Below, one piece after another: positions 1 through 64,000 of a DNA stretch of 64,000 bases (within the stretch, counting starts at the first letter, position 1; each line of letters starts with the position of its first letter). The notes beneath the pieces are model-generated. The model saw only the letters and a list, made by a program, of their open reading frames with translations. It had not been told where the DNA came from and did not search any database. Location: IMG/VR virus record IMGVR_UViG_2830022421_000002, positions 4,013 to 68,012 of that record; one strand, written 5' to 3'. The position numbers and the translations under genes are program-made. The DNA comes from a virus (taxonomy: Duplodnaviria > Caudoviricetes).

Positions 1-603
1 TGAAATATTAGAATCTTCCATTCCATAGCCAATAAACACAACTGTCTTTGTTACAATCCTTTCTTTTATTAAATGCCAAATAGGGGTATTATAATCAATA
101 TTATAGAAGTTAGTATAGTCATCTTTGGTTATAACTATCTTATCTGATTTAGTAAAATCCCCATGAATCTTTACTATTGAAGTTTTATCCTCTTTTATAT
201 AAGGAACATCTGAATCAATAACTATTTTTTGTCCCCTTTCTTTATAAGCATCCTCTAAAAGAGTATCATAATTTGTTGTTATAATAGTTTTTATATGAGG
301 TATTTGAGAAAGTAAATCATGATATTCTGTAGATGTAGGTTTATTATAGATTATATTTTCTTTTAATAGCTCAAATAATTGATTCCTAGAACCATTTCTT
401 ATATTTACAAAATCATTAGCAATATCTTGGAGTGCTTTATTACCTCCAATAACTTCTTTTTCTTCTTTTGTGCAATTTGAATATATTATTTGAGCAAGTT
501 CTCCTCCCATAGGATAACCTGCATATTTAGAAAAGCCTGCACCAATCCATAATACAACATCTTCTTTACGAACTAATTCAAAAAGTCTTTCTTTATTATT
601 CAT
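1..603 (-). CDS. SIR2-like (SIR2_2) NADase-domain protein, C-terminus beyond the window (absent from the ORF track)
   Basis: Manual translation from ATG at 603: MNNKERLFELVRKEDVVLWIGAGFSKYAGYP...IITTNYDTLLE...VKIHGD...VVFIGYGMED. The GAGxS, TTNYD, KIHG and FIGY motifs are typical of SIR2_2. Confidence 0.85.
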   Translation of the reverse strand, partial: MNNKERLFELVRKEDVVLWIGAGFSKYAGYPMGGELAQIIYSNCTKEEKEVIGGNKALQDIANDFVNIRNGSRNQLFELLKENIIYNKPTSTEYHDLLSQIPHIKTIITTNYDTLLEDAYKERGQKIVIDSDVPYIKEDKTSIVKIHGDFTKSDKIVITKDDYTNFYNIDYNTPIWHLIKERIVTKTVVFIGYGMEDSNIS

Positions 604-607
604 GCTT

Positions 608-2224
608 TTAGCTATTTATCTGTATTAATATGTCTTGGTGTTTTAATTTATTTTCTCTCCATTCTTCAACCTGTAATGTGGGAGGGACTCCAATTGCTCT
701 GGTTAGCTCTTCCTCCATTATCCTTTTTACAAAATCTTCATTTCCTTTAGTGGTTACTATTGAATCATGGATAGTAAATATAGGCACTTGTTGCTCCCCT
801 TCTTCCCATATCCTTTTGCAGCATCTATGCAATACAATCTCACTTTCTATTGATTGGAGAAGGCAAGCTAATCTTGCATGCTGTTTTTTCCTATCAACAC
901 CTTTATATTGTCTTTTTATTATTTTAAATAATTCTGCAATAGAAGGGAATTTTTCTCTGTAATAAACTTTTAACCAATGGTTTTCATCATTAGGATTATC
1001 CCTGTTACTGGAGAAAATTAATGTAAACATAGTTGTTTTAGCATCTTCTCTGGATATATCAATTTCCTTTTCTTCTAAAATCCACCTTTGCACAGTTTCA
1101 TACATCTCTCCAGATGAAACAATCCTTTTGTATTCATCAAAATCAGAAGGACTTAGATTGTCAAAGAAATTTCCTAACATAATGGATATGGGGGTTGTGT
1201 TGGATGTTGTAGGGGTATTGAATAACCCTTGAATATTATTGGGTATTTGACTGAATTTTAAATTGGGATCTGTGTTTGACCAGAAATTAGGGTTTGTCAA
1301 TGCACTAACTAAGTAGGGTTGGCTGTTCTTTATATCTATTGAGACTAAGGGTTGTCCATCATAGGTTATAAAGTTCCTATAATCTTTTTGTATGTTGGTT
1401 AATACAGAATGTAATCTATGAATATTTGAGTCAATCTTAGCTTTATAATCATGAGTCTGTACTGCTTCAGCATTATAAATCAAGGCATTATATTGGCTTA
1501 TTGGATTTTTCTTCTCTCCAGAGTCTCTATTTATATCCCAAGCTTCTTCACCTTCTTCTAATTTTTTGTTTTTTAATATTCTACCATATTCTTTAGCCTT
1601 TTGGTAATCAATTCTCAGTTTTCTTTCATTATACCAATGGGATAAATATGAACAATCTAATAATTGATTTCTTTCAAAATCTCCTGTATCTTCATTATAA
1701 ACTGATTCCTCAATAGGTTCAATACTATTTTCAAATCTTCTATATGAATATCTAACTAAATCTGTATTCTCATATATTTCTGAGAATTTATAACCAATGG
1801 ATTTTTCTTCTGGAATGTAATAACCATCTGAGATAATAATTCCTGTATCAATCAAATAATCTAAATAGTCTTTATAATCTTTAAAGAATTTTTGAAGATA
1901 GGTTGAATTAAGAGGTATAAATCCATCTTTTGTAATAGAGTCTTTATTCTTCGCTGGTATAGCACTAATCAGACCAATAAGATACATTAGTTTATCCTTG
2001 TCAAATTTAAGTCCTTTTGAGCTTAAAATTTTGTCTCCATTCAATTCAAATGCACTATAATCAACAAGAGGGTAGTTTCTTAAATGATTGTCAATATCCA
2101 AGTTATCTGGTATAAGGGCAAAATATCCAGAATAAGCTCTCTTTATGTATAAAACTACATGAGAGTCTCCATTCTTCCTAAACTTCTCTATAATATTTCT
2201 AACAATCCTATATAACCACCCCAT
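608..2224 (-). CDS. Divergent family-A (PolA/T7 superfamily) nucleotide-polymerase-like protein, 538 aa
   Basis: Motif A-like SIDIKNSQP, motif B-like REDAKTTMFTLIFS and motif C-like TIHDSIV in the correct order, preceded by RLHSVLTN. No exonuclease motifs recognised. Confidence 0.55.
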   Translation of the reverse strand: MGWLYRIVRNIIEKFRKNGDSHVVLYIKRAYSGYFALIPDNLDIDNHLRNYPLVDYSAFELNGDKILSSKGLKFDKDKLMYLIGLISAIPAKNKDSITKDGFIPLNSTYLQKFFKDYKDYLDYLIDTGIIISDGYYIPEEKSIGYKFSEIYENTDLVRYSYRRFENSIEPIEESVYNEDTGDFERNQLLDCSYLSHWYNERKLRIDYQKAKEYGRILKNKKLEEGEEAWDINRDSGEKKNPISQYNALIYNAEAVQTHDYKAKIDSNIHRLHSVLTNIQKDYRNFITYDGQPLVSIDIKNSQPYLVSALTNPNFWSNTDPNLKFSQIPNNIQGLFNTPTTSNTTPISIMLGNFFDNLSPSDFDEYKRIVSSGEMYETVQRWILEEKEIDISREDAKTTMFTLIFSSNRDNPNDENHWLKVYYREKFPSIAELFKIIKRQYKGVDRKKQHARLACLLQSIESEIVLHRCCKRIWEEGEQQVPIFTIHDSIVTTKGNEDFVKRIMEEELTRAIGVPPTLQVEEWRENKLKHQDILIQINS

Positions 2225-2258
2225 CTCTCATCCATTATGTTAGGAAATAATTCAAAAT

Positions 2259-2295
2259 CTCATTTACTTTTTATTAAATATACAAATTAAGTGAG
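2259..2295. promoter_or_regulatory. Inverted repeat CTCATTTA-N21-TAAGTGAG upstream of the polymerase-like gene
   Basis: Seen directly; a near-identical arrangement recurs at 4514-4551. Confidence 0.5.
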
Positions 2296-2300
2296 ATTTA

Positions 2301-4481
2301 CTATATTATAAAATATCTAAGCAAATTATTCTCTACCTTGCCTATAGAGATCTTTCTCTCTCCAAAATTCAGAGGATTTTCTTTTATGGCTACATAGCTG
2401 TTCCTTGGTCTGGATGTTTCAAAATAAGCCTTAAATAGGCTGATAGAAGTTCTTGGTTTTATAGTCTTGTGGAAATGATATTTGACTATTGGTTCTATCT
2501 TCTCATGTATTTCTTCTGGTGTATATCCTTTTCCTGTTTCAAAGGCTTCTCTCATACTTATTCTTAGAGGGTGGTCTTCTGCCAGACACCAGAACATAAT
2601 AGCATTGATAAGCCCCTTGTAAGCTTTAATATTCATATGCCTTATTTCATAGAGGTAGTCTAATAGTTTATCAGATTCTACATATTCGTTCAAATCTATA
2701 AATCTTTCAAGGATAGGCTTCTCTTCTTTGGTGCAGGTTCTTAGTTTCTCTGCAACATACTTATTTAGAACACCTGTAGGCAGCTTTTCTACTTTCTCTT
2801 TCAAGTCTGCAACTAAAGCAGTCTGTAATGAATCTATTAATTCATTTCTGCTATCTGTGAAATGGTTCTCTATTCTCTGTTCTGCTGATTTTTCTTCATC
2901 AGTCCTATTGTTTTCATATTCTATCTGTGTTACCTGATGTCCTTCTGAAACTAAGGCTTTATATAGTTTCTCTTGATTAATATACAGTTCATTGAATAGT
3001 TGTTCTCTTTCTGTCAGAAAATCAATATTAAGGTAGGCTATATCATATTTTCCTTCATTTATAGTAGGTCTTATAAGTGGAATTGGCTGACCTCTGAATG
3101 GGGTTTCAAGGGCTTTGTCCAATATGGCAAGTTTCATTACATTGAATAAATCTATTAAATCCTTATCTTCTCCCTGTATAATATGGGCTGCATTTATCAA
3201 ATCTAAGACTTTATTAGCCTTTTTAATCAATGTATTTCTATATTTAGCTGTAGTCCTTTTAAACTTAGGCTCATAGTCTGTAGTGTTATAGATTATAGTA
3301 TCACTCAATATGCCATCTTTAATTCTGCATCTACCATAGATTTGAGTTATCTTCTTTGTAGTAAGCATTTGATGTGCATATTTTACATTAGAAACAGTGA
3401 TAAGGTGGTAAGTATCATTGATATCTATTCCAGAAAAATAGCTGCAAGTCATAAAATTGATTCTCTTAGGTAATGTAGAATCATCTTTCAATGGGTAATA
3501 ATAAGTTCCTGCATCTTTCCTGCTTGATTCACTGCACATGATAGCACATTCCTTCTGTGTAGATTCATCTATCATAGATATAATATTCTTTACCTGTGAG
3601 ACTGTATTATAGGCTATCAATATCTTATCTTCTGGATATTTTTTTATCAACTCTGTGACTGCATGATTGATGCTGTTAGACTGATTGATATGTATGAGCC
3701 TTATCTCTCTTTTCTTGTGGGATAATTCTTCTATTTCAAATCTGCATTCATTCTGGAATAGAGGATTGGAGAATTCCCCCATTGTAGCAGTTACAATACA
3801 CCTGTTCTTTACATCAAACTTAAAATAGTTATCTATTACTGTTTCTAAATTAGGTCTGTAGTTACTGTCTGCTTGGAGAAGATCTATTTCATCTACCATT
3901 AGGAAGCAATGTTTATAGGCTTCTTCCCCTAGTATATTCATCAAATAATCTAAGCTGTCTGCTACCACTAAAAACTTTAGAGGCTGAGTAGTATTTTGCT
4001 CCAAATAATTAATGATTTCATCTTTACTTACCCTGTCTGTAAATTCTCCTATGGAAGTGCCAACATATAGTACTTTTTTAGGGTTCAGATTATTTTCAGC
4101 CCATTTAAATTTGCTATAGGCTAGTTTCTTTGTAGGTACTACTATTATTGAATGTCTGGGTGATTTGAGTTCTAAGGTTGTTGCACCTACTCCTGTAGCT
4201 TTTTTGTCTACAATTCCATGAGGCAACTTTTGGATAAAATTAGATAGTCTGTATTCATCTGTGAAACCTTGAGATGAACCCCAAATCATAAAATAACCTT
4301 TGTGAATGGTAGTGATTGTTTCTTCTGGATTAGCTCCTGCCAGAGTATCTAAGACTGCTTCTGAAAATAAATCCTTGACTTGATTTTCTATTATCTCTTT
4401 AGGAATTATTTTTTCTTCTTCTTCTTCTTTTGCAGCCTCATATTTTTTGAGGCTGTCTAGTATGCTTATTGTTTTAGCCAT
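2301..4481 (-). CDS. Superfamily-2 helicase-like protein (origin-binding/replication type), 726 aa
   Basis: Motif I variant ATGVGATT, Ia VVPTKKL, II VDEID, III VTAT, V TCSYFSGIDI, VI QIYGRCR. Confidence 0.65.
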   Translation of the reverse strand: MAKTISILDSLKKYEAAKEEEEEKIIPKEIIENQVKDLFSEAVLDTLAGANPEETITTIHKGYFMIWGSSQGFTDEYRLSNFIQKLPHGIVDKKATGVGATTLELKSPRHSIIVVPTKKLAYSKFKWAENNLNPKKVLYVGTSIGEFTDRVSKDEIINYLEQNTTQPLKFLVVADSLDYLMNILGEEAYKHCFLMVDEIDLLQADSNYRPNLETVIDNYFKFDVKNRCIVTATMGEFSNPLFQNECRFEIEELSHKKREIRLIHINQSNSINHAVTELIKKYPEDKILIAYNTVSQVKNIISMIDESTQKECAIMCSESSRKDAGTYYYPLKDDSTLPKRINFMTCSYFSGIDINDTYHLITVSNVKYAHQMLTTKKITQIYGRCRIKDGILSDTIIYNTTDYEPKFKRTTAKYRNTLIKKANKVLDLINAAHIIQGEDKDLIDLFNVMKLAILDKALETPFRGQPIPLIRPTINEGKYDIAYLNIDFLTEREQLFNELYINQEKLYKALVSEGHQVTQIEYENNRTDEEKSAEQRIENHFTDSRNELIDSLQTALVADLKEKVEKLPTGVLNKYVAEKLRTCTKEEKPILERFIDLNEYVESDKLLDYLYEIRHMNIKAYKGLINAIMFWCLAEDHPLRISMREAFETGKGYTPEEIHEKIEPIVKYHFHKTIKPRTSISLFKAYFETSRPRNSYVAIKENPLNFGERKISIGKVENNLLRYFII

Positions 4482-4513
4482 TTTATTTTTAATGTACCTG
4501 AGACTGCATCATG

Positions 4514-4551
4514 CTCACTTAGGTCTTGGGTATTATTAGGATGTAAGTGAG
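4514..4551. promoter_or_regulatory. Inverted repeat CTCACTTA-N22-TAAGTGAG upstream of the helicase-like gene
   Basis: Perfect 8-bp inverted repeat seen directly; same half-site as at 2259-2295. Confidence 0.5.
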
Positions 4552-4554
4552 GGG

Positions 4555-6414
4555 TTAATTATCTAATCTTTGAAGCTCTTGTAATGTTTCTAAAATATCT
4601 TTATGAATAAAACTTGGATATAGCCTATAGCTTTTATCAAACATTTGAATACTTAAATTCTTATGTTTATTCAAGAATGAAAAAGTTTGTATATATAACT
4701 TTTCTAAATCATGTCCTCTGATTATAGTAAACCATTTGGGAAGGTAGAACTCCATACCATTAATTACTTCATATTTTACAATTTCCAAATTTTCATTTTT
4801 GTTTGGATAATTATCTTCTAATTTTGATATTACATTATTCACTATCGTTTGTATATCATGTTGAGATTTATTATAGAAGTTTATAATAGTATCTTCTTCA
4901 TTGAACCCTACTTTTTCCTTCTCATTGTTTTCTGATAAAATAAACATTACAAATGCTATAGGGTCAAAAATATAATTATCAACAGCATATCTATTTTTAT
5001 TACCTAAAACTAGAATTCTTTCATTGCCATTATTTTTTAAATCCCAATCAATAACTCCAAATGTAGTAGTGTTTTTAGCTTTTGTTAATGTGTTAACAAT
5101 ATTCTTCACTTTATCACAACCATCTTCTTCTGCAGAACTTCCTGCTGTGATGAATTGTAATATAATATCATTTGTTAAATAATTTTCAAATTGATTTTGG
5201 ATTATAGTATAAATATTCTCCAAATAAAATTTATCAATTGGAGCTTCTACAAATATTTGTTTAATATTCTCATAATATACACTAATAGAATTTAATCCAT
5301 TTGTTAGTGTTTTTATAGCTTCCTTTTTTGATGATTTTATAATGTATCCTAATTCTCTATGCATTCTATACAAATTTAGCTCTGGAGTTAAAGCCACTGT
5401 TGTTGGACTATGGGTTGTCATTATGACTTTGATATTATTTTCTTTTACCAAAACATTTTGTATAACATCAAGCATTTGCTTACTCATAGTTGGATGTAAA
5501 TATGCATCAGGCTCATCAAAAAGTATTACATCTGGAAATTGAGCTCCTGTATTAGATGAATAGATTGCCAAAATAAGTGAAAAAATTACCTTTTCACCAG
5601 AAGATAAAAAATCTGCGTTTAAGGTGGTGTTAGAATCTCTATCTATTAGTTTAATTTCAAAATTAAATCCCTCACTTTCAATATCTGGAGTTTCTAGGTG
5701 GTATCTAAATTGGGCTATTTGAGCTATTTTATTAAAAGTTATCCATGGGGCTTCATTGAGTTCCAAATTTGCTTTTTTTCTAGCCCAATATTGAATATAT
5801 AAAAATTTTAGATTAGCTGAAAACAAAGTTGAACTTGGTATAGGTTGGTATGCAATATAATAATAAGGGACTAAATATAAATCAGGGCTAGGGTGTAAAT
5901 CTATAATTTTTTTTATTATATCAATATCACTTTGACTAAATGCAGGAAATGTTACCTTCTTGTCTACATAGTCCTGATTACTTTTTCTAACACCAATAAC
6001 CTCAAGATATCTCTTATTAAGCATGCCTAAATTTATATTTTGATCTGAAAATAAATTTATATGATTTATATAGAATAACAATTTATAAGCAATATCTTGT
6101 CCTTTGGTAATAAGTGAATTCTTATCATAGTGATTCCCTAAATCTACATAAGGTGTATCAATCATTCTATATATAATATTTGTAGCAGTTTTATTCTCTG
6201 AAATAATCTCTGCATTATATATAGTAGTAGCATTACCCACACTATCAATCATTGTATGAGGCATACCCATCATAGGATTAACAGACTCATATAAGTGTGT
6301 TAGAAATTGGGTTTTTCCTGTTCCATTCTCACCTGTAATAACTATGAAATTAGGTAGATTGTACAGTTCTACTTCTTTTATGATTATATAGGGTTGGTTT
6401 ATTTTTATATCCAT
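4555..6414 (-). CDS. ABC/AAA_21 ATPase fused to a TOPRIM-like nuclease domain (OLD/PARIS-like), 619 aa
   Basis: Walker A GENGTGKT, signature LSSGEK, Walker B ILFDEPDAYLHP, TTHSP; C-terminal IFVEAPID, GVIDWD, YAVDNY. Confidence 0.75.
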   Translation of the reverse strand: MDIKINQPYIIIKEVELYNLPNFIVITGENGTGKTQFLTHLYESVNPMMGMPHTMIDSVGNATTIYNAEIISENKTATNIIYRMIDTPYVDLGNHYDKNSLITKGQDIAYKLLFYINHINLFSDQNINLGMLNKRYLEVIGVRKSNQDYVDKKVTFPAFSQSDIDIIKKIIDLHPSPDLYLVPYYYIAYQPIPSSTLFSANLKFLYIQYWARKKANLELNEAPWITFNKIAQIAQFRYHLETPDIESEGFNFEIKLIDRDSNTTLNADFLSSGEKVIFSLILAIYSSNTGAQFPDVILFDEPDAYLHPTMSKQMLDVIQNVLVKENNIKVIMTTHSPTTVALTPELNLYRMHRELGYIIKSSKKEAIKTLTNGLNSISVYYENIKQIFVEAPIDKFYLENIYTIIQNQFENYLTNDIILQFITAGSSAEEDGCDKVKNIVNTLTKAKNTTTFGVIDWDLKNNGNERILVLGNKNRYAVDNYIFDPIAFVMFILSENNEKEKVGFNEEDTIINFYNKSQHDIQTIVNNVISKLEDNYPNKNENLEIVKYEVINGMEFYLPKWFTIIRGHDLEKLYIQTFSFLNKHKNLSIQMFDKSYRLYPSFIHKDILETLQELQRLDN

Positions 6415-6496
6415 AATTTGTTATTTAAATTATAACCTCTAAATTTATCATAAAAATAGAGATTATAATTAACATTTTAAGAGTAAGTCTATTATT

Positions 6497-7729
6497 TCAA
6501 AGCAAATTCTTCATAGCTTCATCTATCTGACTATTTTCAAAACTATCCAAATAAATCTGAGTAGTCTTTAAATCTGAATGCCCTAAAGCCTCACTTATAA
6601 TAGCAACATTAATTCCAGACCTTTTCAAAATGGTTGCAAATGAATGTCTTGCACAATATGTCGTCAGAGGAATAGAAAGATTAATGCTTTCCCCAATCTT
6701 CTTTAGATTCTTATTAGCTACATAGGTTACTTTCTTTATCCTTCTGACTTGCTGTTCTGCTGTAGCATGTATAGAATCATCCAAAATAGGAAATATATAG
6801 TCATTATTACTATTCTCATATCTCTGTATAATTTCTAAAGCATAAGGTTGTAATAGAAAACTGATTTGTTTTCCTGTTTTATGCCTTTTATAGACTATTC
6901 TGGTTGAAACTATATTACTCCTTTTTAAATGTGCCATATCCACCATATTTATACCACACCCTAAATAACTGAATAGGAACAAGTCTTTACTGAACTGTAA
7001 TAAAGATTGAGGTCTTTTGCTGATTGTCTGTACATCCAGAGATATAATTTTCTGAATATCCTCTTTAAGAATAGACCTCTTTGGTGTAGAATCTTTCAGC
7101 TTAGAGACATTATATTCATTAAATGGATAATAGTCTTTCTTTACAATGTTATCCTTCACAGCCTTATTATAGACTGCTTTAAGAGTCCTCATTTTTATGC
7201 TGATACTATTGTTTTTATTTCCTATGTTTCTTAAATAAGTTTCATATTTATTCAGAAATGGTACATCTATATCTACAAATTGTAGTTGATTAATTTTTGT
7301 AAACCTTTCTAAAGAATTATACAATGCTTGATAATGGGTTGCATTGCCTATTCTATTTTCTTTTGTCAGTTTTTCTATGACTGAATTTAGATAATCACTT
7401 ATAGATATATTCTTTGTTGGTCTTTCTACAGCCTCAATTAATTGATTTAAAGAAAAGTCTTTTCCTATAGATTGAAATTCCAAGACTTGTTTTTGAAACT
7501 TAGATAATTTTTCTGTTATGATATTTTCTAAATATTCAAAATTAGGGCAATTAGGCTTAATCTTATTTTTTGTAGCATCCCAATAGCTTTTTTCTATAGA
7601 AATACCTAATCTTATTACTTTCTTTTTTCTGTCTTTTACAAGCCTTAAAACTATTGGTATATAGCCTTTTGATGTTAATCTGTAGGTCTCTGCGACTGCT
7701 TCTATTTTTACTCTCATTTTTGTAGCCAT
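6497..7729 (-). CDS. Tyrosine integrase (Bacteroidetes type) of the left island, 410 aa
   Basis: N-terminal arm-binding domain, SYLGCGINMVD, YCARHSFA, LGHSDLKTTQIY. Confidence 0.92.
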   Translation of the reverse strand: MATKMRVKIEAVAETYRLTSKGYIPIVLRLVKDRKKKVIRLGISIEKSYWDATKNKIKPNCPNFEYLENIITEKLSKFQKQVLEFQSIGKDFSLNQLIEAVERPTKNISISDYLNSVIEKLTKENRIGNATHYQALYNSLERFTKINQLQFVDIDVPFLNKYETYLRNIGNKNNSISIKMRTLKAVYNKAVKDNIVKKDYYPFNEYNVSKLKDSTPKRSILKEDIQKIISLDVQTISKRPQSLLQFSKDLFLFSYLGCGINMVDMAHLKRSNIVSTRIVYKRHKTGKQISFLLQPYALEIIQRYENSNNDYIFPILDDSIHATAEQQVRRIKKVTYVANKNLKKIGESINLSIPLTTYCARHSFATILKRSGINVAIISEALGHSDLKTTQIYLDSFENSQIDEAMKNLL

Positions 7730-7739
7730 TTTGTAGCCA
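7718..7739. repeat. Tandem 11-bp repeat TTTTGTAGCCA x2, probable integrase arm-type sites
   Basis: Perfect tandem overlapping the integrase start codon. An analogous 11-nt periodicity (GTGCAA) occurs at 8042-8058 before the other integrase. Confidence 0.5.
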
Positions 7740-7815
7740 CAAATGCCTAAAAAGGATTCAAATCATATCAAAAACTACTAATACTTTTACCTCTTGCATA
7801 TCCAAAAATATCTTG

Positions 7816-7823
7816 TATCTTTG
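7816..7823 (+). promoter_or_regulatory. Bacteroidetes -7 promoter box (TATCTTTG) of the tRNA
   Basis: Matches TAnnTTTG 15 nt upstream of the tRNA 5' end, with TTG(C) at ~7794-7797 in the -33 position. Confidence 0.7.
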
Positions 7824-7837
7824 TCCCACAATAAAAA

Positions 7838-7924
7838 GGAGAGGTGCTCGAGTGGTTGAAGAGGCACGCCTGGAAAGCATGTATACGGGTAACTGTATCG
7901 AGAGTTCGAATCTCTTCCTCTCCG
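7838..7924 (+). tRNA. tRNA-Ser(GGA), CCA not encoded; probable prophage attL
   Basis: Acceptor GGAGAGG/CCTCTCC+G, anticodon loop CT-GGA-AA, long variable arm, T arm GAGAG-TTCGAAT-CTCTT. One C-A mismatch in the anticodon stem. Confidence 0.95.
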
Positions 7925-8075
7925 CCTGATAAATAGATGATTATGAATATATAGTCATCTATTTTCATGTTGTATATATCCAAAAATATAAATATATTTG
8001 GGGGCATATCAGGGCAAAAAGTGGACTTTTGAGGAAAAACCGTGCAATTTGTGTGCAAAAAAACAATAGTAAATT

Positions 8076-9335
8076 ATGGCATCAGTAAAATTATATCTTG
8101 ATACCCGTGTTCCTCGTAAAGATGGAACTTATCCGCTAAAGATAGCTGTTACACATAAAGGGAAATTTTTCATCAATCTTAAAATATATCTGAAAGAGGA
8201 CCAGCTTGTAGGCGGCGAAGTCGTTGGTCATAAGAGCAAGAAAATTTATAATACCATAATAGAGCAGTGGCTTATTAATGTAAAAAAAGTATTGTTAGAC
8301 TTAGCTGCAAATGGAAAGATTAATAATCTATCCCACCAGCAGCTCAAAAATATAATTGAAAATTATAATGATTCAAATGAGCCCGATGATGAAACGCCAT
8401 ATTTATTTAAGGAACATTTGGAAAGATTTATCTCAACTAAAGAAAAGAAGAATACAAAAGACATATATAGGGCTACTCTCAATAAAATCAAAAAACATAC
8501 TGATATCGATAATTTAACTTTTGAAGACATTAACCTATCATGGCTGAAAGGATTCCAGCAAAATATATCAGAAGAAGGACTTAGCATTAATGCTCAAGGA
8601 ATTCATTTTCGCAATATAAGAGCAATATTTAATGATGCCATAGACGAAGAATTGATTTCACAAAGCATATATCCATTCAGACGATTTAAGATAAAAACCG
8701 AAAAGACAATTAAAAGATCTTTGACTGTTGAGGATTTAATACAATTGCGCGATTATCCATGCGAAGAACATCAGATGAAGTATCGGGATTTATTCATGCT
8801 TACATTTTACCTAATTGGGATAAATGTCATTGACCTTCTACATCTGAAAGAAATAATAAATGGGAGGATTGAATACCGAAGAGAAAAAACTTACAGATTA
8901 TATAGTATTGAAGTATTACCTGAAGCTCAAGCTATTCTTGACAAATACAAAGGGAAAGATTATCTATTAAACGCACTTGATACGTACAATTATTACAAAG
9001 GATTTGCAGACAAGATAAATAAAAATATACAAGAAATAGGGCCATTTGAGATAGTAGAAAAAATAGTAAAAGGGAAAAAGAAGAAAATTAAAGAAAGAAA
9101 ACCCCTATTTCCTAGCATAACAACATACTGGGCCCGCCACACATGGGCCACAATCGCAGCCTCTCTTGATATTCCCAAGGAAACTATCGCAGCTGCTTTG
9201 GGACATGGTGGAAATTCTGTTACTGATATCTATATCAACTTCGATCAGAAGAAGATAGATGATGCGAACAAAAAAGTACTGAAGCATATCAGAGAATATG
9301 GAAAACTAAAAAAGAAGAAAGCCTCCCAAAAATAG
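8076..9335 (+). CDS. Prophage tyrosine integrase, 419 aa
   Basis: Arm-binding N-terminus, YLIGINVIDL, YWARHTWATIA, LGHG...TDIY; immediately 3' of the tRNA. Confidence 0.92.
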   Translation: MASVKLYLDTRVPRKDGTYPLKIAVTHKGKFFINLKIYLKEDQLVGGEVVGHKSKKIYNTIIEQWLINVKKVLLDLAANGKINNLSHQQLKNIIENYNDSNEPDDETPYLFKEHLERFISTKEKKNTKDIYRATLNKIKKHTDIDNLTFEDINLSWLKGFQQNISEEGLSINAQGIHFRNIRAIFNDAIDEELISQSIYPFRRFKIKTEKTIKRSLTVEDLIQLRDYPCEEHQMKYRDLFMLTFYLIGINVIDLLHLKEIINGRIEYRREKTYRLYSIEVLPEAQAILDKYKGKDYLLNALDTYNYYKGFADKINKNIQEIGPFEIVEKIVKGKKKKIKERKPLFPSITTYWARHTWATIAASLDIPKETIAAALGHGGNSVTDIYINFDQKKIDDANKKVLKHIREYGKLKKKKASQK

Positions 9336-9382
9336 AAGGCCTTCAAACATAACTATTTCGTAACGCAATATCGAATCTTGTT

Positions 9383-10522
9383 ATGTTTTACAAATATATA
9401 AATATCTATGTTATGACAAGCAGGAAAACAAAAAAAAACTATTTGATTTCAATATTAAATCAATTAAAATCTATTGGTAAAAAAGCTAAAATAAGTATTG
9501 TTATTGCTATAATAACATTAGTTGTTACTCTAATTGGAAGCATAATTATCCCAGGTATTTGGAGAAAAGAGGATACTCAAAAAGGCTTAATATTGCATAT
9601 TGGAGATTATGCTTTAAAGAAAAATTCTTTGACTTCAGTAATTTATATATGCCCTATCTCTTTTTTAGGGAAAAATGAGATCATTACCACATTGCCTATT
9701 AATATTACTAATGAATATACTAACAGTATAGAAGATATTTCACTGTTTATTGAGATTGGGTTAACTGAAGATCAAAATATTAAAGACTTTTATAACCCCA
9801 TCACTAATAAAACGATAAAGGCTGAAAAAAAATATGATTTAACTAAGGTTAAATTTCGGGAAATAACAACTGAAACTAATTATGACGATAGGATAAGTTC
9901 TAGGTGGTATACAGAATCAAACAAGAATACGGAAAATGTAAATTATTATATTAAGTATTTAAATTACAGTGAAAAAACAAATCTGTAGCTACCCATGAGA
10001 ATTGATACTACAGCAATGGAGACAATCTTTCATCAAGGGCCAAATTCAGGAAATTTGAATTACGCAATAAAAGATAATTTTACTTTTACAGCAGGTTATT
10101 CTTTTAAAAACACAAAAGAAAATAGTAATTTTTTCATTAATGTATCGGTATATAACTATGATGATATAAAACAATTTATTGAAAACGAATATAACACCAA
10201 TGGTCATTTACCTTTTGAAGAAAGTCTTTATGATGCTAATAAAAATGAATTACTTGTGTCTGAAAGAAAGATTATAGTTCAACCTTCAATAATTCAGAAT
10301 GAATCTGGGGATTTTGAAATTAGCAAAAAAGATATGAAAATTATACAAATAAAATATAGTGAAAAAGATTATCAAAAAAATAGGAAAATAGTATTCTATG
10401 ATAAGGATAATAATATCGTTGATACCTATAAATTACCCGATCTAAATAAAAATAAAGCCGAAGCCAACAGAAAGCATCAAGAACTAAAGAAAGATATATA
10501 TAAACAATCGTCCTATTTGTGA
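9383..10522 (+). pseudogene. AT-rich membrane-anchored moron protein split by one in-frame TAG (9986-9988)
   Basis: ORFs 9383-9988 and 9995-10522 are in the same frame, separated by TAG CTA CCC; N-terminal TM segment ISIVIAIITLVVTLIGSIIIP. Confidence 0.55.
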
Positions 10523-10535
10523 AAATAGGACGATT
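10506..10535. terminator. Bidirectional terminator between converging genes
   Basis: Perfect 13-bp stem AATCGTCCTATTT/AAATAGGACGATT with a 4-nt loop. Confidence 0.7.
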
Positions 10536-10564
10536 CAAAAATCAAAAAATTATGCTTTCAAAAG

Positions 10565-10978
10565 CTATATAAATCGTTTTATTCCTTTGAATCCAAAATA
10601 AGCTAGTAGCAAGAGCAATAATATTCTTCCACACCATACTTGAAATGATTGAAAAGATGTAAGTCGGTTTACTTCTGGCCCAGGTATCTCAACCGGATAG
10701 GGAACTTGTATACTATCATTGATAAATATAGAATCTCTCACAAATTTATCCCGGTATAGATATCTATATTTTTCCAACCAAACGGTATCACCTTTTATTT
10801 TCATGAATACAGAATCATGTAAATACACTGAATCACGCAAATACTTATCCCTGTATTCGGTTTTTACCGATTCAACAGGTACATATATCATTTTTGATTT
10901 ACAACTGCTCAGAAGCAGAAGAATTGACACTACAACAACTATGATAATTCCTATATGTACTTTGTGTTCTTTTTTCAT
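10565..10978 (-). CDS. Putative unimolecular spanin-like lipoprotein, 137 aa
   Basis: Lipobox LLSSC, C-terminal TM (WCGRILLLLLLAYFGF), located downstream of holin and endolysin. Confidence 0.6.
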   Translation of the reverse strand: MKKEHKVHIGIIIVVVVSILLLLSSCKSKMIYVPVESVKTEYRDKYLRDSVYLHDSVFMKIKGDTVWLEKYRYLYRDKFVRDSIFINDSIQVPYPVEIPGPEVNRLTSFQSFQVWCGRILLLLLLAYFGFKGIKRFI

Positions 10979-11117
10979 CGAGAAAGTAATTTATATATCA
11001 CATCTAAATACTGATTTATGAAATGATTCTGATAGATTGCAATGCCTACTAAAGCCAGAAGTGAAATGATTATTGAGACAAATACAAATAATGGAATTTT
11101 TATATACTTTATTTGTT

Positions 11118-11570
11118 TCATAACTTGTATTCCTCCATCGCATCAAAACACGGACAAACTTTTATCCATTCAAAATAATCTACTTTGCCATTTCCATTCA
11201 GATCAGGACTAAAATCACGATGTCCTTTTATTATTGCATCAGGATATTTGACTTTTAGCTTTTTCAATCTGCTGAGCATTGTTGCTTTTTGTGAATCGGT
11301 GCGGGTATCTGTAAAAACAGTTTTTTTGTTTTCAATTATCATACCACCCACATAACAGACATTAATTAATTCACTATTGAATCCTTTAACTCCGTTCGAC
11401 ACTTTATCCTCAGATAATAATTGCACTTCTGTACCATCAGGAAATATAAGATAATGATATCCCGGATTCTTCCACCCTAAAGTATTTTTCCAGTATGCCT
11501 GTATGCTTTCAAGTGACTGACTGTCCAGTCCGCCAGTACAATGGACACCTATATATTTAATCTTTCTCAT
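11118..11570 (-). CDS. Endolysin, N-acetylmuramoyl-L-alanine amidase (Amidase_2), 150 aa
   Basis: GVHCT, GYHYLI, GHRDF, CPCF zinc-amidase motifs. Confidence 0.9.
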   Translation of the reverse strand: MRKIKYIGVHCTGGLDSQSLESIQAYWKNTLGWKNPGYHYLIFPDGTEVQLLSEDKVSNGVKGFNSELINVCYVGGMIIENKKTVFTDTRTDSQKATMLSRLKKLKVKYPDAIIKGHRDFSPDLNGNGKVDYFEWIKVCPCFDAMEEYKL

Positions 11571-12042
11571 TCTTCACTTCCTTTTCTTCTGATATTTTTT
11601 TTACTAATTCTGTAAGACCTTTTATTAAATCATCCCGGTTATCCAGCATTATAGATAAATCTTTCAGGCTGTTATTCAATTTACGCTTATCCTTGTCATG
11701 TGCCTTTTCCAATATTGATTTACCTTCTATGAATATCAAGAATCCGGCAGCGATAAATGTGACATATGGTAATGGATAGAAAAACGTGCCGATACAGTCG
11801 AACATAAAGGCAAAGAACATCATAGCATAATAGAATACCACCTTTGTTACAGTTCGTCTTAATCCGTATGAAGTCCGGGCTTCGTTCCGTTCTTTGGCCT
11901 TTCTCCATCCGCTAATCAGATCGAGCGTGATAGCGATAGCAACAAATAGCCACATAATAGCCACAATAGCCAGTTTAGTTTCTAAAGAAACATAATCCCC
12001 ATTTAAGTACGATTGAATAAATAGCACTACATTTTCTTTCAT
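11557..12042 (-). CDS. Holin (Bacteroidetes phage holin family 4-like); likely start at 12042
   Basis: Three hydrophobic segments, DLISGWRKAK...RTSYGLRRTVTK, IEGKSILEK; ATGA overlap with the upstream gene. Confidence 0.75.
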   Translation of the reverse strand: MKENVVLFIQSYLNGDYVSLETKLAIVAIMWLFVAIAITLDLISGWRKAKERNEARTSYGLRRTVTKVVFYYAMMFFAFMFDCIGTFFYPLPYVTFIAAGFLIFIEGKSILEKAHDKDKRKLNNSLKDLSIMLDNRDDLIKGLTELVKKISEEKEVKNEKD

Positions 12043-12299
12043 TCCATGAATCTTATTATAAATATCACTATCCCCACCGGCACACAGCCCAACACAGTAG
12101 CGAGTATATCCCACCAATCAAATCCCGTCTTTCGCACAAACCTATCATACAGTTCCTTGATTAATCCGGCAATCACAGGCAGCAATATCAGCCACACCCA
12201 CAGATAAGCCAATTGAGTCAATAACAAGCCGATGCAAAAATGCATCAGCTTGTCTTTAGGTAATGCGTTCTCAATCTTCGCTTGCAGGCTCATTTTCAT
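12039..12299 (-). CDS. Small phage membrane protein (DKLMHF...KELYD...FDWWDILAT)
   Basis: Hydrophobic ORF in the lysis cluster; start codon uncertain (12293 or 12299). Confidence 0.55.
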   Translation of the reverse strand: MKMSLQAKIENALPKDKLMHFCIGLLLTQLAYLWVWLILLPVIAGLIKELYDRFVRKTGFDWWDILATVLGCVPVGIVIFIIRFME

Positions 12300-12468
12300 C
12301 CTCACTTTCTTCCAATCCGTTCTCCCGGATAAAATCATCTACCTCCTGTTCTGTGTCGAACAATTCAACCGTAACACCTTCAGGAGTGAATATCTCCCCC
12401 GTACCATCTACCCTGCGAACTATTTTACCGTCCTGATAAGCCAGGACATATTTATTTTCAAATTTCAT
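12271..12468 (-). CDS. Small acidic phage protein, 65 aa
   Basis: Co-oriented ORF overlapping the next gene. Confidence 0.5.
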   Translation of the reverse strand: MKFENKYVLAYQDGKIVRRVDGTGEIFTPEGVTVELFDTEQEVDDFIRENGLEESEDENEPASED

Positions 12469-12504
12469 AAGTCTTATTTTTTTATATAATTAAAATGTTT
12501 TCAA

Positions 12505-12542
12505 AAAAAAACGGTAAACTCATTTGAATTTACCGTTTTTTT
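12505..12542. terminator. Intrinsic terminator
   Basis: A-run ACGGTAAA...TTTACCGT T-run hairpin. Confidence 0.65.
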
Positions 12543-12561
12543 AAATTTGTTTTATCTGAAA

Positions 12562-12957
12562 CTATCCTGGGAAGTGTCTCTTCCTTAGTTGAATATCTCT
12601 AAAAATCTTGTATACTTTGGAATGATCATATGGCTTGCCACTTTCTCGCTCCCATAGTGGAACATAATCAGGATGCTTTGCAATTTCGAAAAAATCCATA
12701 AATCCGTCAGGTCCAAATGCCGCCATATCTAGAATGGAGACTTCAAAAACAACAAGTAGGATACCATCTCCATATATATTTTTAATAGTAGCCCTTAACA
12801 TGGACGCTGTAAAAGAATCTGGAGTTAATAATACAATTTGATGAGATATATATTCCCAGAATTCCAGTTTGTTTTCCAGAATATAGTCCATCAGTTTTTT
12901 GTGACTATCGACATTTGCTTCTTTAAGATCATCAAATTCTATTATAAATGTTTTCAT
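12562..12957 (-). CDS. Moron protein, possible Cas2/VapD-like ferredoxin fold, 131 aa
   Basis: N-terminal strand FIIEFDDL, central FWEYISHQIVLLTP, LLVVFEV; pattern resemblance only. Confidence 0.4.
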   Translation of the reverse strand: MKTFIIEFDDLKEANVDSHKKLMDYILENKLEFWEYISHQIVLLTPDSFTASMLRATIKNIYGDGILLVVFEVSILDMAAFGPDGFMDFFEIAKHPDYVPLWERESGKPYDHSKVYKIFRDIQLRKRHFPG

Positions 12958-13325
12958 TTCTCAGCCTCCTCTTCTATTGAACCATAAGATACATAATTTG
13001 AGTTCGGTGGATTTACTGATACTGTTTTTTTTATGCTATCAGACATTAAAGCTTTCTCTATTGCTGTTTTTTCCAGAACAAATTTTTCAGACCTTAACAA
13101 ATTAGGGTCTTTAAATAAACAATAAAAATAGGCAAAAAGAAAGGCTAGAACAATCAATACAGATAAACACCCCAAGATATACCCAAACACATTTTCTCCA
13201 ATTTTAAAAAGTAAAATTGTTGCTGTCAGTAATATGGAGAGTAGTCCAAATAAAGATTTAACAACATTAGACTTATATCCTTGGGATGAAGCATGTTCAA
13301 AAATGTGTCTTAGATAATCACTCAT
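12954..13325 (-). CDS. Moron two-TM membrane protein (probable start 13325)
   Basis: Two TM helices followed by KDPNLLRSE; its own TATATTTG -7 box at 13342-13349 argues for the 13325 start. Confidence 0.6.
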   Translation of the reverse strand: MSDYLRHIFEHASSQGYKSNVVKSLFGLLSILLTATILLFKIGENVFGYILGCLSVLIVLAFLFAYFYCLFKDPNLLRSEKFVLEKTAIEKALMSDSIKKTVSVNPPNSNYVSYGSIEEEAEK

Positions 13326-13492
13326 ATATCTTGCTTTTTTGCAAATATAATAATAAATATCACTCATAATGAAATTGTTTATTTGTTTAAAAACGATAAA
13401 TTCAATATATCAAAGACCACTTCCCGTTTTGGTAGGACGGATATACCTAACTTATTTATCTTTAATTATAGTAATAGTAATTATATTTACTA

Positions 13493-14629
13493 TTACCCAG
13501 CTGTCACCGTCACAGTGACACCTTTATCCGTCAATGTCTGTACGGCAGCATCCGAGGCCGCTGTCCTTGTACCGATCACATAGATGCTTTTCAGCCACGA
13601 AGAAGCCGCTGCCGTCGGGTGTAGTTCCTTTGTCGCCTGATCGATCAGCATCGCATCCACAAAATTGCCCAGCTTTACTTTCTCCAAGGCAAGAATAAAA
13701 CCCTGAGGACGGATCGACCAGGAGAAAGAAGATAACCCCCGCTGCCTGTATTCATTGTATGAACCGTCGGTATTGGTGAAAAATGCGAAAGGACACCGGG
13801 CTATATCCCCGCTCAGGGTATCCATATTTCTGGCCGCCAATCCCACTGTAGTTGTCTCATCCCACAAAACACCGTCAGAAAGCAGCTTTGCGAACAAAGC
13901 ACCCAGATCACCAGATACCAGTGAATCGGAGATCCTTAAATCACGTAGCTTCCCGTTTTTTATTTCAAGGTCAATAGCCGGATCAAAGGAAACATTGCTG
14001 CGTTCCACAGAAAGGGAAATCGCGCCGGTAGTAGCGAAAGAGATCGGGCCGGGGCTAAACTTCCCGGTGATCTTATAGCTGTTAAGATATATACTGGCGG
14101 AAGTGGTCGGTATACTTTCGAATTTCAATTCACCTGCGTCAAAAACAATGCTTTCGTATTGTTCATTCACACGGGCAATAAGTTGAAAAGAACCGGTAGC
14201 CGGTTTTTGTTTAAGAGAATCCAACACCAGCAATTCTGACGGGAATAATACTAATCCTGTCAGGGAAGTCAAAAAACTGATCCCCCTGAAATTATAGGAG
14301 TAACCATTCGTGATAAGGTTCCTGATAGAATATTTGTCCCGGATGCTGACATCTATTGTAGAACCGTAAGGAATATTAAAATAACAGGCTGTGTTCGCAG
14401 GGATTTCCACACTCCCGGATACCGTGACCGGGTTGGACATATCGGAAGATGTGGACATAGTGCATGTTTCAGACAGCGATACCGTATTGGCTTTGTCTGA
14501 CAGTATCATAAAAAGGTTGCTGACCGTCGAGCTTCTTGTATGGCTCAATGAGAATCTGAGTTCTCCCAGTTTCAACAGGGAATCATTGTTTACAACCCCC
14601 TTTAATTGTGTGACTAAACATTCGTTCAT
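13493..14629 (-). CDS. Putative tail-fibre/receptor-binding accessory protein, 378 aa
   Basis: Last gene of the tail operon; Ser/Thr/Gly-rich beta-type sequence. Confidence 0.5.
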   Translation of the reverse strand: MNECLVTQLKGVVNNDSLLKLGELRFSLSHTRSSTVSNLFMILSDKANTVSLSETCTMSTSSDMSNPVTVSGSVEIPANTACYFNIPYGSTIDVSIRDKYSIRNLITNGYSYNFRGISFLTSLTGLVLFPSELLVLDSLKQKPATGSFQLIARVNEQYESIVFDAGELKFESIPTTSASIYLNSYKITGKFSPGPISFATTGAISLSVERSNVSFDPAIDLEIKNGKLRDLRISDSLVSGDLGALFAKLLSDGVLWDETTTVGLAARNMDTLSGDIARCPFAFFTNTDGSYNEYRQRGLSSFSWSIRPQGFILALEKVKLGNFVDAMLIDQATKELHPTAAASSWLKSIYVIGTRTAASDAAVQTLTDKGVTVTVTAG

Positions 14630-14649
14630 AACTTATATATTTTTTGTTG

Positions 14650-17121
14650 TTAATTATTAAACTGCGAATCCAGGTTAGCGAATCTCTGATCCAGCCAGTT
14701 GCCGACACGTCCGATGCTGTTATAAAACCCGGCTTCCACAGGGTTATTTGAATAAAATCCGGTGAAAGGGCGGTTTCCCGTACTATCCTTCACACACCTG
14801 AAACCGTATTGAACATTCAGCCCGTCACGGCAGGTGTCGCCTACTGCATAACCCGCAGCATTATCATAAGGGGCATAGCTTGTGTTTCCCATATCCACCA
14901 GTTCCCAGAATTCGGCATTGATCTTCGGATCACGGTACGACGGCACATCGGGGTACTTTTCAAATTCACGTTTGTAATTGTCATATCCCACACGGCTTAC
15001 CCAGTCTTCGAACAGCCCGGTTATATTCCCGGTGGTAAATACACCATCACCCCTGAGCTCGTTGTACCTCTCTTTGATTTGCGGAAGGTATAACTGGTAT
15101 AATTGACCGGTTGGCAAAACGGAACTTGTACCCAGTATATTGGTGATCGATTCGGGCATAACGAATGTGCCCCGCCAGCTCATTCCGAACACAGAATCTT
15201 TGTCATACACACACGGGGAATACTTATTGCCGTCCCACGAGCACCACAGCCAGTTTTTGGCAAAACCGTCAAAGTCATATATGGCTTGTGCAAACACAAA
15301 GTAATCTATCATAAAAGGCAGATTGAAATATTCTTCGAAGAGAGCCCTTTTATTATCGTTCCCACTGGCCGCCCTGATAGCCGGCACTGCACCCGCCAGT
15401 TTTTGTATATTCGCTTTCACTGTTGCAGAAAACGGATCGCTATCCGATAGTTCGGTAGGGTTATCCCCGTCATACTTATTGCCGTTGATATCGATCAGCC
15501 CTTTCGGGTTACGGATCTCAAAGGCATTCCAATCGACGGTACCGCCCCATAATTGCGCTCCACCCAATGTGCCATCGAGGAATATATGATCCGGATTGGA
15601 ACCGTCCAGGTTATAATTATCCCTGTGTTTTTTCAGGTTCCATGAATACAACCCGAAAAAATTACCGTTCCAGTAGATAGCTATCGGGAATCCGTCAGGA
15701 TGTGAAAGCGCTCCGGTAGGGAAGTCCCTGTCAAGTGTGCCGCCCGAATTGAGAACAGATGTATTATCATTGAGATAATCCCACGGGCGCATCTGTCCGT
15801 ATGGGCGTGTCCGGTACATCTGTTCGGCAAGGTTGTAACAGACGTTACTCTGCCCCCTGAACGCATCGATATAGTATTTCTTGATATGGAAAGAGTCCTG
15901 TACAACCCAGTCGCCGAATTTAAGTTTCTGATTTACTAAGTCTATTCCAAGGTTCTTTATATAATAAAACATGGACGAACTACCTTGCGCATTCAGGATA
16001 ATGGGAATCCTGAAATAGTTCCCGTCCATATCCCATAATTCGAGTATAGCCTGTATATCATCGGTCTTACTGGTAGGCAATTTCGAACATATAAGGTTTA
16101 CTTTAGCGCATATGCGTGGAATAGGCATTTTTATCAATGACTGATCGCTCCAGTCGCCGGTACCCGAAGAAAAGCCGCTGTTTATCAGATCGTGATGCAG
16201 GGCTTGCATGGCTTTGTCGGAGAAGCGGATGGCTTCGGTTACAGACAGGTTTTCGGTCAGTAGCTTCGGTTCTACCTTTGTACCGTCTGCTTGCCTTTCG
16301 GAAACTATATTCTCATTCTTATCGAGTGTCAGTTCCAGACGCCCTTCGGGATCGTCAATAATATCACCGGATGTATTTTCAAGGGCTTCAATACGTTTCT
16401 TTATCTCTTCGAATTCAGGCGTATAGAATGACCCGTCTGTTTTAATGCCTGCCAGGATATGCCCTTCTTTGTCCGTCCACACACGCAGCCATTCGGGATC
16501 GTCTGTTAAGCTTGTCATTTCAAGGATACCGGCATACAGGGTGATAAAGTTATCAAGCTGCAATTTTACTTCTCCGATATATTGTTCGTTGTGTTGGATA
16601 TTATCGGTGATGGTATTGTCACAGTCAAAAGTGGTACCGTCCCATCGTTTGCCCCACAACAGGTAGTTTTCCGCATCCACGATGGCATAGGCGTATTCAT
16701 CGTCGCTGACAATGGAGAGTGTTCCTGCCGGAAGGTAGACAACAGGGTTGCCGGAGGCGTCGGTTTTATCCGCTTTGTTAGATACATCGCCTAATGGCCC
16801 CCGATATCTCCAAACTCCTACGCCATCAGTTATTACATATGCATAAATGCCATTTTTATTGGGATCAGGATCATCAGTCACTGATACCAACTCCCCATTT
16901 TTTATTAAATTACCATCATCGCCTATTGGATTAGGACTAGCATCTGACTGCATATCTGAATTTGTCAGATACGTTTTTTTTATTCCAAGACTTGCAGATT
17001 CTTCCAATACATCAGCTATATCTTTAAAAGCCTGTCCTTCGATCTGGTTCGTAACAGAATTAGGCTCTGTCGCATCATATATCTGTTGTCCTGTTTGTCT
17101 TATCCCTTCTATTGTTGCCAT
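14650..17121 (-). CDS. Tail-associated protein with a CotH-family kinase domain, 823 aa
   Basis: DGFPIAIYWNGNFFGLY, YDFDGFAKNW, PCVYDKDSVFG; short YDNAAGYAVGD carbohydrate-binding-like motif near the C-terminus. Confidence 0.75.
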   Translation of the reverse strand: MATIEGIRQTGQQIYDATEPNSVTNQIEGQAFKDIADVLEESASLGIKKTYLTNSDMQSDASPNPIGDDGNLIKNGELVSVTDDPDPNKNGIYAYVITDGVGVWRYRGPLGDVSNKADKTDASGNPVVYLPAGTLSIVSDDEYAYAIVDAENYLLWGKRWDGTTFDCDNTITDNIQHNEQYIGEVKLQLDNFITLYAGILEMTSLTDDPEWLRVWTDKEGHILAGIKTDGSFYTPEFEEIKKRIEALENTSGDIIDDPEGRLELTLDKNENIVSERQADGTKVEPKLLTENLSVTEAIRFSDKAMQALHHDLINSGFSSGTGDWSDQSLIKMPIPRICAKVNLICSKLPTSKTDDIQAILELWDMDGNYFRIPIILNAQGSSSMFYYIKNLGIDLVNQKLKFGDWVVQDSFHIKKYYIDAFRGQSNVCYNLAEQMYRTRPYGQMRPWDYLNDNTSVLNSGGTLDRDFPTGALSHPDGFPIAIYWNGNFFGLYSWNLKKHRDNYNLDGSNPDHIFLDGTLGGAQLWGGTVDWNAFEIRNPKGLIDINGNKYDGDNPTELSDSDPFSATVKANIQKLAGAVPAIRAASGNDNKRALFEEYFNLPFMIDYFVFAQAIYDFDGFAKNWLWCSWDGNKYSPCVYDKDSVFGMSWRGTFVMPESITNILGTSSVLPTGQLYQLYLPQIKERYNELRGDGVFTTGNITGLFEDWVSRVGYDNYKREFEKYPDVPSYRDPKINAEFWELVDMGNTSYAPYDNAAGYAVGDTCRDGLNVQYGFRCVKDSTGNRPFTGFYSNNPVEAGFYNSIGRVGNWLDQRFANLDSQFNN

Positions 17122-17122
17122 A

Positions 17123-17953
17123 TTAATTAAATGGTGGTTTTATAAATTCTTTTGTATGTATGTTATATCCATTCGGATATAAATCTTCATACGACGAATA
17201 AAAATCTTTTGGTTCTACTTCCAGCTTGAAAATATATCCGGGGTAATATCCCGCTAGTTCGTTAACTTCAACTTCTGTCCCGTCTGCACGGACGTACTCC
17301 AACCCGTTGATAGTTATATATGACAGGCTGAACATCAGGTTTAACTTACGGGCAATCCATATGGGCACACCGGAATTATCACCTATTGTCAATATTCTTG
17401 ATTCATATGGGTAGGCGTCCAGTTGGGTTAATGAATATCCCTGATCCCTGAATGTGTTATTACTCACATTGAAAGTCATTTCTTTAAACAGGAATCCTCC
17501 CCTAATCCTGAATTCAAAGAAGTAATTTCCTCCGTCACCATCTAAAAATTGCGTATCGAATTTATCTTCCCTGTTAGTATACTTTAAAAGAATAGTATCA
17601 TAAAGGCATTCTTTTTCCATCACACAAAATACAGATGAACTTATCACTTCCTGATAAGTATTAATAATATCAACCTTGTACGTCCCTGTATCAAGGTCTG
17701 TTATCTCAAAATAATATGAACGGTAATTGTCAAATGGAGCAAATTCTGTGAGAGGAATAGATATAACATCTTCAGTATCTAAGCCAGTAAGTCTTACTGT
17801 TGGTGTATCATTTTTGAATGCTGCAAATTGAACCCTTATTGTATCACTACTGGCAAAATATTGATTAAAACATTCCTGTTTCTCAAAATTATGTTGCCAG
17901 TCCGATTGAAAGTCCAAGCTGCTGAATAAGGATATTCTAAGATGGTACGCCAC
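17123..17953 (-). CDS. Minor tail protein, 276 aa (GTG start)
   Basis: Position in the tail operon; no specific motif. Confidence 0.5.
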   Translation of the reverse strand: MAYHLRISLFSSLDFQSDWQHNFEKQECFNQYFASSDTIRVQFAAFKNDTPTVRLTGLDTEDVISIPLTEFAPFDNYRSYYFEITDLDTGTYKVDIINTYQEVISSSVFCVMEKECLYDTILLKYTNREDKFDTQFLDGDGGNYFFEFRIRGGFLFKEMTFNVSNNTFRDQGYSLTQLDAYPYESRILTIGDNSGVPIWIARKLNLMFSLSYITINGLEYVRADGTEVEVNELAGYYPGYIFKLEVEPKDFYSSYEDLYPNGYNIHTKEFIKPPFN

Positions 17954-17954
17954 A

Positions 17955-17997
17955 ATATTCTGTTTCCTTTAAAATATAATCTGAAATAAAAAATCCC
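17955..17997 (-). repeat. 43-bp leader, copy 1 (42/43 identical to 36292-36334); candidate late promoter
   Basis: ATATTCTGTTTCCTTTAAAATATAA(T/G)CTGAAATAAAAAATCCC aligned by eye. Confidence 0.75.
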
Positions 17998-18024
17998 CGC
18001 TTATTTATGAAAACAAGCGGGGAT
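17993..18024 (-). terminator. Intrinsic terminator of the 18060-18353 gene
   Basis: ATCCCCGCTT/AAGCGGGGAT stem followed by a T-run on the minus strand. Confidence 0.7.
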
Positions 18025-18059
18025 AATAATATTTAATATGACTATAAAAATATTTTATG

Positions 18060-18353
18060 CTATTCCACCCCACACCTCAATATCAGCATAAAATCATAAT
18101 AAGTAACATACCCATAAGAGATCAGAGCCCGGGCTTCATCATCTGATATGTTTTTATACTTCATAAGGAAAGAAATAAAGGGAACTCCCAATAATGACAG
18201 ATCGACAAGATCTTCAGTGTCTAAAACATCTTTTTCTCGGACTGAGTGCATAATATCTTCAATCATTACCTGTAGTTCGATGCGCTTTAATATATCATTG
18301 GGCTTAATTTGTAATGCCAGGCTACTGGATATGTATTCTATCTGATCTTCCAA
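18060..18353 (-). CDS. Hypothetical moron protein, 97 aa
   Basis: Upstream TAATTTTG box (~18367-18374) and its own terminator. Confidence 0.55.
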   Translation of the reverse strand: MEDQIEYISSSLALQIKPNDILKRIELQVMIEDIMHSVREKDVLDTEDLVDLSLLGVPFISFLMKYKNISDDEARALISYGYVTYYDFMLILRCGVE

Positions 18354-18456
18354 ATTATTTTTATTTGCAAAATTACTCTATAGATACGATAAATACCGAA
18401 TCAATTAAATATCTTTAAGATGTAAATAAGCGATCAACTAACAAAAAACAATAAAT

Positions 18457-18822
18457 ATGAAACTTTGGAAATTAAGTGGGGTTTTTATGATTGGTATAAT
18501 ATCTTTCATTGTGATTAGTTGTGCGAACAAAGGCAATAATATTGAAGGCAAATGGGTGAGTGAGGCTCAACATGATTATGAAAATCATATTGTATATATT
18601 TTCACTAACAGCAAATATCAGGTAATCATAAATGGAGAAGAGGAAGGGTTACCCCTTTCATACAAAATAGAGGGTGATACCATCATTATGGATAGAGGTG
18701 AGCATTGGGTTCCAATTGTAGGTGTTCAAAATAGATATATAAAAGAATCATTTTCTATTTCTAAAGGAATTGAAGGTACGACTCTTGCATTCGGCTATTT
18801 AACATTAAAAAAAGTAGAATAA
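18457..18822 (+). CDS. Lipocalin-like lipoprotein, 121 aa
   Basis: Lipobox VISC, IEGKW motif. Confidence 0.65.
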   Translation: MKLWKLSGVFMIGIISFIVISCANKGNNIEGKWVSEAQHDYENHIVYIFTNSKYQVIINGEEEGLPLSYKIEGDTIIMDRGEHWVPIVGVQNRYIKESFSISKGIEGTTLAFGYLTLKKVE

Positions 18823-18839
18823 TATACTATAATCGTGTT

Positions 18840-19466
18840 ATGAGATACATTATTATACTGCTATCTTTTTTAAGTATTTCTTTATATTCCCAGAATACAA
18901 TCAGAGGGAAAGTAGTTAAAATATCCGATGGAGATACTGTTGTATTGCGGGATAGTACAAATACTCAACACCGTATTCGGCTTGATGGCATTGATTGCCC
19001 GGAAAGGGGACAAGCCTTTGGGAATGTAGCCACTAATTTTACCCGTGGTATTTGCGCAGGAAAAGATATTATTGTCGATATAATAGGATATGACAGATAT
19101 AAACGAATACTGGGAGTAGTCTGGGTTGAAGATGTGAACCTGAATGAAGAGCTATTAAAGGCTGGTTTAGCCTGGCGTTACAAGTATAACAAATCCGAAG
19201 AATATCATCGATTAGAACAAGAAGCTAGAAAAAACAGAAAGGGACTGTGGGTTGATAAAGAACCTATAGCTCCATGGGATTTCAGAAAGAAAGGACAAAA
19301 TACTATATCAGTCGGAGTATCGTATGTATATAAAGCAAAGTCTAATATCTATCATAGAAGAAAAGATTGTCCGGAACTGACCAAATATAAATCAGACATC
19401 AATAAAATAGATATAAAAGAAGCAAAAAGGAACAATTTGTACCCTTGTACAATGTGCTCCAAATAG
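18840..19466 (+). CDS. Secreted thermonuclease (SNase family) with a C-terminal Cys/His metal-binding domain, 208 aa
   Basis: Signal peptide, DGDT, IRLDGIDCPE, DRYKRIL, GLAWRY, RKGLW; YHRRKDC...PCTMC. Confidence 0.9.
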   Translation: MRYIIILLSFLSISLYSQNTIRGKVVKISDGDTVVLRDSTNTQHRIRLDGIDCPERGQAFGNVATNFTRGICAGKDIIVDIIGYDRYKRILGVVWVEDVNLNEELLKAGLAWRYKYNKSEEYHRLEQEARKNRKGLWVDKEPIAPWDFRKKGQNTISVGVSYVYKAKSNIYHRRKDCPELTKYKSDINKIDIKEAKRNNLYPCTMCSK

Positions 19467-19481
19467 TTATTTCTGCTTCTT

Positions 19482-20150
19482 TTATATCTTTTTTATAAAG
19501 TCATTATTTATTTGGTAGGCGTCCATTCTACTGGCATCGAAAGGCTTTAGTAGATCAGTGATATCCTCTTTTGTCAGTTTAGGATCAATCCACTTGAGTT
19601 CATCTTCCTTTGACAATATAGCCGGCATTCGCTTTTTTGCGTTATGTATTTGTGCTGTCAACGGGTTAGCTTCAGTTGTTATGATTGAGAAAGTATGCAG
19701 TACCTCTCCTGTTTCTTTGTTTTGCCATATATCATATATTACGGCCATAGAGAATATCTCTTCATCCTTCAGGAAGATAAAGTAAGGTGTTTTTGTTTTA
19801 TCTGCGTTGTGATGCCATTCGAAATATCCGGTACTGGGAACTATGCAGCGGTGAGACTTAACCGATTCCCTGAACGATGGTTTTTCGAATACGGTTTCCG
19901 CTTTGGCGTTATATGTCATTTTTCTTATCTGCTCGGCATCGGCTTCTGTCTTTTCCCAGAACGGTATTAATCCCCACTTCATCACCTGTATCTGTGGATC
20001 ATTCGTTATGACAGGGTAATAGGGATTCGAAAAAACATTCACATGATACTCTTCCATTATCTCTTTGTAGATTTCTACTACGTCAATTTTAAGGCCATAT
20101 CTGGCCGCAAGTTTTTGAGCCTTTGCACTTATGGAGTTGTGGAAACACAT
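19482..20150 (-). CDS. SOS response-associated peptidase (SRAP/HMCES/YedK family), 222 aa
   Basis: N-terminal MC, MKWGLIP, NAKAET, RCIVPSTGYFEW, RMPAIL. Confidence 0.9.
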   Translation of the reverse strand: MCFHNSISAKAQKLAARYGLKIDVVEIYKEIMEEYHVNVFSNPYYPVITNDPQIQVMKWGLIPFWEKTEADAEQIRKMTYNAKAETVFEKPSFRESVKSHRCIVPSTGYFEWHHNADKTKTPYFIFLKDEEIFSMAVIYDIWQNKETGEVLHTFSIITTEANPLTAQIHNAKKRMPAILSKEDELKWIDPKLTKEDITDLLKPFDASRMDAYQINNDFIKKI

Positions 20151-20232
20151 AGCTTTTATTGATTATAACAGCTATAAAGATATTAGTGTTTATTCATTTT
20201 TGCTATCTTCGTGTATAAAACTAACATCAATT

Positions 20233-20610
20233 ATGAAAAAACTACTTTACTTGCTTTTATTTATGCCCTTTGTTATGTCCTGTGGTGGTGACAGCACTGA
20301 TTTCAACCCGGTAAAAGGGAAATGGAGACACAATGATACAACTGGAGATTATAGCATTAAAATATACAGTGAAGATTTTTCACTTGTTGAATATTATTAT
20401 TCTGAGGATGATGAATTAATAAGAACATATTCAAAAGAATCATATAAAATAGATAAGGAGCATATTTACATGACAATCAAAAGGGATAATAATACAACTC
20501 ATGATACTGCTTTTAAATATGAAATTGTAAAGTCAGAAGGCAAAAGGATATTAAGAATATATGATTATCCATTTAATCATACTTACCAAGAATGGCACGA
20601 GGTAGAATAA
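20233..20610 (+). CDS. Lipocalin-like lipoprotein (probable start MKKLLYLLL at 20233)
   Basis: Lipobox VMSC followed by acidic GGDSTD, then VKGKW. Confidence 0.65.
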   Translation: MKKLLYLLLFMPFVMSCGGDSTDFNPVKGKWRHNDTTGDYSIKIYSEDFSLVEYYYSEDDELIRTYSKESYKIDKEHIYMTIKRDNNTTHDTAFKYEIVKSEGKRILRIYDYPFNHTYQEWHEVE

Positions 20611-20642
20611 AAAAAGGAGTACTCCATCGAGCACTCCTTTTT
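20611..20642. terminator. Bidirectional terminator
   Basis: AAAAAGGAGT/ACTCCTTTTT between converging genes. Confidence 0.65.
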
Positions 20643-20660
20643 ATTATGTAATATAGTGTA

Positions 20661-20957
20661 TTAACAAGTTGTTAAAAGAGCTTCATAGTCATTGAAATAT
20701 TTTATTATTCTTTCGACTTGAGTTTTCAAAATGTTTCTAAATTTAAAACTTTTTTTGGTCTTTTCAACCCCATACATATCCATAAGAGCTCCCAGAGATG
20801 TATTTAAGAAATTAGTAGGAACTGACTCAACATCGGTCATATCAATAATAATTATCTCATCTCTAGAAACTGCATCTTTGGCCATTTCAAAAACTATATT
20901 CCCACTTTGAACATAGTTATGATTTTCCAATAAATCGTGTAAAATTACAGTTTGCAT
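20661..20957 (-). CDS. STAS-like (DUF4325-type) protein, 98 aa
   Basis: SGNIVF...IIIDMTDVESVPTNFLNTSLGAL pattern. Confidence 0.75.
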   Translation of the reverse strand: MQTVILHDLLENHNYVQSGNIVFEMAKDAVSRDEIIIIDMTDVESVPTNFLNTSLGALMDMYGVEKTKKSFKFRNILKTQVERIIKYFNDYEALLTTC

Positions 20958-20969
20958 TTTATTATATTT

Positions 20970-21863
20970 TTAAGAGATCATTATTTCATCTTCAATATCT
21001 TTTAAAGGAAAATTGTCAGTTGATAACTCAAAGTAAATCAAAGTTCCTCTAAATTCAAAATCTAGGTCAAAATATTTAATGTTATTTTTATTTCCAAAAC
21101 AAGTTAATAGAGCTTTATTACTTACTATTCTAAAATTATCTTCATTACTAATAGTAGAAAGTATATTATCAAGTCCCATGCCTTTATTGCCCATTGTACT
21201 CTTTGCTGTAACTCCTATATTCAAAGAATCTCTCAATGCAAGTGAATCACTTTCATACACTTTATTTGACCTTTTAAGTGTTGTCGCAATTCCCAATCCA
21301 AAATCACATGCAGCTATATGTATTTTACCTTGCACAGGATTATAAGAAATGTAGGAAAATGCATTCCCATCTGATTGCGAATGATCTGCAATGTTTGCAT
21401 AAACTTCATTTAAAGCACTACTTAATGCCGATGTATCTAAATCATGAAAATAATTATTCTTAAAATAATTAGATACAGACAAGCTATAAGCATATGTTTC
21501 ACTTTCTACAACTTTCCATAAATTTAAAATTTTACTATCTTCAGACTCCTCATGATTTGAAGGACATTCATCTTCAAAATATTTATGAATTTTTATTTTG
21601 TCTCCAATAATATCTAAAACATCATCATCTTCAGTGTAAATTGTTATTTTAGAACAAATTTGTTTATTCAAATGTTCGAGGAAACATGAGAGTAAAACTA
21701 TATGAAAAGGTTCGAAATTTTCAACTTTTATATCTTCTGGTAAAATTAATTTAATTTCTGTTGCCAAGTTATCACTATTTAACAACTCTATATATCTTAT
21801 TATGTCATAAAGCCATACTCCTCTACTGCAACTGCTTAATGAAATAGTCAAGGTATTCTCCAT
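20970..21863 (-). CDS. GHKL/HATPase_c histidine-kinase-like ATPase, 297 aa
   Basis: N box EVYANIADHS, G1 CDFGLGI, G2 GMGL; own TATCTTTG box at 21877-21884. Confidence 0.75.
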   Translation of the reverse strand: MENTLTISLSSCSRGVWLYDIIRYIELLNSDNLATEIKLILPEDIKVENFEPFHIVLLSCFLEHLNKQICSKITIYTEDDDVLDIIGDKIKIHKYFEDECPSNHEESEDSKILNLWKVVESETYAYSLSVSNYFKNNYFHDLDTSALSSALNEVYANIADHSQSDGNAFSYISYNPVQGKIHIAACDFGLGIATTLKRSNKVYESDSLALRDSLNIGVTAKSTMGNKGMGLDNILSTISNEDNFRIVSNKALLTCFGNKNNIKYFDLDFEFRGTLIYFELSTDNFPLKDIEDEIMIS

Positions 21864-22014
21864 AAATTATTTTTTGCAAAGATAATAAATTTAATATATT
21901 TTATATTAATATTAACACTCTCGGCTTAACCATATTACTAAAGAGACCTATTCAGTCTCTTTTCTTATTTTAGTATCTTTTTCATACCTTTACCGAAACT
22001 AAATTCAATAATTC

Positions 22015-22416
22015 ATGAAAAAAATACTCACATTATTACTTATATTCCCTCTATTTATCGCCTGCGGTGACGATGACGAAGACACAACTCCAGAACCTGA
22101 TTATATTACGAATGAGGATATTGTTGGGTATTGGAATCAAATAGATGGAAAAAATCACTTTGAATTCACTAAAAATGGTGGACTGATATGGCGACAATCT
22201 TTATCAGGGCAAACACCTAGTGTTGTGGGTACTGCCGATTTCAAGTTAACTAAAGACATAATTGTTTTATTTGATTTTGAATCATATGGTACAGGACCAA
22301 TTGGACTAAAACTTACAGAAAACATTTATTATTCTATTGATACAGATTCAGATCCTTACAGATTATCAGTTTGGAATAAAGATAAAGAACCGTTGGTTTT
22401 CGAACTAAGAAGATAA
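22015..22416 (+). CDS. Lipocalin-like lipoprotein, 133 aa
   Basis: Lipobox FIAC followed by GDDDED, then IVGYW. Confidence 0.65.
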   Translation: MKKILTLLLIFPLFIACGDDDEDTTPEPDYITNEDIVGYWNQIDGKNHFEFTKNGGLIWRQSLSGQTPSVVGTADFKLTKDIIVLFDFESYGTGPIGLKLTENIYYSIDTDSDPYRLSVWNKDKEPLVFELRR

Positions 22417-22423
22417 AAGGGGA

Positions 22424-24835
22424 TTATCCATCTCCTAATTTTTTAAGCATTATTTCGCACTGTTCTGTTTTGTCTCTTCCATAGTTCTTGCTCAGGGCTT
22501 TAGTATACCCTTCATACTGCTGTCCCCTGTAAGTCAGCCTTATCAGCCCGTTAGCCTTGCTTATATCCGGCAAATCTTCATATTGTGCCAGTTCAAAAAC
22601 GCCATTGGCAGGATAAAACAATTTATCTGCTACTGCTATGTCCTGATACATATTCACTCCGTTACTGATCATAGACCGCCTGTATCCGTCAGTACTCGAA
22701 AATAGAAGCTGATCGCCCGATATACCAAATAATGCCAGGTTCTGAATCGCCAGATAATAAGGATTTATGGCAGCGTTAAACAAGCGTATGCCGCTGCTTA
22801 TCATTTCAATGTCCCTGTTTGTTACATATTTGTCCTCTTGTTCGGTCAGGTGTGCCACAAATACATTGTTGTCGCTGCGGGTGTCTTTGGTGCTGCCCCT
22901 TAGCCAGCAAAGAGTCTCTATGCCTATGCTGTCAGCCCTGTATGGTGATGAAAAATCGGCTTCATTCTTCATGTGCGATATAAACCCTGTCGTATACTCA
23001 AACAATCCATTCGGTTCAAGCAACCCGTTTACCGATTCAATGTCTTTGCCCGAATACCCTGTTTTTATATTGCTGTACATATATTCCACGTCCGATTCAA
23101 TAAAGAAGTTCGACACCTCTCCCGGATTGTATTCCTGTGCTATTTCATCAGTAAAAAACCGTTCCCTTTTCTTAAACACCACCCGGTAATCTTCATAGGA
23201 CGATTCATACCCGAATGCGACCAACCATTTATTAAAATCGTTGTATGATGTATGGAAACAGGCTTCTTCCATTCCACGCAATGTTTCCCCAGCTATCAGC
23301 TTAAAAGGTTTATCGGCTTCGTTTTCCCATTCTATTTCAACTATATATTGCCTCTGCCTTCCGGTTATATTGTCCATCAGCGCCTGCCCTAACCTTACAG
23401 GATCGGCTACGTCCAAGTCGATGTTTGATGGCGAGGATGGCCACTGCACATTCATTTCCTCAAAGTTAGATACGGTCAGTGTATGGTTTTCGAGGACGCT
23501 TTCTCGATATATAAGCAACAGTTCTTCTTCGGCTTCCAGCTCTATATCAATGCTGGTGTTTACCGATTTTGTTGTTATATTCAAAGATTCATTGTATACA
23601 AATCCCCCCAGCCCGGGAGTAACAGCTGTTAGGTCGCTAAACTTAGTGTCCCCCGGCTTTTTCTTGTACAATGTTATCGATGCACCCCTAGCCACAGCGT
23701 TACCGTCAATTGTCAGGTCAAACTTCAGGTTACAGGTAAACAGTCCTTTTACCTCGCACCTGAAAAAATGGTTGTCACTCAGGTTATCATTATTCACCTG
23801 TCCCGGTGATTGCGTCCGTCCCGATCCTTTGGATTCTCCTGCTATGACATCGGCCGTCTTAAAACTCACAAGCATATAGTTTGTAAAGTATACAGGATAT
23901 TCTGTTTCAGCTATTTCATAATATATCCCCTGTGTCAATGGTATCCTGTCAAAGTCCCATTTTTTCGCATCGGCCACACTACTCACAGGGATATCATATT
24001 TTACGCTGCCCAATGAGTTTATGTAGTCCTGTATCTTTTCGGCTGTCCCCATCAGTATTACAGTTTGGTCATATTGCTTGTAAGTAGTAAAATCAAGCTC
24101 CACGGTCTTTAAAGGATAATATCCTTTCGCGTTCTGCCTGTGCCTCCTGTACAGGTCAAGCCTTGCCTGCGCATATACATTCTTCTCAATAAACATCATC
24201 CGGAACAATTCTTTTGCCCCGCCGCCAAATACAATAGGCTCCGAGAAGTTAAGCTCCACCCCCGAAAGGTTATTTCTCAATTGCTTCACGGTCATATCCT
24301 GCCAGTTTATAACCGACATGTTCCTCAAATTATCAGTATATCCCTCATTGCCGCTAACCAGAATAACCGGAGCAAGTGATACCTCGATATCAATAAACGG
24401 CCGGCCGATATTCACCTCTCTGTAGACTGGGAAGTACAACGCTTTTGTCCCTTTTGGAGCCAGAAAGGTATATTTATATGCACCCGCAGCGACAACAGTA
24501 AACGACGCCAGCACATTCGCATCTTCCGAATTTGCGTCAAGAGCTATTATTTCGGCTTCATTATCATTGATATATCCCCTGTATCTTACCTGCATATCTT
24601 CCTCAAAGTCCACATCTAACATAAACACGGCGTAATTAGGGTTATCCACACGATATATTTTATTGTTTACATCTGTTTTGTAATAGAATAAATACCTCCA
24701 CACGGCGTCTGTGTCTTTATATACTTTTCTGTTAAGCCCTGTCAGTTCAAATTTCAACAAGGGTTTTGTAATAAAGTTGGCCATATATCTTTCTCCCTCA
24801 ATACGTAGCCTCTTAATCAATTCAGTTATTTCCAT
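22424..24835 (-). CDS. Tail (tip/hub) protein, 803 aa
   Basis: Directly after the tape measure gene, overlapping it. Confidence 0.55.
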   Translation of the reverse strand: MEITELIKRLRIEGERYMANFITKPLLKFELTGLNRKVYKDTDAVWRYLFYYKTDVNNKIYRVDNPNYAVFMLDVDFEEDMQVRYRGYINDNEAEIIALDANSEDANVLASFTVVAAGAYKYTFLAPKGTKALYFPVYREVNIGRPFIDIEVSLAPVILVSGNEGYTDNLRNMSVINWQDMTVKQLRNNLSGVELNFSEPIVFGGGAKELFRMMFIEKNVYAQARLDLYRRHRQNAKGYYPLKTVELDFTTYKQYDQTVILMGTAEKIQDYINSLGSVKYDIPVSSVADAKKWDFDRIPLTQGIYYEIAETEYPVYFTNYMLVSFKTADVIAGESKGSGRTQSPGQVNNDNLSDNHFFRCEVKGLFTCNLKFDLTIDGNAVARGASITLYKKKPGDTKFSDLTAVTPGLGGFVYNESLNITTKSVNTSIDIELEAEEELLLIYRESVLENHTLTVSNFEEMNVQWPSSPSNIDLDVADPVRLGQALMDNITGRQRQYIVEIEWENEADKPFKLIAGETLRGMEEACFHTSYNDFNKWLVAFGYESSYEDYRVVFKKRERFFTDEIAQEYNPGEVSNFFIESDVEYMYSNIKTGYSGKDIESVNGLLEPNGLFEYTTGFISHMKNEADFSSPYRADSIGIETLCWLRGSTKDTRSDNNVFVAHLTEQEDKYVTNRDIEMISSGIRLFNAAINPYYLAIQNLALFGISGDQLLFSSTDGYRRSMISNGVNMYQDIAVADKLFYPANGVFELAQYEDLPDISKANGLIRLTYRGQQYEGYTKALSKNYGRDKTEQCEIMLKKLGDG

Positions 24836-27800
24836 AATTCATATTTTTATTTATTATATAATTTCCTGAAGTAGTAATAAATGTGGATTTTGGTAATCTT
24901 GGATTTCCTTTTGCTATTTTCTTCAACAGATGGTTGTTTTCTTCCTGTAGCTGTATTTGCCTTTTATTTTCGGCTACTACTATTTTATCCTGTGCTTTTC
25001 TATCTATCAAATGTGTCATCGCCATCAATGGCAATGCTTTTTCCATATCAGGCAGTACAACTGTATGTTTAGGCAGATCTACAAGGGTAGGGGTTTTAGG
25101 TGTTACAAACACTTCTCCTGAAGGTGTGATAATCAATTCACTACGCCCGCCATCTCCGACAATAGCACGGCCTCCTTTATGGTCGTCAGTTCCCTCTGCG
25201 TATTCAGGGATGCTCTGTGCGCTTATGGTTGTAGCCTGAACAGCAGCAGATGCCAAAACAATAGGGATTTGAGCATAAGCAACAGCGGCAAGGGCAGCAG
25301 TTACAGGATTTGCAGCTAAGACAGCGGCTTGCGCCCTTATTTTTCCAACAGCCATGGCAGTCTCAACAGCTAACTGTAATAATGCCATTTGTTTCTCTCG
25401 TTCTGCCTGATCACGCTGTATTTTCTTCTTCCGTTCTTCAATAGCGTTTTCCCTTTCTTCAGACTGTTGTTCAATAATTAGTCTTTGCGCTTCGGCCTGT
25501 TGTTCAGTCAATACCCCGGAATTTTCTTTTTCCTGAATCTTTCTAAGTTCGCCTTCTCTCCATTTATCGTTATCCTGGCTTTCCTGTTCTAGTTTTTGCA
25601 GATTCCTTTCTGTTTCCGCTCTTCCTAACGCCCCCACTAACTCAAACGACTGCTTATACAAATCTTCCAACAGTTTTTTTCTTTCATCTGCCAGCTTCTT
25701 TTCTACATCCAGCCTTTTCTTTGCTGCATCTTCATCATCCTTTATCTTTTGCTGGTTGATAGACTTGTTGTATTTTACTTCGGCATCAAGGATTTTTTTT
25801 TCAATTTCGGACACTTCCTTTGAGGTTTCTCCCAACTCGTAATATTGCTCCTGTAATTGGTGAAGTTGCTCTCCTGCTTTTCCGTCTCTGTCTACATCTA
25901 CAGCTATTACAATGCCTTTATTATCAGCTGCAAGTATATCATCAGCACCATCCAAAATATTATCTATATAGTCTTCTAATTCGCCTTGAGACAAAACTGT
26001 GCCATCCGGAAGTATAGGAGTTACTAATATTTCTATTTCTTTTCCATTGCTGTCTATTATACCATATTGGGAACTGAAAACAGTTGCAATACCCTCTCCT
26101 GCATCTTCCCATCCTTTTTCTACTAATTTTGCAGCATCTACCAATGGACGAGAAAGAAGATCAACATTTCCTTGAAATAATTCTGACATTTTTGTCCCTG
26201 CAAATTCTTTTTGTGATGATTTGTATAAATCTATTACCAATCGCAAAGAATCCACTTCCGCATCGAAACGCTTTTTCGCGAAATGCTTACTCAAATTAAG
26301 TTTACTTTTTTCATATTCTTCTTGACTTATAACTCCCTGCGCTAATTGATCTGATAGTAATTTAAATGATTCGCTTTCTCCTGAATCTATAAATCTGATC
26401 CGTTCATTATACGCATCATTCAGTACCTTTTGCTGCTGTGTAACATAATCTTTTGTTATCTGCTCACGGAACTTAGCACCCTCTTGGTCTATTTTGGCAA
26501 GTTCGGCCTGCTTCTTCAGGTTTATAAGTTCTATTTGAGACTTCGTAAGGTTTTCTGTCTTCAGCTGATTAGCCGCCGCCGTTTCAATGGATAGTTTCTG
26601 ATTACTAATAAAATGATTAAGAGCCGCTTCTCTGTCTTGAAATGACCTCTTATTATCATTTAGGATTTGTTTTTGCGCTTCGGCTCTTTGCTGTATTTCA
26701 AATAAAGCTAATTCTTCATATGCTTTCTTTTCGGCTTCAGCTCGTTTTTTTATTTCTTCAGCTCGTTTTTTATCTGCATTTGTCTTTTTATTTAATGCAT
26801 CTATCCCTGTTGTTAATGCGGCAGCTTCAGATAAAAAGGCAGCTTCAAGTCCATTATATGACTCTGCAAGATCATCAGATATATTTTTTTCATCTTTAAG
26901 TGTATCTATATAGCCATTTATGATTTCTTCCTCTGTACCAACTTTCCCACTCCTTAAATCAAAAGATTGCCATCTTGCTTTAATCGTTTCCCATAAAGTT
27001 AATCCATGCTCTGATTTTTGGTCTATTTCAGCCTGCTTTAGTATGGATTTTCTATATTCTTCAGCAGCTAAGCTGGCGGCGGCGGCAGCCTTAGCTCTTA
27101 ATGCAAGCGACTTAATAAATCTTTCGGTATCATCTCTAAAAAATTTCTCTGCACTGGAAACGTTATTTATCTCTAATCCTAAGCTATTAAATTCATTTTT
27201 ATTATTCTTTATAAATTTTTCCTTCTCTTGTAAACTATCCCCCAAAGAATCCCATTGTAATTTTAGTCGACTCACCAATGCAATTTGACTACTAAATGTA
27301 GATGAAGTATTTTCTAAAGAGGTGTTGAACTCTCTAAGTCCTTTTTCTATTTTTTGTGTCGAATCATACCATTCTTGTAGTGCTTTAACTCCTAAATAAA
27401 TGGCACCTATCAAAGCAATAATCCCTATTATCTGTAATGCAGTGGCTGCTTTTGTGGTAATATTTAAAGACTTGGCTAATTTGCCATTAATATCTATCCA
27501 TGCATTTTTTAATGGTGATATTTGTTGAATTTTATTAATTATAACCCCCAATTTAGGATCAAGAAGGCTGATGGTCTTTGTTAGGTCTCTTACGGCAATA
27601 TCATATTTACCAACATCCAGCTGGTGTTTTCCTGTGGCTTTCTGAAGGTTTGACATTTGCTCATATAAAGCCTTTGATTGTACTTCAAGCTGGCGCTTTA
27701 TCTCAATGTTATCGCCTTCGGCCTCACCCATCTGGTTTATCCTTATCTTTAACAGGTAATACTGTGCAGATATATTTTCATAACTACCAACAGCAGAGTT

Positions 27801-28841
27801 AACCAATTGGGTATTATATTTTATTTCATCTGAGAGGCTTTTTATATCAGCTTTCAGTTCTCTCTCTACTACTTGATGATTCGCTCTTCTTTTTATATAG
27901 TCGTCTTGAGTGATATTACCAGCTTTATATTCTTTATCTAATTCCTTTAATGATAATTGCGTTCCAGATAACTCTAATTGAAGCGCGGACAATGTCCTGT
28001 ATTGCTGCTGCAACTTAATATCCAAGGAGTCAAACGCGCCGGAAGAAATTTCTTTTATTGTCTTCCCCGTTTGCCCGTATTCTTCCCGTATTTTTTCTAA
28101 AGATGCATTTGTATTCTCATAAAGAACATCAAGATCCGACATCGCAGATTTATACTCTTCATGTGAAATAATACCTGCCCCTAGCGCATCTTTATAATTA
28201 TTCTGAGCATCGGTTATCTGCACAAGCCTACTATTCCCCTCATTCAAGGCTGCAGTGATCGAACTAATGCCTGATTCTGATTCCTGAAGAAGACCAGATA
28301 TATCCGCTGATTCTTTTAAGTTTCTAATATTCTGGGAGGATGATTCCAAAAGAATATTCAATCTTCTTAGTTGACTCTCTCTTGTTTCTGCCTGATCAAA
28401 ATTATTGGGCTCCTTTGTTTCATTTTGGAGGTCTTCAAGGCTTTTTTTTACAGTTTCATTTGCTTTGGCTAAATTTTGCTGCTCTTTTACCGTGTCTCTT
28501 ATTTCCTTTCTTTTATTTTGATATTCTATTTTAAGCTTTTCAATTTGTTTTACCTCTTCGCTTTGGAGATCAATTATTTTTTGTTCCCATTTTGTCCTTT
28601 CGTCCAACAATTTTGTGTTGTTGGCTATTTCGATATTAACCTTTTTCTCTAATTCGTTCTGTTTATTAATTATATCTGATAGAGACTTGTATGAATTCCC
28701 TGTTTTAATAAGCTCTGTGGTTAACTTCTGAGCATCGGTCAGAAGCTTCTCCATATTCTCGGCTGAAGTCGTAATTTTCCCATTAAAATCATCCAATTCC
28801 TTGAGGGTAGATACCGGAATTAATTCATTTGTATTTGCCAT
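24822..28841 (-). CDS. Tape measure protein, 1339 aa
   Basis: Longest ORF, coiled-coil and Ala-rich, TM-like segments, C-terminal YAEGTDDHKGGRAIVGDGG. Confidence 0.85.
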   Translation of the reverse strand: MANTNELIPVSTLKELDDFNGKITTSAENMEKLLTDAQKLTTELIKTGNSYKSLSDIINKQNELEKKVNIEIANNTKLLDERTKWEQKIIDLQSEEVKQIEKLKIEYQNKRKEIRDTVKEQQNLAKANETVKKSLEDLQNETKEPNNFDQAETRESQLRRLNILLESSSQNIRNLKESADISGLLQESESGISSITAALNEGNSRLVQITDAQNNYKDALGAGIISHEEYKSAMSDLDVLYENTNASLEKIREEYGQTGKTIKEISSGAFDSLDIKLQQQYRTLSALQLELSGTQLSLKELDKEYKAGNITQDDYIKRRANHQVVERELKADIKSLSDEIKYNTQLVNSAVGSYENISAQYYLLKIRINQMGEAEGDNIEIKRQLEVQSKALYEQMSNLQKATGKHQLDVGKYDIAVRDLTKTISLLDPKLGVIINKIQQISPLKNAWIDINGKLAKSLNITTKAATALQIIGIIALIGAIYLGVKALQEWYDSTQKIEKGLREFNTSLENTSSTFSSQIALVSRLKLQWDSLGDSLQEKEKFIKNNKNEFNSLGLEINNVSSAEKFFRDDTERFIKSLALRAKAAAAASLAAEEYRKSILKQAEIDQKSEHGLTLWETIKARWQSFDLRSGKVGTEEEIINGYIDTLKDEKNISDDLAESYNGLEAAFLSEAAALTTGIDALNKKTNADKKRAEEIKKRAEAEKKAYEELALFEIQQRAEAQKQILNDNKRSFQDREAALNHFISNQKLSIETAAANQLKTENLTKSQIELINLKKQAELAKIDQEGAKFREQITKDYVTQQQKVLNDAYNERIRFIDSGESESFKLLSDQLAQGVISQEEYEKSKLNLSKHFAKKRFDAEVDSLRLVIDLYKSSQKEFAGTKMSELFQGNVDLLSRPLVDAAKLVEKGWEDAGEGIATVFSSQYGIIDSNGKEIEILVTPILPDGTVLSQGELEDYIDNILDGADDILAADNKGIVIAVDVDRDGKAGEQLHQLQEQYYELGETSKEVSEIEKKILDAEVKYNKSINQQKIKDDEDAAKKRLDVEKKLADERKKLLEDLYKQSFELVGALGRAETERNLQKLEQESQDNDKWREGELRKIQEKENSGVLTEQQAEAQRLIIEQQSEERENAIEERKKKIQRDQAEREKQMALLQLAVETAMAVGKIRAQAAVLAANPVTAALAAVAYAQIPIVLASAAVQATTISAQSIPEYAEGTDDHKGGRAIVGDGGRSELIITPSGEVFVTPKTPTLVDLPKHTVVLPDMEKALPLMAMTHLIDRKAQDKIVVAENKRQIQLQEENNHLLKKIAKGNPRLPKSTFITTSGNYIINKNMNYGNN

Positions 28842-29490
28842 AATTCTGATTTTTAGATATTGATTGATTGAATATTTTTAGGTAAGAAGCATATTGGGCC
28901 AAGGTGATATTCATATCTATATTGAATTTGAAATGAGAACTAAGAATAGCCAGATGGTCATTATAGTATTGAGGCGTCGGTTTATCTGCTTTCTCTGATG
29001 CAGATTTATTATATTTTTTCATATCCTTGTTCATGTTTATAACCTTACTTTTTATAATACCTTCCAGGCGTTTCAGAAATTTATTCCTATTGTATGATAC
29101 ATCTATTATACCCTGCGATTTCAGATAATTAATAGCCGTATCTGAATCACCCAATAACAATAATCTGTGACTCATCTGCAGACAATTGATCTGTATACGA
29201 TATACATGGATGTTTTTCAAAACTATATTCATGGCTGCTGTGTGTGGATTCCCTGACAACTCGGAGAACTCAATTATCAGAGACATTTTTGTCTTATTTA
29301 ATATATCATCAGATGGATATCCATCTATCACCAATGCCTTCAGGTTATCACGACATACTAAATCGACATAAACCCACAAAGGACATTTATTGCATGTGTC
29401 ATACAGGGTATACGATTCGCTTTGCTTCCCCTTTCGGATCTTTTTGCCAGCAATCAAATCCATCATACGTTGTTTTCCCTTCATATTCAT
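28825..29490 (-). CDS. Putative tail assembly chaperone
   Basis: Immediately upstream of the tape measure gene; start uncertain. Confidence 0.45.
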   Translation of the reverse strand: MNMKGKQRMMDLIAGKKIRKGKQSESYTLYDTCNKCPLWVYVDLVCRDNLKALVIDGYPSDDILNKTKMSLIIEFSELSGNPHTAAMNIVLKNIHVYRIQINCLQMSHRLLLLGDSDTAINYLKSQGIIDVSYNRNKFLKRLEGIIKSKVINMNKDMKKYNKSASEKADKPTPQYYNDHLAILSSHFKFNIDMNITLAQYASYLKIFNQSISKNQNYGKYK

Positions 29491-29590
29491 ATATTATATA
29501 TTTTCTATTTTCTCTATTAGCTTCATTCTGTGCCATCAAAAACACTTCATCTACTGTCGCTTTTATATTCTTTCCGCAGTTGCAGCTCAT
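29399..29590 (-). CDS. Small phage protein (MSCNCGK...), 63 aa
   Basis: Overlapping start/stop with neighbouring genes. Confidence 0.5.
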   Translation of the reverse strand: MSCNCGKNIKATVDEVFLMAQNEANRENRKYIIYEYEGKTTYDGFDCWQKDPKGEAKRIVYPV

Positions 29591-30105
29591 AATCCTAAAT
29601 GTTTCAATAGTTCTTTCCTTAAATATTCCTGCCAGAAATACTCTTTTGATTTTGGCGCTAATCCAAATACTTTATTGTTGTATTTCTTTTCTATGTCCTT
29701 AGATTCTACATATGTAGATTCTATCGTATATTGGCCGTTCCCAGTTGTTATAAACATATGGTCATGGAAAGATCCTGTCACAATAAGGTTTGGCACATTC
29801 TTCGGCTTTTCAGGATATAAATAGACAGGGTTCCAAATAAAACTTCGGTGCTCACCCTCTAGGCGGTATTTCATCCCGGCATACCAGTCGGCCTGATCTT
29901 TTGTCTTAAAATAGGGATCTTGCTGATAAGTAGGGGAAAATAATTCTCCATCTGTATTTCTACCAAGCAGCATTTGATCTCGATTTAACGATTTCAATAT
30001 ATCAGCATTATCGCTGACAACCTTATCCGCTACTTGAGGGATTTCTTTTATTGCTTGCGACAACTTATTAAATTGTCTTATCTTATTTCTTAATTGTTGT
30101 TTCAT
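29587..30105 (-). CDS. Neck/tail-completion protein (HK97 gp10-like position), 172 aa
   Basis: Synteny; PNLIVTGSFH motif. Confidence 0.45.
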   Translation of the reverse strand: MKQQLRNKIRQFNKLSQAIKEIPQVADKVVSDNADILKSLNRDQMLLGRNTDGELFSPTYQQDPYFKTKDQADWYAGMKYRLEGEHRSFIWNPVYLYPEKPKNVPNLIVTGSFHDHMFITTGNGQYTIESTYVESKDIEKKYNNKVFGLAPKSKEYFWQEYLRKELLKHLGL

Positions 30106-30172
30106 AACCTAAAAAGGGGCGGGATATAATCCCAACCCCTTTAAATAAGAACCTAATTATATGAACCAAAGA

Positions 30173-30361
30173 CTACTCTTTTTCTTTAGGCGGGAACATT
30201 GCATCATATGCATCCGAGAATGCCTCTTTCTGCTTTTCTTCATCAATTCCTGTCCATTTATGATATTCAATCATGGCCTTAACAAATGCAGCTTTATTTC
30301 TGTATTTCCTGGCCTGATCTTTTGATATACGGACCTCATTTCGGCCTAAATTTACTTTCAT
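30173..30361 (-). CDS. Hypothetical protein, 62 aa
   Basis: ATGA overlap with the major tail gene. Confidence 0.5.
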   Translation of the reverse strand: MKVNLGRNEVRISKDQARKYRNKAAFVKAMIEYHKWTGIDEEKQKEAFSDAYDAMFPPKEKE

Positions 30362-31227
30362 GCCAAATCTACCATTTGTTCAACACCATCTAAACCATAT
30401 ATATCTGACTCCTCCAAAGCCGAAGCTGATTTTATACGATATGATGCAACAGGGGCAAAAGTCAATAGTCCGGTATCCTGATTAATCGTAACAGTTTCCG
30501 GTGAAGCACCCGCTAGATTGACGAACATCTCCGGTTGCCAGTCATAACTAGATGTATAATCATCTCCTCCGCAAGTACTAACGACTTTCGCTGTTCCGGT
30601 AGCATTCCCTTTCTCCAGGATAATTCCTATGAGTCCGTCAGGCACTGAAGGTATTTCGAATGCGTTGGCATTTATATATTCCTTTTCGTTATTGGCCGAA
30701 TACCATACGCCAAGATAAGGATATCCGAATGTGGAGCCATCAGTAGCTTTCGCCGGGTATGCATAAGTTATGGCCTCAAATCCTACAAAATAATCAGTAT
30801 CTCCTACTGTTTTCACAGTTCCAAAAATAAATCCTTCATCATCGATACGGAAAACGCGAACTTTCCGCTTATTCAATCTTGAAGCTTCCTTATAGAAACA
30901 TAACCCAGCCTCTATCCTATACATTTCGTTCGGGGCTGATAATCCTGTTACCATGGTTCCTCCGAAACCAAGATCGCTAGTCTGTACCTCTCCGCCAGCT
31001 CTGGTGTTTTCAAATATTCCTTTTATGGGGAACATTCTTTGATTGCCTTGCGCTGATACCCATCCCTGTAATCCTGCTTTGAAAGCCTCAGAATCCAAAG
31101 GATATTGCGCATCATATGCTGTGATCATCAACGCTACTGTCTTTCCTTCGTTTTTGGGACAGTTTCCTATACCTGTTCTTGGTATACCAGAACCACAGTT
31201 TCCTATTATTTTTCCTAAATATGTCAT
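30358..31227 (-). CDS. Major tail (tube) protein, 289 aa
   Basis: Synteny, size and beta-rich composition. Confidence 0.6.
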   Translation of the reverse strand: MTYLGKIIGNCGSGIPRTGIGNCPKNEGKTVALMITAYDAQYPLDSEAFKAGLQGWVSAQGNQRMFPIKGIFENTRAGGEVQTSDLGFGGTMVTGLSAPNEMYRIEAGLCFYKEASRLNKRKVRVFRIDDEGFIFGTVKTVGDTDYFVGFEAITYAYPAKATDGSTFGYPYLGVWYSANNEKEYINANAFEIPSVPDGLIGIILEKGNATGTAKVVSTCGGDDYTSSYDWQPEMFVNLAGASPETVTINQDTGLLTFAPVASYRIKSASALEESDIYGLDGVEQMVDLA

Positions 31228-31230
31228 TTT

Positions 31231-31851
31231 TTATACTTTTTCTGTTACTAAGTTGTTCTCATGTTCTATTCTCTTATATGTATTTCTACAAATATTTTTT
31301 AAACCTAAAGCCATACCATGAATCTCTATTGCATCTATATGATCTCCATACCGTTCTATCAATACGCCAGCTGAATCCCCGGTAGTGAATACTTCATACA
31401 TTTTGTGAGCAGGCGCCCCGAAATTCAAAGAAAAATAACCCGATTTTATTATTTGGTTTATAAATTCTTCGTATATAGGCCTCAATAATGGAATAAATAC
31501 TTGCTCCTCTCTTTCTTGTGTTAGCCATTCGCTTAGCACCGGACCAACAATACACAAATTGAAATGAAGTGTCGTGTTCAACCCGTTTTTGTCTTGTTTT
31601 ATTGGGTTTATATTGAATATGGAGGGGTATTTCAGGTTAGAACCATCTTTATTTTCACCAAGCGAGATAAATACGTTTGAAATCTCGTTCTGTGTTCCCG
31701 GATAGTGCCATAAACTAAATTCTCCTTCATAAAACAGATTAGGATTGTAATCATAGATAGAAAGGCCATCAAGAAAATTTTGATTATTTCTCAATGCTTC
31801 CCTCGTTCTGTAGACCAACGATCCTATTATCTTATTTGGCGATATAATCAT
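31231..31851 (-). CDS. Tail terminator-like protein, 206 aa
   Basis: Synteny only. Confidence 0.4.
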   Translation of the reverse strand: MIISPNKIIGSLVYRTREALRNNQNFLDGLSIYDYNPNLFYEGEFSLWHYPGTQNEISNVFISLGENKDGSNLKYPSIFNINPIKQDKNGLNTTLHFNLCIVGPVLSEWLTQEREEQVFIPLLRPIYEEFINQIIKSGYFSLNFGAPAHKMYEVFTTGDSAGVLIERYGDHIDAIEIHGMALGLKNICRNTYKRIEHENNLVTEKV

Positions 31852-32390
31852 ACATCCAATGCATTTATTAATCCAAAATCATAATGACAGAAGCGGCGGT
31901 CTGAATATGCTTTATAGGTATTCCAGTTAGGGGATAAGAAATTTTTATAGAAATAGCTTACATCATAATACATATCGTTCCATATCTTGGATAATTTGTC
32001 AGCGTCATCGACCATCACTGCGTGATCCTGTTTTGCTTTAACCTCTCCTTTGGTGGTTGTCTGTGTACGGCCCCGGCGATTCAAATAAAAATAGACATAG
32101 TTTGCTATCGGCGAATATTTATAATTATCTGTTTTGGTCATTAATGAACTTCTGAGCAGTTTCCATATTTCATTCACAGGATCTTCTCTCAACCCTTTAA
32201 TAAAATTGGATGCTAATTGTTTACCCAACAGATTATTTAAAAATTCTACTTCATATTTCTCTATGTACCATTCTAATGAATTTTCATTGACAGCCTGCAA
32301 CTGCTTAGCTACACCGACAGCGCTTGAAGATTTCTTCAAGCCTGCCAGGTATAACTCACCTTGGAAATATGTATTATCAAGAATTATCAT
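31848..32390 (-). CDS. Head-tail adaptor-like protein, 180 aa
   Basis: Synteny after the capsid gene; alpha-helical composition. Confidence 0.45.
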   Translation of the reverse strand: MIILDNTYFQGELYLAGLKKSSSAVGVAKQLQAVNENSLEWYIEKYEVEFLNNLLGKQLASNFIKGLREDPVNEIWKLLRSSLMTKTDNYKYSPIANYVYFYLNRRGRTQTTTKGEVKAKQDHAVMVDDADKLSKIWNDMYYDVSYFYKNFLSPNWNTYKAYSDRRFCHYDFGLINALDV

Positions 32391-32394
32391 ACGG

Positions 32395-32649
32395 TTAAGC
32401 TTTAGCGGCTTCTTTTTCCGTTACTTCTTTTATTCCCTCTTTCAGCTCTTTTACCTTTTGGGTAGTTGCTTCGTCGAGTTTAACTTTCCCCTGATCCGAC
32501 AGCTTCATAGCAATAGGTAGTGATACCAGTTTCTTATCGCCTTTCTTGTGATATGTTGTGTTCTTTGTGAATGTTACCTCATACACATCCGAAAGAGACA
32601 TAACAATACCTTTTCTGTCCTTTTGTGTATTCTTATTTGTTCTTTTCAT
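32395..32649 (-). CDS. Small head-associated protein, 84 aa
   Basis: Follows the capsid gene. Confidence 0.5.
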   Translation of the reverse strand: MKRTNKNTQKDRKGIVMSLSDVYEVTFTKNTTYHKKGDKKLVSLPIAMKLSDQGKVKLDEATTQKVKELKEGIKEVTEKEAAKA

Positions 32650-32701
32650 GAAATCTTTATTTTTTTAATTGAATACTTTATTGAATATAGAATTATGTAT
32701 C

Positions 32702-34207
32702 CTAGGGATTACTGGGAGCGGCAGCCTCTATTGCCTCCATAATAGTTTCGTATTCTCCTTTTATAAAGGCTGATAAATAATTCGATTTGATGTACGCCAA
32801 CAATCGCTTCTCACCAATCATAGTTACCATATTCTTGGTAAAGTCATCGTTTTCCCAACCAAACTCGATGGTCAAAGGAATATAATCGCGAATATTCAGG
32901 TAACTGAAGTCTCCTAAAACGAAAGATCCTTGATCTACGGATGGTGATGCTGCAATACGAAGCCCGGATATGATTTCACCATTAGCAAGGGAGAAGGGTG
33001 GAAACAAGTATTGCCCGTTAGCATCTTTTGTAAGACGCATATTTGCCAGGTCTATAGGGTTTACTCGCACTAAGTTAGGACGATAGTTCATCTTAGATAC
33101 CGATACAACCTGTGTATAAGCAGCTATAATCGCATCAAAATAGTTTGGTGTGGCAACAGACAGTCCGGTCAATGTAAATTCGGGGATGTTTGTGAATACT
33201 CCTAGAATTTCTCCGTCTGTACCTGTACCATAAAGGATTCCATTTTCCTCTTCCAGCCCTATGCGGTTAATCACCTCGGCTCTAATTTCAGCAACCACCT
33301 GAGGGAGATCGACAAGTGTTTCTTCTGTTAATTTAACCGTAAGCGCTACTTTTCCGGCATTAATGGTTATTTCCCTTACTTTTGCATCCATCGATGGTTT
33401 TAATCCACCTTCCGGAACCCATTCAGCATCACCATTGATGTCATATAGTTCACCATAAGTAACAGTACGTGAACCAATACGTGCCACATTGGCATATTGC
33501 CGTAGATCACTTTCATACCTTGGAGGCGCAGATATAGATGGGTCGATCTCAACACCAGCAATCAGATTTGCTCCGGCTGTAGTCACAGCTGCTTTAGTGA
33601 GGAAAAGGGTTATTGTTTTCCGCTTTCCATTATCTGATGCTTTACAGGCTGCTTTCATATCCACCACTTCGCGCCCGGTGGAATCCTTCGAAATAAATCC
33701 TTCGAATTGCTCTCGGATCTGCTCGTCTAATGTTTTAACAACGATCTTTCCATTACTGCCTCTTTCTGTTGCTGATTTCAAACCGATAAGAGTTGAATTG
33801 AGTTCTTTTTTATAATCAGCCAGCTCTTTTTTAACTTCCTCGCTCAGATCCTTTCTATCTTCTAATTCTTTTAATTTGGTTTGTGCTTTCTGAAAACTAT
33901 CCTGTAGTGTCTTCAGATCGATTTCACTTTCGAGATATTTTTTCACACTCTCTCCCATAGCCTTCCCCATGGCCTCGTCGAAATTTTCGAAGAAAGTTTT
34001 TTGGTCTTCTGTCAAGCTGTCTTTATCCAGATATGCCATCAATCCAAATCCTGCCATCGATACGCCTGCTCCAATAGGACTAACAGCAATAAAGCTGATA
34101 GCTATAATTGCAACAATGACAATTCCGAAAATAGAGCATACCAGTTGAAACCTGCGTTTTCTTCCTAGCATGCTGTTCTGTTTTAATTCTCTTAAATACT
34201 TTTTCAT
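32702..34207 (-). CDS. Major capsid protein (HK97 fold) with delta domain and hydrophobic N-terminus, 501 aa
   Basis: EWVPEGGLKP, KLTEETLVD, LYGTGTDGEILG, PSVDQGSFVLGDF, FTKNMVTMIGEKR. Confidence 0.9.
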   Translation of the reverse strand: MKKYLRELKQNSMLGRKRRFQLVCSIFGIVIVAIIAISFIAVSPIGAGVSMAGFGLMAYLDKDSLTEDQKTFFENFDEAMGKAMGESVKKYLESEIDLKTLQDSFQKAQTKLKELEDRKDLSEEVKKELADYKKELNSTLIGLKSATERGSNGKIVVKTLDEQIREQFEGFISKDSTGREVVDMKAACKASDNGKRKTITLFLTKAAVTTAGANLIAGVEIDPSISAPPRYESDLRQYANVARIGSRTVTYGELYDINGDAEWVPEGGLKPSMDAKVREITINAGKVALTVKLTEETLVDLPQVVAEIRAEVINRIGLEEENGILYGTGTDGEILGVFTNIPEFTLTGLSVATPNYFDAIIAAYTQVVSVSKMNYRPNLVRVNPIDLANMRLTKDANGQYLFPPFSLANGEIISGLRIAASPSVDQGSFVLGDFSYLNIRDYIPLTIEFGWENDDFTKNMVTMIGEKRLLAYIKSNYLSAFIKGEYETIMEAIEAAAPSNP

Positions 34208-34211
34208 TTTC

Positions 34212-34970
34212 TCATTTTTTGATGTTATTAAACTTCACACCCGAAAACAAGTCTTCTGTTCCGGCGGCTTGCTTTCTGTTAAGTGGACTCCTGGGATGGC
34301 CTTTCTGCCCATCAACCGGCTTAACGTTAGCAAGTGCCCATGTTTTAGAGAGTAACCCCTGTATTGCGGATCGCTTATTTATTGTTAAATCTTTTAATTC
34401 ACTTGTTATTTGCTCCTGTAGTTGCTGATAAGCATCATCTATCTGATCTGTCGATTTCAGTCCGGTGTATTCTGTTTCACCATTACAACCTATCGACACG
34501 ACAGATATTTCATAAAGAATAACTTCGTTTACAACAAACACTTCCTGTCCATCGACTTCTTTCCATTCGCATTTCGCCCATACATATTCATACCCGATAG
34601 AGAACTGGTTAAGCGTTCCTGATTCAAGCTGGATAAGAGCTCTGTCACCAAGTTCTATTTTGTCAATGACAGCTTCGAAGTATAGACCTTTATCGTTTTC
34701 CTCCAGTTTAGTTATTCGGCCAATAGGCTCTGCCATATTATGCATCCAAAGCAGGATTATTTTGTCATTAGCATTGCTCAAAGGACCTCTTTCCCTTATT
34801 GATTTAGCAAAGCATCCTTTTATAAGCATATCCCATACTTTATCCACATTGCCGAATATTGCGGCATACCCACTTATAGTCCGGCTTTCTTTATCAAAAG
34901 TATATTCCTTTATTTCAAAGGACTTGTATTGCTTACCTATCGTTTTTTTGTTATTCTTGCTCATCTGCAT
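34212..34970 (-). CDS. HK97-type prohead protease, 252 aa
   Basis: ISGYAAIFGNVD, LLWMHN, GLYFEA, QFSIGY, YEISVV. Confidence 0.9.
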   Translation of the reverse strand: MQMSKNNKKTIGKQYKSFEIKEYTFDKESRTISGYAAIFGNVDKVWDMLIKGCFAKSIRERGPLSNANDKIILLWMHNMAEPIGRITKLEENDKGLYFEAVIDKIELGDRALIQLESGTLNQFSIGYEYVWAKCEWKEVDGQEVFVVNEVILYEISVVSIGCNGETEYTGLKSTDQIDDAYQQLQEQITSELKDLTINKRSAIQGLLSKTWALANVKPVDGQKGHPRSPLNRKQAAGTEDLFSGVKFNNIKK

Positions 34971-36285
34971 TTTCGTTTGGATTGATATCTAAATATTCAG
35001 CTAATTTTATACGCGCCTCTCTTTTTGTAATAAGCCCGTCATTAAACAGTTCAAGTATAGATGACGATGCATTTTTCAATGTTGTGGATTCTGCTTGTTT
35101 ATCTTTTTGCAAGGATGCTACATGGGAATAATCCATTTTTATAACTAATCCTTCTGGGCAGATAGCATTAGTTATTGTTTCAGATATATTTTCAGCATCT
35201 GGGATTATGAGATCCATATAAGCCGACCGTTTGGCGGCATCTTTATTATCATATTTACTATCTGAAGAGAAAAGACTGGGATCTAATCCTATAGCATTAG
35301 ATACAAGATTAAGGCATGATTTGTCCTCTTCATGTAATTTCAACTGGTCAACATTGAATGTCAAAGGAATCCAGCCTACTTTTTTTTGAGTTACCCAGAT
35401 AGAAAACAATTTGTTTACAATACCATATTTACTTTTAAACTTATCATTCAACTCATTTTTTTCTTTCTCTGTAAGGGCCGCATTCTGGAACTCGGAGTTA
35501 TCATTATTGTATATTATACCTTTGGGGCCACCATGCTTAATAAGCGTTCCCCTGCCTATCATTTGAGCCATCCAGTTATTTACCGGATGCGACAGAGAGT
35601 CGCCGATGTAGTCATATACTATTTCCGAATTTATTCCCGTCGATATACATATCTCCGAATCTACGATAACAAAGAAATCTTCCTCCTCTAACTCAAGCTG
35701 TTCACCGTTCCAATCAATATAGGTTTTGCTGATAACCTCTTTTAATTCGGTTTGTTTCCATATTTTACCAGTAGATACCTGATGAAATAATTCGGGAGGA
35801 ATAATGACCATTGAGACCGGAATTGAGTTTTTTGTAGCCCTCAATGTAAATACTGGGCAATATCCAAAAGCTTTTAGGCAAACTTCCACTTGCTTAAAGA
35901 ACGATTTTCCAGATTGTAAGACATTTGGCTTTTTAATCAGACTTCTTATATCTTCGGCAGTATTTTCTTTAACCTCATTGCCGTCTTTATCCTGCACATA
36001 GTATTTAGCATTGGACAAGAAAGAGCCACACCTGTTAACCACTAACGAAAAAGGAGTACACACTCTAAGAGCTAATCTCTTGTGTGCGTCTTTTTGCATA
36101 TCAAAGTCAATCTTATTATTCTTGTCTCCACCTTTTATTAACCCATTCCAATCACCTAGTAGTTCGTTCAGATACCACCAATTCCCGTCTTTATCCCGTC
36201 CAGCAAATGATGCATCATCATACATTTGTTTTCGGCGAACAAATGGCGACTGAAATTTTAAAGGAAAACGAAAGTATTTTGACAT
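34951..36285 (-). CDS. Portal protein, 444 aa
   Basis: PNVLQSGKSFF, HGGPKGII; position between terminase and protease. Confidence 0.85.
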   Translation of the reverse strand: MSKYFRFPLKFQSPFVRRKQMYDDASFAGRDKDGNWWYLNELLGDWNGLIKGGDKNNKIDFDMQKDAHKRLALRVCTPFSLVVNRCGSFLSNAKYYVQDKDGNEVKENTAEDIRSLIKKPNVLQSGKSFFKQVEVCLKAFGYCPVFTLRATKNSIPVSMVIIPPELFHQVSTGKIWKQTELKEVISKTYIDWNGEQLELEEEDFFVIVDSEICISTGINSEIVYDYIGDSLSHPVNNWMAQMIGRGTLIKHGGPKGIIYNNDNSEFQNAALTEKEKNELNDKFKSKYGIVNKLFSIWVTQKKVGWIPLTFNVDQLKLHEEDKSCLNLVSNAIGLDPSLFSSDSKYDNKDAAKRSAYMDLIIPDAENISETITNAICPEGLVIKMDYSHVASLQKDKQAESTTLKNASSSILELFNDGLITKREARIKLAEYLDINPNENADEQE

Positions 36286-36291
36286 AAAAAT

Positions 36292-36334
36292 ATATTCTGT
36301 TTCCTTTAAAATATAAGCTGAAATAAAAAATCCC
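36292..36334 (-). repeat. 43-bp leader, copy 2 (upstream of portal)
   Basis: 42/43 identical to 17955-17997; preceded on the minus strand by a hairpin at ~36330-36350. Confidence 0.75.
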
Positions 36335-36375
36335 GCCTTTTAGGCAGGATAGGTATATAAATTTATAATTAGACC

Positions 36376-36834
36376 TTAATCTCTCTTCACAATCCTATAA
36401 TATTTGCCAATATCACATAATACATCCACAACTATATTATATTTATCCATTTTATTAAACGATTCGAACATTGTCATAAACTGCACATATTCTTCTGTTT
36501 TCGTTTTTCTGAAGACAAAAGATTTTATACTATTTTCCTGGGTAGCCAGCCGATGCTCAAATTTTTTCTTTTCCAAATACAGAAATACATCCACATTTAA
36601 GTCGGATCTTAGAGTAAAGGCCTCCTGGATATATATCGATGCATCGAACCGGACAGAAACTACCGGATAGTTTTCCTCCTTATTCTTCAATATAAATTTA
36701 ATTTTATTTATACAATCAGTTATATTATCCAACATATACGCCTGGTGGATATATACTTTATTATCCTTGATAAAAAATAACACAATACAACATTCATCAG
36801 TTGACGGCTTTACTATCATAATTAACTCATTCAT
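36376..36834 (-). CDS. Hypothetical protein resembling a degenerate terminase nuclease domain, 152 aa
   Basis: TAATG coupling to terL; colinear resemblance to the TerL C-terminal domain by eye. Confidence 0.5.
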   Translation of the reverse strand: MNELIMIVKPSTDECCIVLFFIKDNKVYIHQAYMLDNITDCINKIKFILKNKEENYPVVSVRFDASIYIQEAFTLRSDLNVDVFLYLEKKKFEHRLATQENSIKSFVFRKTKTEEYVQFMTMFESFNKMDKYNIVVDVLCDIGKYYRIVKRD

Positions 36835-38282
36835 TACCAGTCTTCCTCCTTTATCTCTGAATTTGTTATAAACTTATCATCGAATGATTCTGCTAATATT
36901 GTTAAACTATCAGGAGCATCGTCATATTTGTTACCACCCTCTTTCTTGTATGAAGTAAGCCATTTTATAAACCACCAGTAATCAGATCCTCTTTCATACT
37001 CTGACTCATCCAAAAAATGCATATGTGATTTTATCCATCCGGATTTCATTAATATCCGGGTAGGCTTATGCCCTGTTGTCGGAACAGGATGAATGATACA
37101 TTTATTTTTTGGATCGACAGTTTTTACAATACGGCTTACTTCTTTTGCAAAAGACTTTCCGCCGTTATTAGATTCTATCCTTATATGATCACATTTTTTA
37201 TCAATTATAAGTTGCGCTAAACGAGGTTCTGTTATATCAATGTTGTCTTTAGTAAAGATAGCATCAGTTATATAAATATCATTACCAAAAACAGGACCCA
37301 TCGGAGAGCTCAAATAGTCATTTCCTTCATCAGCGACATCAGTTGAGCCTATAACTCCATCCGGTACGCGCCCTTTGATATCTGATAGTTTAAACCGTTT
37401 TAATTCTGATTTTGGAAATAACAATCCTTTAACCTCAATAGGATTTTGTTGGTATTCTGCCTCCCAGATACTATCATCTGTTTCTGCCCTCTTATCCGTA
37501 TAATATTTCGTTGTATGTACATCTTCACAAAAAGATTTATCATTTTCATCAAGAGCAGCTATACGGATTTTTTCATTATAGTACTTCCCAGCACGAAACT
37601 CCTCTAATCGGCCTAACACATCATTTGCAGACCATCGTGTTCCAATGTCTATACAACAACAATTTCCTTCTGTTCTTGAATCGTGGGTGCCTTGGAACCA
37701 ACTCCATGTTCTTTCATTATTATTATCTGATAAGGCATCTTCTAATGACTTATACAGGTCATCGGTAATAGCCAGCATAGATGCACCAAAACCAATAATA
37801 GTACCACCTACACCAGCTCCAAAATATGATACTTGCCGCGCACCCTCAATACTCCATCCATGAACGTTTTGTTTATCAGATTTTAGTCTTATATCCGGGA
37901 ATATTTCTTTATATTTCCTCGATTTTACAATATCCCTGGTATCGTATGATAATTTATTGTATAATGGATCGGCGCAACAGTTACGCATTACAGATTCTTC
38001 AGGAAAATGTCCGAACATCCAACTTATAAAAAGTGACGTTATGTAAGATTTTCCGGCACGAGGTGGCATACTCACCGCGAGTCGATAAATCAAATTGTTA
38101 GAATATGCTTGAAAAACGCGTACAAAAGCTTCTGCTACTTTTTTTAAAAATAGACGCTTTGCGAAAAACGAAGGATCCATATACAAGCAATAAGCCCAGA
38201 AATCGTTCCGGGCTTCCCGCTTCTTGAGGACTATAGAAGCTTTCGCTTTTCTTAATAATATATCACGGCTCTTTTTTGTCAT
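36834..38282 (-). CDS. Terminase large subunit, 482 aa
   Basis: MPPRAGKS Walker A, ITDDLYK Walker B, IGTRW, YQQNP, STDVAD, DDAPDSL. Confidence 0.92.
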   Translation of the reverse strand: MTKKSRDILLRKAKASIVLKKREARNDFWAYCLYMDPSFFAKRLFLKKVAEAFVRVFQAYSNNLIYRLAVSMPPRAGKSYITSLFISWMFGHFPEESVMRNCCADPLYNKLSYDTRDIVKSRKYKEIFPDIRLKSDKQNVHGWSIEGARQVSYFGAGVGGTIIGFGASMLAITDDLYKSLEDALSDNNNERTWSWFQGTHDSRTEGNCCCIDIGTRWSANDVLGRLEEFRAGKYYNEKIRIAALDENDKSFCEDVHTTKYYTDKRAETDDSIWEAEYQQNPIEVKGLLFPKSELKRFKLSDIKGRVPDGVIGSTDVADEGNDYLSSPMGPVFGNDIYITDAIFTKDNIDITEPRLAQLIIDKKCDHIRIESNNGGKSFAKEVSRIVKTVDPKNKCIIHPVPTTGHKPTRILMKSGWIKSHMHFLDESEYERGSDYWWFIKWLTSYKKEGGNKYDDAPDSLTILAESFDDKFITNSEIKEEDW

Positions 38283-38772
38283 TAACTATACTTAGGAGTT
38301 GCTCATCTGTCATGCTTTCCAATTCATCTTCTAGCCTTACAGCGGCATCTAATTCTTTGCGGTCTCGCCATTTATCAGGCTGTCGGTTCTTTAGCCAGAA
38401 TATTTGAGCAGTGGTATCAGGAGGCATATGTTTTTTTATAATTTTAGCTTCAAAAAGTGTTTCAGGAAGACAGTCTTCATCTTTTGAATCTACTATAACC
38501 TTTTCGTAGTAAATTTCATTAAAATCATAGCCAAGTGCCCGATTATACAACTTGGATGCTACTGTCGCATCCGCTAAAGCCTTACCTTTTTTTAGGGACT
38601 GAAGAAATTCTGGGAATTTCTTTTTCCAGGTATTGAACGTCTTCTCTGATATACCGAACAGATCAGCCATTTCTTTATCAGTAGCGCCCAATAAAGAGTA
38701 ATTTTCGGCAAGTTGAATATATTCTTGCTTGAATGCTGTTTTACGTCCCCTATTGCTTTTAGTAGCTGACAT
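38263..38772 (-). CDS. Terminase small subunit, 169 aa
   Basis: GRKT, HTH GATDKEMADLFGIS, PPDTTAQIFWLKNR. Confidence 0.88.
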   Translation of the reverse strand: MSATKSNRGRKTAFKQEYIQLAENYSLLGATDKEMADLFGISEKTFNTWKKKFPEFLQSLKKGKALADATVASKLYNRALGYDFNEIYYEKVIVDSKDEDCLPETLFEAKIIKKHMPPDTTAQIFWLKNRQPDKWRDRKELDAAVRLEDELESMTDEQLLSIVNDKKEP

Positions 38773-38933
38773 ATCTTTTCTATTAAAATATAAAAAGGAT
38801 TTACATTTCTGTAATTCATTCCTCCATATACTTTCTGTTTAATATTTGTTTTCCACATCGCTCAAAAGAGACATTTTCCCAGATGGAAAGCACAGTTATA
38901 ATACCCATTTCCCAATATTATTATTTTATATTT

Positions 38934-39509
38934 TCACTTATAAATAATATTTCCATTTATTGCACTTTTAATCATCTCTAATATTTTATTATAGGTATTA
39001 CATAGATAATTCTTGTCTTCTGGTCCTTTCCATTCAGATAAACTATTCCCTTCGAAGAACTTCCATGAAAAAAGACGCTTTGCTTTATCAGATAGCTGTA
39101 AACTTTCAAATATATTCCTAACCAGGTGTACTTGTTTCAATATTTCGCCTGGACCATCAGATTCGACATACTCCTCTTCAATTAAGTTTAACTGTTGAAA
39201 ATCAACATTAGCATCTACTGGTAAATGCCTGTATTTATGCCTGTATGGAGATGTTGGTGACTGAATATTCAATTTTATCATTTGTAATATATAGTAATCA
39301 AGTTCCCGATACGTCCCTTTTTTTTTATTGTACAATTGTATGATATATTCATGGCTCCTATTATATTTTTCTAGAAGCATTACCATTACCTCGTTTAGAA
39401 CATCAATAGCTTCTTCATCCATACTAGTATGAGAGCAATGATATTTTGCATAATCAAGCCATCTATAATATCCGTCAGATATATATTTATCCAATTCCTC
39501 TCTAGTCAT
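38934..39509 (-). CDS. Sigma-70-like late transcription regulator, 191 aa
   Basis: EEAIDVLNEVMVMLLEK (region-2-like), C-terminal helical segment; last gene before the packaging module. Confidence 0.5.
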   Translation of the reverse strand: MTREELDKYISDGYYRWLDYAKYHCSHTSMDEEAIDVLNEVMVMLLEKYNRSHEYIIQLYNKKKGTYRELDYYILQMIKLNIQSPTSPYRHKYRHLPVDANVDFQQLNLIEEEYVESDGPGEILKQVHLVRNIFESLQLSDKAKRLFSWKFFEGNSLSEWKGPEDKNYLCNTYNKILEMIKSAINGNIIYK

Positions 39510-39650
39510 ATTTATTTTAATTAATTTTGTTACCAGCTATTGATTTAATAAATGACCGGGAGGTTCTTTTTTTAATAAAATATCCCTGTAATAGATTCTA
39601 TCTAAAACAGGGATATTATTTTTTTTAATATACTATTATTTAATCAAGTC

Positions 39651-39833
39651 TTATGGAGAGTATGCTTTGAACTTTGTTATATACCAATCGCTCTCACTTC
39701 CGGCAAAAGGATCATACCCTCCAACTTCAATAGGTTTGTATCCGGCATCGATAAGGGTTTTTCTTGCTCCTTGCTCATCTGTACGCGATATAAGTACAAA
39801 ACAGACAGTAAGTAGTAATAATGTTTTCTTCAT
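39651..39833 (-). pseudogene. Short, probably truncated secreted/lipoprotein-type phage gene
   Basis: Signal peptide with SRTD where a lipobox SCTD would be expected; ends abruptly at an AT-rich junction. Confidence 0.35.
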
Positions 39834-39834
39834 A

Positions 39835-40041
39835 TTATTTCATTTTTATAAATGCTTCGATAAATATTTTATTCAACATTTCGGCAAGATCTCCATGTGC
39901 ATGAAGAGAATTTCCCTCTAAGAAAGGATCTTCATATACCGGGATAATCATACCGTTAATGTTTAGTTCCATAGGTTCATAACCTGCCTTTTCTTTCAGT
40001 AGGTTATACATGCGCGGAGAGAGATAGAGAATATTATCCAT
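39835..40041 (-). CDS. Hypothetical protein, 68 aa
   Basis: Tightly packed, co-oriented ORF. Confidence 0.45.
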   Translation of the reverse strand: MDNILYLSPRMYNLLKEKAGYEPMELNINGMIIPVYEDPFLEGNSLHAHGDLAEMLNKIFIEAFIKMK

Positions 40042-40417
40042 TAGTCAATAGCTCGGGGTTGTCGTGAATGTTGCCAACTACTTTAATATTATTATTCATG
40101 CTATGTAGCTTCCAATCTGATCCATTCTGGCCTCCATTTACCCAGAATCCAGACTTATAAAACTCAATCCAATAATACCTACCTGTATAATCTTCCATGA
40201 TATCTCCCTCATATATCTCTTTACCATTCTTATCTGTTAAGCCTGTGAACTGTCCAACAGTTTCGGGGATAACACCTATTACCTTCTTATATTGGTTTTC
40301 CTCAGTGCAGATGCAATACTTCATTTCTTGTTAATTGGGATGTTGAAATTGCGTATAATAACCAAACACCCATTCTTTTGTATCCTCGTCTTTTCCTCTA
40401 AATTTTATCTTTCTCAT
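40034..40417 (-). pseudogene. YopX-family gene interrupted by an in-frame TAA (40331-40333)
   Basis: MRKIKFRGKD...EWVFGYY...N*QEMKY...PETVGQFTGLTDKNGKEIYEGDI...VVGNIHDNPELL read in a single frame. Confidence 0.75.
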
Positions 40418-40420
40418 TGC

Positions 40421-40840
40421 TCAATATTTTAAATCTGTCCAGTGAATAATTTGCCCCTCGAAATCGGTATTGAACCACTCCATAAAATCATTTACATTCT
40501 CAAAGCCGTCATTAATAGCTAACTCATAGACTTTATCCGATGGTAAATGCTTTCCGTCCACAGTGATATACATAGCGCCACCCTGATGAGTGATTATTAT
40601 ATCCTGCACCGATTTACACACTTCCAATCCTTTGATATTCTCATTGAATTGGAAATATTCTTTTGTCCGCACACCTGTAGCCAGATGCAACTTCATACCG
40701 GCTCTCCACCTTTTGCCGTGCCTGATCGTATGCTTTTTGGGGACATAGGCCTCAGCCCATTCCAGAAGCACACAAGCCAATATCTTTTGCACGAAGTGGG
40801 TAAGCTTGCCGTTTACTTTTGTTTTAAATCCTAGTGTCAT
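40421..40840 (-). CDS. ASCH-like hypothetical protein, 139 aa
   Basis: KKHTIR...WRAGMKLHLATG. Confidence 0.45.
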   Translation of the reverse strand: MTLGFKTKVNGKLTHFVQKILACVLLEWAEAYVPKKHTIRHGKRWRAGMKLHLATGVRTKEYFQFNENIKGLEVCKSVQDIIITHQGGAMYITVDGKHLPSDKVYELAINDGFENVNDFMEWFNTDFEGQIIHWTDLKY

Positions 40841-41473
40841 TTATCTAAATTTTTCAAGTAGTTTATCAATGAGTCGTTTCTTTCTCTCTGCTATACACCA
40901 TTTACCACCTTTCGGAATAATCAAGGCAATAGGCATATGCTTACATGAACACAAATCTGGCTTTGTATCATGATTGTCATACCAGAATAAAAAGCCGCCG
41001 TTTCTCCACATTTTGCCTTCATATACTCCAGAGGGATAAGATGATTCATAATTATAAAGGATGTTGAAGTCCTCTTGTTTCATTATCACATGAGTTTCGG
41101 TAAAAATCAAACTCTCAACTTTGGGTTGACGCCATCCACCGCCCAATGGATGGGTTATTGGTGGTATTATAGCTTTCTTCTTACCTCCCATTGATTCTTT
41201 TACTTCCTGCAAAGACTCAATAAGCATATCAATAGATTTTATCTTATTGAATTTCAGAATGACAGATTTATGTTTATCCAACTCGTCTGTATTTTTCAAG
41301 CTGGATGGATGCTTATCCCATTTACTTTCATCTTTTGGAAAATCCTGAGTGAGAATAACCATACTGTGAAAGCTCTCTTCCTCTTCATGGGCTGTAACCA
41401 TTTTTATATCACCAGTACCAAATGTTATTTGCTGATGCTGTTTATTTCCTCGTTTTACTTTTTCAAAAGGCAT
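40841..41473 (-). CDS. Hypothetical phage protein, 210 aa
   Basis: ORF in the early accessory cluster. Confidence 0.5.
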   Translation of the reverse strand: MPFEKVKRGNKQHQQITFGTGDIKMVTAHEEEESFHSMVILTQDFPKDESKWDKHPSSLKNTDELDKHKSVILKFNKIKSIDMLIESLQEVKESMGGKKKAIIPPITHPLGGGWRQPKVESLIFTETHVIMKQEDFNILYNYESSYPSGVYEGKMWRNGGFLFWYDNHDTKPDLCSCKHMPIALIIPKGGKWCIAERKKRLIDKLLEKFR

Positions 41474-41478
41474 AATAT

Positions 41479-41667
41479 TTATTCTTTTATAAGTTTCACT
41501 TTTACCGGGCCACCCTCATAGGTAACCTCAACATCTTTGTATAAATCGGAATGTTCTGTTATCTCGATTGCATTATTGTCAGAGACATATACTCCGAACT
41601 CATCATCATGTGTCGGCTCACTTGTATGCAAAACAATCGGGCCATCGCTATCTTTTGTTATCCACAT
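41479..41667 (-). CDS. Hypothetical protein, 62 aa
   Basis: Tightly packed ORF. Confidence 0.45.
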   Translation of the reverse strand: MWITKDSDGPIVLHTSEPTHDDEFGVYVSDNNAIEITEHSDLYKDVEVTYEGGPVKVKLIKE

Positions 41668-41675
41668 AGTTTTAT

Positions 41676-42038
41676 TTATTGAGTTAAGAAAATAGCTTCT
41701 CTTACGGTTTTTAGCATGATCCGCATATCAGGTTCGTAGATTTCATCCTCCAATATGTTTTCATCTTCAATGCAATCTTTGAGAGATTTGGCACAAAATC
41801 TCCTCTGTCTTTCAAGGAGTTGTTCTATTTCCCCTGTCAATACTATAAGTTTTGTGCTGTCAACATCTTTTATTCCTGCTTTTTTAAGCATTTCCAATAC
41901 AACATAGAACTTGTCTTTTTCTCTTTCCATTTTCAATCGAGCTTCTTCCCTATCAGCTTTCATCTTAGCCTTTATATCTTCCGGGAGGGCATCTTGTGCA
42001 TCCTTATCGAATGTGATACATTTTATTTTCTTGTCCAT
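41676..42038 (-). CDS. Hypothetical protein, 120 aa
   Basis: Tightly packed ORF. Confidence 0.5.
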   Translation of the reverse strand: MDKKIKCITFDKDAQDALPEDIKAKMKADREEARLKMEREKDKFYVVLEMLKKAGIKDVDSTKLIVLTGEIEQLLERQRRFCAKSLKDCIEDENILEDEIYEPDMRIMLKTVREAIFLTQ

Positions 42039-42040
42039 GG

Positions 42041-42484
42041 TTATAAAGTCTTTATATCTATTGCTAATCCTTGTCCTATTAGTCCGTGAATGTCAAAATG
42101 CCATTCGTAGAGCTTTTGGAAGAGTTCTATTTGGTGTGATGTATGCCATGCATCCCATCCGTCACTTGATTCAAAAGAATCATCTTTGTAGCTAAAATAT
42201 GCCATCGATGGATGTGCAGTTATAGCTAAATTCCTACTTTCTTCTAATAACCAATCATAGTAAGGTAGTGCTATCTTTGCCAGTTCCACAATAGGTATCT
42301 TCCCATCTTCCAAGCATGGTTTGTATAGGGCGGACATCGGGCGGAGGATGGGCTTCCTTACTTCATTTTCTACTAATGTTGTATAATTTAATGTTGTCAA
42401 GCTAAGCGAGGTACAATTTTCTTTAAACATTAATAAATTATACGGCAAATAGCCAGCTATATCTTTTAATTCTAATTTCCTCAT
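42041..42484 (-). CDS. Hypothetical phage protein, 147 aa
   Basis: KPILRP...WHFDIHGLI; ATGA overlap. Confidence 0.55.
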   Translation of the reverse strand: MRKLELKDIAGYLPYNLLMFKENCTSLSLTTLNYTTLVENEVRKPILRPMSALYKPCLEDGKIPIVELAKIALPYYDWLLEESRNLAITAHPSMAYFSYKDDSFESSDGWDAWHTSHQIELFQKLYEWHFDIHGLIGQGLAIDIKTL

Positions 42485-43149
42485 TTCAGCAATCTATTAA
42501 GGTTTGATTTTTTATTTATCTTAGTGAACTTCTGTAGTTCTCCAATCAGATCTACCACCTCGGCAGCTGTAGGCTCAGGCAGATTATTATGTCCGCTATC
42601 AGCCCCTACATTCACCTGTTCGGGGTTGCACATCTTAATCAACCTCAGCATAGGGCTCATATCGAACTTCATAACCGGTTCGATGGTGACATAAGTCTTT
42701 GCATACTTACTCAGGTAAGCCATTGCTTCTACCCTGTAATATGGCAGAGGGCTATCCCGCATCACTGGATGAGGTCTGTTACTTTCTATCGTAGTACATA
42801 CGACCGATCTTTTGAATACCGGATGTTCGATATATTTTATTATTCGCCCCGGGTTTTTCGACTGGAAGAGATAGCGGTTATCCGGGAAACTATCGCAATA
42901 GTCCAACGTTCTGATTATCCACTCTTCTGGATGCTCATTCGCGAACAGATCATTACTGCTACCGACAAAAATAAAGTTGTCAGCGCCCAAGTCGGTTTTA
43001 AATTCCGACTCATCCAAACGGGGCGGGTTCAGTTTACCCCACCGCTTCATATAACAATACCCGCAGTTGTGCGGGCATTCTCCTTTTACTGTATTGAAAG
43101 TATGGGTAACAAAGTCGTACATGTTACCCTTCGATTCGTTTAGTGACAT
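42481..43149 (-). CDS. Radical-SAM-like phage protein (DUF5131/Gp37-Gp68 type), 222 aa
   Basis: CPHNCGYCY (CxxxCxxC), SSNDLF, QSKNP, TIEP, GADSG. Confidence 0.8.
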   Translation of the reverse strand: MSLNESKGNMYDFVTHTFNTVKGECPHNCGYCYMKRWGKLNPPRLDESEFKTDLGADNFIFVGSSNDLFANEHPEEWIIRTLDYCDSFPDNRYLFQSKNPGRIIKYIEHPVFKRSVVCTTIESNRPHPVMRDSPLPYYRVEAMAYLSKYAKTYVTIEPVMKFDMSPMLRLIKMCNPEQVNVGADSGHNNLPEPTAAEVVDLIGELQKFTKINKKSNLNRLLK

Positions 43150-43209
43150 GATATATAATTTTCTTTGATTATTGTATATTTCAGTATATAATTCCGGACA
43201 AAAATTGTA

Positions 43210-43503
43210 TTATCCGTCCAGAACCCCCTCTCCAAAGATTGCAACAGGTAATTCCATATTCATAGTGAAAAAATCATGCTGTAAACCCATATATTCGGCT
43301 TCAGCCAGTTCCTCGGAATACATTTCCGTTACATCGGGATTCCACAACACACGCCCATCGGGTAACCGTTCCATCAATTCCATAAAAAACGCCAGCCTGT
43401 GACAATATTTGAACACATCCAGCGGCATGTCTTTAGTGGGAGTTATGACAACGGTTTCGATGGGTGTTGTCTTATCGAACAGATTAAGTTGAAAAGGATT
43501 CAT
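43210..43503 (-). CDS. Hypothetical protein, 97 aa
   Basis: Co-oriented ORF. Confidence 0.45.
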   Translation of the reverse strand: MNPFQLNLFDKTTPIETVVITPTKDMPLDVFKYCHRLAFFMELMERLPDGRVLWNPDVTEMYSEELAEAEYMGLQHDFFTMNMELPVAIFGEGVLDG

Positions 43504-43504
43504 A

Positions 43505-43903
43505 TTACTTCAAAAGTTGAAGAGTCTGAACCTTTACTTTCTCCAGATCGATAATAGATTTTACCGTTTCGTTGATAGCTTCGGCTTTCGGAATATACTT
43601 GTCGTCTTTTTCTATCTTTTGAATAGTATCAAGTAGTGTATTCTGAAGAGTTGCATACATGGAGTTGCTTTGTACAACCATATCCAAAAGAGTAGGATTT
43701 TTAACCAATCCGTTAGTGTTGAGAAGCACAAAATATTCCAGCTCCTGATCGATATCCGCTAGGGATATTTTTATGTCCCCAGTATCTGTTTTGAGAATAC
43801 CGAAGCTTTCACTCTCTATTACATCATGTACAGTCATTCTTCCTACACCTTCGTATCTGTACACATTACCTATCATTGTTCTTAATCTGTCGATCGCTTC
43901 CAT
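43505..43903 (-). CDS. Hypothetical protein, 132 aa
   Basis: Overlaps the HNH gene. Confidence 0.55.
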   Translation of the reverse strand: MEAIDRLRTMIGNVYRYEGVGRMTVHDVIESESFGILKTDTGDIKISLADIDQELEYFVLLNTNGLVKNPTLLDMVVQSNSMYATLQNTLLDTIQKIEKDDKYIPKAEAINETVKSIIDLEKVKVQTLQLLK

Positions 43904-44753
43904 TTTTTTCTTTTATTTTTCTGGTTAATAACATTTGAGCCCGTTTCAATTCAATTAATTCGGGATGAGATTCGACTATTGCTGTTCTTTGCTCCTTGGT
44001 TGATTTTTGTCCAAGCATACAAAAAGCTACAAAGCCATCTGCTAGATTTATAGTTCCGGAATTACGCAGTTGTATCTCTCTGTCTGTAATACATTCCAAA
44101 TTTTCTAATACACAATTAAGCGTATTACCATCTTTGAAAACAATATTGTAACCTTTGGGTACTTTTCCGTAAGCCTGTTCCCACAGGTAACGATGATAAT
44201 GTCTGAACTTTCCATCTATTTTTATGTGTTTGATCATCCGTCCATAATGCTTCCATACCCTTATGGTTCCATCGGGTGCTATGGGTTTTATTCCCAGAGT
44301 ATAAACATTGTCTTTTTTACTCCAGGCGGGAGTAAGCCCTATCTGAATATTTCTTCTACGGATATAATTATATTCATCCTCAGCTCGTTTCAATCCTAGC
44401 AAAGTCATTTTCTTTTCGATGTGCTTTTTCTTAAAGGTTCGGAATACCTTTTCGCCATCGATAACACGAAATGTACGTTTGAACTTATTAAGCTCAATAG
44501 CCAGCTCCTTGTCACCTTTCGTTTGGTAATTATCAATGAGGTATTGAATATCCTCTTTACACCATCGAATCTGAACCTGCTTAGCCAGTTTCATACGGAT
44601 ACATTGATGTCGTAAGGCTTGAACTGTTGCCGATTGGTTTAATTGCTTCACTGCTTCGAACAATTCTTTCCACGTTTTACGGTAGTAATTACTCCGGATG
44701 AATTCTAATTGTTCCTCTGACCATAAAACAGGTATCTTAGGTTTAGATTTCAT
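43866..44753 (-). CDS. HNH endonuclease-domain protein, 295 aa
   Basis: HRYLWEQAYGKVPKGYNIVFKDGNTLNCVLENLECI. Confidence 0.78.
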   Translation of the reverse strand: MKSKPKIPVLWSEEQLEFIRSNYYRKTWKELFEAVKQLNQSATVQALRHQCIRMKLAKQVQIRWCKEDIQYLIDNYQTKGDKELAIELNKFKRTFRVIDGEKVFRTFKKKHIEKKMTLLGLKRAEDEYNYIRRRNIQIGLTPAWSKKDNVYTLGIKPIAPDGTIRVWKHYGRMIKHIKIDGKFRHYHRYLWEQAYGKVPKGYNIVFKDGNTLNCVLENLECITDREIQLRNSGTINLADGFVAFCMLGQKSTKEQRTAIVESHPELIELKRAQMLLTRKIKEKNGSDRQIKNNDR

Positions 44754-44759
44754 CGTACA

Positions 44760-45539
44760 TCAATTAAGCTGTTGTAACAATCCACGAAAATTTACCCTCT
44801 CATGTATCATTTTCATTCGTCCCTGGCTTAAATTTTCTTTGGAAGAATTTTTCAGGCATTCCTTTTCTGATTTCTTATGCAGTATAGTGTAAAGAGGAAG
44901 AGCTTTTATAAAATTATCCTTCCGAGTATACTTTATCAGGCAATCAGGACAAATGCAATCGAGTTTTACATCATCATAATCTATGCCGAGCATTTTCCCG
45001 ACTTTGGAAATATCCATACCAGATACTTTTTCCAAAGCATTATCGAAGAATGCATCAAAGCCGGTCACACAATCACCGTAATAAAAAGGATATTCGAGTA
45101 TTTTATATAATCCCGGCTCTTTGTGAACGATTTTTGATATTTCTTTTGTGATAAAGAAATGTTCTGTCATTTCATCATTATCATAAGAATCTTCACAGAT
45201 TGGGCACGATGTCCTAAATTTATCATCGTAACAATCATCACATAAGAGGTCTTGATATTCTTTGTGATAATTGGGATATCCACCCCATTCAAAAACGCCT
45301 TTCCCGCAGTTCTCGCATTCGAAATCCTTTTCCCGATCGGATCGGAACTGGTCCCACCCTTTCTGTGAATATGAATAAAAAGCAAAAGTGTTCTTTTTTA
45401 TATATACTCTCCATGAATAGTGTTTTTTGTAATAGCGGCGCCAATCTTCCTTACTCGTTCCACTTCTGAAATATTTAAGGGTTTTCTTTGTTTTCCGTGG
45501 TAATCTAAATTTCCTCATAACAGACCTCCTTTTCTTCAT
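44760..45539 (-). CDS. Cys-rich (Zn-ribbon) hypothetical protein, 259 aa
   Basis: Four CxxC pairs (CENC, CDDC, CPIC, CPDC). Confidence 0.5.
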   Translation of the reverse strand: MKKRRSVMRKFRLPRKTKKTLKYFRSGTSKEDWRRYYKKHYSWRVYIKKNTFAFYSYSQKGWDQFRSDREKDFECENCGKGVFEWGGYPNYHKEYQDLLCDDCYDDKFRTSCPICEDSYDNDEMTEHFFITKEISKIVHKEPGLYKILEYPFYYGDCVTGFDAFFDNALEKVSGMDISKVGKMLGIDYDDVKLDCICPDCLIKYTRKDNFIKALPLYTILHKKSEKECLKNSSKENLSQGRMKMIHERVNFRGLLQQLN

Positions 45540-45684
45540 ACGTCAAACTGACCTGTCCTACACGAACGTCGTTATTTTTTGCCACTTCCTGCCGATAGCT
45601 TTTAAGGCAGTTTGTACGGTGGTTAACTCTCACATTCCCCTTTCCGCGGATGTGAATTACTGTGATTCGATATTTTTCAAACAT
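45505..45684 (-). CDS. Small hypothetical protein (probable start MFEKY at 45684)
   Basis: ATG lies 13 nt after a TAACGCAAT motif. Confidence 0.45.
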   Translation of the reverse strand: MFEKYRITVIHIRGKGNVRVNHRTNCLKSYRQEVAKNNDVRVGQVSLTYEEKEVCYEEI

Positions 45685-45703
45685 AATTTTTTGTTTTATT
45701 GCG

Positions 45704-46357
45704 TTACAAAATGTCTTTAAACCTTTTAATTCGTTGTTTCTTTTCATCTAATTCCTGAGCTGCTGCAACTTCGTTTTGTTGTCGTGTTTCCTCAAGCATT
45801 TTTTTGAGGTTCGGCATCTTATCAACATTCTGCATCAGGGCAACACCCAACGATTGTAGATTAGGAAACGGTTTTTGCATTTCTGCATTTGCTTTATACA
45901 TAGCAGATCTTCTCTCTTTTACATACTCCGAAAAACAGTTTAGTATAAATTCCCCAGACAGATTGTTATAGAGAGGACCATATCCACCCATCTTGATGCG
46001 GGAGATAACCAGCGTAAGCTCGGCTATATTCAGGTACGACCACCGTTTAACTATCCAAAAGGATATTTCTTTTATCTGTTCCTTTGTAAGATGTTGTGAT
46101 ACATTCACGAAAATATTCAGCGTGGCCAGATGAACAGATATAAAGTCTGAAGGGCAATCTTTGCTATACCAGCTCGCCAGTTCCGAAAAAGTGACAGCCT
46201 GGCTATTGATACAATGCTCAGCTAATTCGAAATCGCCATATTTATCCATACATACAGTCGGATTTACTTTTGTGATAAACTCGATAGCCTTGTTGTATTT
46301 CGCCAGTACCAGTTCCTTTCTCTTCTCGGGTATCATTAATTCATTTCTATTGTCCAT
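45704..46357 (-). CDS. Replication-associated helical protein (helicase-loader position), 217 aa
   Basis: Overlaps the initiator gene; LNIAELTLVISRIKMGGYG. Confidence 0.5.
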   Translation of the reverse strand: MDNRNELMIPEKRKELVLAKYNKAIEFITKVNPTVCMDKYGDFELAEHCINSQAVTFSELASWYSKDCPSDFISVHLATLNIFVNVSQHLTKEQIKEISFWIVKRWSYLNIAELTLVISRIKMGGYGPLYNNLSGEFILNCFSEYVKERRSAMYKANAEMQKPFPNLQSLGVALMQNVDKMPNLKKMLEETRQQNEVAAAQELDEKKQRIKRFKDIL

Positions 46358-47234
46358 ATTTCACACTTAGTTCTTCTGCTATAGCTACAGCTGTCCCCAT
46401 GGCAGTTTGTTTGTTTAATGATGTGGAATTATTATTCTTATATACTTTATTGAAGCTTTGGTCTAAAGCTTTCTTGAAAGTACTTACCCAGTCAATTTTG
46501 GCACTCTTGGAAGATTTTTTATTCTTCCATCCTGCTTCCGTACCCCAAAAGTCGCGATGGGCTTTTTCAAGGGAGAGAACAATATCCATGTTAGGATGAT
46601 AACGTTCCCTGTCTTTGATAAAGTCCTGATTTTGGATGAGATTATTATAGACAGCCGTTTCTTCCTCGAGGTAAATATCAAATGAGTCGCGCCACGTTTT
46701 TTCTGTTTTCTCTTTCTCTTTTTCCCCCATACCCCCTTTATTACTATCTCTTTCATTACCCATACTATTACTATTACCTATACTATAGCCCCTTTGAAGG
46801 GGCTTTGAAGGGGCTTTAAAAAAATCTTCAACAGTTTGAAAACCAAATAAATCTGATTTATCGTTTAGTCGTTTAATAATTCCCTTATGCGCCATATTAC
46901 TTTCGTTCAATGGCAGGTTGTTTTGGTTTTTGATAAAATTCCGGATGAATATGAACTTGCCATCATTAGAATACAGAATGCGGGGGGCAGGGGCTTCCTC
47001 TCTCGATGCTTTCTTTATCTCCTGTTTATCGTCCGGACATAACTCTACAAATGCTTTCTCTATGGACTTCCTATCAGTGCCAAGCTCAAAGGCTATAGTC
47101 TTGATGTTAACTTCCAAAAAGCCGGCTATGTCGCATTGATCGCACAGGTACATAAATAGGAGCTTCGATAAAGGACTCAACTCACTGAACCAATTATCTA
47201 CCCACTTATCTGTATTAGTATATCTGTTAGCCAT
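46347..47234 (-). CDS. Phage replication initiator / replisome organiser, 295 aa
   Basis: N-terminal RYTNTDKWVDNWFSELSPLSKLLFMYLCDQCDIAG; internal low-complexity repeat region typical of an intragenic origin. Confidence 0.7.
   Translation of the reverse strand: MANRYTNTDKWVDNWFSELSPLSKLLFMYLCDQCDIAGFLEVNIKTIAFELGTDRKSIEKAFVELCPDDKQEIKKASREEAPAPRILYSNDGKFIFIRNFIKNQNNLPLNESNMAHKGIIKRLNDKSDLFGFQTVEDFFKAPSKPLQRGYSIGNSNSMGNERDSNKGGMGEKEKEKTEKTWRDSFDIYLEEETAVYNNLIQNQDFIKDRERYHPNMDIVLSLEKAHRDFWGTEAGWKNKKSSKSAKIDWVSTFKKALDQSFNKVYKNNNSTSLNKQTAMGTAVAIAEELSVKYGQ
46787..46820. repeat. Iteron-like repeats inside the initiator gene (candidate phage ori)
   Basis: AGCCCCT-TTGA-AGGGGCT palindrome plus TTTGAAGGGGC x2, flanked by TACTAT repeats and an AT-rich tract. 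Confidence 0.5.
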
Positions 47235-47252
47235 ATTTTTTATTAATTATTA

Positions 47253-48038
47253 TCATACAGGAATGGGGTTTACATTCATTGTCTGTAAATTGAGGTATAG
47301 GCCCGAATAATCGACCATACCCTCACGGAATAATTTCCAAAGAAGGTTACATCCGAGCTGTGCAAGCGTCGAATTGATAAACATATCTTGTTTGCTTATC
47401 GCTTCGGCCAGGGAACACGACGGTCCCGAATCTTCCTCTTTTACTTTCTGCAGGGAAAACCGCTTTGTAACAAGGGGAAGGCTTGCCACAGTTTCTGTTT
47501 GTTCAGATGTTGGTTGTTTTATATCCGTAACTGTACCTAAGATAACCTGACCGGAGTTTACTGTATTACCAAAGTCCAGCCAGTAATAAGGCTGTATAAA
47601 AGGCGGATAGAAATGAGATCTCAATGTTGTTAAATACTTCGATATCTCAAGGCGGGATTTTACATTATCCACACAGGTTATAATGATATTGCTATGATTT
47701 TTACTGTCATACTTCTTATCTATAGCTTTCCATGCTGTTCCATAGAACCTGTTAATGCGTGTCACCAGTGCGATCGCTTTATTTAGTCCTATTTCTGTTT
47801 CACTGAAAAGCTGGCGCCCAATATTGGCATGAGTAACAATATCATCATCATAGGCAATAACATGTAAGCCAGGATGTCCTAAACTCATCAGACCCTGATT
47901 CATTCTAGCTAGACAGCTGAGAACCTGCGAACCAGTACCCCCGCATCCGACAACTGCAACAGTGACCTGATGGGTAGGATTGATAATATAATTCTCTGCA
48001 AAATGTCGTCTTTGTTTATTTGTCAGATTCTTTTTCAT
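47253..48038 (-). CDS. PRTRC-system ThiF/E1-like protein, 261 aa
   Basis: VVGCGGTGS, DDDIVTHANIGRQ, TCVDN, YWLDFGN, CSLAEAISKQDMFIN. Confidence 0.9.
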   Translation of the reverse strand: MKKNLTNKQRRHFAENYIINPTHQVTVAVVGCGGTGSQVLSCLARMNQGLMSLGHPGLHVIAYDDDIVTHANIGRQLFSETEIGLNKAIALVTRINRFYGTAWKAIDKKYDSKNHSNIIITCVDNVKSRLEISKYLTTLRSHFYPPFIQPYYWLDFGNTVNSGQVILGTVTDIKQPTSEQTETVASLPLVTKRFSLQKVKEEDSGPSCSLAEAISKQDMFINSTLAQLGCNLLWKLFREGMVDYSGLYLNLQTMNVNPIPV

Positions 48039-48711
48039 TTAATAAATCTTTTAGGGTTATATCACTCAATAGCAATACTTCTTCGTCAAATTTCTCTTTC
48101 GATTTCTTAGTAACCAGTACAAGGTTTCCCTTTATAGGATTTCTCCCCAGATGTGAGAACTCGGTAAGCCAGAACTTATCTTCCCAATATTTAAAGAAAT
48201 CATTGAAAGATGGATTACTTGGATATGTTACCTCAGCTCTACCAATGCAAACTGCAGCATCTGTTACATTGAAATAAGGCGCTTTGAATAATTGGTTTTT
48301 AGGTTTCTTTCCCTTAAAAGCATACACATTCAGCTTTTCCCCATTGACAACATAGATGATCCCCGGAACACAATACTCTCCATCTTCAATATTCAGGCTC
48401 TGGGTAAAATACATCATCCGTTTTCGTGGCGGGTTATACCAGATGTATTTTTGATGTCCTACCCGATTATCGAAGTATAAAAGATTGGAAGGTGTGCAAC
48501 CGTGTGGCTCCATACTGAATTCCACACTGAAACTACTTGCGATCTCTGATATACATTCGACAGTAAGCGGAGAACCTACCCCCATAACATAACCCTCATC
48601 TCTTTTATTAATGGAATGTGATTCGAAATAGTAATCTTCCTGATTCTTATAGCCTACGATCGACACAAAGGGCTTTAACTCCCTGTAAATCTTATCGTCA
48701 ATTCTTCTCAT
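48016..48711 (-). CDS. PRTRC-system protein B (prokaryotic E2-like), 231 aa
   Basis: PSNLLY, WYNPP, PGIIY, APYFNV...VCIG (putative catalytic Cys), FWLTEFSH. Confidence 0.85.
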   Translation of the reverse strand: MRRIDDKIYRELKPFVSIVGYKNQEDYYFESHSINKRDEGYVMGVGSPLTVECISEIASSFSVEFSMEPHGCTPSNLLYFDNRVGHQKYIWYNPPRKRMMYFTQSLNIEDGEYCVPGIIYVVNGEKLNVYAFKGKKPKNQLFKAPYFNVTDAAVCIGRAEVTYPSNPSFNDFFKYWEDKFWLTEFSHLGRNPIKGNLVLVTKKSKEKFDEEVLLLSDITLKDLLNEKESDK

Positions 48712-49864
48712 GGATGTCTAATACTGATATTAATAAATCTTTTTTCTCGTAGTCCTCAAAAGCTGATATCAAATCTTCTAGCCACCAAAAGAACAATTCA
48801 GGTGAACGGGGAAGAAGTGGTTTATCCTGGTCTGGCGTTACAATTATTTCTGTTGAAGGTATGTGATCCATATAAATCTCAAATGCAGATGAATATAAAG
48901 CCTGTTCAATATTTTGTTCCAGAAATTCAGTGAGCTTGTCCTGAGTGTCATATACAAAGCGGAATAACTGATTCATTTCAAAAATCTCGTAGCCGTCATG
49001 ATCATACTCTCCGTCCTCATTCATTTCCTGATCTTCATACATTTGGTCATAAGCATGGAGCATGTGCTTCTGTACATAAGTGTTTTCAAGAAGTGGAATA
49101 CCTCTTTCGATCAGGATTAGTATTTTCTTTTCGGCTTCGTTTTTTGGCTTGAAGTTTTTGAGAGATTTTTTAAGCTTTTCGGTGTCACTTTTTTCTTTAT
49201 CCAGATATTTGAAAAGCATATCAATCTTTCCACCCTCTTTGCATCCTTCATACAATTGCATAAGCTCTTTATCATCCTCAGAAATATCTTTTAAATTAAT
49301 CCCATTTTTACAATGCCATTCGCACTCTTCAACAAATCTGAGATAGTCCCACTCTTCAGATAGAACTGCAGCACCGTAAGATTTTAAACAGAGGAGTAAA
49401 TGGGTGATAATCTTTTTGAATTTTCCTTTTGCCTTATGTAAGATATTACACGGTATATAATACCTCTTATCCATGAAGAAATTAGTATCAAAATAGATAT
49501 AGAATGACGGTAAGCCTTCATGATCAACGATTGTCATGTCCTGCCGATCTTCCAATATCCCTTTCATGTAACTTAGCAGATTCCTAATATCATGATCTTT
49601 CGGTGGTGGGTTAGAACTGCCTACAAGCTTAGAATAATTCTCTGCCGACTGATACAGATATTCGTAACTATCGAAAGTAAATACCGGTAGAACTGCCCCC
49701 GCAGTTTTAGTAGTAAAAACGGTCTTTAGAAAACAATATCCTGTTTCAATCCTTTTGGAAGAACCCGCTTGTAGTTCTTCACCCCTTGGGAGATATCCCC
49801 CCTCTCGATTTCCCGAGAGAGGATATTTCCCAATGCTTTGTATGTTATGGTTAGTCGCTGACAT
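48698..49864 (-). CDS. PRTRC-cassette accessory protein (protein F position), 388 aa
   Basis: Synteny between proteins C and B; acidic C-terminus. Confidence 0.5.
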   Translation of the reverse strand: MSATNHNIQSIGKYPLSGNREGGYLPRGEELQAGSSKRIETGYCFLKTVFTTKTAGAVLPVFTFDSYEYLYQSAENYSKLVGSSNPPPKDHDIRNLLSYMKGILEDRQDMTIVDHEGLPSFYIYFDTNFFMDKRYYIPCNILHKAKGKFKKIITHLLLCLKSYGAAVLSEEWDYLRFVEECEWHCKNGINLKDISEDDKELMQLYEGCKEGGKIDMLFKYLDKEKSDTEKLKKSLKNFKPKNEAEKKILILIERGIPLLENTYVQKHMLHAYDQMYEDQEMNEDGEYDHDGYEIFEMNQLFRFVYDTQDKLTEFLEQNIEQALYSSAFEIYMDHIPSTEIIVTPDQDKPLLPRSPELFFWWLEDLISAFEDYEKKDLLISVLDIHEKN

Positions 49865-49868
49865 TTTT

Positions 49869-50084
49869 TCATCCTTTCGTTCCTACAGTCGTTTTGAACT
49901 TGTAAATCATCTTATCATTTTCGACAGTGGGCCCGTGTACCGTGGCTGTTGTCAGTTCGGAGTGCTGCGATGAATAATGGTTCATCACTTGATCGGGTGT
50001 CATGGCAGGGTTAGGATCCTGCAATACTGTTCTTGATTTCTCAATGATGAACTCACGTATGAGTTCTTTTGTATTTAGTGCCAT
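49869..50084 (-). CDS. PRTRC-system protein C (ubiquitin-like), 71 aa
   Basis: LQDPNPAMTPDQVMNHYS, YKFKTTVGTKG with a C-terminal Gly. Confidence 0.88.
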   Translation of the reverse strand: MALNTKELIREFIIEKSRTVLQDPNPAMTPDQVMNHYSSQHSELTTATVHGPTVENDKMIYKFKTTVGTKG

Positions 50085-50089
50085 AATTA

Positions 50090-50560
50090 TTAAAATAAGC
50101 TGGTTTGACTTAATGAGTTGGTTAGTTCATCCACCTTGCGGGATGCTTTAGAGTGTTTCGGTTCTTTTTCCAGAACCTTTTTATACTCGGCCAATGCTTC
50201 TGATAGCTTGCCGTCTGTTTCGTACTTCTCAGCGTCTTTAATCATTTTTCCAATGATATCGCTAACCTCTTTAGCTGCTTTTGTGCTGCCAGCTGCCGCT
50301 TCGACTCCTTTCTCATATTCAGCGATATTGGATATGATTCCGCCCGATAATTGAAGTGGTCTGGTTATCTCACTGACGAATCCCTCGTCAAGTTCCTCAG
50401 CTGTACCGGTAAGGGTTAGTGGTTTGATTTTCTTTACAGCATCGTCTTTGACGCCATTATCGAGGTGCAATACTGTGACAGTCATATTGACGCCTGTCTT
50501 GTGGATGGTGATTGATACCGATTGTCCGGCAGCAATCATTTCGTTTATCTCTTTAAACAT
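50090..50560 (-). CDS. PRTRC-system protein E with a C-terminal TPR-like hairpin, 156 aa
   Basis: MFKEI, PLTLTGTAEELDEGF, EALAEYKKVLEKEPKH. Confidence 0.85.
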   Translation of the reverse strand: MFKEINEMIAAGQSVSITIHKTGVNMTVTVLHLDNGVKDDAVKKIKPLTLTGTAEELDEGFVSEITRPLQLSGGIISNIAEYEKGVEAAAGSTKAAKEVSDIIGKMIKDAEKYETDGKLSEALAEYKKVLEKEPKHSKASRKVDELTNSLSQTSLF

Positions 50561-50571
50561 GATTATGAAAT

Positions 50572-51699
50572 TTAGTCAATTAATAATAGTGGCATTAATA
50601 AAAGAGTGAGTTCTGTGTCCTCATCGTCCTCTACAGGCTTGACAAGCATTGCCCGGCTCGGTTCTGAGAATGACATTACAACATCATCCGGAGCTCCAGC
50701 TAACAGGTCTTTCATAAATGTACCTTTGAATCCTATCTTTATGGCATCTGTAGCACCTTCTTTCAGTTCTTCTTTTGCCGATTTATTGAAATCAACATCA
50801 GCAGAAGAAAAAACACAACTTTCAGTACTTGCTTCCAGCTTTATCATATTGGTTGCCATATTGGAAGTGATAAGCAGACGATCGATGATGCTTACAAGGT
50901 CTTTTTTTGCGACCTGAACAGTTATATTATTATTCTGTGGAATAACTGAATTGTAGTTCGGGTAACGCCCCTCGATAAGCCTTGCGGTTAATGTTGTAGG
51001 ACCTACTGTTATCCACACCCTGTTTTCTGTTGCTTTCAGATAAGCATTCCTGTCCTCATCGCTCACATCATCAATATATTTCATAAGTAGGATAACTGCC
51101 ATTTTGGGAAGATTGACAGGTTTCAGGTCGATTCCTTTCATGGTGAAATCTGTGTACTTCGATAAGCGGTGCCCATCGGAAGCAACAAAGGTCACACAAT
51201 CCTTTTGGATATCCATAAACACACCATTCATCACCGGGCGAAGCTCATCATTGGCCGACTGCTTAATGTTCTTCCCGAGTGCAACCTTCAGACGATCGGC
51301 AGGGATAAGATAGGCCACTTCTTCGGTATCTTCCATCTTTGAATAATCTCCCTTGTCGAGTATTGCAATCTTGAATTCTCCCGAACCGTGTAATACAGTT
51401 GCCTGATAGGCTTTAGGATTTATCTCGATTGAGATAGGCTGAACGGGAAGAGTTTTCATTGTGTCCAGTATTGTTGTGTCTAGGCAGAAGATAGAATCAC
51501 CCTCTGGCTGACTTACCTTGAGGAAAGTTTCAATCTGGATATTCGTGTCGCTTCCTGTCAGGGTCAATACATCGCCTTTTAGTTCACACAGTATATTGTC
51601 ATATACCGGCAGTGTGTTTTTGCCGTTGATAGCCCCGCAAACCTTTTGCAGGTGCTTTTGTAGTAGAGATTTGTCTACTATGAACTTAGTTTCTTTCAT
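50572..51699 (-). CDS. dnaN: Phage-encoded DNA polymerase III beta sliding clamp, 375 aa
   Basis: LTLTGSD, ELRPVMNGV, VASDGHRL, RLIEGRYPNYNSVIP, IGFKGTFMKDLL, LLLMP. Confidence 0.92.
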   Translation of the reverse strand: MKETKFIVDKSLLQKHLQKVCGAINGKNTLPVYDNILCELKGDVLTLTGSDTNIQIETFLKVSQPEGDSIFCLDTTILDTMKTLPVQPISIEINPKAYQATVLHGSGEFKIAILDKGDYSKMEDTEEVAYLIPADRLKVALGKNIKQSANDELRPVMNGVFMDIQKDCVTFVASDGHRLSKYTDFTMKGIDLKPVNLPKMAVILLMKYIDDVSDEDRNAYLKATENRVWITVGPTTLTARLIEGRYPNYNSVIPQNNNITVQVAKKDLVSIIDRLLITSNMATNMIKLEASTESCVFSSADVDFNKSAKEELKEGATDAIKIGFKGTFMKDLLAGAPDDVVMSFSEPSRAMLVKPVEDDEDTELTLLLMPLLLID

Positions 51700-51715
51700 A
51701 AAAATTAATATTGCG

Positions 51716-52327
51716 TTATAAAAAACAGTTGTTTATTTTCTTTTTTCTTTTTTCTTTTTTACTCTTTTTCCCACCTTTTTTATTCAAGGCGCCCATATAG
51801 AAAGGCTGATTATTTTCGGTTAGGTCTGGAGTATAAAGAGCATCTTTAGGAGAGAGTGCCAGTTCATCCCTAATCTTCATTGGTGGCATTGATTCAATAA
51901 ACTTTTCAGAAAAGACATCTGATCCGGAAGCGATATCAACACCAACTATCATTGCATTCTTGCCTATTTGTTCAGCAGCATCCAGAGCAGCTTTAAAAAT
52001 GGAATTATCCATACCCGGGCCAACAATAGCAATCCGTTTATTTTTTTCTAACAGAGTAGCAATATCTCCGATTGGGTAAGAATTTTCAGTGATACTGTCA
52101 ATAGCCGTTGAATATCTTTCGATTGAAGGATTGAAGCCGTTATACACAAAACCATCATCGAAATGCAGAATTTCAAAGAATGGATCAATAGAATCGACAA
52201 GAACCCATTCACCGCCATATTTATCATTTAGCTTCTGTTGAATTTCCCGGCATTGTTCCTGACTACAGGATAGCAATACTTTTTCTGATGTTCTGTGCTT
52301 GGCAAATATTTTAAAATTGAATATCAT
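51716..52327 (-). CDS. Hypothetical protein with a basic C-terminus, 203 aa
   Basis: ORF in the replication cluster. Confidence 0.5.
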   Translation of the reverse strand: MIFNFKIFAKHRTSEKVLLSCSQEQCREIQQKLNDKYGGEWVLVDSIDPFFEILHFDDGFVYNGFNPSIERYSTAIDSITENSYPIGDIATLLEKNKRIAIVGPGMDNSIFKAALDAAEQIGKNAMIVGVDIASGSDVFSEKFIESMPPMKIRDELALSPKDALYTPDLTENNQPFYMGALNKKGGKKSKKEKRKKKINNCFL

Positions 52328-52329
52328 GA

Positions 52330-52725
52330 TTATGTTTCTTTTATTTTTATTCCATATATCTGGAACATTAGTTTCTTCTTGATCCTGTATGCTTCGGTCT
52401 TTACGCCTTTCGCGTCCTCAACCACAAGCTCTTTGTTATTACAGTTATCGTTGTAGGTAAAGTCAGCATAATAGGAGCAGCTTTTTTCGATACATACCTT
52501 TTTCAACTTTAATTTCGTTTTTAGCTGGACAGGTATTTCATCGTATTGAGCCGGAATAAGAAGAAAAGGAACTTGTTCTTTCAGATTGGAAATAAGCCCC
52601 TGTTGTTCCATCAGCTTCAACTGTCCGGCACGCTCACTCTCTTTCTTGGAATCGTATTTCCCTGTTTTCTTGTTCCGGTACTTGGAACTCCGTTTTCCCA
52701 ATTTTCGATAGTCCTTTACATTCAT
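52330..52725 (-). CDS. DUF1064-type PD-(D/E)xK endonuclease-like protein, 131 aa
   Basis: KYRNKK, YDSKKE, YYADFTY, VEDAKG, YRIKKKL. Confidence 0.8.
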   Translation of the reverse strand: MNVKDYRKLGKRSSKYRNKKTGKYDSKKESERAGQLKLMEQQGLISNLKEQVPFLLIPAQYDEIPVQLKTKLKLKKVCIEKSCSYYADFTYNDNCNNKELVVEDAKGVKTEAYRIKKKLMFQIYGIKIKET

Positions 52726-52814
52726 ATCTTACAACTATTTTAGTTTGACCTTTACGGTTAATTCTTCCGATCATTTGTTTTTGGATATCGGTTAATTTAT
52801 TTTCCATATTTCTT

Positions 52815-54485
52815 TTATACGTTAAAGATGTTAGCGACCATATCTATCATGTTCGTTTCGACAGTATCGACCGAACCGGTGACGGCATTGGCAATGTTTT
52901 TCTTTTCCTGAATGATTTTATAAACCTTTTCATCGATCGTGTTCTGACCGAGAAAGTAATAGACCATAACAGACCCCTTTTGTCCGATCCTGTGTAATCT
53001 GTCCTCACATTGTATACAATCCGCATACGTCCATGGGAACTCTACAAAGGCAACGTTCTGGCAGACCTTTTGCAATCCATCCACACCAACACCAGCCGCT
53101 TTAATAGAGCAGATAATGATAGGTATATCGGGGTTACTCTGGAAACTGTCAATCGATCTCTGTTTGTCCTCTGCAGTATCACCCCCGCGGATGGTTACCG
53201 CTTCGGGAAAGTATTTCATAAGCGCCTCGGCTACTTCCCTGAGGTGGATAAACAGTACCATCTTTTGTCCGCTCTGGATAAAGTCCTCAACGAACTCGAT
53301 AACATCCTTTATCTTTCCCCTGGCTGATACGTTGCGCAAAATCTGTATACGAACCATCACTTCCCCACGCATCGACTTGGCAATCTTTGCATCATCAGCA
53401 TCTTTATATTTACGCAGGTACTCAATGAGGTTTTTCTCTGCGTCCATATATTCCCTTCGGTTTGTAATCTCACAAGTAAGAACCTGACGTACTTTATCGG
53501 GTAGATCCTTTAGTACTTCTTTCTTTTCTCTGCGGAAGAAACAATTTTGCCTGAGTATCTGATTTAACTCTCTGAGGTTGCTTGCTTTATTGGGGCCGGA
53601 GCAATAACGCTTAATAAAGTTCTGATATCCGCCGAAGTTTTGAAGTTGTCCCATAATACCCAGCTGTGGTGCTAAGTCTTTGGGCTTATTTACGACCGGA
53701 GTACCCGACAGGCAGATAACCATTTCCTTGCCGTTGGCTATACCCATTGTCAGCTTACTTTGCTGTGCGGAGAAATCTTTGCACTTATGAGATTCATCGA
53801 CAATAACCGATTTGAACAGCTTGATTATATCTCGGAATACAACATCGGCAAGCATCCACCCTTTGGGTTTCAATAGCTTCTGTACGAAAAACTTTTTCAG
53901 TGATTCATAATTAACGATAAATACCTGATTCATGCCAGCTTCCCAAAAGAAAGGCCATGTGTCGACTACTTTATCATCAAGTATCATGGCTTTTTTATCG
54001 GTGAACTTATGCCATTCCCGCTGCCAGTTTATTTTTATGGCGCTAGGGCAAATAACAAGACAAGGAAAAGCATCGGCCAGATTTACCGTACCGATGCTTT
54101 GAAGTGTCTTTCCCAGTCCGGGATCGTCCCCGTTGAGGAAGCGTTTGAACTTTAGCCCTGTTGCGATACCATCGCCCTGATAGGGGTAAGGGTTTACTTT
54201 CAGTTGATGGGGTATAATAAGTTTCTCCAGCTCGACAGGGGTATAGTCAACATAGACGTTTTTGGGCGGTTCTCCCATAATTACATCAGTGATGAATTTA
54301 GCGTACCGTGCGAACTTTTCTATTTCCAACTGGTATGCTGCTGAGATAGTCCAATACTTTCCAAGGTATCTCGCATCCGTCCTTGTCTTGATATCCTGTA
54401 GCTTACGTACCAATTTCGGATGATAGTCGAAGTATATTTCATAATAGCTTCCAAGATTACCCGTTTTCAGTACAATATTTACCAT
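52815..54485 (-). CDS. SNF2-family helicase, 556 aa
   Basis: PYPYQ, DDPGLGKT, IVDESH, LSGTP, AAGVGVDGL, QCEDRLHRIGQ. Confidence 0.9.
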   Translation of the reverse strand: MVNIVLKTGNLGSYYEIYFDYHPKLVRKLQDIKTRTDARYLGKYWTISAAYQLEIEKFARYAKFITDVIMGEPPKNVYVDYTPVELEKLIIPHQLKVNPYPYQGDGIATGLKFKRFLNGDDPGLGKTLQSIGTVNLADAFPCLVICPSAIKINWQREWHKFTDKKAMILDDKVVDTWPFFWEAGMNQVFIVNYESLKKFFVQKLLKPKGWMLADVVFRDIIKLFKSVIVDESHKCKDFSAQQSKLTMGIANGKEMVICLSGTPVVNKPKDLAPQLGIMGQLQNFGGYQNFIKRYCSGPNKASNLRELNQILRQNCFFRREKKEVLKDLPDKVRQVLTCEITNRREYMDAEKNLIEYLRKYKDADDAKIAKSMRGEVMVRIQILRNVSARGKIKDVIEFVEDFIQSGQKMVLFIHLREVAEALMKYFPEAVTIRGGDTAEDKQRSIDSFQSNPDIPIIICSIKAAGVGVDGLQKVCQNVAFVEFPWTYADCIQCEDRLHRIGQKGSVMVYYFLGQNTIDEKVYKIIQEKKNIANAVTGSVDTVETNMIDMVANIFNV

Positions 54486-54488
54486 ATC

Positions 54489-55106
54489 CTAGAATTCTGC
54501 TACTACTTCTGTTTCTGCTTTCTTTTTCTTTCCTGAACCTTTCCTCTTTTTCAGTTCGGTAAGGTTCTCACCCGTATTCTCTGCTTCGGCAATGTTCCGG
54601 GCCTCTTCGTCCGAATGAGGAGCGAACTCCATTTCTGATTGTTTTACTCCGAACTTGCCATTTTCCAGATATTCCTTTACTTCATATTCGCAAGCCTCAA
54701 CAGCTAACTGCAATTCGGAAGAGAAAGGATAATCTTCACTTTCGTATTGGGTAAATGGCATATTCACCGGAAGAACTTTGCTGCCTTTCAGTAACCTTTG
54801 TGCAACGATGCTCACACCTGCAGATTCATCACTGCCACCGATGGAGAAACCGGTAACGACAATATTTTTTAGTTCCTCATGAATAGTATCGAGGTTGCTT
54901 TCATCGATATTATTCATTTCGGGCATTTCACAGACACAGACAACATGGGCTTTCAGTTTATCGAACGCCAGCTGTAAGTCCGGGTGGATGATCTGCGGAC
55001 ACGTCCTGTTTACCTCATCGGTATAATCGCCCTCACTTTTGTAATCATCATAAGTGATTACCAAGCCACCGTTCTTGATGGCTACCTTTTTAATGTCTTT
55101 AATCAT
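54489..55106 (-). CDS. Hypothetical phage protein, 205 aa
   Basis: ORF in the recombination cluster. Confidence 0.55.
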   Translation of the reverse strand: MIKDIKKVAIKNGGLVITYDDYKSEGDYTDEVNRTCPQIIHPDLQLAFDKLKAHVVCVCEMPEMNNIDESNLDTIHEELKNIVVTGFSIGGSDESAGVSIVAQRLLKGSKVLPVNMPFTQYESEDYPFSSELQLAVEACEYEVKEYLENGKFGVKQSEMEFAPHSDEEARNIAEAENTGENLTELKKRKGSGKKKKAETEVVAEF

Positions 55107-55146
55107 ATTTTTCTCTGTTTTATTAAATAAAAAAAGAGGAGAATGT

Positions 55147-55554
55147 TTAAAATCCCCCTCTCGATGTATATTGCATTTCTGTTTTTGCCTTACTTATGAT
55201 CGTCCGGCACCAGTCTATCTGATGCGTACAGGCAGCATTTAGCCGTTCAATAAGATCTACCAAATACTGTTCTTCTTTCGATGCCGATTTTACAAGTTTA
55301 TTAATAGCGGAAGGTGTAGCTCCGGCATGTTTAGCTGCATCTTTTAGGATTTCAAACACATCTGTCTTGGTTGTAGTGTTCAAATGATATTTAGCATCGG
55401 CCAGCATCTTTGTGGTTCGTGCGAGATAAGCAGATAAATCGTTACCACGCTGTACCGCCTCTTCGGGGTTCTCACTCATTACCATATCGAGGTAGTCCTG
55501 TATTTTGTAGGCCTCTTTCAGTAAATCCTCTTTCGATGTTATATGTAATTCCAT
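55147..55554 (-). CDS. Hypothetical coiled-coil phage protein, 135 aa
   Basis: ORF flanked by hairpins. Confidence 0.55.
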   Translation of the reverse strand: MELHITSKEDLLKEAYKIQDYLDMVMSENPEEAVQRGNDLSAYLARTTKMLADAKYHLNTTTKTDVFEILKDAAKHAGATPSAINKLVKSASKEEQYLVDLIERLNAACTHQIDWCRTIISKAKTEMQYTSRGGF

Positions 55555-55587
55555 AGGGTAAAAAAGGGAGCGGTTATACTCCCTTGG

Positions 55588-55800
55588 TTAAGAATTGTTT
55601 TTTTCAACTGTTTTTTCGCATTGAGAAATAGCCCAGTCAATTTTCTCTGAATCCATATCATCAACAACCTGATTTATATCTTTATCGAGATTTTGATGAG
55701 AATACATTCGTTTAAACATGAGTTGTTGTGCTTCGTTACAATTAGCTAGAAGTTCCTTTAAATATGTCTTTCCCATATCAATATAAGTTTGATTCTTCAT
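55588..55800 (-). CDS. Hypothetical protein, 70 aa
   Basis: Tightly packed ORF. Confidence 0.5.
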   Translation of the reverse strand: MKNQTYIDMGKTYLKELLANCNEAQQLMFKRMYSHQNLDKDINQVVDDMDSEKIDWAISQCEKTVEKNNS

Positions 55801-55803
55801 ATC

Positions 55804-56604
55804 TTATTCTGTTATATTAAATATTTTCTTATCTGTAATCACATCCCGATGTGCTTCTATGAACTCAATGAGTCCTTCGCATACTTCCACCAGTCGCGGA
55901 ATATCCCTGTCAGGAACATAGCTGTAATGCTCCGAAAAGGTTTCGTACTCTGTGCCTGATTTCTTGTCATTGTACTGAGCAATATTATACTCGAAGTCGG
56001 TTATATTATTCCCTTCCTGATTGAGAGTGAACGGATATACAATATGTTGCCAGTTTCTTCTGAACTTGCCGACTGTATAGCTCTTAGTAAACTTGATATC
56101 ATGTACACATAAGGGCATCAGTTCGTCAATATATCCGTATAGCCTGACATCACCATAGCGAGTGGATAATATCCCGGCAGTGAATAGTTGAGTAATAGCA
56201 CCCTTGTAGTATTCCGCAAATTCCTTACAGACAGAAAGGTCATACTCAAACATGAAATCATTTATACATGCTACAACCTTTTGAGATTCGGGCAAAATGA
56301 TAACAACAGTCTTTTCCCCATTGTAGATATATACATTCTTCTGAACCTCTTTGAATGTTCTTTCAATCAGGCAATCGACAATATCATTAAAAGCCGTACC
56401 TCTATCTGCTGCTGCACTCTTGAAAGGCACACGGTTAATCTGGTTGATTAAGTCCTGCCTTTGCTTTTCCTCGAACTCTTCTTCGGTAAATGGGGGCTCC
56501 TCGCTGAACCCCCAGTACTGATTGTAAATAATTCGGAAATCGAGATAACTTTGATACTTATCGAGGAGAGTCGCATAGAATTGATATCTAAGCGGCTGGT
56601 TCAT
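55804..56604 (-). CDS. Putative PD-(D/E)xK exonuclease, 266 aa
   Basis: DRGTAFN, YGYIDEL, HDIKFT, WQHIVY; coupled to the AAA ATPase gene. Confidence 0.6.
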   Translation of the reverse strand: MNQPLRYQFYATLLDKYQSYLDFRIIYNQYWGFSEEPPFTEEEFEEKQRQDLINQINRVPFKSAAADRGTAFNDIVDCLIERTFKEVQKNVYIYNGEKTVVIILPESQKVVACINDFMFEYDLSVCKEFAEYYKGAITQLFTAGILSTRYGDVRLYGYIDELMPLCVHDIKFTKSYTVGKFRRNWQHIVYPFTLNQEGNNITDFEYNIAQYNDKKSGTEYETFSEHYSYVPDRDIPRLVEVCEGLIEFIEAHRDVITDKKIFNITE

Positions 56605-57508
56605 ACTCGTCAGTGTCTTTGTTATACTTCAAATTCAGTTCGGCCAGCTTATCGGAAAACAGTTTTCTGGCCACCACCATAGAATTACCAACATGGGCGA
56701 AGTTCTTTATCCTTCCGGCAAAGTCTTTTGCAGACAAAGCATCTGTAATCAGGATAATATTGTCTTTCAGTTCGGCAATGACCTGATTGTATTTCTCTGT
56801 TTCGGCGTCCCTGTCGTCAAGCCGTTTCATATATGGAGCAATAACCATATCCTGTAAAGCGGTATTTTTATGAGTAGGGTTACCATTTGCATCCACAATC
56901 ATAGGAATGTTTATTACCGATGGCAGGTTACAGGTGTTCTTACCATCGTTACGGTCTGTCGGGTCAAATGTGATAGTCCATTTTTTCTCCCTTACTTCCA
57001 TATATCCCAACAAGTCTAGTTCGGTAACAATGGAATTATAATTCTTTTCCCGAAGAGCTGGAATAAACACCGTATTGTCACCCTCTTTACGTGTATCACG
57101 GTGGCAGATAAATACCTGATGCTTTTGCAGAGAAGAGAGTTTACGGGTAAATGTACCGAACTCAGCGTTAATGCCGTTCCAATCCTGGACACGGGGAACT
57201 CTTCCGGGACATTTGTAGTCGATAATGAAATCCATCATTTTGCCAAGTGTGTCCACAACAATAGTATCGAATGCGGAAAGATCCTCATTCAAGACATTCA
57301 TTGCTTCAGTCCAGTTAGCTACTTGGACAATGCCGACATCGTGAAGATGTGCTTTGTTTACACGCTTAGCGCCACCATCGAAGTCAATCAATAGTGCTTT
57401 TGGAGCTGACAAGCCAAGGGTTGTTTTACCCATACCGGCCTGTCCATAGATTAAGATTTTAAGGAAACGGGGTATTTCCAGTTCGTTGAATTTTCTGATT
57501 AAAGTCAT
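56588..57508 (-). CDS. AAA_24 / Sak4-like ATPase (single-strand annealing), 306 aa
   Basis: YGQAGMGKT, LIDFDGG, IVVDT, FDPTDRNDGKN. Confidence 0.85.
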   Translation of the reverse strand: MTLIRKFNELEIPRFLKILIYGQAGMGKTTLGLSAPKALLIDFDGGAKRVNKAHLHDVGIVQVANWTEAMNVLNEDLSAFDTIVVDTLGKMMDFIIDYKCPGRVPRVQDWNGINAEFGTFTRKLSSLQKHQVFICHRDTRKEGDNTVFIPALREKNYNSIVTELDLLGYMEVREKKWTITFDPTDRNDGKNTCNLPSVINIPMIVDANGNPTHKNTALQDMVIAPYMKRLDDRDAETEKYNQVIAELKDNIILITDALSAKDFAGRIKNFAHVGNSMVVARKLFSDKLAELNLKYNKDTDEYEPAA

Positions 57509-57537
57509 GATTTCTTTTTTTGATTGTTAATATTGCG

Positions 57538-57783
57538 TTACTTCAATGCTTTTACTATTCTGATAACTTCTTTCATATCCCTTATTTGGGGCCTGAATTG
57601 GCGGTATTCTATATCTCTTTTTTTGCATACTTCCCAACCATCTAAATATACATGTATATCAAGTAGCTCCACATGTCCTGAAAAATCTACAAAAATGTGA
57701 TGATTGGTTCTTTTATGGGCTAAATAGACCTCATACATCAGCTTTGCATATAGCGAAGCCATCAGATTCTTTTTCTTTTTCAT
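57538..57783 (-). CDS. Hypothetical protein, 81 aa
   Basis: Bracketed by TAACGCAAT motifs. Confidence 0.5.
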   Translation of the reverse strand: MKKKKNLMASLYAKLMYEVYLAHKRTNHHIFVDFSGHVELLDIHVYLDGWEVCKKRDIEYRQFRPQIRDMKEVIRIVKALK

Positions 57784-57804
57784 AATTATATTGCGTTACG
57801 TTAG

Positions 57805-58068
57805 TTATTTTTTACTTTCCCATTTATAATTCTGATTGATAAAATAATGTAGTTCAGTAATACCAGAGGCCAGAGATTCGAGTTTTTCAAGAGCTTCTAT
57901 TATTTGCTCCGGATCGTTCAAGTCATTATGTAATTGTATACTTCCCTTACAATCGTGGATAGTAAGTTTCATAATATTATCTTCCATTACCTTTGCATGA
58001 TAACAAGCCATACTGCGGGGGCTATCTGGCAACAGAAAATTCTTTTCGTTGTATATCGGCTTTTCCAT
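57805..58068 (-). CDS. Hypothetical phage protein, 87 aa
   Basis: SMACYHA...DCKGSIQLHN. Confidence 0.55.
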   Translation of the reverse strand: MEKPIYNEKNFLLPDSPRSMACYHAKVMEDNIMKLTIHDCKGSIQLHNDLNDPEQIIEALEKLESLASGITELHYFINQNYKWESKK

Positions 58069-58305
58069 TTGCGATTATTTTGAATTTAGTTATATCAAAT
58101 AAAAAGGGACGCCATTTCTGACGCCTCTCAGTAATCCCGAACCATATTAATATGTCGCTCCTCTCCCCTCAAAAAGAGGGTTTCCTTCATGCACTATATT
58201 GCGGAGGATTCAGATTACATGCCCTCGTATCGCGGGCAGCGTTAGCGCTTCAAACAAAATGAGTACTCATAAAAGGGTCGTTTTCATTTCTCGTTCCTGA
58301 CCTTG

Positions 58306-58446
58306 TGGAGAGTTCCGGACTCGAACCGGAATGATACGTCTAACATACCTCAACACTTCTCGACTTGTTTTGACTATCTTTGAATATTTTTCGTCAAAAC
58401 CGATATTTATAGTGCATTTAGCGTCTGCCAATTTCGCCAACTCCCC
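58306..58446 (-). ncRNA. tRNA-like RNA 1 (141 nt): acceptor, D and T arms present, anticodon arm replaced by a long hairpin
   Basis: GGGGAGT/ACTCTCC+A; TGGCGAAATTGGCAGACGC; TCCGG-TTCGAGT-CCGGA; internal GTTTTGAC/GTCAAAAC stem. Confidence 0.7.
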
Positions 58447-58514
58447 GAATACGGGCGCCAGTCTCACGACTATCCCGCACGCTTACTTACAAACTTCACA
58501 AAACTACAATACTG

Positions 58515-58592
58515 TGGAAGTAGAGGGATTCGAACCCCCAACTCCTGACCTTTCGCCAGTCAGACATTTTATCCAGTTAATACTATACTCCC
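58515..58592 (-). ncRNA. tRNA-like RNA 2 (78 nt) with an enlarged anticodon loop
   Basis: GGGAGTA/TACTTCC+A; TCTGAC-TGGCGAAAG-GTCAGG; GGGGG-TTCGAAT-CCCTC; weak D stem. Confidence 0.7.
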
Positions 58593-58759
58593 CAGGAAGC
58601 CTCTACTTTTACCGCCTGCTCTCGCTCCGTACGGACTGTTTCGCATACTTATCTATTTGATGTTCGCGGCAGCTTTCGGTTTCCCCCGGGACTGCACCCG
58701 ACACAACTCTTTAGTTGGCGTTCAGCACTTTTCTTTTAAGCCTTTAAGGTGGGCTATTG

Positions 58760-58836
58760 TGGAAGTGATTGGATTCGAACCAATGTCCTGTCTGTTAATC
58801 GTCGCCAGACCGCTCTGTCCTCTGAGCTACACTCCC
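58760..58836 (-). ncRNA. tRNA-like RNA 3 (77 nt) with an 11-nt anticodon loop
   Basis: GGGAGTG/CACTTCC+A; GCTC-AGAGGACA-GAGC; GTCTG-GCGACGATTAA-CAGAC; ATTGG-TTCGAAT-CCAAT. Confidence 0.78.
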
Positions 58837-58845
58837 GAACCGTTA

Positions 58846-59910
58846 TTATTCAACCTCAATTATTTCAAACTTAGATTTCTTTACAAACAGTTTCAATTTG
58901 TTCAAATCCTTGATTGTACTATAATCTCCTTTCAATACATAAGTAGCAGAGGATGAATCCAATGTTTCGATGGTAGCAGAGGATGAGCCCCATGTTTCGA
59001 TGGTAGCAGAGGATGAACCCAATGTTTTGATGGTAGCAGAGGATGAATCCAATGTTTTGATGGTAGCAGAGGATGAACCCAATGTTTTGATGGTAGCAGA
59101 GGATGAGCCCCATGTTTCGATGGTAGCAGAGGATGAATCCAATGTTTTGATGGTAGCAGAGGATGAACCCAATGTTTTGATGGTAGCAGAGGATGAACCC
59201 AATGTTTTGATGGTAGCAGAGGATGAGCCCCATGTTTCGATGGTAGCAGAGGATGAATCCAATGTTTTGATGGTAGCAGAGGATGAACCCAATGTTTTGA
59301 TGGTAGCAGAGGATGAACCCAATGTTTTGATGGTAGCAGAGGATGAGCCCCATGTTTCGATGGTAGCAGAGGATGAATCCAATGTTTTGATGGTAGCAGA
59401 GGATGAGCCCCATGTTTCGATGGTAGCAGAGGATGAATCCAATGTTTTGATGGTAGCAGAGGATGAGCCCCATGTTTCGATGGTAGCAGAGGATGAATCC
59501 AATGTTTTGATGGTAGCAGAGGATGAACCCAATGTTTTGATGGTAGCAGAGGATGAGCCCCATGTTTCGATGGTAGCAGAGGATGAATCCAATGTTTTGA
59601 TGGTAGCAGAGGATGAATCCAATGTTTTGATGGTAGCAGAGGATGAACCCAATAGCGTTACTGATTTGTCTTTAAATTCGTGTAATCCGGTAGTATATAT
59701 TCCAAATTCTTCAAACAGATCAGAAAAATTATCTATCATATACTGGGTGTCTAGCATCTTTTCTTTGTACGCCCAAACGATATTATCAACTATTACCTGA
59801 AGTAATTCTCTTTTCGATTCAGACTTATAAGCCCGTTTATATTCAGGTTGACATGCCTGACATTTTTTTGCCCTGTCAAGGACATCTTGTTTTAATTGGT
59901 TAAATTCCAT
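58846..59910 (-). CDS. Phage protein with 23 tandem 10-aa repeats (SSATI[K/E]T[L/W][D/G]S), probable beta-solenoid, 354 aa
   Basis: Non-repetitive N-terminus (CQAC motif) and C-terminus flank the repeat; ATG directly follows TAACGCA. Confidence 0.75.
   Translation of the reverse strand: MEFNQLKQDVLDRAKKCQACQPEYKRAYKSESKRELLQVIVDNIVWAYKEKMLDTQYMIDNFSDLFEEFGIYTTGLHEFKDKSVTLLGSSSATIKTLDSSSATIKTLDSSSATIETWGSSSATIKTLGSSSATIKTLDSSSATIETWGSSSATIKTLDSSSATIETWGSSSATIKTLDSSSATIETWGSSSATIKTLGSSSATIKTLGSSSATIKTLDSSSATIETWGSSSATIKTLGSSSATIKTLGSSSATIKTLDSSSATIETWGSSSATIKTLGSSSATIKTLDSSSATIKTLGSSSATIETWGSSSATIETLDSSSATYVLKGDYSTIKDLNKLKLFVKKSKFEIIEVE
58943..59653. repeat. 30-bp coding tandem repeat, 24 copies of the core GTAGCAGAGGATGA
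   Basis: Counted directly; four unit variants with higher-order 60-bp and 120-bp periodicity. Confidence 0.95.
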
Positions 59911-59928
59911 TGCGTTATATTTATATGA

Positions 59929-60117
59929 TTAGTAAATTTGAATTTCTCTTCCCTCCGAGTTATGATAGTCCACCATCTTCTCTTTCTGCCTTTCGTCTTT
60001 GCCCTCGTCTGGTTCAATGATATGCTCTTTGATGAGAATAACTAAGAGGAACGCTACTAGAATGAGAAATAACTGTACGAGATAATATCCTGTTGTTTTT
60101 GTCTTATCTTTTTTCAT
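59929..60117 (-). CDS. Small single-TM protein, 62 aa
   Basis: Hydrophobic segment; ATGA overlap. Confidence 0.5.
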   Translation of the reverse strand: MKKDKTKTTGYYLVQLFLILVAFLLVILIKEHIIEPDEGKDERQKEKMVDYHNSEGREIQIY

Positions 60118-60470
60118 GATAGTTGGTTTTCAAGTTCGTATTCTTCCTCTTCTTTAGAATTGAGGTTGTATATGGAGTCAATAAGTAAGCCGTTGAAAAC
60201 GTCCTCGTATTCTTCGATGGACTTATATTCATCATCCACCTTGTACATTACATACACATTTTGAAATTTTATCCTGCGGTAGGTGAAGCCACCATAATTT
60301 ACCTCTACATGTATTGCGATACCATTGGCACACTCAAATTCAAAGAGATTATAACCATCTTGGTTGTAAATATCGATCTCGTCCATTATTGACTTGTGGA
60401 TACTCTCAATGTCTTTTTCTGTAAGACAAGGCTTGAATGAATCGATTCTGATTAGTTTGATTGCTTCCAT
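60114..60470 (-). CDS. Hypothetical acidic protein, 118 aa
   Basis: ORF preceded by TAACGCAAT. Confidence 0.5.
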   Translation of the reverse strand: MEAIKLIRIDSFKPCLTEKDIESIHKSIMDEIDIYNQDGYNLFEFECANGIAIHVEVNYGGFTYRRIKFQNVYVMYKVDDEYKSIEEYEDVFNGLLIDSIYNLNSKEEEEYELENQLS

Positions 60471-60497
60471 AATATGTAATTGCGTTACTTATTTATT

Positions 60498-60695
60498 TTA
60501 ATATTGCGCCTTCCAATATCTTTGTATTTCACTACCGGTATAGAATCTCCGTCCATTGGCTCTTCTAAAGCCACATTTGATAATTCCGTCGATAGTGTGC
60601 CTGTATAGTGTTTTGCGGTCAATATCTAAGATTTTCGATGCTTCACTAACCGAATATCTTCCTGATGCTACAACCGCTGGCTCTGTTACTGTCAT
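60498..60695 (-). CDS. Excisionase-like/MerR-type HTH protein, 65 aa
   Basis: YSVSEASKILDIDRKTLYRH...GRRFYTGSEI. Confidence 0.75.
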   Translation of the reverse strand: MTVTEPAVVASGRYSVSEASKILDIDRKTLYRHTIDGIIKCGFRRANGRRFYTGSEIQRYWKAQY

Positions 60696-60707
60696 ATTAT
60701 CTTGATC

Positions 60708-61052
60708 TTATAGTGTAGAATATATTATTACGAATTCGGTGTATTCTTCTCGGTGTCTAATTCGGAAACGTCTTTTGTCGAAATTATCAACTGAGAGGGT
60801 AAAGAGAACTAATAAGCATGTACACGCTGACAGTATACTTTTTCTTTGTTCTACAAAACTTGCCCCGAAGAATTCACACCAGTAATAAGCTGTTAGCTCA
60901 GATGCTTTCTGTAGATTAAGCTTAATCTTTATATTGCAGATAGTCTTTCTTATCGTTTCACGAGATCTGTATAGTTTATTCGCTATCTCATCGGGAGTTA
61001 GTCCGATGGAGTGCAACTGCAATATTTCTTCTTCGCGTGTCGTTAGTTTCAT
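60708..61052 (-). CDS. LuxR-type HTH protein, 114 aa
   Basis: LTTREEEILQL...GLTPDEIANKLYRSRETIRKTICNIKIKL. Confidence 0.8.
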   Translation of the reverse strand: MKLTTREEEILQLHSIGLTPDEIANKLYRSRETIRKTICNIKIKLNLQKASELTAYYWCEFFGASFVEQRKSILSACTCLLVLFTLSVDNFDKRRFRIRHREEYTEFVIIYSTL

Positions 61053-61055
61053 GTT

Positions 61056-61256
61056 TTATAGCTCTTGCAGTTGTTCCTCTCTTTTGCAGACTATATCTTT
61101 CAGGCAAGTCATAATCCTAATAAATGAGTCCGACCATTCTTCTTTTGAAAGCTTATAGTTTTTGTAATAGGGTTGTGTTGATTTAAATCCGGCTTGTTTA
61201 CAAGCTTCGGTTATATCACTTTTTTTAATTTTTTCTTTCCAATCTTTCATAATCAT
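61056..61256 (-). CDS. Cro-like candidate, 66 aa
   Basis: Small helical ORF early in the operon divergent from cI. Confidence 0.4.
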   Translation of the reverse strand: MIMKDWKEKIKKSDITEACKQAGFKSTQPYYKNYKLSKEEWSDSFIRIMTCLKDIVCKREEQLQEL

Positions 61257-61426
61257 TATAAAATTACTTTTGAACCGTCTTTATAAACAGGGTTATATAA
61301 TCTATCCGCAACACGCGAAAGAGATTGATTTGAGTATAATATCGCTTCATCTTTGCGGCGTACTAGTTGAAAATAACTAAGGCCATTATTGCTTACCAAT
61401 TCGATGTAGTACTTTGAATTTTCCAC
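61256..61426 (-). CDS. Small 56-aa ORF (GTG start) below the ORF-track cutoff
   Basis: MENSKYYIELVSNNGLSYFQLVRRKDEAILYSNQ...; its TAA overlaps the next ATG (TAATG). Confidence 0.5.
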   Translation of the reverse strand: MENSKYYIELVSNNGLSYFQLVRRKDEAILYSNQSLSRVADRLYNPVYKDGSKVIL

Positions 61427-61597
61427 AATCTTTCAAATTTTTACTCCTTTTGGATTATTTTATTTATTATCTTTATCTGTTTTCTTTGTGATTAGATTAT
61501 TATTTAATAATTATCACATGACAAAAGTAAAGAATCTTTACTATCAAAAACAAAGATTCTTGTTAATAATTGTAAATAAAGTAAAGATTTTTTACCT

Positions 61598-62311
61598 GTG
61601 GAGATTTTTGATAGATTAAAGCTTGTAGTTAAGTGGATTATAGGAGCGGGGTATGCCAGTACACAAAAAGATGTTGGGGTATTATTGGGATATAAAAACG
61701 AGTCGTCATTTTCCCAATTGCTAAATGGTAAAAAATCTTTACCTTCCTCATTCATTAAAAAACTCAATGATATTGATAATAGGATAAATACAAATTGGCT
61801 TCTTACCGGGGAAGGCGACATGCTTAAAAACTCTAAACCTTTTAAAAGCGAAGTAACACCTGTGCCTGAAGGAGAATATATGATGGTTGAGTATGTCGAT
61901 CTAAGAGCTTCTGCAGGGAAGTTAGGTGGTGCAGATATAGATCAATTGCCGGAAACGCATAAGCGACTTGTGCCAAAGGAGTACGCCAAGGGTGGATTTT
62001 TGGTAGTACGTGTTGATGGCGATAGTATGGATGATGGTACAAAGCGTTCATTATCTGATGGCGATGAAGTACTTGTTTACCAACATGAAGGTGGTATAAT
62101 GGATGCACTACCAATTAGAAAAACGCTATTTGTGATAACAACGAGAGAGGGCAATGTATTGAAGCAGATAACAGAGATAAATACAGATGAGAAATACATT
62201 GTTTGTCATTCATTCAATACCCAATACCCTGATTTTAAAATAGATTTTACGGATATATATCAGATCTTTATAGTCTGCAAGGTTACACAAAAACAAATTA
62301 GTTTAATTTAA
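61598..62311 (+). CDS. CI-like repressor (HTH + S24 peptidase), 237 aa
   Basis: QKDVGVLLGYKNESSFSQLLNG, EWLLTGEG-type linker, ASAG cleavage site, VDGDSM, VLKQI. Confidence 0.88.
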   Translation: MEIFDRLKLVVKWIIGAGYASTQKDVGVLLGYKNESSFSQLLNGKKSLPSSFIKKLNDIDNRINTNWLLTGEGDMLKNSKPFKSEVTPVPEGEYMMVEYVDLRASAGKLGGADIDQLPETHKRLVPKEYAKGGFLVVRVDGDSMDDGTKRSLSDGDEVLVYQHEGGIMDALPIRKTLFVITTREGNVLKQITEINTDEKYIVCHSFNTQYPDFKIDFTDIYQIFIVCKVTQKQISLI

Positions 62312-62415
62312 TTATAGTCGTATCACACCTGAAAGAAAGAAAAGTCAAAAAAACTGAAGATAAGACCGCCGACAATAAACAAAAGAGTTAGAAGCAGCTA
62401 TTACTAAAATATAAA

Positions 62416-62961
62416 ATGATGAGTAAAATGTTATCTCCTGAAGATTGGCAATTACATGATGCTTTTAGGAATATTATAGCTTACGAAAGCCTGCCTATTC
62501 ATACGCTCGAAATTGCAGAACTAATTTATAATGACGATTTGGCACTGGAATCTCTTAATGGAGTATTATCAAAGTATGCAATCAAGAATATTCGCAATAT
62601 AAATAACGATCTACTTGATTTGGTTATTTTGTATATCCATGAAGTCCTGAAAGATGGGGTAATCGAAGAACAAGAGAAACGGAATATAGAAGTCTTTAAA
62701 CTCTATTTCAAAATAAGAGAAGGTGACTTCTACCAGAAGAAGAAAAGAGAAATAGAAAACATATTACGCATTCAGTTTGAAAAATTATATTTCGATGATA
62801 AAATCACAAAGGAAGAAGCTTTTCATAACTTTCTATTAAGGGATATCTTCGATTTAAGCCATGAACAATATGACAGATTTAAAGAGAAAGAAGTTCGCCG
62901 CGCTTTAGATAATGGTTCTAATATCAAAGACCTGGACACCTCCATTATTCCTAAAAAGTGA
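62416..62961 (+). CDS. Hypothetical moron protein, 181 aa
   Basis: ORF downstream of cI. Confidence 0.55.
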   Translation: MMSKMLSPEDWQLHDAFRNIIAYESLPIHTLEIAELIYNDDLALESLNGVLSKYAIKNIRNINNDLLDLVILYIHEVLKDGVIEEQEKRNIEVFKLYFKIREGDFYQKKKREIENILRIQFEKLYFDDKITKEEAFHNFLLRDIFDLSHEQYDRFKEKEVRRALDNGSNIKDLDTSIIPKK

Positions 62962-63039
62962 TTTAATATAGCCAATAGGTAAAAGAGGCATATAAGAAAC
63001 TTATTTGCTAAGTGTGGAAGGTTGTTAAGATATTGGTAA

Positions 63040-63360
63040 ATGAAGGTTGGTAAATATATTAATTATTATGTAGTTATGGAAAAAATAAAAAGTAAAAAAA
63101 TAAAGACTTTAGATAGTTATTTGGATTGGGATGCTTATATTTTCCAGTTTATCTCTCTTTTGGCTAGCATAGGTGTGTTCATGGGCATTGTTGCTTTGTT
63201 ATACAGCAATATAACCCTTGCGTTGATAGTGGGTGTCATAGCTTCCGTTGTGTGTTTTCAGATATTTCATGTAGTTATCAGCTATTTCAGAGTTCAATCT
63301 GAAATATTACGCACATTGAAACGCATAGAATCGAAGTTGGATAAACCAGATAAGGACTAA
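63040..63360 (+). CDS. Two-TM membrane protein, 106 aa
   Basis: Two hydrophobic helices. Confidence 0.5.
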   Translation: MKVGKYINYYVVMEKIKSKKIKTLDSYLDWDAYIFQFISLLASIGVFMGIVALLYSNITLALIVGVIASVVCFQIFHVVISYFRVQSEILRTLKRIESKLDKPDKD

Positions 63361-63394
63361 GGTGGTATATGTATTTTAAAAACCAAACAGAATT

Positions 63395-63673
63395 ATGACC
63401 AACGAGGAAAAAGATAGAAACCAGCAATTATTTAATGAGTTTATTCGAGAATTCAAAAAAATAAAGAGCAATCCTGTTTACTTTATGGAATACTATTATA
63501 ACAGATTATTCCCTGATAAAATAGTATTAATGGATGATGAAGATAGGCAGGAGCTTTACGATCACTTTAAAGGGATTCCTTTTATTCGTGACTCAGAAGA
63601 TTGGAATAAACTAAACAAAATAGAAGAACGCCGAAAAGAAAAAGGATTGAAAGATTGGGAATACGAAGATTAA
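63395..63673 (+). CDS. Hypothetical protein, 92 aa
   Basis: NPVYFMEYYY motif. Confidence 0.5.
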   Translation: MTNEEKDRNQQLFNEFIREFKKIKSNPVYFMEYYYNRLFPDKIVLMDDEDRQELYDHFKGIPFIRDSEDWNKLNKIEERRKEKGLKDWEYED

Positions 63674-63688
63674 ACCTTTTAATAAATA

Positions 63689-64000
63689 ATGGAGGAAAAC
63701 AAATCAACAAATCGAAAGAATAATACAACCCTTGCCGGCCAGCAAATTGTTACCAGGTTTTATATAGCTGTCCATGAAATTATAAATAGAAAAACGATCC
63801 GAGGGGTGCAAACATTTACACGGATGTATGGTATCGATCGCAGAGCTTTCAAAATAGTGGAGGCTAATCCGCAAAGAAAGATGTTTGATACAGGATGGCT
63901 GAATTATCTGGTGAAAGATTTCAATGTAAATCCGGAATGGTTATTAACAGGTAGAGGTTCTATGTTTAAAGAAGATTCTGTAACTGTCAAAAAGGCATAA
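63689..64000 (+). CDS. XRE-like DNA-binding protein, 103 aa
   Basis: GVQTFTRMYGIDRRAF...FNVNPEWLLTGRGSMF. Confidence 0.65.
   Translation: MEENKSTNRKNNTTLAGQQIVTRFYIAVHEIINRKTIRGVQTFTRMYGIDRRAFKIVEANPQRKMFDTGWLNYLVKDFNVNPEWLLTGRGSMFKEDSVTVKKA

Follow-up and report, generated by a model that had tools for sequence, protein, structure and literature searches.

The TV-Pol enzymes are predicted primase-polymerases which occur in integrase-linked mobile elements, those of Bacteroidetes included, and which consist of a bare family-A core lacking nuclease domains and carrying two catalytic aspartates, RxxxK in the fingers and an arginine conserved in the hairpin (Iyer, Abhiman and Aravind 2008, PMC2579912). 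CCPol-MP of SCCmec, together with the Cch2 helicase, has been shown biochemically to form a family-A primase-polymerase/helicase module (PMC7581432). The locus described here shares these features of TV-Pol, and with CCPol-MP/Cch2 and the PolA-SSB of Bacillota (PMC10061031) it shares the arrangement of a chromosomal island where a family-A polymerase devoid of an exonuclease adjoins the genes of a helicase and of a site-specific recombinase.

The window analysed is a stretch of 64,000 nucleotides from the IMG/VR record IMGVR_UViG_2830022421_000002. The polymerase and helicase genes were found within a 15.1-kb element inserted in a tRNA-Ser gene of a Dysgonomonas genome (Table 1). The twin of the attR repeat (L002:699-746; family D3, 100% identity) adjoins tatD at a distance of 15,134 bp on the left-hand side, beyond the window. 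An integrase island had been proposed in a preliminary description of this DNA, and its integrase, the tRNA-Ser gene and the bordering 48-bp repeats were all located.

Table 1. Positions in the window of the genes, motifs and repeats discussed in the text
Feature	Position	Strand	Remarks
SIR2-domain protein, first 201 of 622 codons	1..603	(-)	SIR2_2 and ThsA-like SIR2 matches
538-aa ORF	608..2224	(-)	Winged-helix-like N-terminus and minimal family-A polymerase core (thumb, palm, fingers), as modelled
Motif C, I-H486-D487-S488	761..772	(-)	Residues 485-488; turn between strands 482-485 and 488-492
Motif B / O-helix, R392-EDAK396...F400...F404 (RxxxK)	1013..1051	(-)	Helix 392-404 in the model; K396 invariant
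Motif A, D297-IKNSQP	1316..1336	(-)	Residues 297-303, from the translation; ends palm strand 291-298 in the model
Invariant R270	1415..1417	(-)	Beta-hairpin preceding the palm, within HRLHS..TNxQK
Imperfect copy of the inverted repeat	2259..2295	.	Between helicase and polymerase genes
726-aa SF2-fold helicase	2301..4481	(-)	Model pLDDT 82.5; helical C-terminal region without clear match
Helicase motif II, D197-E-I-D200	3882..3893	(-)	D197, E198 and D200 invariant among homologues
P-loop without lysine, K93-KATGVGAT101	4179..4205	(-)	GxGAT replaces GxGKT; K93 invariant
Inverted repeat CTCACTTA-N22-TAAGTGAG	4514..4551	.	Just upstream of helicase gene
619-aa OLD-like ABC-ATPase/Toprim protein	4555..6414	(-)	Between integrase and helicase
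Tyrosine integrase	6497..7729	(-)	Arm-DNA-bind_5, Phage_int_SAM_5 and Phage_integrase domains
attR, exact 48-bp direct repeat	7833..7880	(+)	5 nt plus first 43 nt of tRNA-Ser
tRNA-Ser(GGA), integration target	7838..7926	(+)	

The AlphaFold model of the 538-aa protein (pLDDT 89.2, pTM 0.85) retrieved by Foldseek family-A polymerase (Pol I) chains only, with probability 1.0 and E about 1e-6. In the VIA search apicoplast polymerase, Aquifex Pol I and Klenow were matched at Z 13.9, 13.7 and 13.5, the Pol I-type matches spanning Z 13.9-12.8 and other folds all remaining at or below Z 5.5; the DNA-polymerase alignments covered about 280 residues (rmsd 3.6-3.9) within residues about 170-527. The model displayed the architecture of TV-Pol, with a coiled-coil thumb, the R270 hairpin, an RRM palm bearing D297 and D487, and K396 in the fingers, the thumb position being occupied by two long antiparallel helices (207-224 and 241-256). 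No exonuclease domain, neither 3'-5' nor 5'-3', was found in the model by VIA, and the N-terminal 170 residues gave instead weak winged-helix matches (Z about 5, residues about 40-165). Residues R270, D297, K396, H486 and D487 were unchanged across 28 close homologues and likewise in 44 homologues with identity down to 20%. The HRLHS..TNxQK segment around R270 is similar to the motif GRLSS..NLQN of Pol I (Klenow), and Q302, judged from the motif spacing, would occupy the place of the steric-gate Glu of Pol I (Asp+5). The preliminary description had read PolA-type motifs A, B and C in this ORF and no exonuclease domain, and had pointed to a palm/fingers fold and to conserved Asp residues in motifs A and C as the features to verify; each of them was borne out. 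On the predicted fold and the motifs, on which the homology rests, the protein is a family-A polymerase.

The same protein is nearly invisible to profile libraries. Neither the polymerase nor the helicase had a match in Pfam, NCBIfam, PADLOC (E<=0.01) or PDB sequence searches; the earlier reading of the motifs therefore outdid the profile libraries, Pfam, NCBIfam and PADLOC being blank for both ORFs. With PHROGs the sole match of the polymerase was phrog_4756, of unknown function. The polymerase profiles A1 and A4 found no polymerase among PDB sequences at E<=1 and no match in Microcystis phage Ma-LMM01 (AB231700), where the first filter passed zero candidates; the sequence was thus not linked directly with any named TV-Pol by this search, nor did the polymerase profiles match Vibrio phage 1.063.O (MG592441). 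Alignment with divPolA2 AUR84708 by hhalign did not reach significance (probability 0.4%), the stretch aligned being the equivalent motif region. The family comprises 3,642 cluster representatives at E<=0.001 and has no Pfam model. Relatives detected by tblastn were limited to three huge uncultured phages and one Hymenobacter plasmid. Within the phylum the distribution is patchy, with 12 of 401 genomes positive, as is typical of mobile elements.

The 726-aa ORF directly upstream, previously described as SF2 helicase-like, indeed has the SF2 fold: its model matched SF2 helicases by Foldseek (probability 1.0) and FANCM, HrpB and Mss116 by VIA (Z 14-15), and PF00270 is present in many of its homologues. 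The two RecA-like domains carry motifs II, III and VI, and DEID, TAT and QxxGRxR were invariant in 26 homologues. The GxGAT P-loop was likewise found in 26 of 26, the Walker A consensus GxGK(T/S) being absent from them, and a phage homologue showed GVGGTT at this position. The Walker-A lysine is thus missing throughout the family and the ATPase activity of the protein is therefore uncertain. An assignment to the UL9 type was considered and not adopted; the HSV-1 origin-binding protein was among the Foldseek matches and was unremarkable in the unbiased VIA search.

A search with the lysine-less P-loop pattern retrieved 52 helicase loci, only two of which contained the polymerase. About half of the close polymerase relatives have the helicase and none of ten distant relatives does; these counts rule out a fixed helicase-polymerase operon. 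The helicase was gained and lost repeatedly relative to near-identical polymerases, and the pairing is recurrent but facultative. Many elements have the polymerase and lack this particular helicase, and the two therefore need not act as a pair.

The gene-neighbourhood survey suggested in the preliminary description disclosed a conserved, integrase-linked backbone common to more than 50 related Bacteroidales elements, with the order INT-[HEL]-POL-s89-AAA_24-DUF3871-[RadC] in dozens of loci, the helicase and RadC being optional. The integrase is kept beside the module in the related elements and is linked to it in most loci; distant polymerase relatives also adjoin integrases. The AAA_24 protein is a Sak4-like ATPase, and RadC is present; the 89-aa protein gave no match and no OB-fold signal in the ESM Atlas search. 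Most helicase-bearing sister elements have in the polymerase slot an HTH_36 protein matching phrog_270, 'replication initiation protein', and this exchange of position between the polymerase and a phage-type replication initiator suggests an equivalent function. Homology of the HTH_36 protein with the polymerase N-terminus was rejected (hhalign probability 0.6%), and the swap is therefore positional only.

The genes flanking the module behave differently. The SIR2 gene lies downstream of the polymerase and its full 622-aa ORF extends over L002:6735-8603. The corresponding slot contained ApeA in 13 related elements and was empty in 34, and none of the related elements fetched had a SIR2 homologue there. 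The OLD-like protein, which matched the PADLOC models ATPase-Toprim_I-B (5e-24) and AriAB (2e-20), had no homologue in the related elements. Other elements have ApeA, a type IIG restriction enzyme or PDC-S31 in the two variable slots. The SIR2 protein and the OLD-like ATPase are thus variable, swappable defence cargo. A partnership of SIR2 with the polymerase was rejected on account of this variability, and the earlier proposal of a nucleotide-synthesising sensor acting with SIR2 is not supported.

The inverted repeat was found at the equivalent place in Dysgonomonas and Bacteroides elements, including elements without the polymerase. Candidate origins, and no more than candidates, are these conserved repeats and a non-coding stretch of 690 bp (L002:3301-3989). 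The Rfam search found only the tRNA, and the sigma-70 promoter scan remained at chance level.

Taken together, the polymerase and helicase probably constitute the replication module of the 15.1-kb island, the SIR2 and OLD-like proteins being its cargo and not partners. The context supports replication and not a defence function of the polymerase with SIR2, because of the replication-initiator swap and the variable cargo slots. The SF2-linked primase-polymerase replicon put forward earlier is supported in its minimal TV-Pol-like polymerase, its SF2 neighbour and its replication context; the pair, however, is not fixed. After excision of the element, the N-terminal domain would attach the polymerase to the element DNA, on which the enzyme would start and/or extend DNA synthesis in the manner of a primase-polymerase of the TV-Pol/CCPol kind; in elements which encode it the helicase would open the duplex, and the 89-aa protein, the Sak4-like ATPase and DUF3871 may aid replication or recombination. 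The SIR2 protein and OLD-like ATPase would be anti-phage cargo inserted at two variable positions in the backbone.

The polymerase is linked to RadC and to an annealing ATPase of the Sak4 type, and many elements lack a dedicated helicase; this could also indicate that the enzyme has its main role on element DNA which is damaged or newly arriving rather than in autonomous replication after excision, for example in complementary-strand synthesis after single-strand entry or in recombination-dependent synthesis with the Sak4-like ATPase. Such an option was raised for the PolA-SSB primases by the authors of PMC10061031; it appears unlikely for the present island, which showed neither a relaxase nor a conjugation gene and whose polymerase exchanges position with a protein of the replication-initiation type. 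A defence system formed by the polymerase and helicase, with or without SIR2, is very improbable. Defence genes do lie on both sides within the island, and the possibility was left open for the PolA-SSB primases (PMC10061031), but the polymerase belongs to the backbone whereas the flanking defence genes differ between elements, SIR2 is missing from every related element fetched, the helicase comes and goes beside near-identical polymerases, and neither of the two proteins has a PADLOC match.

A single-subunit RNA polymerase, or an RNA-making primase, transcribing or priming the element genes from the inverted-repeat sites is quite unlikely. Motif C is HDS, as it is also in T7 RNA polymerase, two homologues are labelled 'DNA-directed RNA polymerase' in UniRef, and the mitochondrial and T7 RNA polymerases matched the model in VIA at Z 9.4 and 7.8. 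DNA polymerases, however, were clearly better matches (Z 13-14), RLHS..TNxQK resembles the primer-contact motif of Pol I, the putative gate residue Q302 is isosteric with the steric-gate Glu, and the repeats are not confined to elements which encode the polymerase.

Within the replication-module reading, it is tempting to speculate, as a possibility which we consider doubtful, that the enzyme, with its winged helix fused to the family-A core, works as a site-specific primase-polymerase which is sufficient by itself, without an SSB subunit. With a helicase clade hydrolysing ATP without the Walker lysine, it might form an undescribed two-protein replisome driving widespread defence-carrying islands of gut Bacteroidales, a family-A counterpart of the pipolins. 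The islands are frequent in human-gut metagenomes of Bacteroides and Dysgonomonas. The defence genes which they mobilise include ApeA, SIR2, OLD-like ATPases and restriction enzymes, and the mode of replication of the islands, once known, would explain the spread of this cargo. A single-chain family-A primase-polymerase, if confirmed, would be a useful enzyme and would extend the CCPol result beyond Bacillota; the lack of the Walker lysine in an SF2 helicase clade poses a mechanistic puzzle of its own.

Compared with the known systems, the 538-aa protein appears, as modelled, to be a new version of the TV-Pol/CCPol kind of element polymerase. The partner of TV-Pol is a D5-like SF3 helicase, whereas the island polymerase adjoins an SF2 helicase and no D5-like helicase was seen at the polymerase loci; the N-domain of TV-Pol was described as all-helical (PMC2579912), while that of the island polymerase is modelled as alpha/beta and winged-helix-like. 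CCPol-MP and PolA-SSB, the sole biochemically tested analogue, are close enough to Pol I for PolA annotation, in contrast to the profile-invisible island enzyme, and their elements encode the OB-fold subunit separately and have helicases of the D5/COG3378 or DUF927 type and recombinases of the large serine type. The present island, of Bacteroidota, has instead a fused DNA-binding-type domain and a tyrosine integrase, and the 76-bp gap between its helicase and polymerase genes contains no ORF; an OB-fold partner comparable to MP was not recognised. The divPolA2 of Caudoviricetes (Yutin et al. 2024, PMC11348598) is likewise a diverged PolA whose palm is intact and whose N-terminal globular domain is unassigned, but it is phage-borne and was described without a homologous thumb, whereas the island polymerase model has helices in the thumb position. 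The polymerase of pipolins belongs to family B (piPolB) and is unrelated to the island enzyme, and what is shared with them is the concept of integrative elements which possess their own primer-independent polymerase and serve as exchangeable reservoirs of defence genes (PMC5695915, PMC11551731).

Both open reading frames of the preliminary description, one polymerase-like and one helicase-like, are present, and their assignment to an integrase island was borne out: they lie with an integrase between two copies of an exact 48-bp direct repeat, composed of 5 nt and the first 43 nt of tRNA-Ser, at L002:699-746 (adjoining tatD; L002 coordinates extend to the left of the window) and L002:15833-15880 (window 7833-7880). 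The copies are separated by 15,134 bp, and G+C is lower within the element (about 0.26-0.34) than in its left flank (0.36-0.40). It is the 5′ portion of the tRNA gene that is duplicated (5 nt upstream plus nt 1-43), not, as is usual, the 3′ portion, so the intact copy of the gene has the integrase end of the element in front of it. Another tyrosine integrase (8076-9335, +) begins 150 bp past the 3′ end of this tRNA gene, followed by low-G+C ORFs and, from ~13,400, by DNA of 44-47% G+C; if the latter is a prophage, this tRNA-Ser would be a double integration site.

Features of the element and its border (window positions unless marked L002; genes numbered between the repeats in minus-strand transcription order; motifs from translation)
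Feature	Position	Strand	Remarks
Gene 1, integrase	6497-7729	-	
Gene 2, OLD-like ATPase-Toprim protein	4555-6414	-	619 aa
Gene 3, helicase	2301-4481	-	726 aa
Gene 4, polymerase	608-2224	-	538 aa
Polymerase motif DIKNSQP	1316-1336	-	residues 297-303
Polymerase motif REDAK...F	1013-1051	-	residues 392-404
Polymerase motif IHDS	761-772	-	residues 485-488
Gene 5, SIR2 protein	L002:6735-8603 (window 1-603 + upstream)	-	622 aa
Gene 6, 89-aa protein		-	
Gene 7, DUF3871 protein		-	
Genes 8-10, ORFs of 334, 362 and 427 aa		-	427-aa ORF weakly exonuclease-like (phrog_298)
Inverted repeat CTCACTTA-N22-TAAGTGAG	4514-4551		just upstream of helicase gene
Imperfect inverted-repeat copy	2259-2295		before polymerase gene
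tRNA-Ser	7838-7926		

Neither protein was matched by Pfam, NCBIfam or PADLOC models or in a PDB sequence search, and the sole PHROGs match was phrog_4756 (function unknown), over the motif region of the polymerase (E 1.7e-7). The polymerase belongs to a very large family, with 3,642 cluster representatives at E ≤ 0.001, whose profiles found no polymerase in the PDB; the homology with Pol I is visible through fold and motifs only. An hhalign comparison with AUR84708, representing divPolA2 of Caudoviricetes, fell short of significance (probability 0.4%), though it aligned the corresponding motif region. The AlphaFold model, obtained from an alignment of 28 homologues, is confident (pLDDT 89.2, pTM 0.85) and showed the palm/fingers fold of family A. 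The top Foldseek matches were all family-A DNA polymerases (probability 1.0), and an unbiased search of 48,161 chains gave alignments of ~280 residues (model residues ~170-527, rmsd 3.6-4.0) with the apicoplast Pol (Z 13.9), Aquifex Pol I (13.7), Klenow (13.5), Pol nu (12.9), T7 DNA polymerase (12.8), yeast mitochondrial RNA polymerase (9.4) and T7 RNA polymerase (7.8). D297 stands at the end of palm strand 291-298, the O-helix (392-404) carries the RxxxK motif, H486-D487 lie at the turn joining strands 482-485 and 488-492, and two long helices (207-224 and 241-256) fill the thumb position. D297, K396, H486 and D487 are unvarying across 28 close homologues and, together with R270, across 44 homologues with identity down to 20%; D297 and D487 are the aspartates of motifs A and C. 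The exonuclease domain is lacking, as described earlier; residues ~40-165 gave only weak winged-helix matches (Z ~5; Fur, LexA, TubR, and the ORC/Cdc6 and MCM winged helices), and since most family matches start near residue 73, this winged-helix-like domain is part of the family architecture.

The helicase model (pLDDT 82.5) contains the predicted SF2 core, a generic one with Z 14-15 to FANCM, HrpB, Mss116, INO80 and WRN, no subfamily standing out among the structure matches. Motifs II (DEID), III (TAT) and VI (QxxGRxR) are unvarying. Motif I reads K93-KATGVGAT in 26/26 aligned homologues, and the Walker lysine is thus replaced by alanine; the unvarying K93, with which the loop begins, may stand in for it. 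A distant relative in Psychrobacter phage D'Alembert, annotated as DEAD-like helicase, reads GVGGTT, likewise without the Walker lysine.

The polymerase family is patchily distributed, occurring in 12 of 401 genomes sampled across the Bacteroidota. Its proposed pairing with the helicase was found to recur but not to be fixed. The helicase occurs in the locus of 25 of 52 close polymerase relatives (those with at least 2.3 kb of upstream sequence among the 80 closest from metagenomes), and in ~22 of the 80 it comes immediately before the polymerase in the same orientation; the remaining loci consist of integrase, polymerase, 89-aa protein, AAA_24 and DUF3871. Among helicase loci from species-representative genomes, only 2 of 52 have the polymerase, and the helicase is present at none of 10 distant polymerase loci, where an integrase is usually found within 3 kb. 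On a quick IQ-TREE tree of 49 polymerases the helicase-upstream state changed at least five times, and loci L118 and L119, with near-identical polymerases, differ in it. The polymerase is therefore a backbone gene of the element, and the helicase a facultative though recurrent partner. The order common to helicase loci is integrase, helicase, a family 7 protein (~210-236 aa), 89-aa protein, AAA_24 protein (matching Sak4-like annealing proteins), DUF3871 and RadC. Proteins of family 7 carry HTH_36 and match phrog_270 ('replication initiation protein'); their slot is exactly the one filled, in the window and at locus L035, by the polymerase, which has no detectable homology to them. The contig of L035 (CALEBD010000154.1) is binned as 'uncultured Clostridium sp.', probably in error, yet its element is of Bacteroides type, and the polymerases of L035 and L162 are identical. 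The Bacteroides helicase-polymerase elements (L124, L132, L162, L189-L191) share one conserved site that has ffh, folD and a PGA_cap gene upstream of it.

The inverted repeat is enriched in the element (7 arm matches, 0.74 expected), with further copies before DUF3871 and after the 334-aa gene. Elements of Dysgonomonas and Bacteroides, some of them lacking the polymerase, likewise have this repeat ahead of the helicase gene; it may serve as an operator or belong to an origin. A 690-bp non-coding stretch (L002:3301-3989, outside the window but inside the element), in which motifs containing GGTGTG/CACACC recur and the inverted repeat is present once, is a candidate origin or regulatory region.

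A nucleotide-synthesising sensor working with the adjacent SIR2 had also been proposed. This was not upheld, since the polymerase directly adjoins the 89-aa or AAA_24 gene in 34 elements, and an ApeA gene (ApeA_NTD1 + HEPN_Apea; PADLOC PDC-S58) is inserted there in 13, so that the neighbour is variable cargo. SIR2 is the insert in the window element, and a type IIG restriction-modification gene is found at this position in L051, a sister element with an HTH_36 initiator replacing the polymerase. The integrase-helicase interval holds the OLD-like gene in the window element and PDC-S31 in that of Dysgonomonas gadei. Both intervals are variable defence slots, which explains why SIR2 adjoins the polymerase without a functional link. 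The ThsA/Dsr-type SIR2 match of the 622-aa protein is confined to residues ~10-240, the C-terminal ~380 residues giving no match. The OLD-like protein combines an ABC-type ATPase with a Toprim-like C-terminus; its best PADLOC matches, ATPase-Toprim_I-B and fused AriAB (PARIS-like), make it a single-gene OLD/PARIS-type candidate. In human-gut Bacteroides the ApeA (HEPN) gene repeatedly follows the polymerase gene immediately, overlapping its stop codon (L146:9533-10834 and 12 other loci).

Polymerase and helicase probably constitute the replication module of an integrative, defence-carrying island. Of the two earlier readings, that of a replicon is thus the better one, the polymerase filling a Rep-type slot, with the qualification that the helicase is facultative. 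Post-transfer or recombination-linked synthesis would be an unlikely function of the polymerase. Transcription or RNA priming is quite doubtful: the stretch around R270 (HRLHS..TNxQK) resembles what we take to be the primer-contact motif of Pol I (GRLSS..NLQN), Q302, at Asp+5, presumably occupies the position of the Pol I steric-gate glutamate, and these comparisons, together with the Z-scores, would favour DNA over RNA synthesis. That the two proteins themselves act in defence is very improbable.

Parallels to this probable replication module are the CCPol-MP/Cch2 module of SCCmec (PMC7581432) and the TV-Pol elements, which were predicted in 2008 (PMC2579912). In CCPol-MP-type systems (PMC10061031) the OB-fold subunit is separate, the helicase is of D5 or DUF927 type, the recombinase is a large serine enzyme and the phylum is Bacillota; the module described here, from Bacteroidota, has a fused winged-helix-like domain, an SF2 helicase and a tyrosine recombinase. 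New with the window element are the SF2 partner, a Rep-type protein as the alternative occupant of the polymerase slot, and the hotspots for defence genes.

Follow-up and report, generated by a model that had tools for sequence, protein, structure and literature searches.

Introduction

Why would a prophage carry a sliding clamp gene directly in front of a cassette for ubiquitin-like (Ubl) protein tagging, and could the tagging take place at replicating DNA? The question is raised by a locus on the minus strand of the window, the whole 64,000-nucleotide stretch of the viral record IMGVR_UViG_2830022421_000002 that was analysed. The cassette is of the PRTRC type (ParB-Related, ThiF-Related Cassette; NCBIfam TIGR03734-03742), which corresponds to operon type 6d of Iyer, Burroughs and Aravind 2006 (PMC1779556). 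Both protein E and the sliding clamp are left unmentioned in that paper (PMC1779556), and a 2026 paper still describes PRTRC as functionally unstudied (PMC13366799). No publication tying PRTRC to the sliding clamp was found in the literature. An earlier note on this DNA had proposed an analogue of PCNA ubiquitylation, in which the phage clamp or a neighbouring replication initiator is the substrate, protein E the adaptor and an SNF2 helicase the equivalent of Rad5.

Organization of the locus

The setting is a tailed prophage, in which genes for the small and large terminase, portal, major head and tape-measure proteins are present. On the minus strand, the genes follow the order SNF2 helicase, DUF1064, 203-aa ORF, dnaN, E, Ubl C, 388-aa protein, B, ThiF/E1 and 295-aa ORF (Table 1). 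The spacing described in the earlier note was confirmed. The TAA stop codon of dnaN is followed after 11 nt by the ATG of E, ThiF ends 18 nt from the 295-aa ORF, and dnaN starts 1115 nt downstream of the end of the SNF2 gene. The ORFs of B and ThiF overlap and leave no room for an intervening gene. A scan of the minus strand from 44000 to 58000 returned a single terminator-like site, at 55134-55162, upstream of SNF2; none was found within the run from SNF2 to the 295-aa ORF. As one part of the explanation moderately favoured below, the cassette would be co-transcribed with the phage's own beta clamp.

Table 1. Genes and motif of the clamp-cassette locus (window positions; bit scores with cut-offs in brackets where given).
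Feature	Position	Strand	Evidence or remark
SNF2-family helicase, 556 aa	52815..54485	-	PF00176 82.1 bits; Helicase_C
DUF1064 protein, 131 aa	52330..52725	-	PF06356 37.1 bits; phage replication/recombination module
203-aa ORF	51716..52327	-	between DUF1064 and dnaN; no family matches
dnaN, beta sliding clamp, 375 aa	50572..51699	-	TIGR00663 182.7 bits (137.65); three Pfam clamp domains
PRTRC protein E, 156 aa	50090..50560	-	PF19556 106.9 bits (26); TIGR03741 68.9 bits (37.95)
QTSLF, E residues 152-156, candidate clamp-binding motif	50093..50107	-	translation SQTSLF, stop codon next
PRTRC protein C, Ubl beta-grasp, 71 aa	49869..50084	-	Prok_Ub 83.7 bits (25); TIGR03738 64.3 bits (45.95)
388-aa mostly helical protein, 'protein F' position	48698..49864	-	homologues at the same position in 89/91 loci
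PRTRC protein B, E2-like (UBC-fold), 231 aa	48016..48711	-	Prok-E2_D 110.6 bits (25); TIGR03737 only 87 bits (131.45)
PRTRC ThiF-family E1-like adenylating enzyme, 261 aa	47253..48038	-	TIGR03736 254.9 bits (144.75)
295-aa ORF	46347..47234	-	no family matches; weak Atlas leads
217-aa ORF	45704..46357	-	weak DUF6633 match (PF20338, E 1.8e-4, below cut-off)

A phage variant of PRTRC

The cassette shares with type 6d the families of E, Ubl C, E2-like B and ThiF in this order, with a fast-evolving helical protein between C and B, and its carriage by mobile elements. It differs in lacking both JAB (protein A) and a ParB of the PRTRC family, in a Ubl C that is made already ending in Gly, in a beta clamp rather than ParB in the slot upstream of E, and in a helical protein without detectable kinship to proteobacterial F. 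A genome-wide search for JAB (TIGR03735) gave no match, although the control genomes gave none either. PRTRC ParB had no match above the TIGR03734 cut-off genome-wide and none at all on the prophage's contig. The cassette is a phage variant of PRTRC that is led by DnaN and has neither JAB nor ParB.

The residues expected of tagging enzymes have been conserved. C is encoded in mature form with the C-terminus GTKG, which is present in all Bacteroidota-type copies; across 79 sequences G68, K70 and G71 are 99-100% conserved and the terminal G-x-K-G is kept. JAB was found only in cassettes whose C extends past the glycine, which supports the glycine as the reactive end. In B, C155 is conserved in 100% and H187 in 97% of 89 sequences, in agreement with the Cys and downstream His described for the type 6d E2-like protein (PMC1779556). 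In ThiF, the GxGGxG nucleotide-binding motif, R75, D124 and C208 (the PSCSL cysteine) are invariant. Judged from these alignments, the catalytic residues of the cassette enzymes are intact, and conjugation itself is a prediction.

The 388-aa protein, encoded between C and B, is a fast-evolving core member of the cassette. Its model (pLDDT 76.7) gave no informative fold match, its sequence gave no NCBIfam match, and hhalign detected no similarity to proteobacterial F of plasmid pBC201.

The phage sliding clamp

In DnaN, PF00712, PF02767 and PF02768 all score above their cut-offs, and a PDB search matched clamps, down to E 2e-41. The protein is 37.6% identical to the host's own DnaN (contig C1). 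In E. coli numbering, the client pocket keeps R152, D173, G174, H175, R176, L177, P242, V247, M362 and P363; in the alignment with E. coli DnaN, T172 is replaced by S and V360 by L. Most of the clamps of mobile elements that were compared also keep the pocket. The alignment indicates that the client-binding pocket of the phage clamp is intact at subsites I and II.

Linkage of dnaN to the cassette

Is the neighbourhood of dnaN and E peculiar to this prophage? Linkage was counted in related viral loci, 91 for homologues of the genes and 89 non-identical ones for the position of dnaN. The clamp gene is directly upstream of E in 23 of the 89, and a further four have it within the cassette or close by, which rules out an adjacency unique to one genome. 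In one locus (L064) dnaN is placed between C and the gene of the 388-aa protein, and in two (L085, L093) it is found within ~3.5 kb of the cassette. Among the long branches that lie deep in the viral ThiF clade, many are dnaN-positive, and the presence or absence of dnaN on the starred ThiF branches forces at least four changes of state. Pairwise identities of dnaN and ThiF, which are non-independent data points, gave a Spearman coefficient of 0.50-0.52, which is comparable to the 0.64-0.65 for ThiF and B. By these sequence comparisons, dnaN has co-diverged with ThiF and the dnaN-E junction is deeply conserved.

A possible though doubtful alternative is modular co-location, in which dnaN and PRTRC are replication-module cargo of one phage lineage and the tail of E binds B, ThiF, the 388-aa protein or a protease adaptor. 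It would agree with the absence of an adjacent dnaN from two thirds of the viral loci and from nearly all ICE-type cassettes in genomes, where the ICE type makes up the majority of cassettes. It would also agree with the other genes that fill the slot upstream of E in dnaN-less loci (DUF932, topoisomerase, helicases or small ORFs). On the other hand, dnaN is found specifically beside E, with a gap of mostly 0-32 nt across lineages, although the median clamp identity among dnaN-positive loci is only 26%. To our knowledge, every bacterial host supplies a sliding clamp, and for this reason dnaN-less elements do not contradict docking on a clamp.

The C-terminal motif of protein E

In the AlphaFold2 model of E (mean pLDDT 86), a small beta domain at the N-terminus is joined by a long helix and a three-helix TPR/MIT-like unit; residues 95-156 resemble TPR/MIT units at Z 8-9 in structure comparison. 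The earlier label of E as TPR-bearing was not confirmed. The model contains a single TPR/MIT-like unit, and Pfam gave no TPR match in E; the adaptor role, however, gains concrete support from a clamp-binding-like motif at the C-terminus that is found throughout the family.

The beta-clamp-binding consensus has been given as QL(S/D)LF or Q-phi-x-[L/M]-[F/L], in which the Gln is rated important for affinity and negatively charged neighbours or a free C-terminus are an advantage (PMC11139829). In the terminal QTSLF of the prophage E, the Q, L and F fit, and position 2 is a non-aliphatic T. Close relatives end in QTSFF, QTNLF, QPSLF, QLSMF or QGSLF. An alignment of 232 distinct E proteins gave the consensus Q-[G/P]-[S/D]-L-F. 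In most cases this peptide either closes the protein or precedes an acidic stretch, a layout of the kind that the consensus review favours. Within the motif, F occupies 186 of 192 filled columns and L/M/I 194 of 198. The strict motif was observed in 137 of the 232 proteins, compared with 16 expected in shuffled tails, and the exact pattern Q.[SD][LM]F in 44 of 232 compared with 1 of 422 other cassette proteins. Canonical variants (QLSLL, TLSLF, TLDLF) were found among the E cluster representatives. In three loci (L104, L081, L072) the E module is fused behind another domain with weak, near-threshold matches to N6-DNA-methyltransferase families; it adjoins dnaN and still ends in PDLF or PGLF. 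The conserved peptide resembles, at the level of sequence, the clamp-docking peptide of replication proteins.

The known beta-clamp clients (Pol II, Pol IV, Pol III alpha, Hda, MutS/MutL and transposases) are similar to E in that a short linear motif of the form Q-x-[S/D]-L-F is placed at a disordered C-terminus or close to it, beside acidic residues or a free carboxylate, and the pocket of the cognate phage clamp is intact. The C-terminus of the host Pol IV reads IQLRINF and then continues into an acidic tail. In contrast to these clients, the E of this prophage lacks a DNA-processing domain and is part of a protein-tagging cassette; its binding to the clamp is a candidate interaction. Position 2 is mostly G, P or T and rarely aliphatic, unlike in high-affinity clamp motifs, and the Gln is often replaced, so that the fully canonical Gln-containing motif is present in only ~19% of E proteins. 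Sampled proteobacterial E proteins have different, hydrophobic C-termini (NLDLAASF, DLLSLLS, FDFF..) that fit the consensus poorly.

How does the motif bear on modular co-location? The many motifs without Gln or with G or P at position 2 are in its favour, and so is the retention of the motif with or without a clamp gene nearby, which a partner inside the cassette also predicts. What speaks against it is that four of the five motif positions, the S/D among them, agree with the clamp consensus, and that the flank is acidic or C-terminal, as is typical of clamp clients.

Genes flanking the cassette

The proposed parallel with Rad5 was not supported, because the SNF2 protein lacks RING and HIRAN, resembles part of a recombination module and rarely recurs. 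Its Pfam domains are SNF2-related, Helicase_C, ResIII and DEAD, with no RING or HIRAN match by Pfam. Sak4 and DUF1064 adjoin its gene, and homologues upstream of the cassette were found in only four loci (L030, L032, L068, L104). The protein is not of the Rad5 type; it looks like an ordinary phage recombination-module helicase that is loosely tied to the cassette. Plasmid pBC201 has an SNF2-related gene upstream of ParB.

The label of replication initiator for the 295-aa ORF likewise failed to find support. Neither this ORF nor the 203-aa ORF matched any Pfam, NCBIfam or PHROG family. The 295-aa ORF gave weak Atlas leads to DnaB_2-, DnaT- and Phg_2220_C-type proteins (0.93-0.94, TM 0.41) and is possibly a DnaD/DnaB_2-like replisome organiser. 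With homologues in 6 of 91 loci, it is outside the cassette core. The 203-aa ORF has a homologue in 1 of 91 loci and is not conserved with the cassette. The 217-aa ORF is a recurrent neighbour of the cassette, with homologues in 23 of 91 loci that either precede E or follow ThiF.

A model for tagging at the clamp

The locus is explained best, and with moderate confidence, as a clamp-cotranscribed phage variant of PRTRC in which E may dock the E1/E2/Ubl machinery on DNA-loaded clamps. The system probably acts at replicating DNA. ThiF (E1) would adenylate the already mature Ubl C at its terminal glycine, and C would then be handed to the conserved cysteine of the E2-like B. E would serve as the adaptor, with its C-terminal Q-x-[S/D]-L-F seated in the client pocket of a beta clamp loaded on DNA; this clamp would be the phage's own or, where an element has no clamp gene, that of the host. 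The tagging machinery would thereby be brought to replicating DNA, and C could be joined to the clamp, to E itself or to another clamp client. The scarcity of canonical Gln-containing motifs and of aliphatic residues at position 2, the proteobacterial tails and the many cassettes without an adjacent dnaN all count against docking. Other potential partners of the [S/D]-L-F peptide are B, ThiF and the 388-aa protein.

In eukaryotes, PCNA is ubiquitylated or SUMOylated by Rad6-Rad18, Ubc13-Mms2-Rad5 and Ubc9-Siz1. The phage locus is similar in that a clamp is tied genetically to E1, E2 and Ubl proteins and to an adaptor with a putative clamp-docking peptide, a likeness in possible working and not in homology of the system. 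It is different in that the cassette has no conserved RING E3, the SNF2 protein lacks the Rad5-type domains and the clamp is of the bacterial beta type. Could the clamp itself be the covalent substrate? With C on one of its lysines, the clamp of the phage or of the host would carry other clients, which would make the cassette a true analogue of PCNA modification. The deep conservation of the dnaN-E junction, the placement of dnaN inside the cassette in one lineage, the clamp-binding-like peptide on E and the co-divergence of the clamp with ThiF would all fit. The clamp is only a candidate acceptor, however, and most cassettes are missing a clamp gene of their own. No RING-type E3 conserved with the cassette was found among the related loci; the match of a nearby 259-aa Cys-rich ORF to Prok-RING_4 is below threshold, and the ORF has no homologues in those loci. 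With the SNF2 protein also free of RING and HIRAN, modification of the clamp itself is unlikely.

Other bacterial operons with E1, E2 and Ubl components work in phage defence. Like the prophage cassette, Bil, Bub and CBASS Cap2/Cap3 combine an adenylating enzyme of E1 type with a cysteine carrier of E2 type and a Ubl whose last residue is Gly. They belong to different families. In the prophage cassette, E1 and E2 are separate proteins, encoded by a phage within its own replication module. A defence or counter-defence device that tags competing-phage or host-immune proteins away from replication would accord with weak matches of ThiF to PADLOC CBASS-type E1-E2 models (16-32 bits, confined to residues 20-110, in the Rossmann part) and with B as a reported mutation hotspot in a Phocaeicola prophage (10.64898/2026.10.01.756045), but it is very unlikely, given that E, C, B and the 388-aa protein have no PADLOC matches, that the cassettes are located in phage replication modules or adjoining ParB on plasmids and not in defence islands, and that the clamp-like motif and the dnaN junction would be left unexplained.

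Concluding remarks

Could docking on clamps be a general property of PRTRC? In a broader and rather improbable version of the model, PRTRC as a whole would be a clamp-directed tagging system, the bacterial and phage counterpart of PCNA ubiquitylation and SUMOylation. E would ride clamps and C would be placed on the clamp or on a clamp-bound client, and the plasmid versions would do likewise on the ParB DNA clamp in the equivalent slot. If clamp-directed tagging is true, mobile elements would reprogram the replisome, for example by polymerase switching, eviction of host clients or marking of their own forks. PRTRC was predicted in 2006 and has been annotated in hundreds of plasmids, ICEs and phages. 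The conserved candidate docking peptide on E, together with an operonic, co-diverging clamp gene, provides the first specific and cheaply testable hypothesis on its site of action. If this hypothesis holds, the covalent attachment of a Ubl at the sliding clamp would cease to look like a speciality of eukaryotes and archaea, and phages and conjugative elements would have a new route to manipulate replication in gut Bacteroidota.

Organization of the Locus

The window carries the genes of a tailed prophage on its minus strand, including those for the small and large terminase, portal, major head and tape-measure proteins. A Sak4-like annealing protein is present in its replication and recombination module. 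The PRTRC ubiquitin-like (Ubl) conjugation cassette follows dnaN, and the spacings described in the earlier note were confirmed. The dnaN stop codon lies 11 nt from the start of the gene encoding protein E, the end of thiF lies 18 nt from a 295-aa ORF, and the gene encoding an SNF2 helicase ends 1115 nt upstream of dnaN. Since the only terminator-like site on the minus strand between 44000 and 58000 is located upstream of the SNF2 gene, it is plausible that the run from SNF2 to the cassette forms one transcription unit. The host genome encodes its own dnaN (on its contig C1), which shares 37.6% identity with the phage dnaN.

Features of the early region in window coordinates
Feature	Position	Strand	Family assignment
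Terminator-like site	55134-55162	-	
SNF2 helicase	52815-54485	-	clear
DUF1064 protein	52330-52725	-	
203-aa ORF	51716-52327	-	none
dnaN	50572-51699	-	clear
PRTRC E	50090-50560	-	clear
Prok_Ub / PRTRC C	49869-50084	-	clear
388-aa ORF	48698-49864	-	
Prok-E2_D / PRTRC B	48016-48711	-	clear
PRTRC ThiF	47253-48038	-	clear
295-aa ORF	46347-47234	-	
217-aa ORF	45704-46357	-	
259-aa ORF, Cys-rich	44760-45539	-	
97-aa ORF	43210-43503	-	
222-aa ORF	42481-43149	-	

A Stripped Variant of the PRTRC Cassette

Judged by its conserved residues, the cassette of the window looks functional; it is a stripped PRTRC variant. ThiF has kept the GxGGxG motif, R75, D124 and the invariant cysteine of PSCSL. In protein B, C155 is conserved at 100% and H187 at 97%, the same cysteine and downstream histidine that have been described for the E2-like protein of operon type 6d (PMC1779556). 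Both the JAB peptidase (protein A) and PRTRC ParB are absent from the cassette of the window. Protein C of the window ends in GTKG, as it does in all Bacteroidota-type loci. Among the elements examined, JAB was found in phage Dina, BgVeeders33 and plasmid pBC201, which are exactly those in which protein C has residues beyond the glycine, and was absent where protein C ends in glycine (the window, all Bacteroidota loci and a Pseudomonas plasmid). This distribution is consistent with JAB being a processing enzyme and with the reactive end being the glycine.

The 388-aa protein at the position of protein F is a fast-evolving helical protein present in 89 of 91 loci, with no visible conserved catalytic residues. 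Foldseek returned no PDB match at E <= 0.001, the best hit of a wide fold search with VIA (Z 5.0) was not informative, and an Atlas feature search gave no usable match. The Atlas structure search yielded, at TM <= 0.50, only unnamed Bacteroidota clusters auto-labelled 'Peptidase'. Alignment to proteobacterial F with hhalign gave a probability of 0.2.

Linkage of dnaN to Protein E

The earlier note had raised the question of whether dnaN and the PRTRC cassette are adjacent beyond this genome. Related loci were collected from IMG/VR with a ThiF profile as the anchor, because the E alignment was too divergent for a DNA-pattern scan, and the best 80 of 166 loci were taken. A phylum sample of 401 genomes contained the cassette in 10, including the window's own, and the regions around 11 sites outside the window were fetched. 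Loci were scored with iterated HMMs built from the proteins of the window. The adjacency was found to recur: in 23 of 89 non-identical ThiF rows, E is immediately preceded by dnaN, mostly with a gap of 32 nt or less. In L064, dnaN sits between C and the gene of the helical protein; in L085 and L093 it follows ThiF at a distance of about 3.5 kb, and L103 has it nearby. No dnaN was present in 56 of the 89 rows, and 6 were truncated.

In a quick maximum-likelihood tree of ThiF (IQ-TREE), loci with dnaN are dispersed through the viral clade and are found on many of its deep long branches, and well-supported branches force at least four changes of dnaN state. Pairwise identities of clamp and ThiF are correlated (Spearman 0.50-0.52), nearly as well as those of ThiF and B (0.64-0.65), and the median identity among the clamps is only ~26%. 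Together, the correlation and the divergence of the clamps argue that dnaN and the cassette have long been inherited together rather than repeatedly juxtaposed by chance. The link is not universal. Among 80 genome loci from species representatives, dnaN was adjacent in 2, embedded in 1 and absent from 51.

In ICE-type cassettes, the genes upstream of E encode DUF932 proteins, topoisomerase or helicases, so several of the IMG/VR 'viral' contigs that carry the long form of E may be conjugative elements. The DUF932 proteins are of clamp-like length (347-382 aa; L020:5184-6332, L026:5723-6796, L023:5677-6762, L019:13348-14391), and a type IA topoisomerase is encoded ~1 kb upstream of E in one such cassette (L043:2841-4937). 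Homologues of the window's 217-aa ORF, which has a weak DUF6633 match, occur in 23 of 91 loci, where they lie ~1 kb before E or immediately after ThiF; the ORF is a loosely linked accessory gene.

The C-Terminal Motif of Protein E

Protein E of the window ends in SQTSLF, and the tails of its six closest relatives read QTSFF-N, QTNLF-V, QTSLF-S, QPSLF, QLSMF-NEEEEL and QGSLF. Nearly all aligned divergent E proteins share an [S/D]-L-F column block in an otherwise unconserved tail. A profile search over 1.84 billion representatives identified 1,870 family members, and the block is again conserved in the best 150 of these, including the textbook forms GQLSLL, TLSLF, TLDLF and QNSLF. Among 232 distinct E proteins, the first motif position is Q in 75 (also E and T), the second G in 88, P in 58 and L in 14, the third S in 106 and D in 36, and the fourth L in 160, M in 24 and I in 10. 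At the fifth, 186 of 192 filled columns have F. Of the 232 proteins, 137 contain the strict pattern, compared with 16 expected from shuffled tails. Q.[SD][LM]F is present in 44 of these 232 E proteins versus 1 of 422 other cassette proteins. Beyond the motif, the protein either continues as an acidic tail or ends.

Clients of the beta-clamp share the consensus QL(S/D)LF or, more broadly, Q-phi-x-[L/M]-[F/L]. The motif benefits from negatively charged flanks or a free carboxylate, and its glutamine matters without being essential (PMC11139829). The E tail has the same layout as that of the host Pol IV (G000 contig C2, 107145-108050), which ends in ...IQLRINFEENEPEARE, a hexameric clamp-binding motif with an acidic tail behind it (IQLRINF precedes the tail). 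The client-pocket residues are kept in the phage clamp, and the MP signature and DGHRL segment are conserved in most clamps of mobile genetic elements. In the AlphaFold2 model, E has a small beta domain and a long helix as well as a TPR/MIT-like unit of three helices, and the motif lies in the low-confidence end of the model.

Protein E as a Proposed Clamp-Docking Adaptor

These sequence patterns are most economically read as a sign that E would carry the tagging machinery onto DNA-loaded clamps; the clamp would be that of the phage itself or, in elements that encode none, that of the host. This reading is compatible with the placement of dnaN specifically beside E and with the family-wide motif, which is kept with or without a clamp gene nearby. 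Also compatible are three dnaN-adjacent loci in which an N6-DNA-methyltransferase-like domain (weak Pfam matches) precedes the E module in a fusion (L104:4226-6355, L081:4319-5827, L072:5153-6610). All three fusions immediately follow dnaN and retain PGLF or PDLF at their ends. In L067, a DksA/TraR zinc finger takes the place of the methyltransferase-like domain.

The docking reading has three weak points. The second motif position is non-aliphatic, the glutamine is often lost, and the sampled proteobacterial E tails (three plasmids and two phages) show no clear fit to the clamp consensus. A tblastn search of plasmids with E of phage Dina returned one record, for which low-complexity filtering is probably to blame.

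ParB-family proteins are CTP-gated DNA clamps. PRTRC ParB is encoded directly upstream of E on three proteobacterial plasmids (L112, L113, L114), and small hypothetical ORFs occupy this slot in phage Dina (L001). The occupation of the slot by ParB on these plasmids and by DnaN in the window offers only a lead, by analogy, toward a clamp parallel.

Neighboring Genes

Two further proposals of the earlier note were not supported. The comparison of the SNF2 protein to Rad5 was rejected because the protein has an ATPase core only, with no RING or HIRAN domain. Its gene is grouped with those of Sak4 and DUF1064, an arrangement usual for phage recombination modules, and accompanies the cassette in only a few loci. 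An SNF2-related gene precedes ParB on plasmid pBC201. The 295-aa ORF, proposed as a replication initiator, had no match in three profile libraries and only weak Atlas leads (DnaB_2-, DnaT- or Phg_2220_C-like). It was also ruled out as a core cassette partner, since homologues accompany the cassette in only 6 of 91 loci.

The 97-aa ORF of the same early operon begins with MNPFQLNLFD. QLNLF is a textbook clamp-binding pentapeptide, as in Pol V, and it lies at the N-terminus, where Hda also has its motif; chance alone would give about one such match in the prophage. The product may act as a second client of the clamp or as an inhibitor of it, and no homologues were found in the fetched loci. The 259-aa ORF, 1.7 kb downstream of ThiF, has a sub-threshold Prok-RING_4 match (E 0.0013, 19 bits against a cut-off of 27) and no homologues in 91 related loci; it could encode an E3-like partner. 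The 222-aa ORF matches DUF5131 (29.5 bits) and, weakly, radical-SAM.

Implications for PRTRC Function

PRTRC has been catalogued, yet its function is unstudied (PMC13366799). None of the papers found to mention it gives a mechanism, and the cassette is absent from PADLOC. The 2006 description of operon type 6d names neither E nor a clamp (PMC1779556). In mice, PRTRC protein B of a Phocaeicola vulgatus prophage is reported to be a hotspot of recurrent mutation as host range expands (2026 preprint, 10.64898/2026.10.01.756045). The locus of the window is a phage-borne, JAB-less, ParB-less and DnaN-led variant of a known cassette, and it provides a testable functional hypothesis for the PRTRC cassette.
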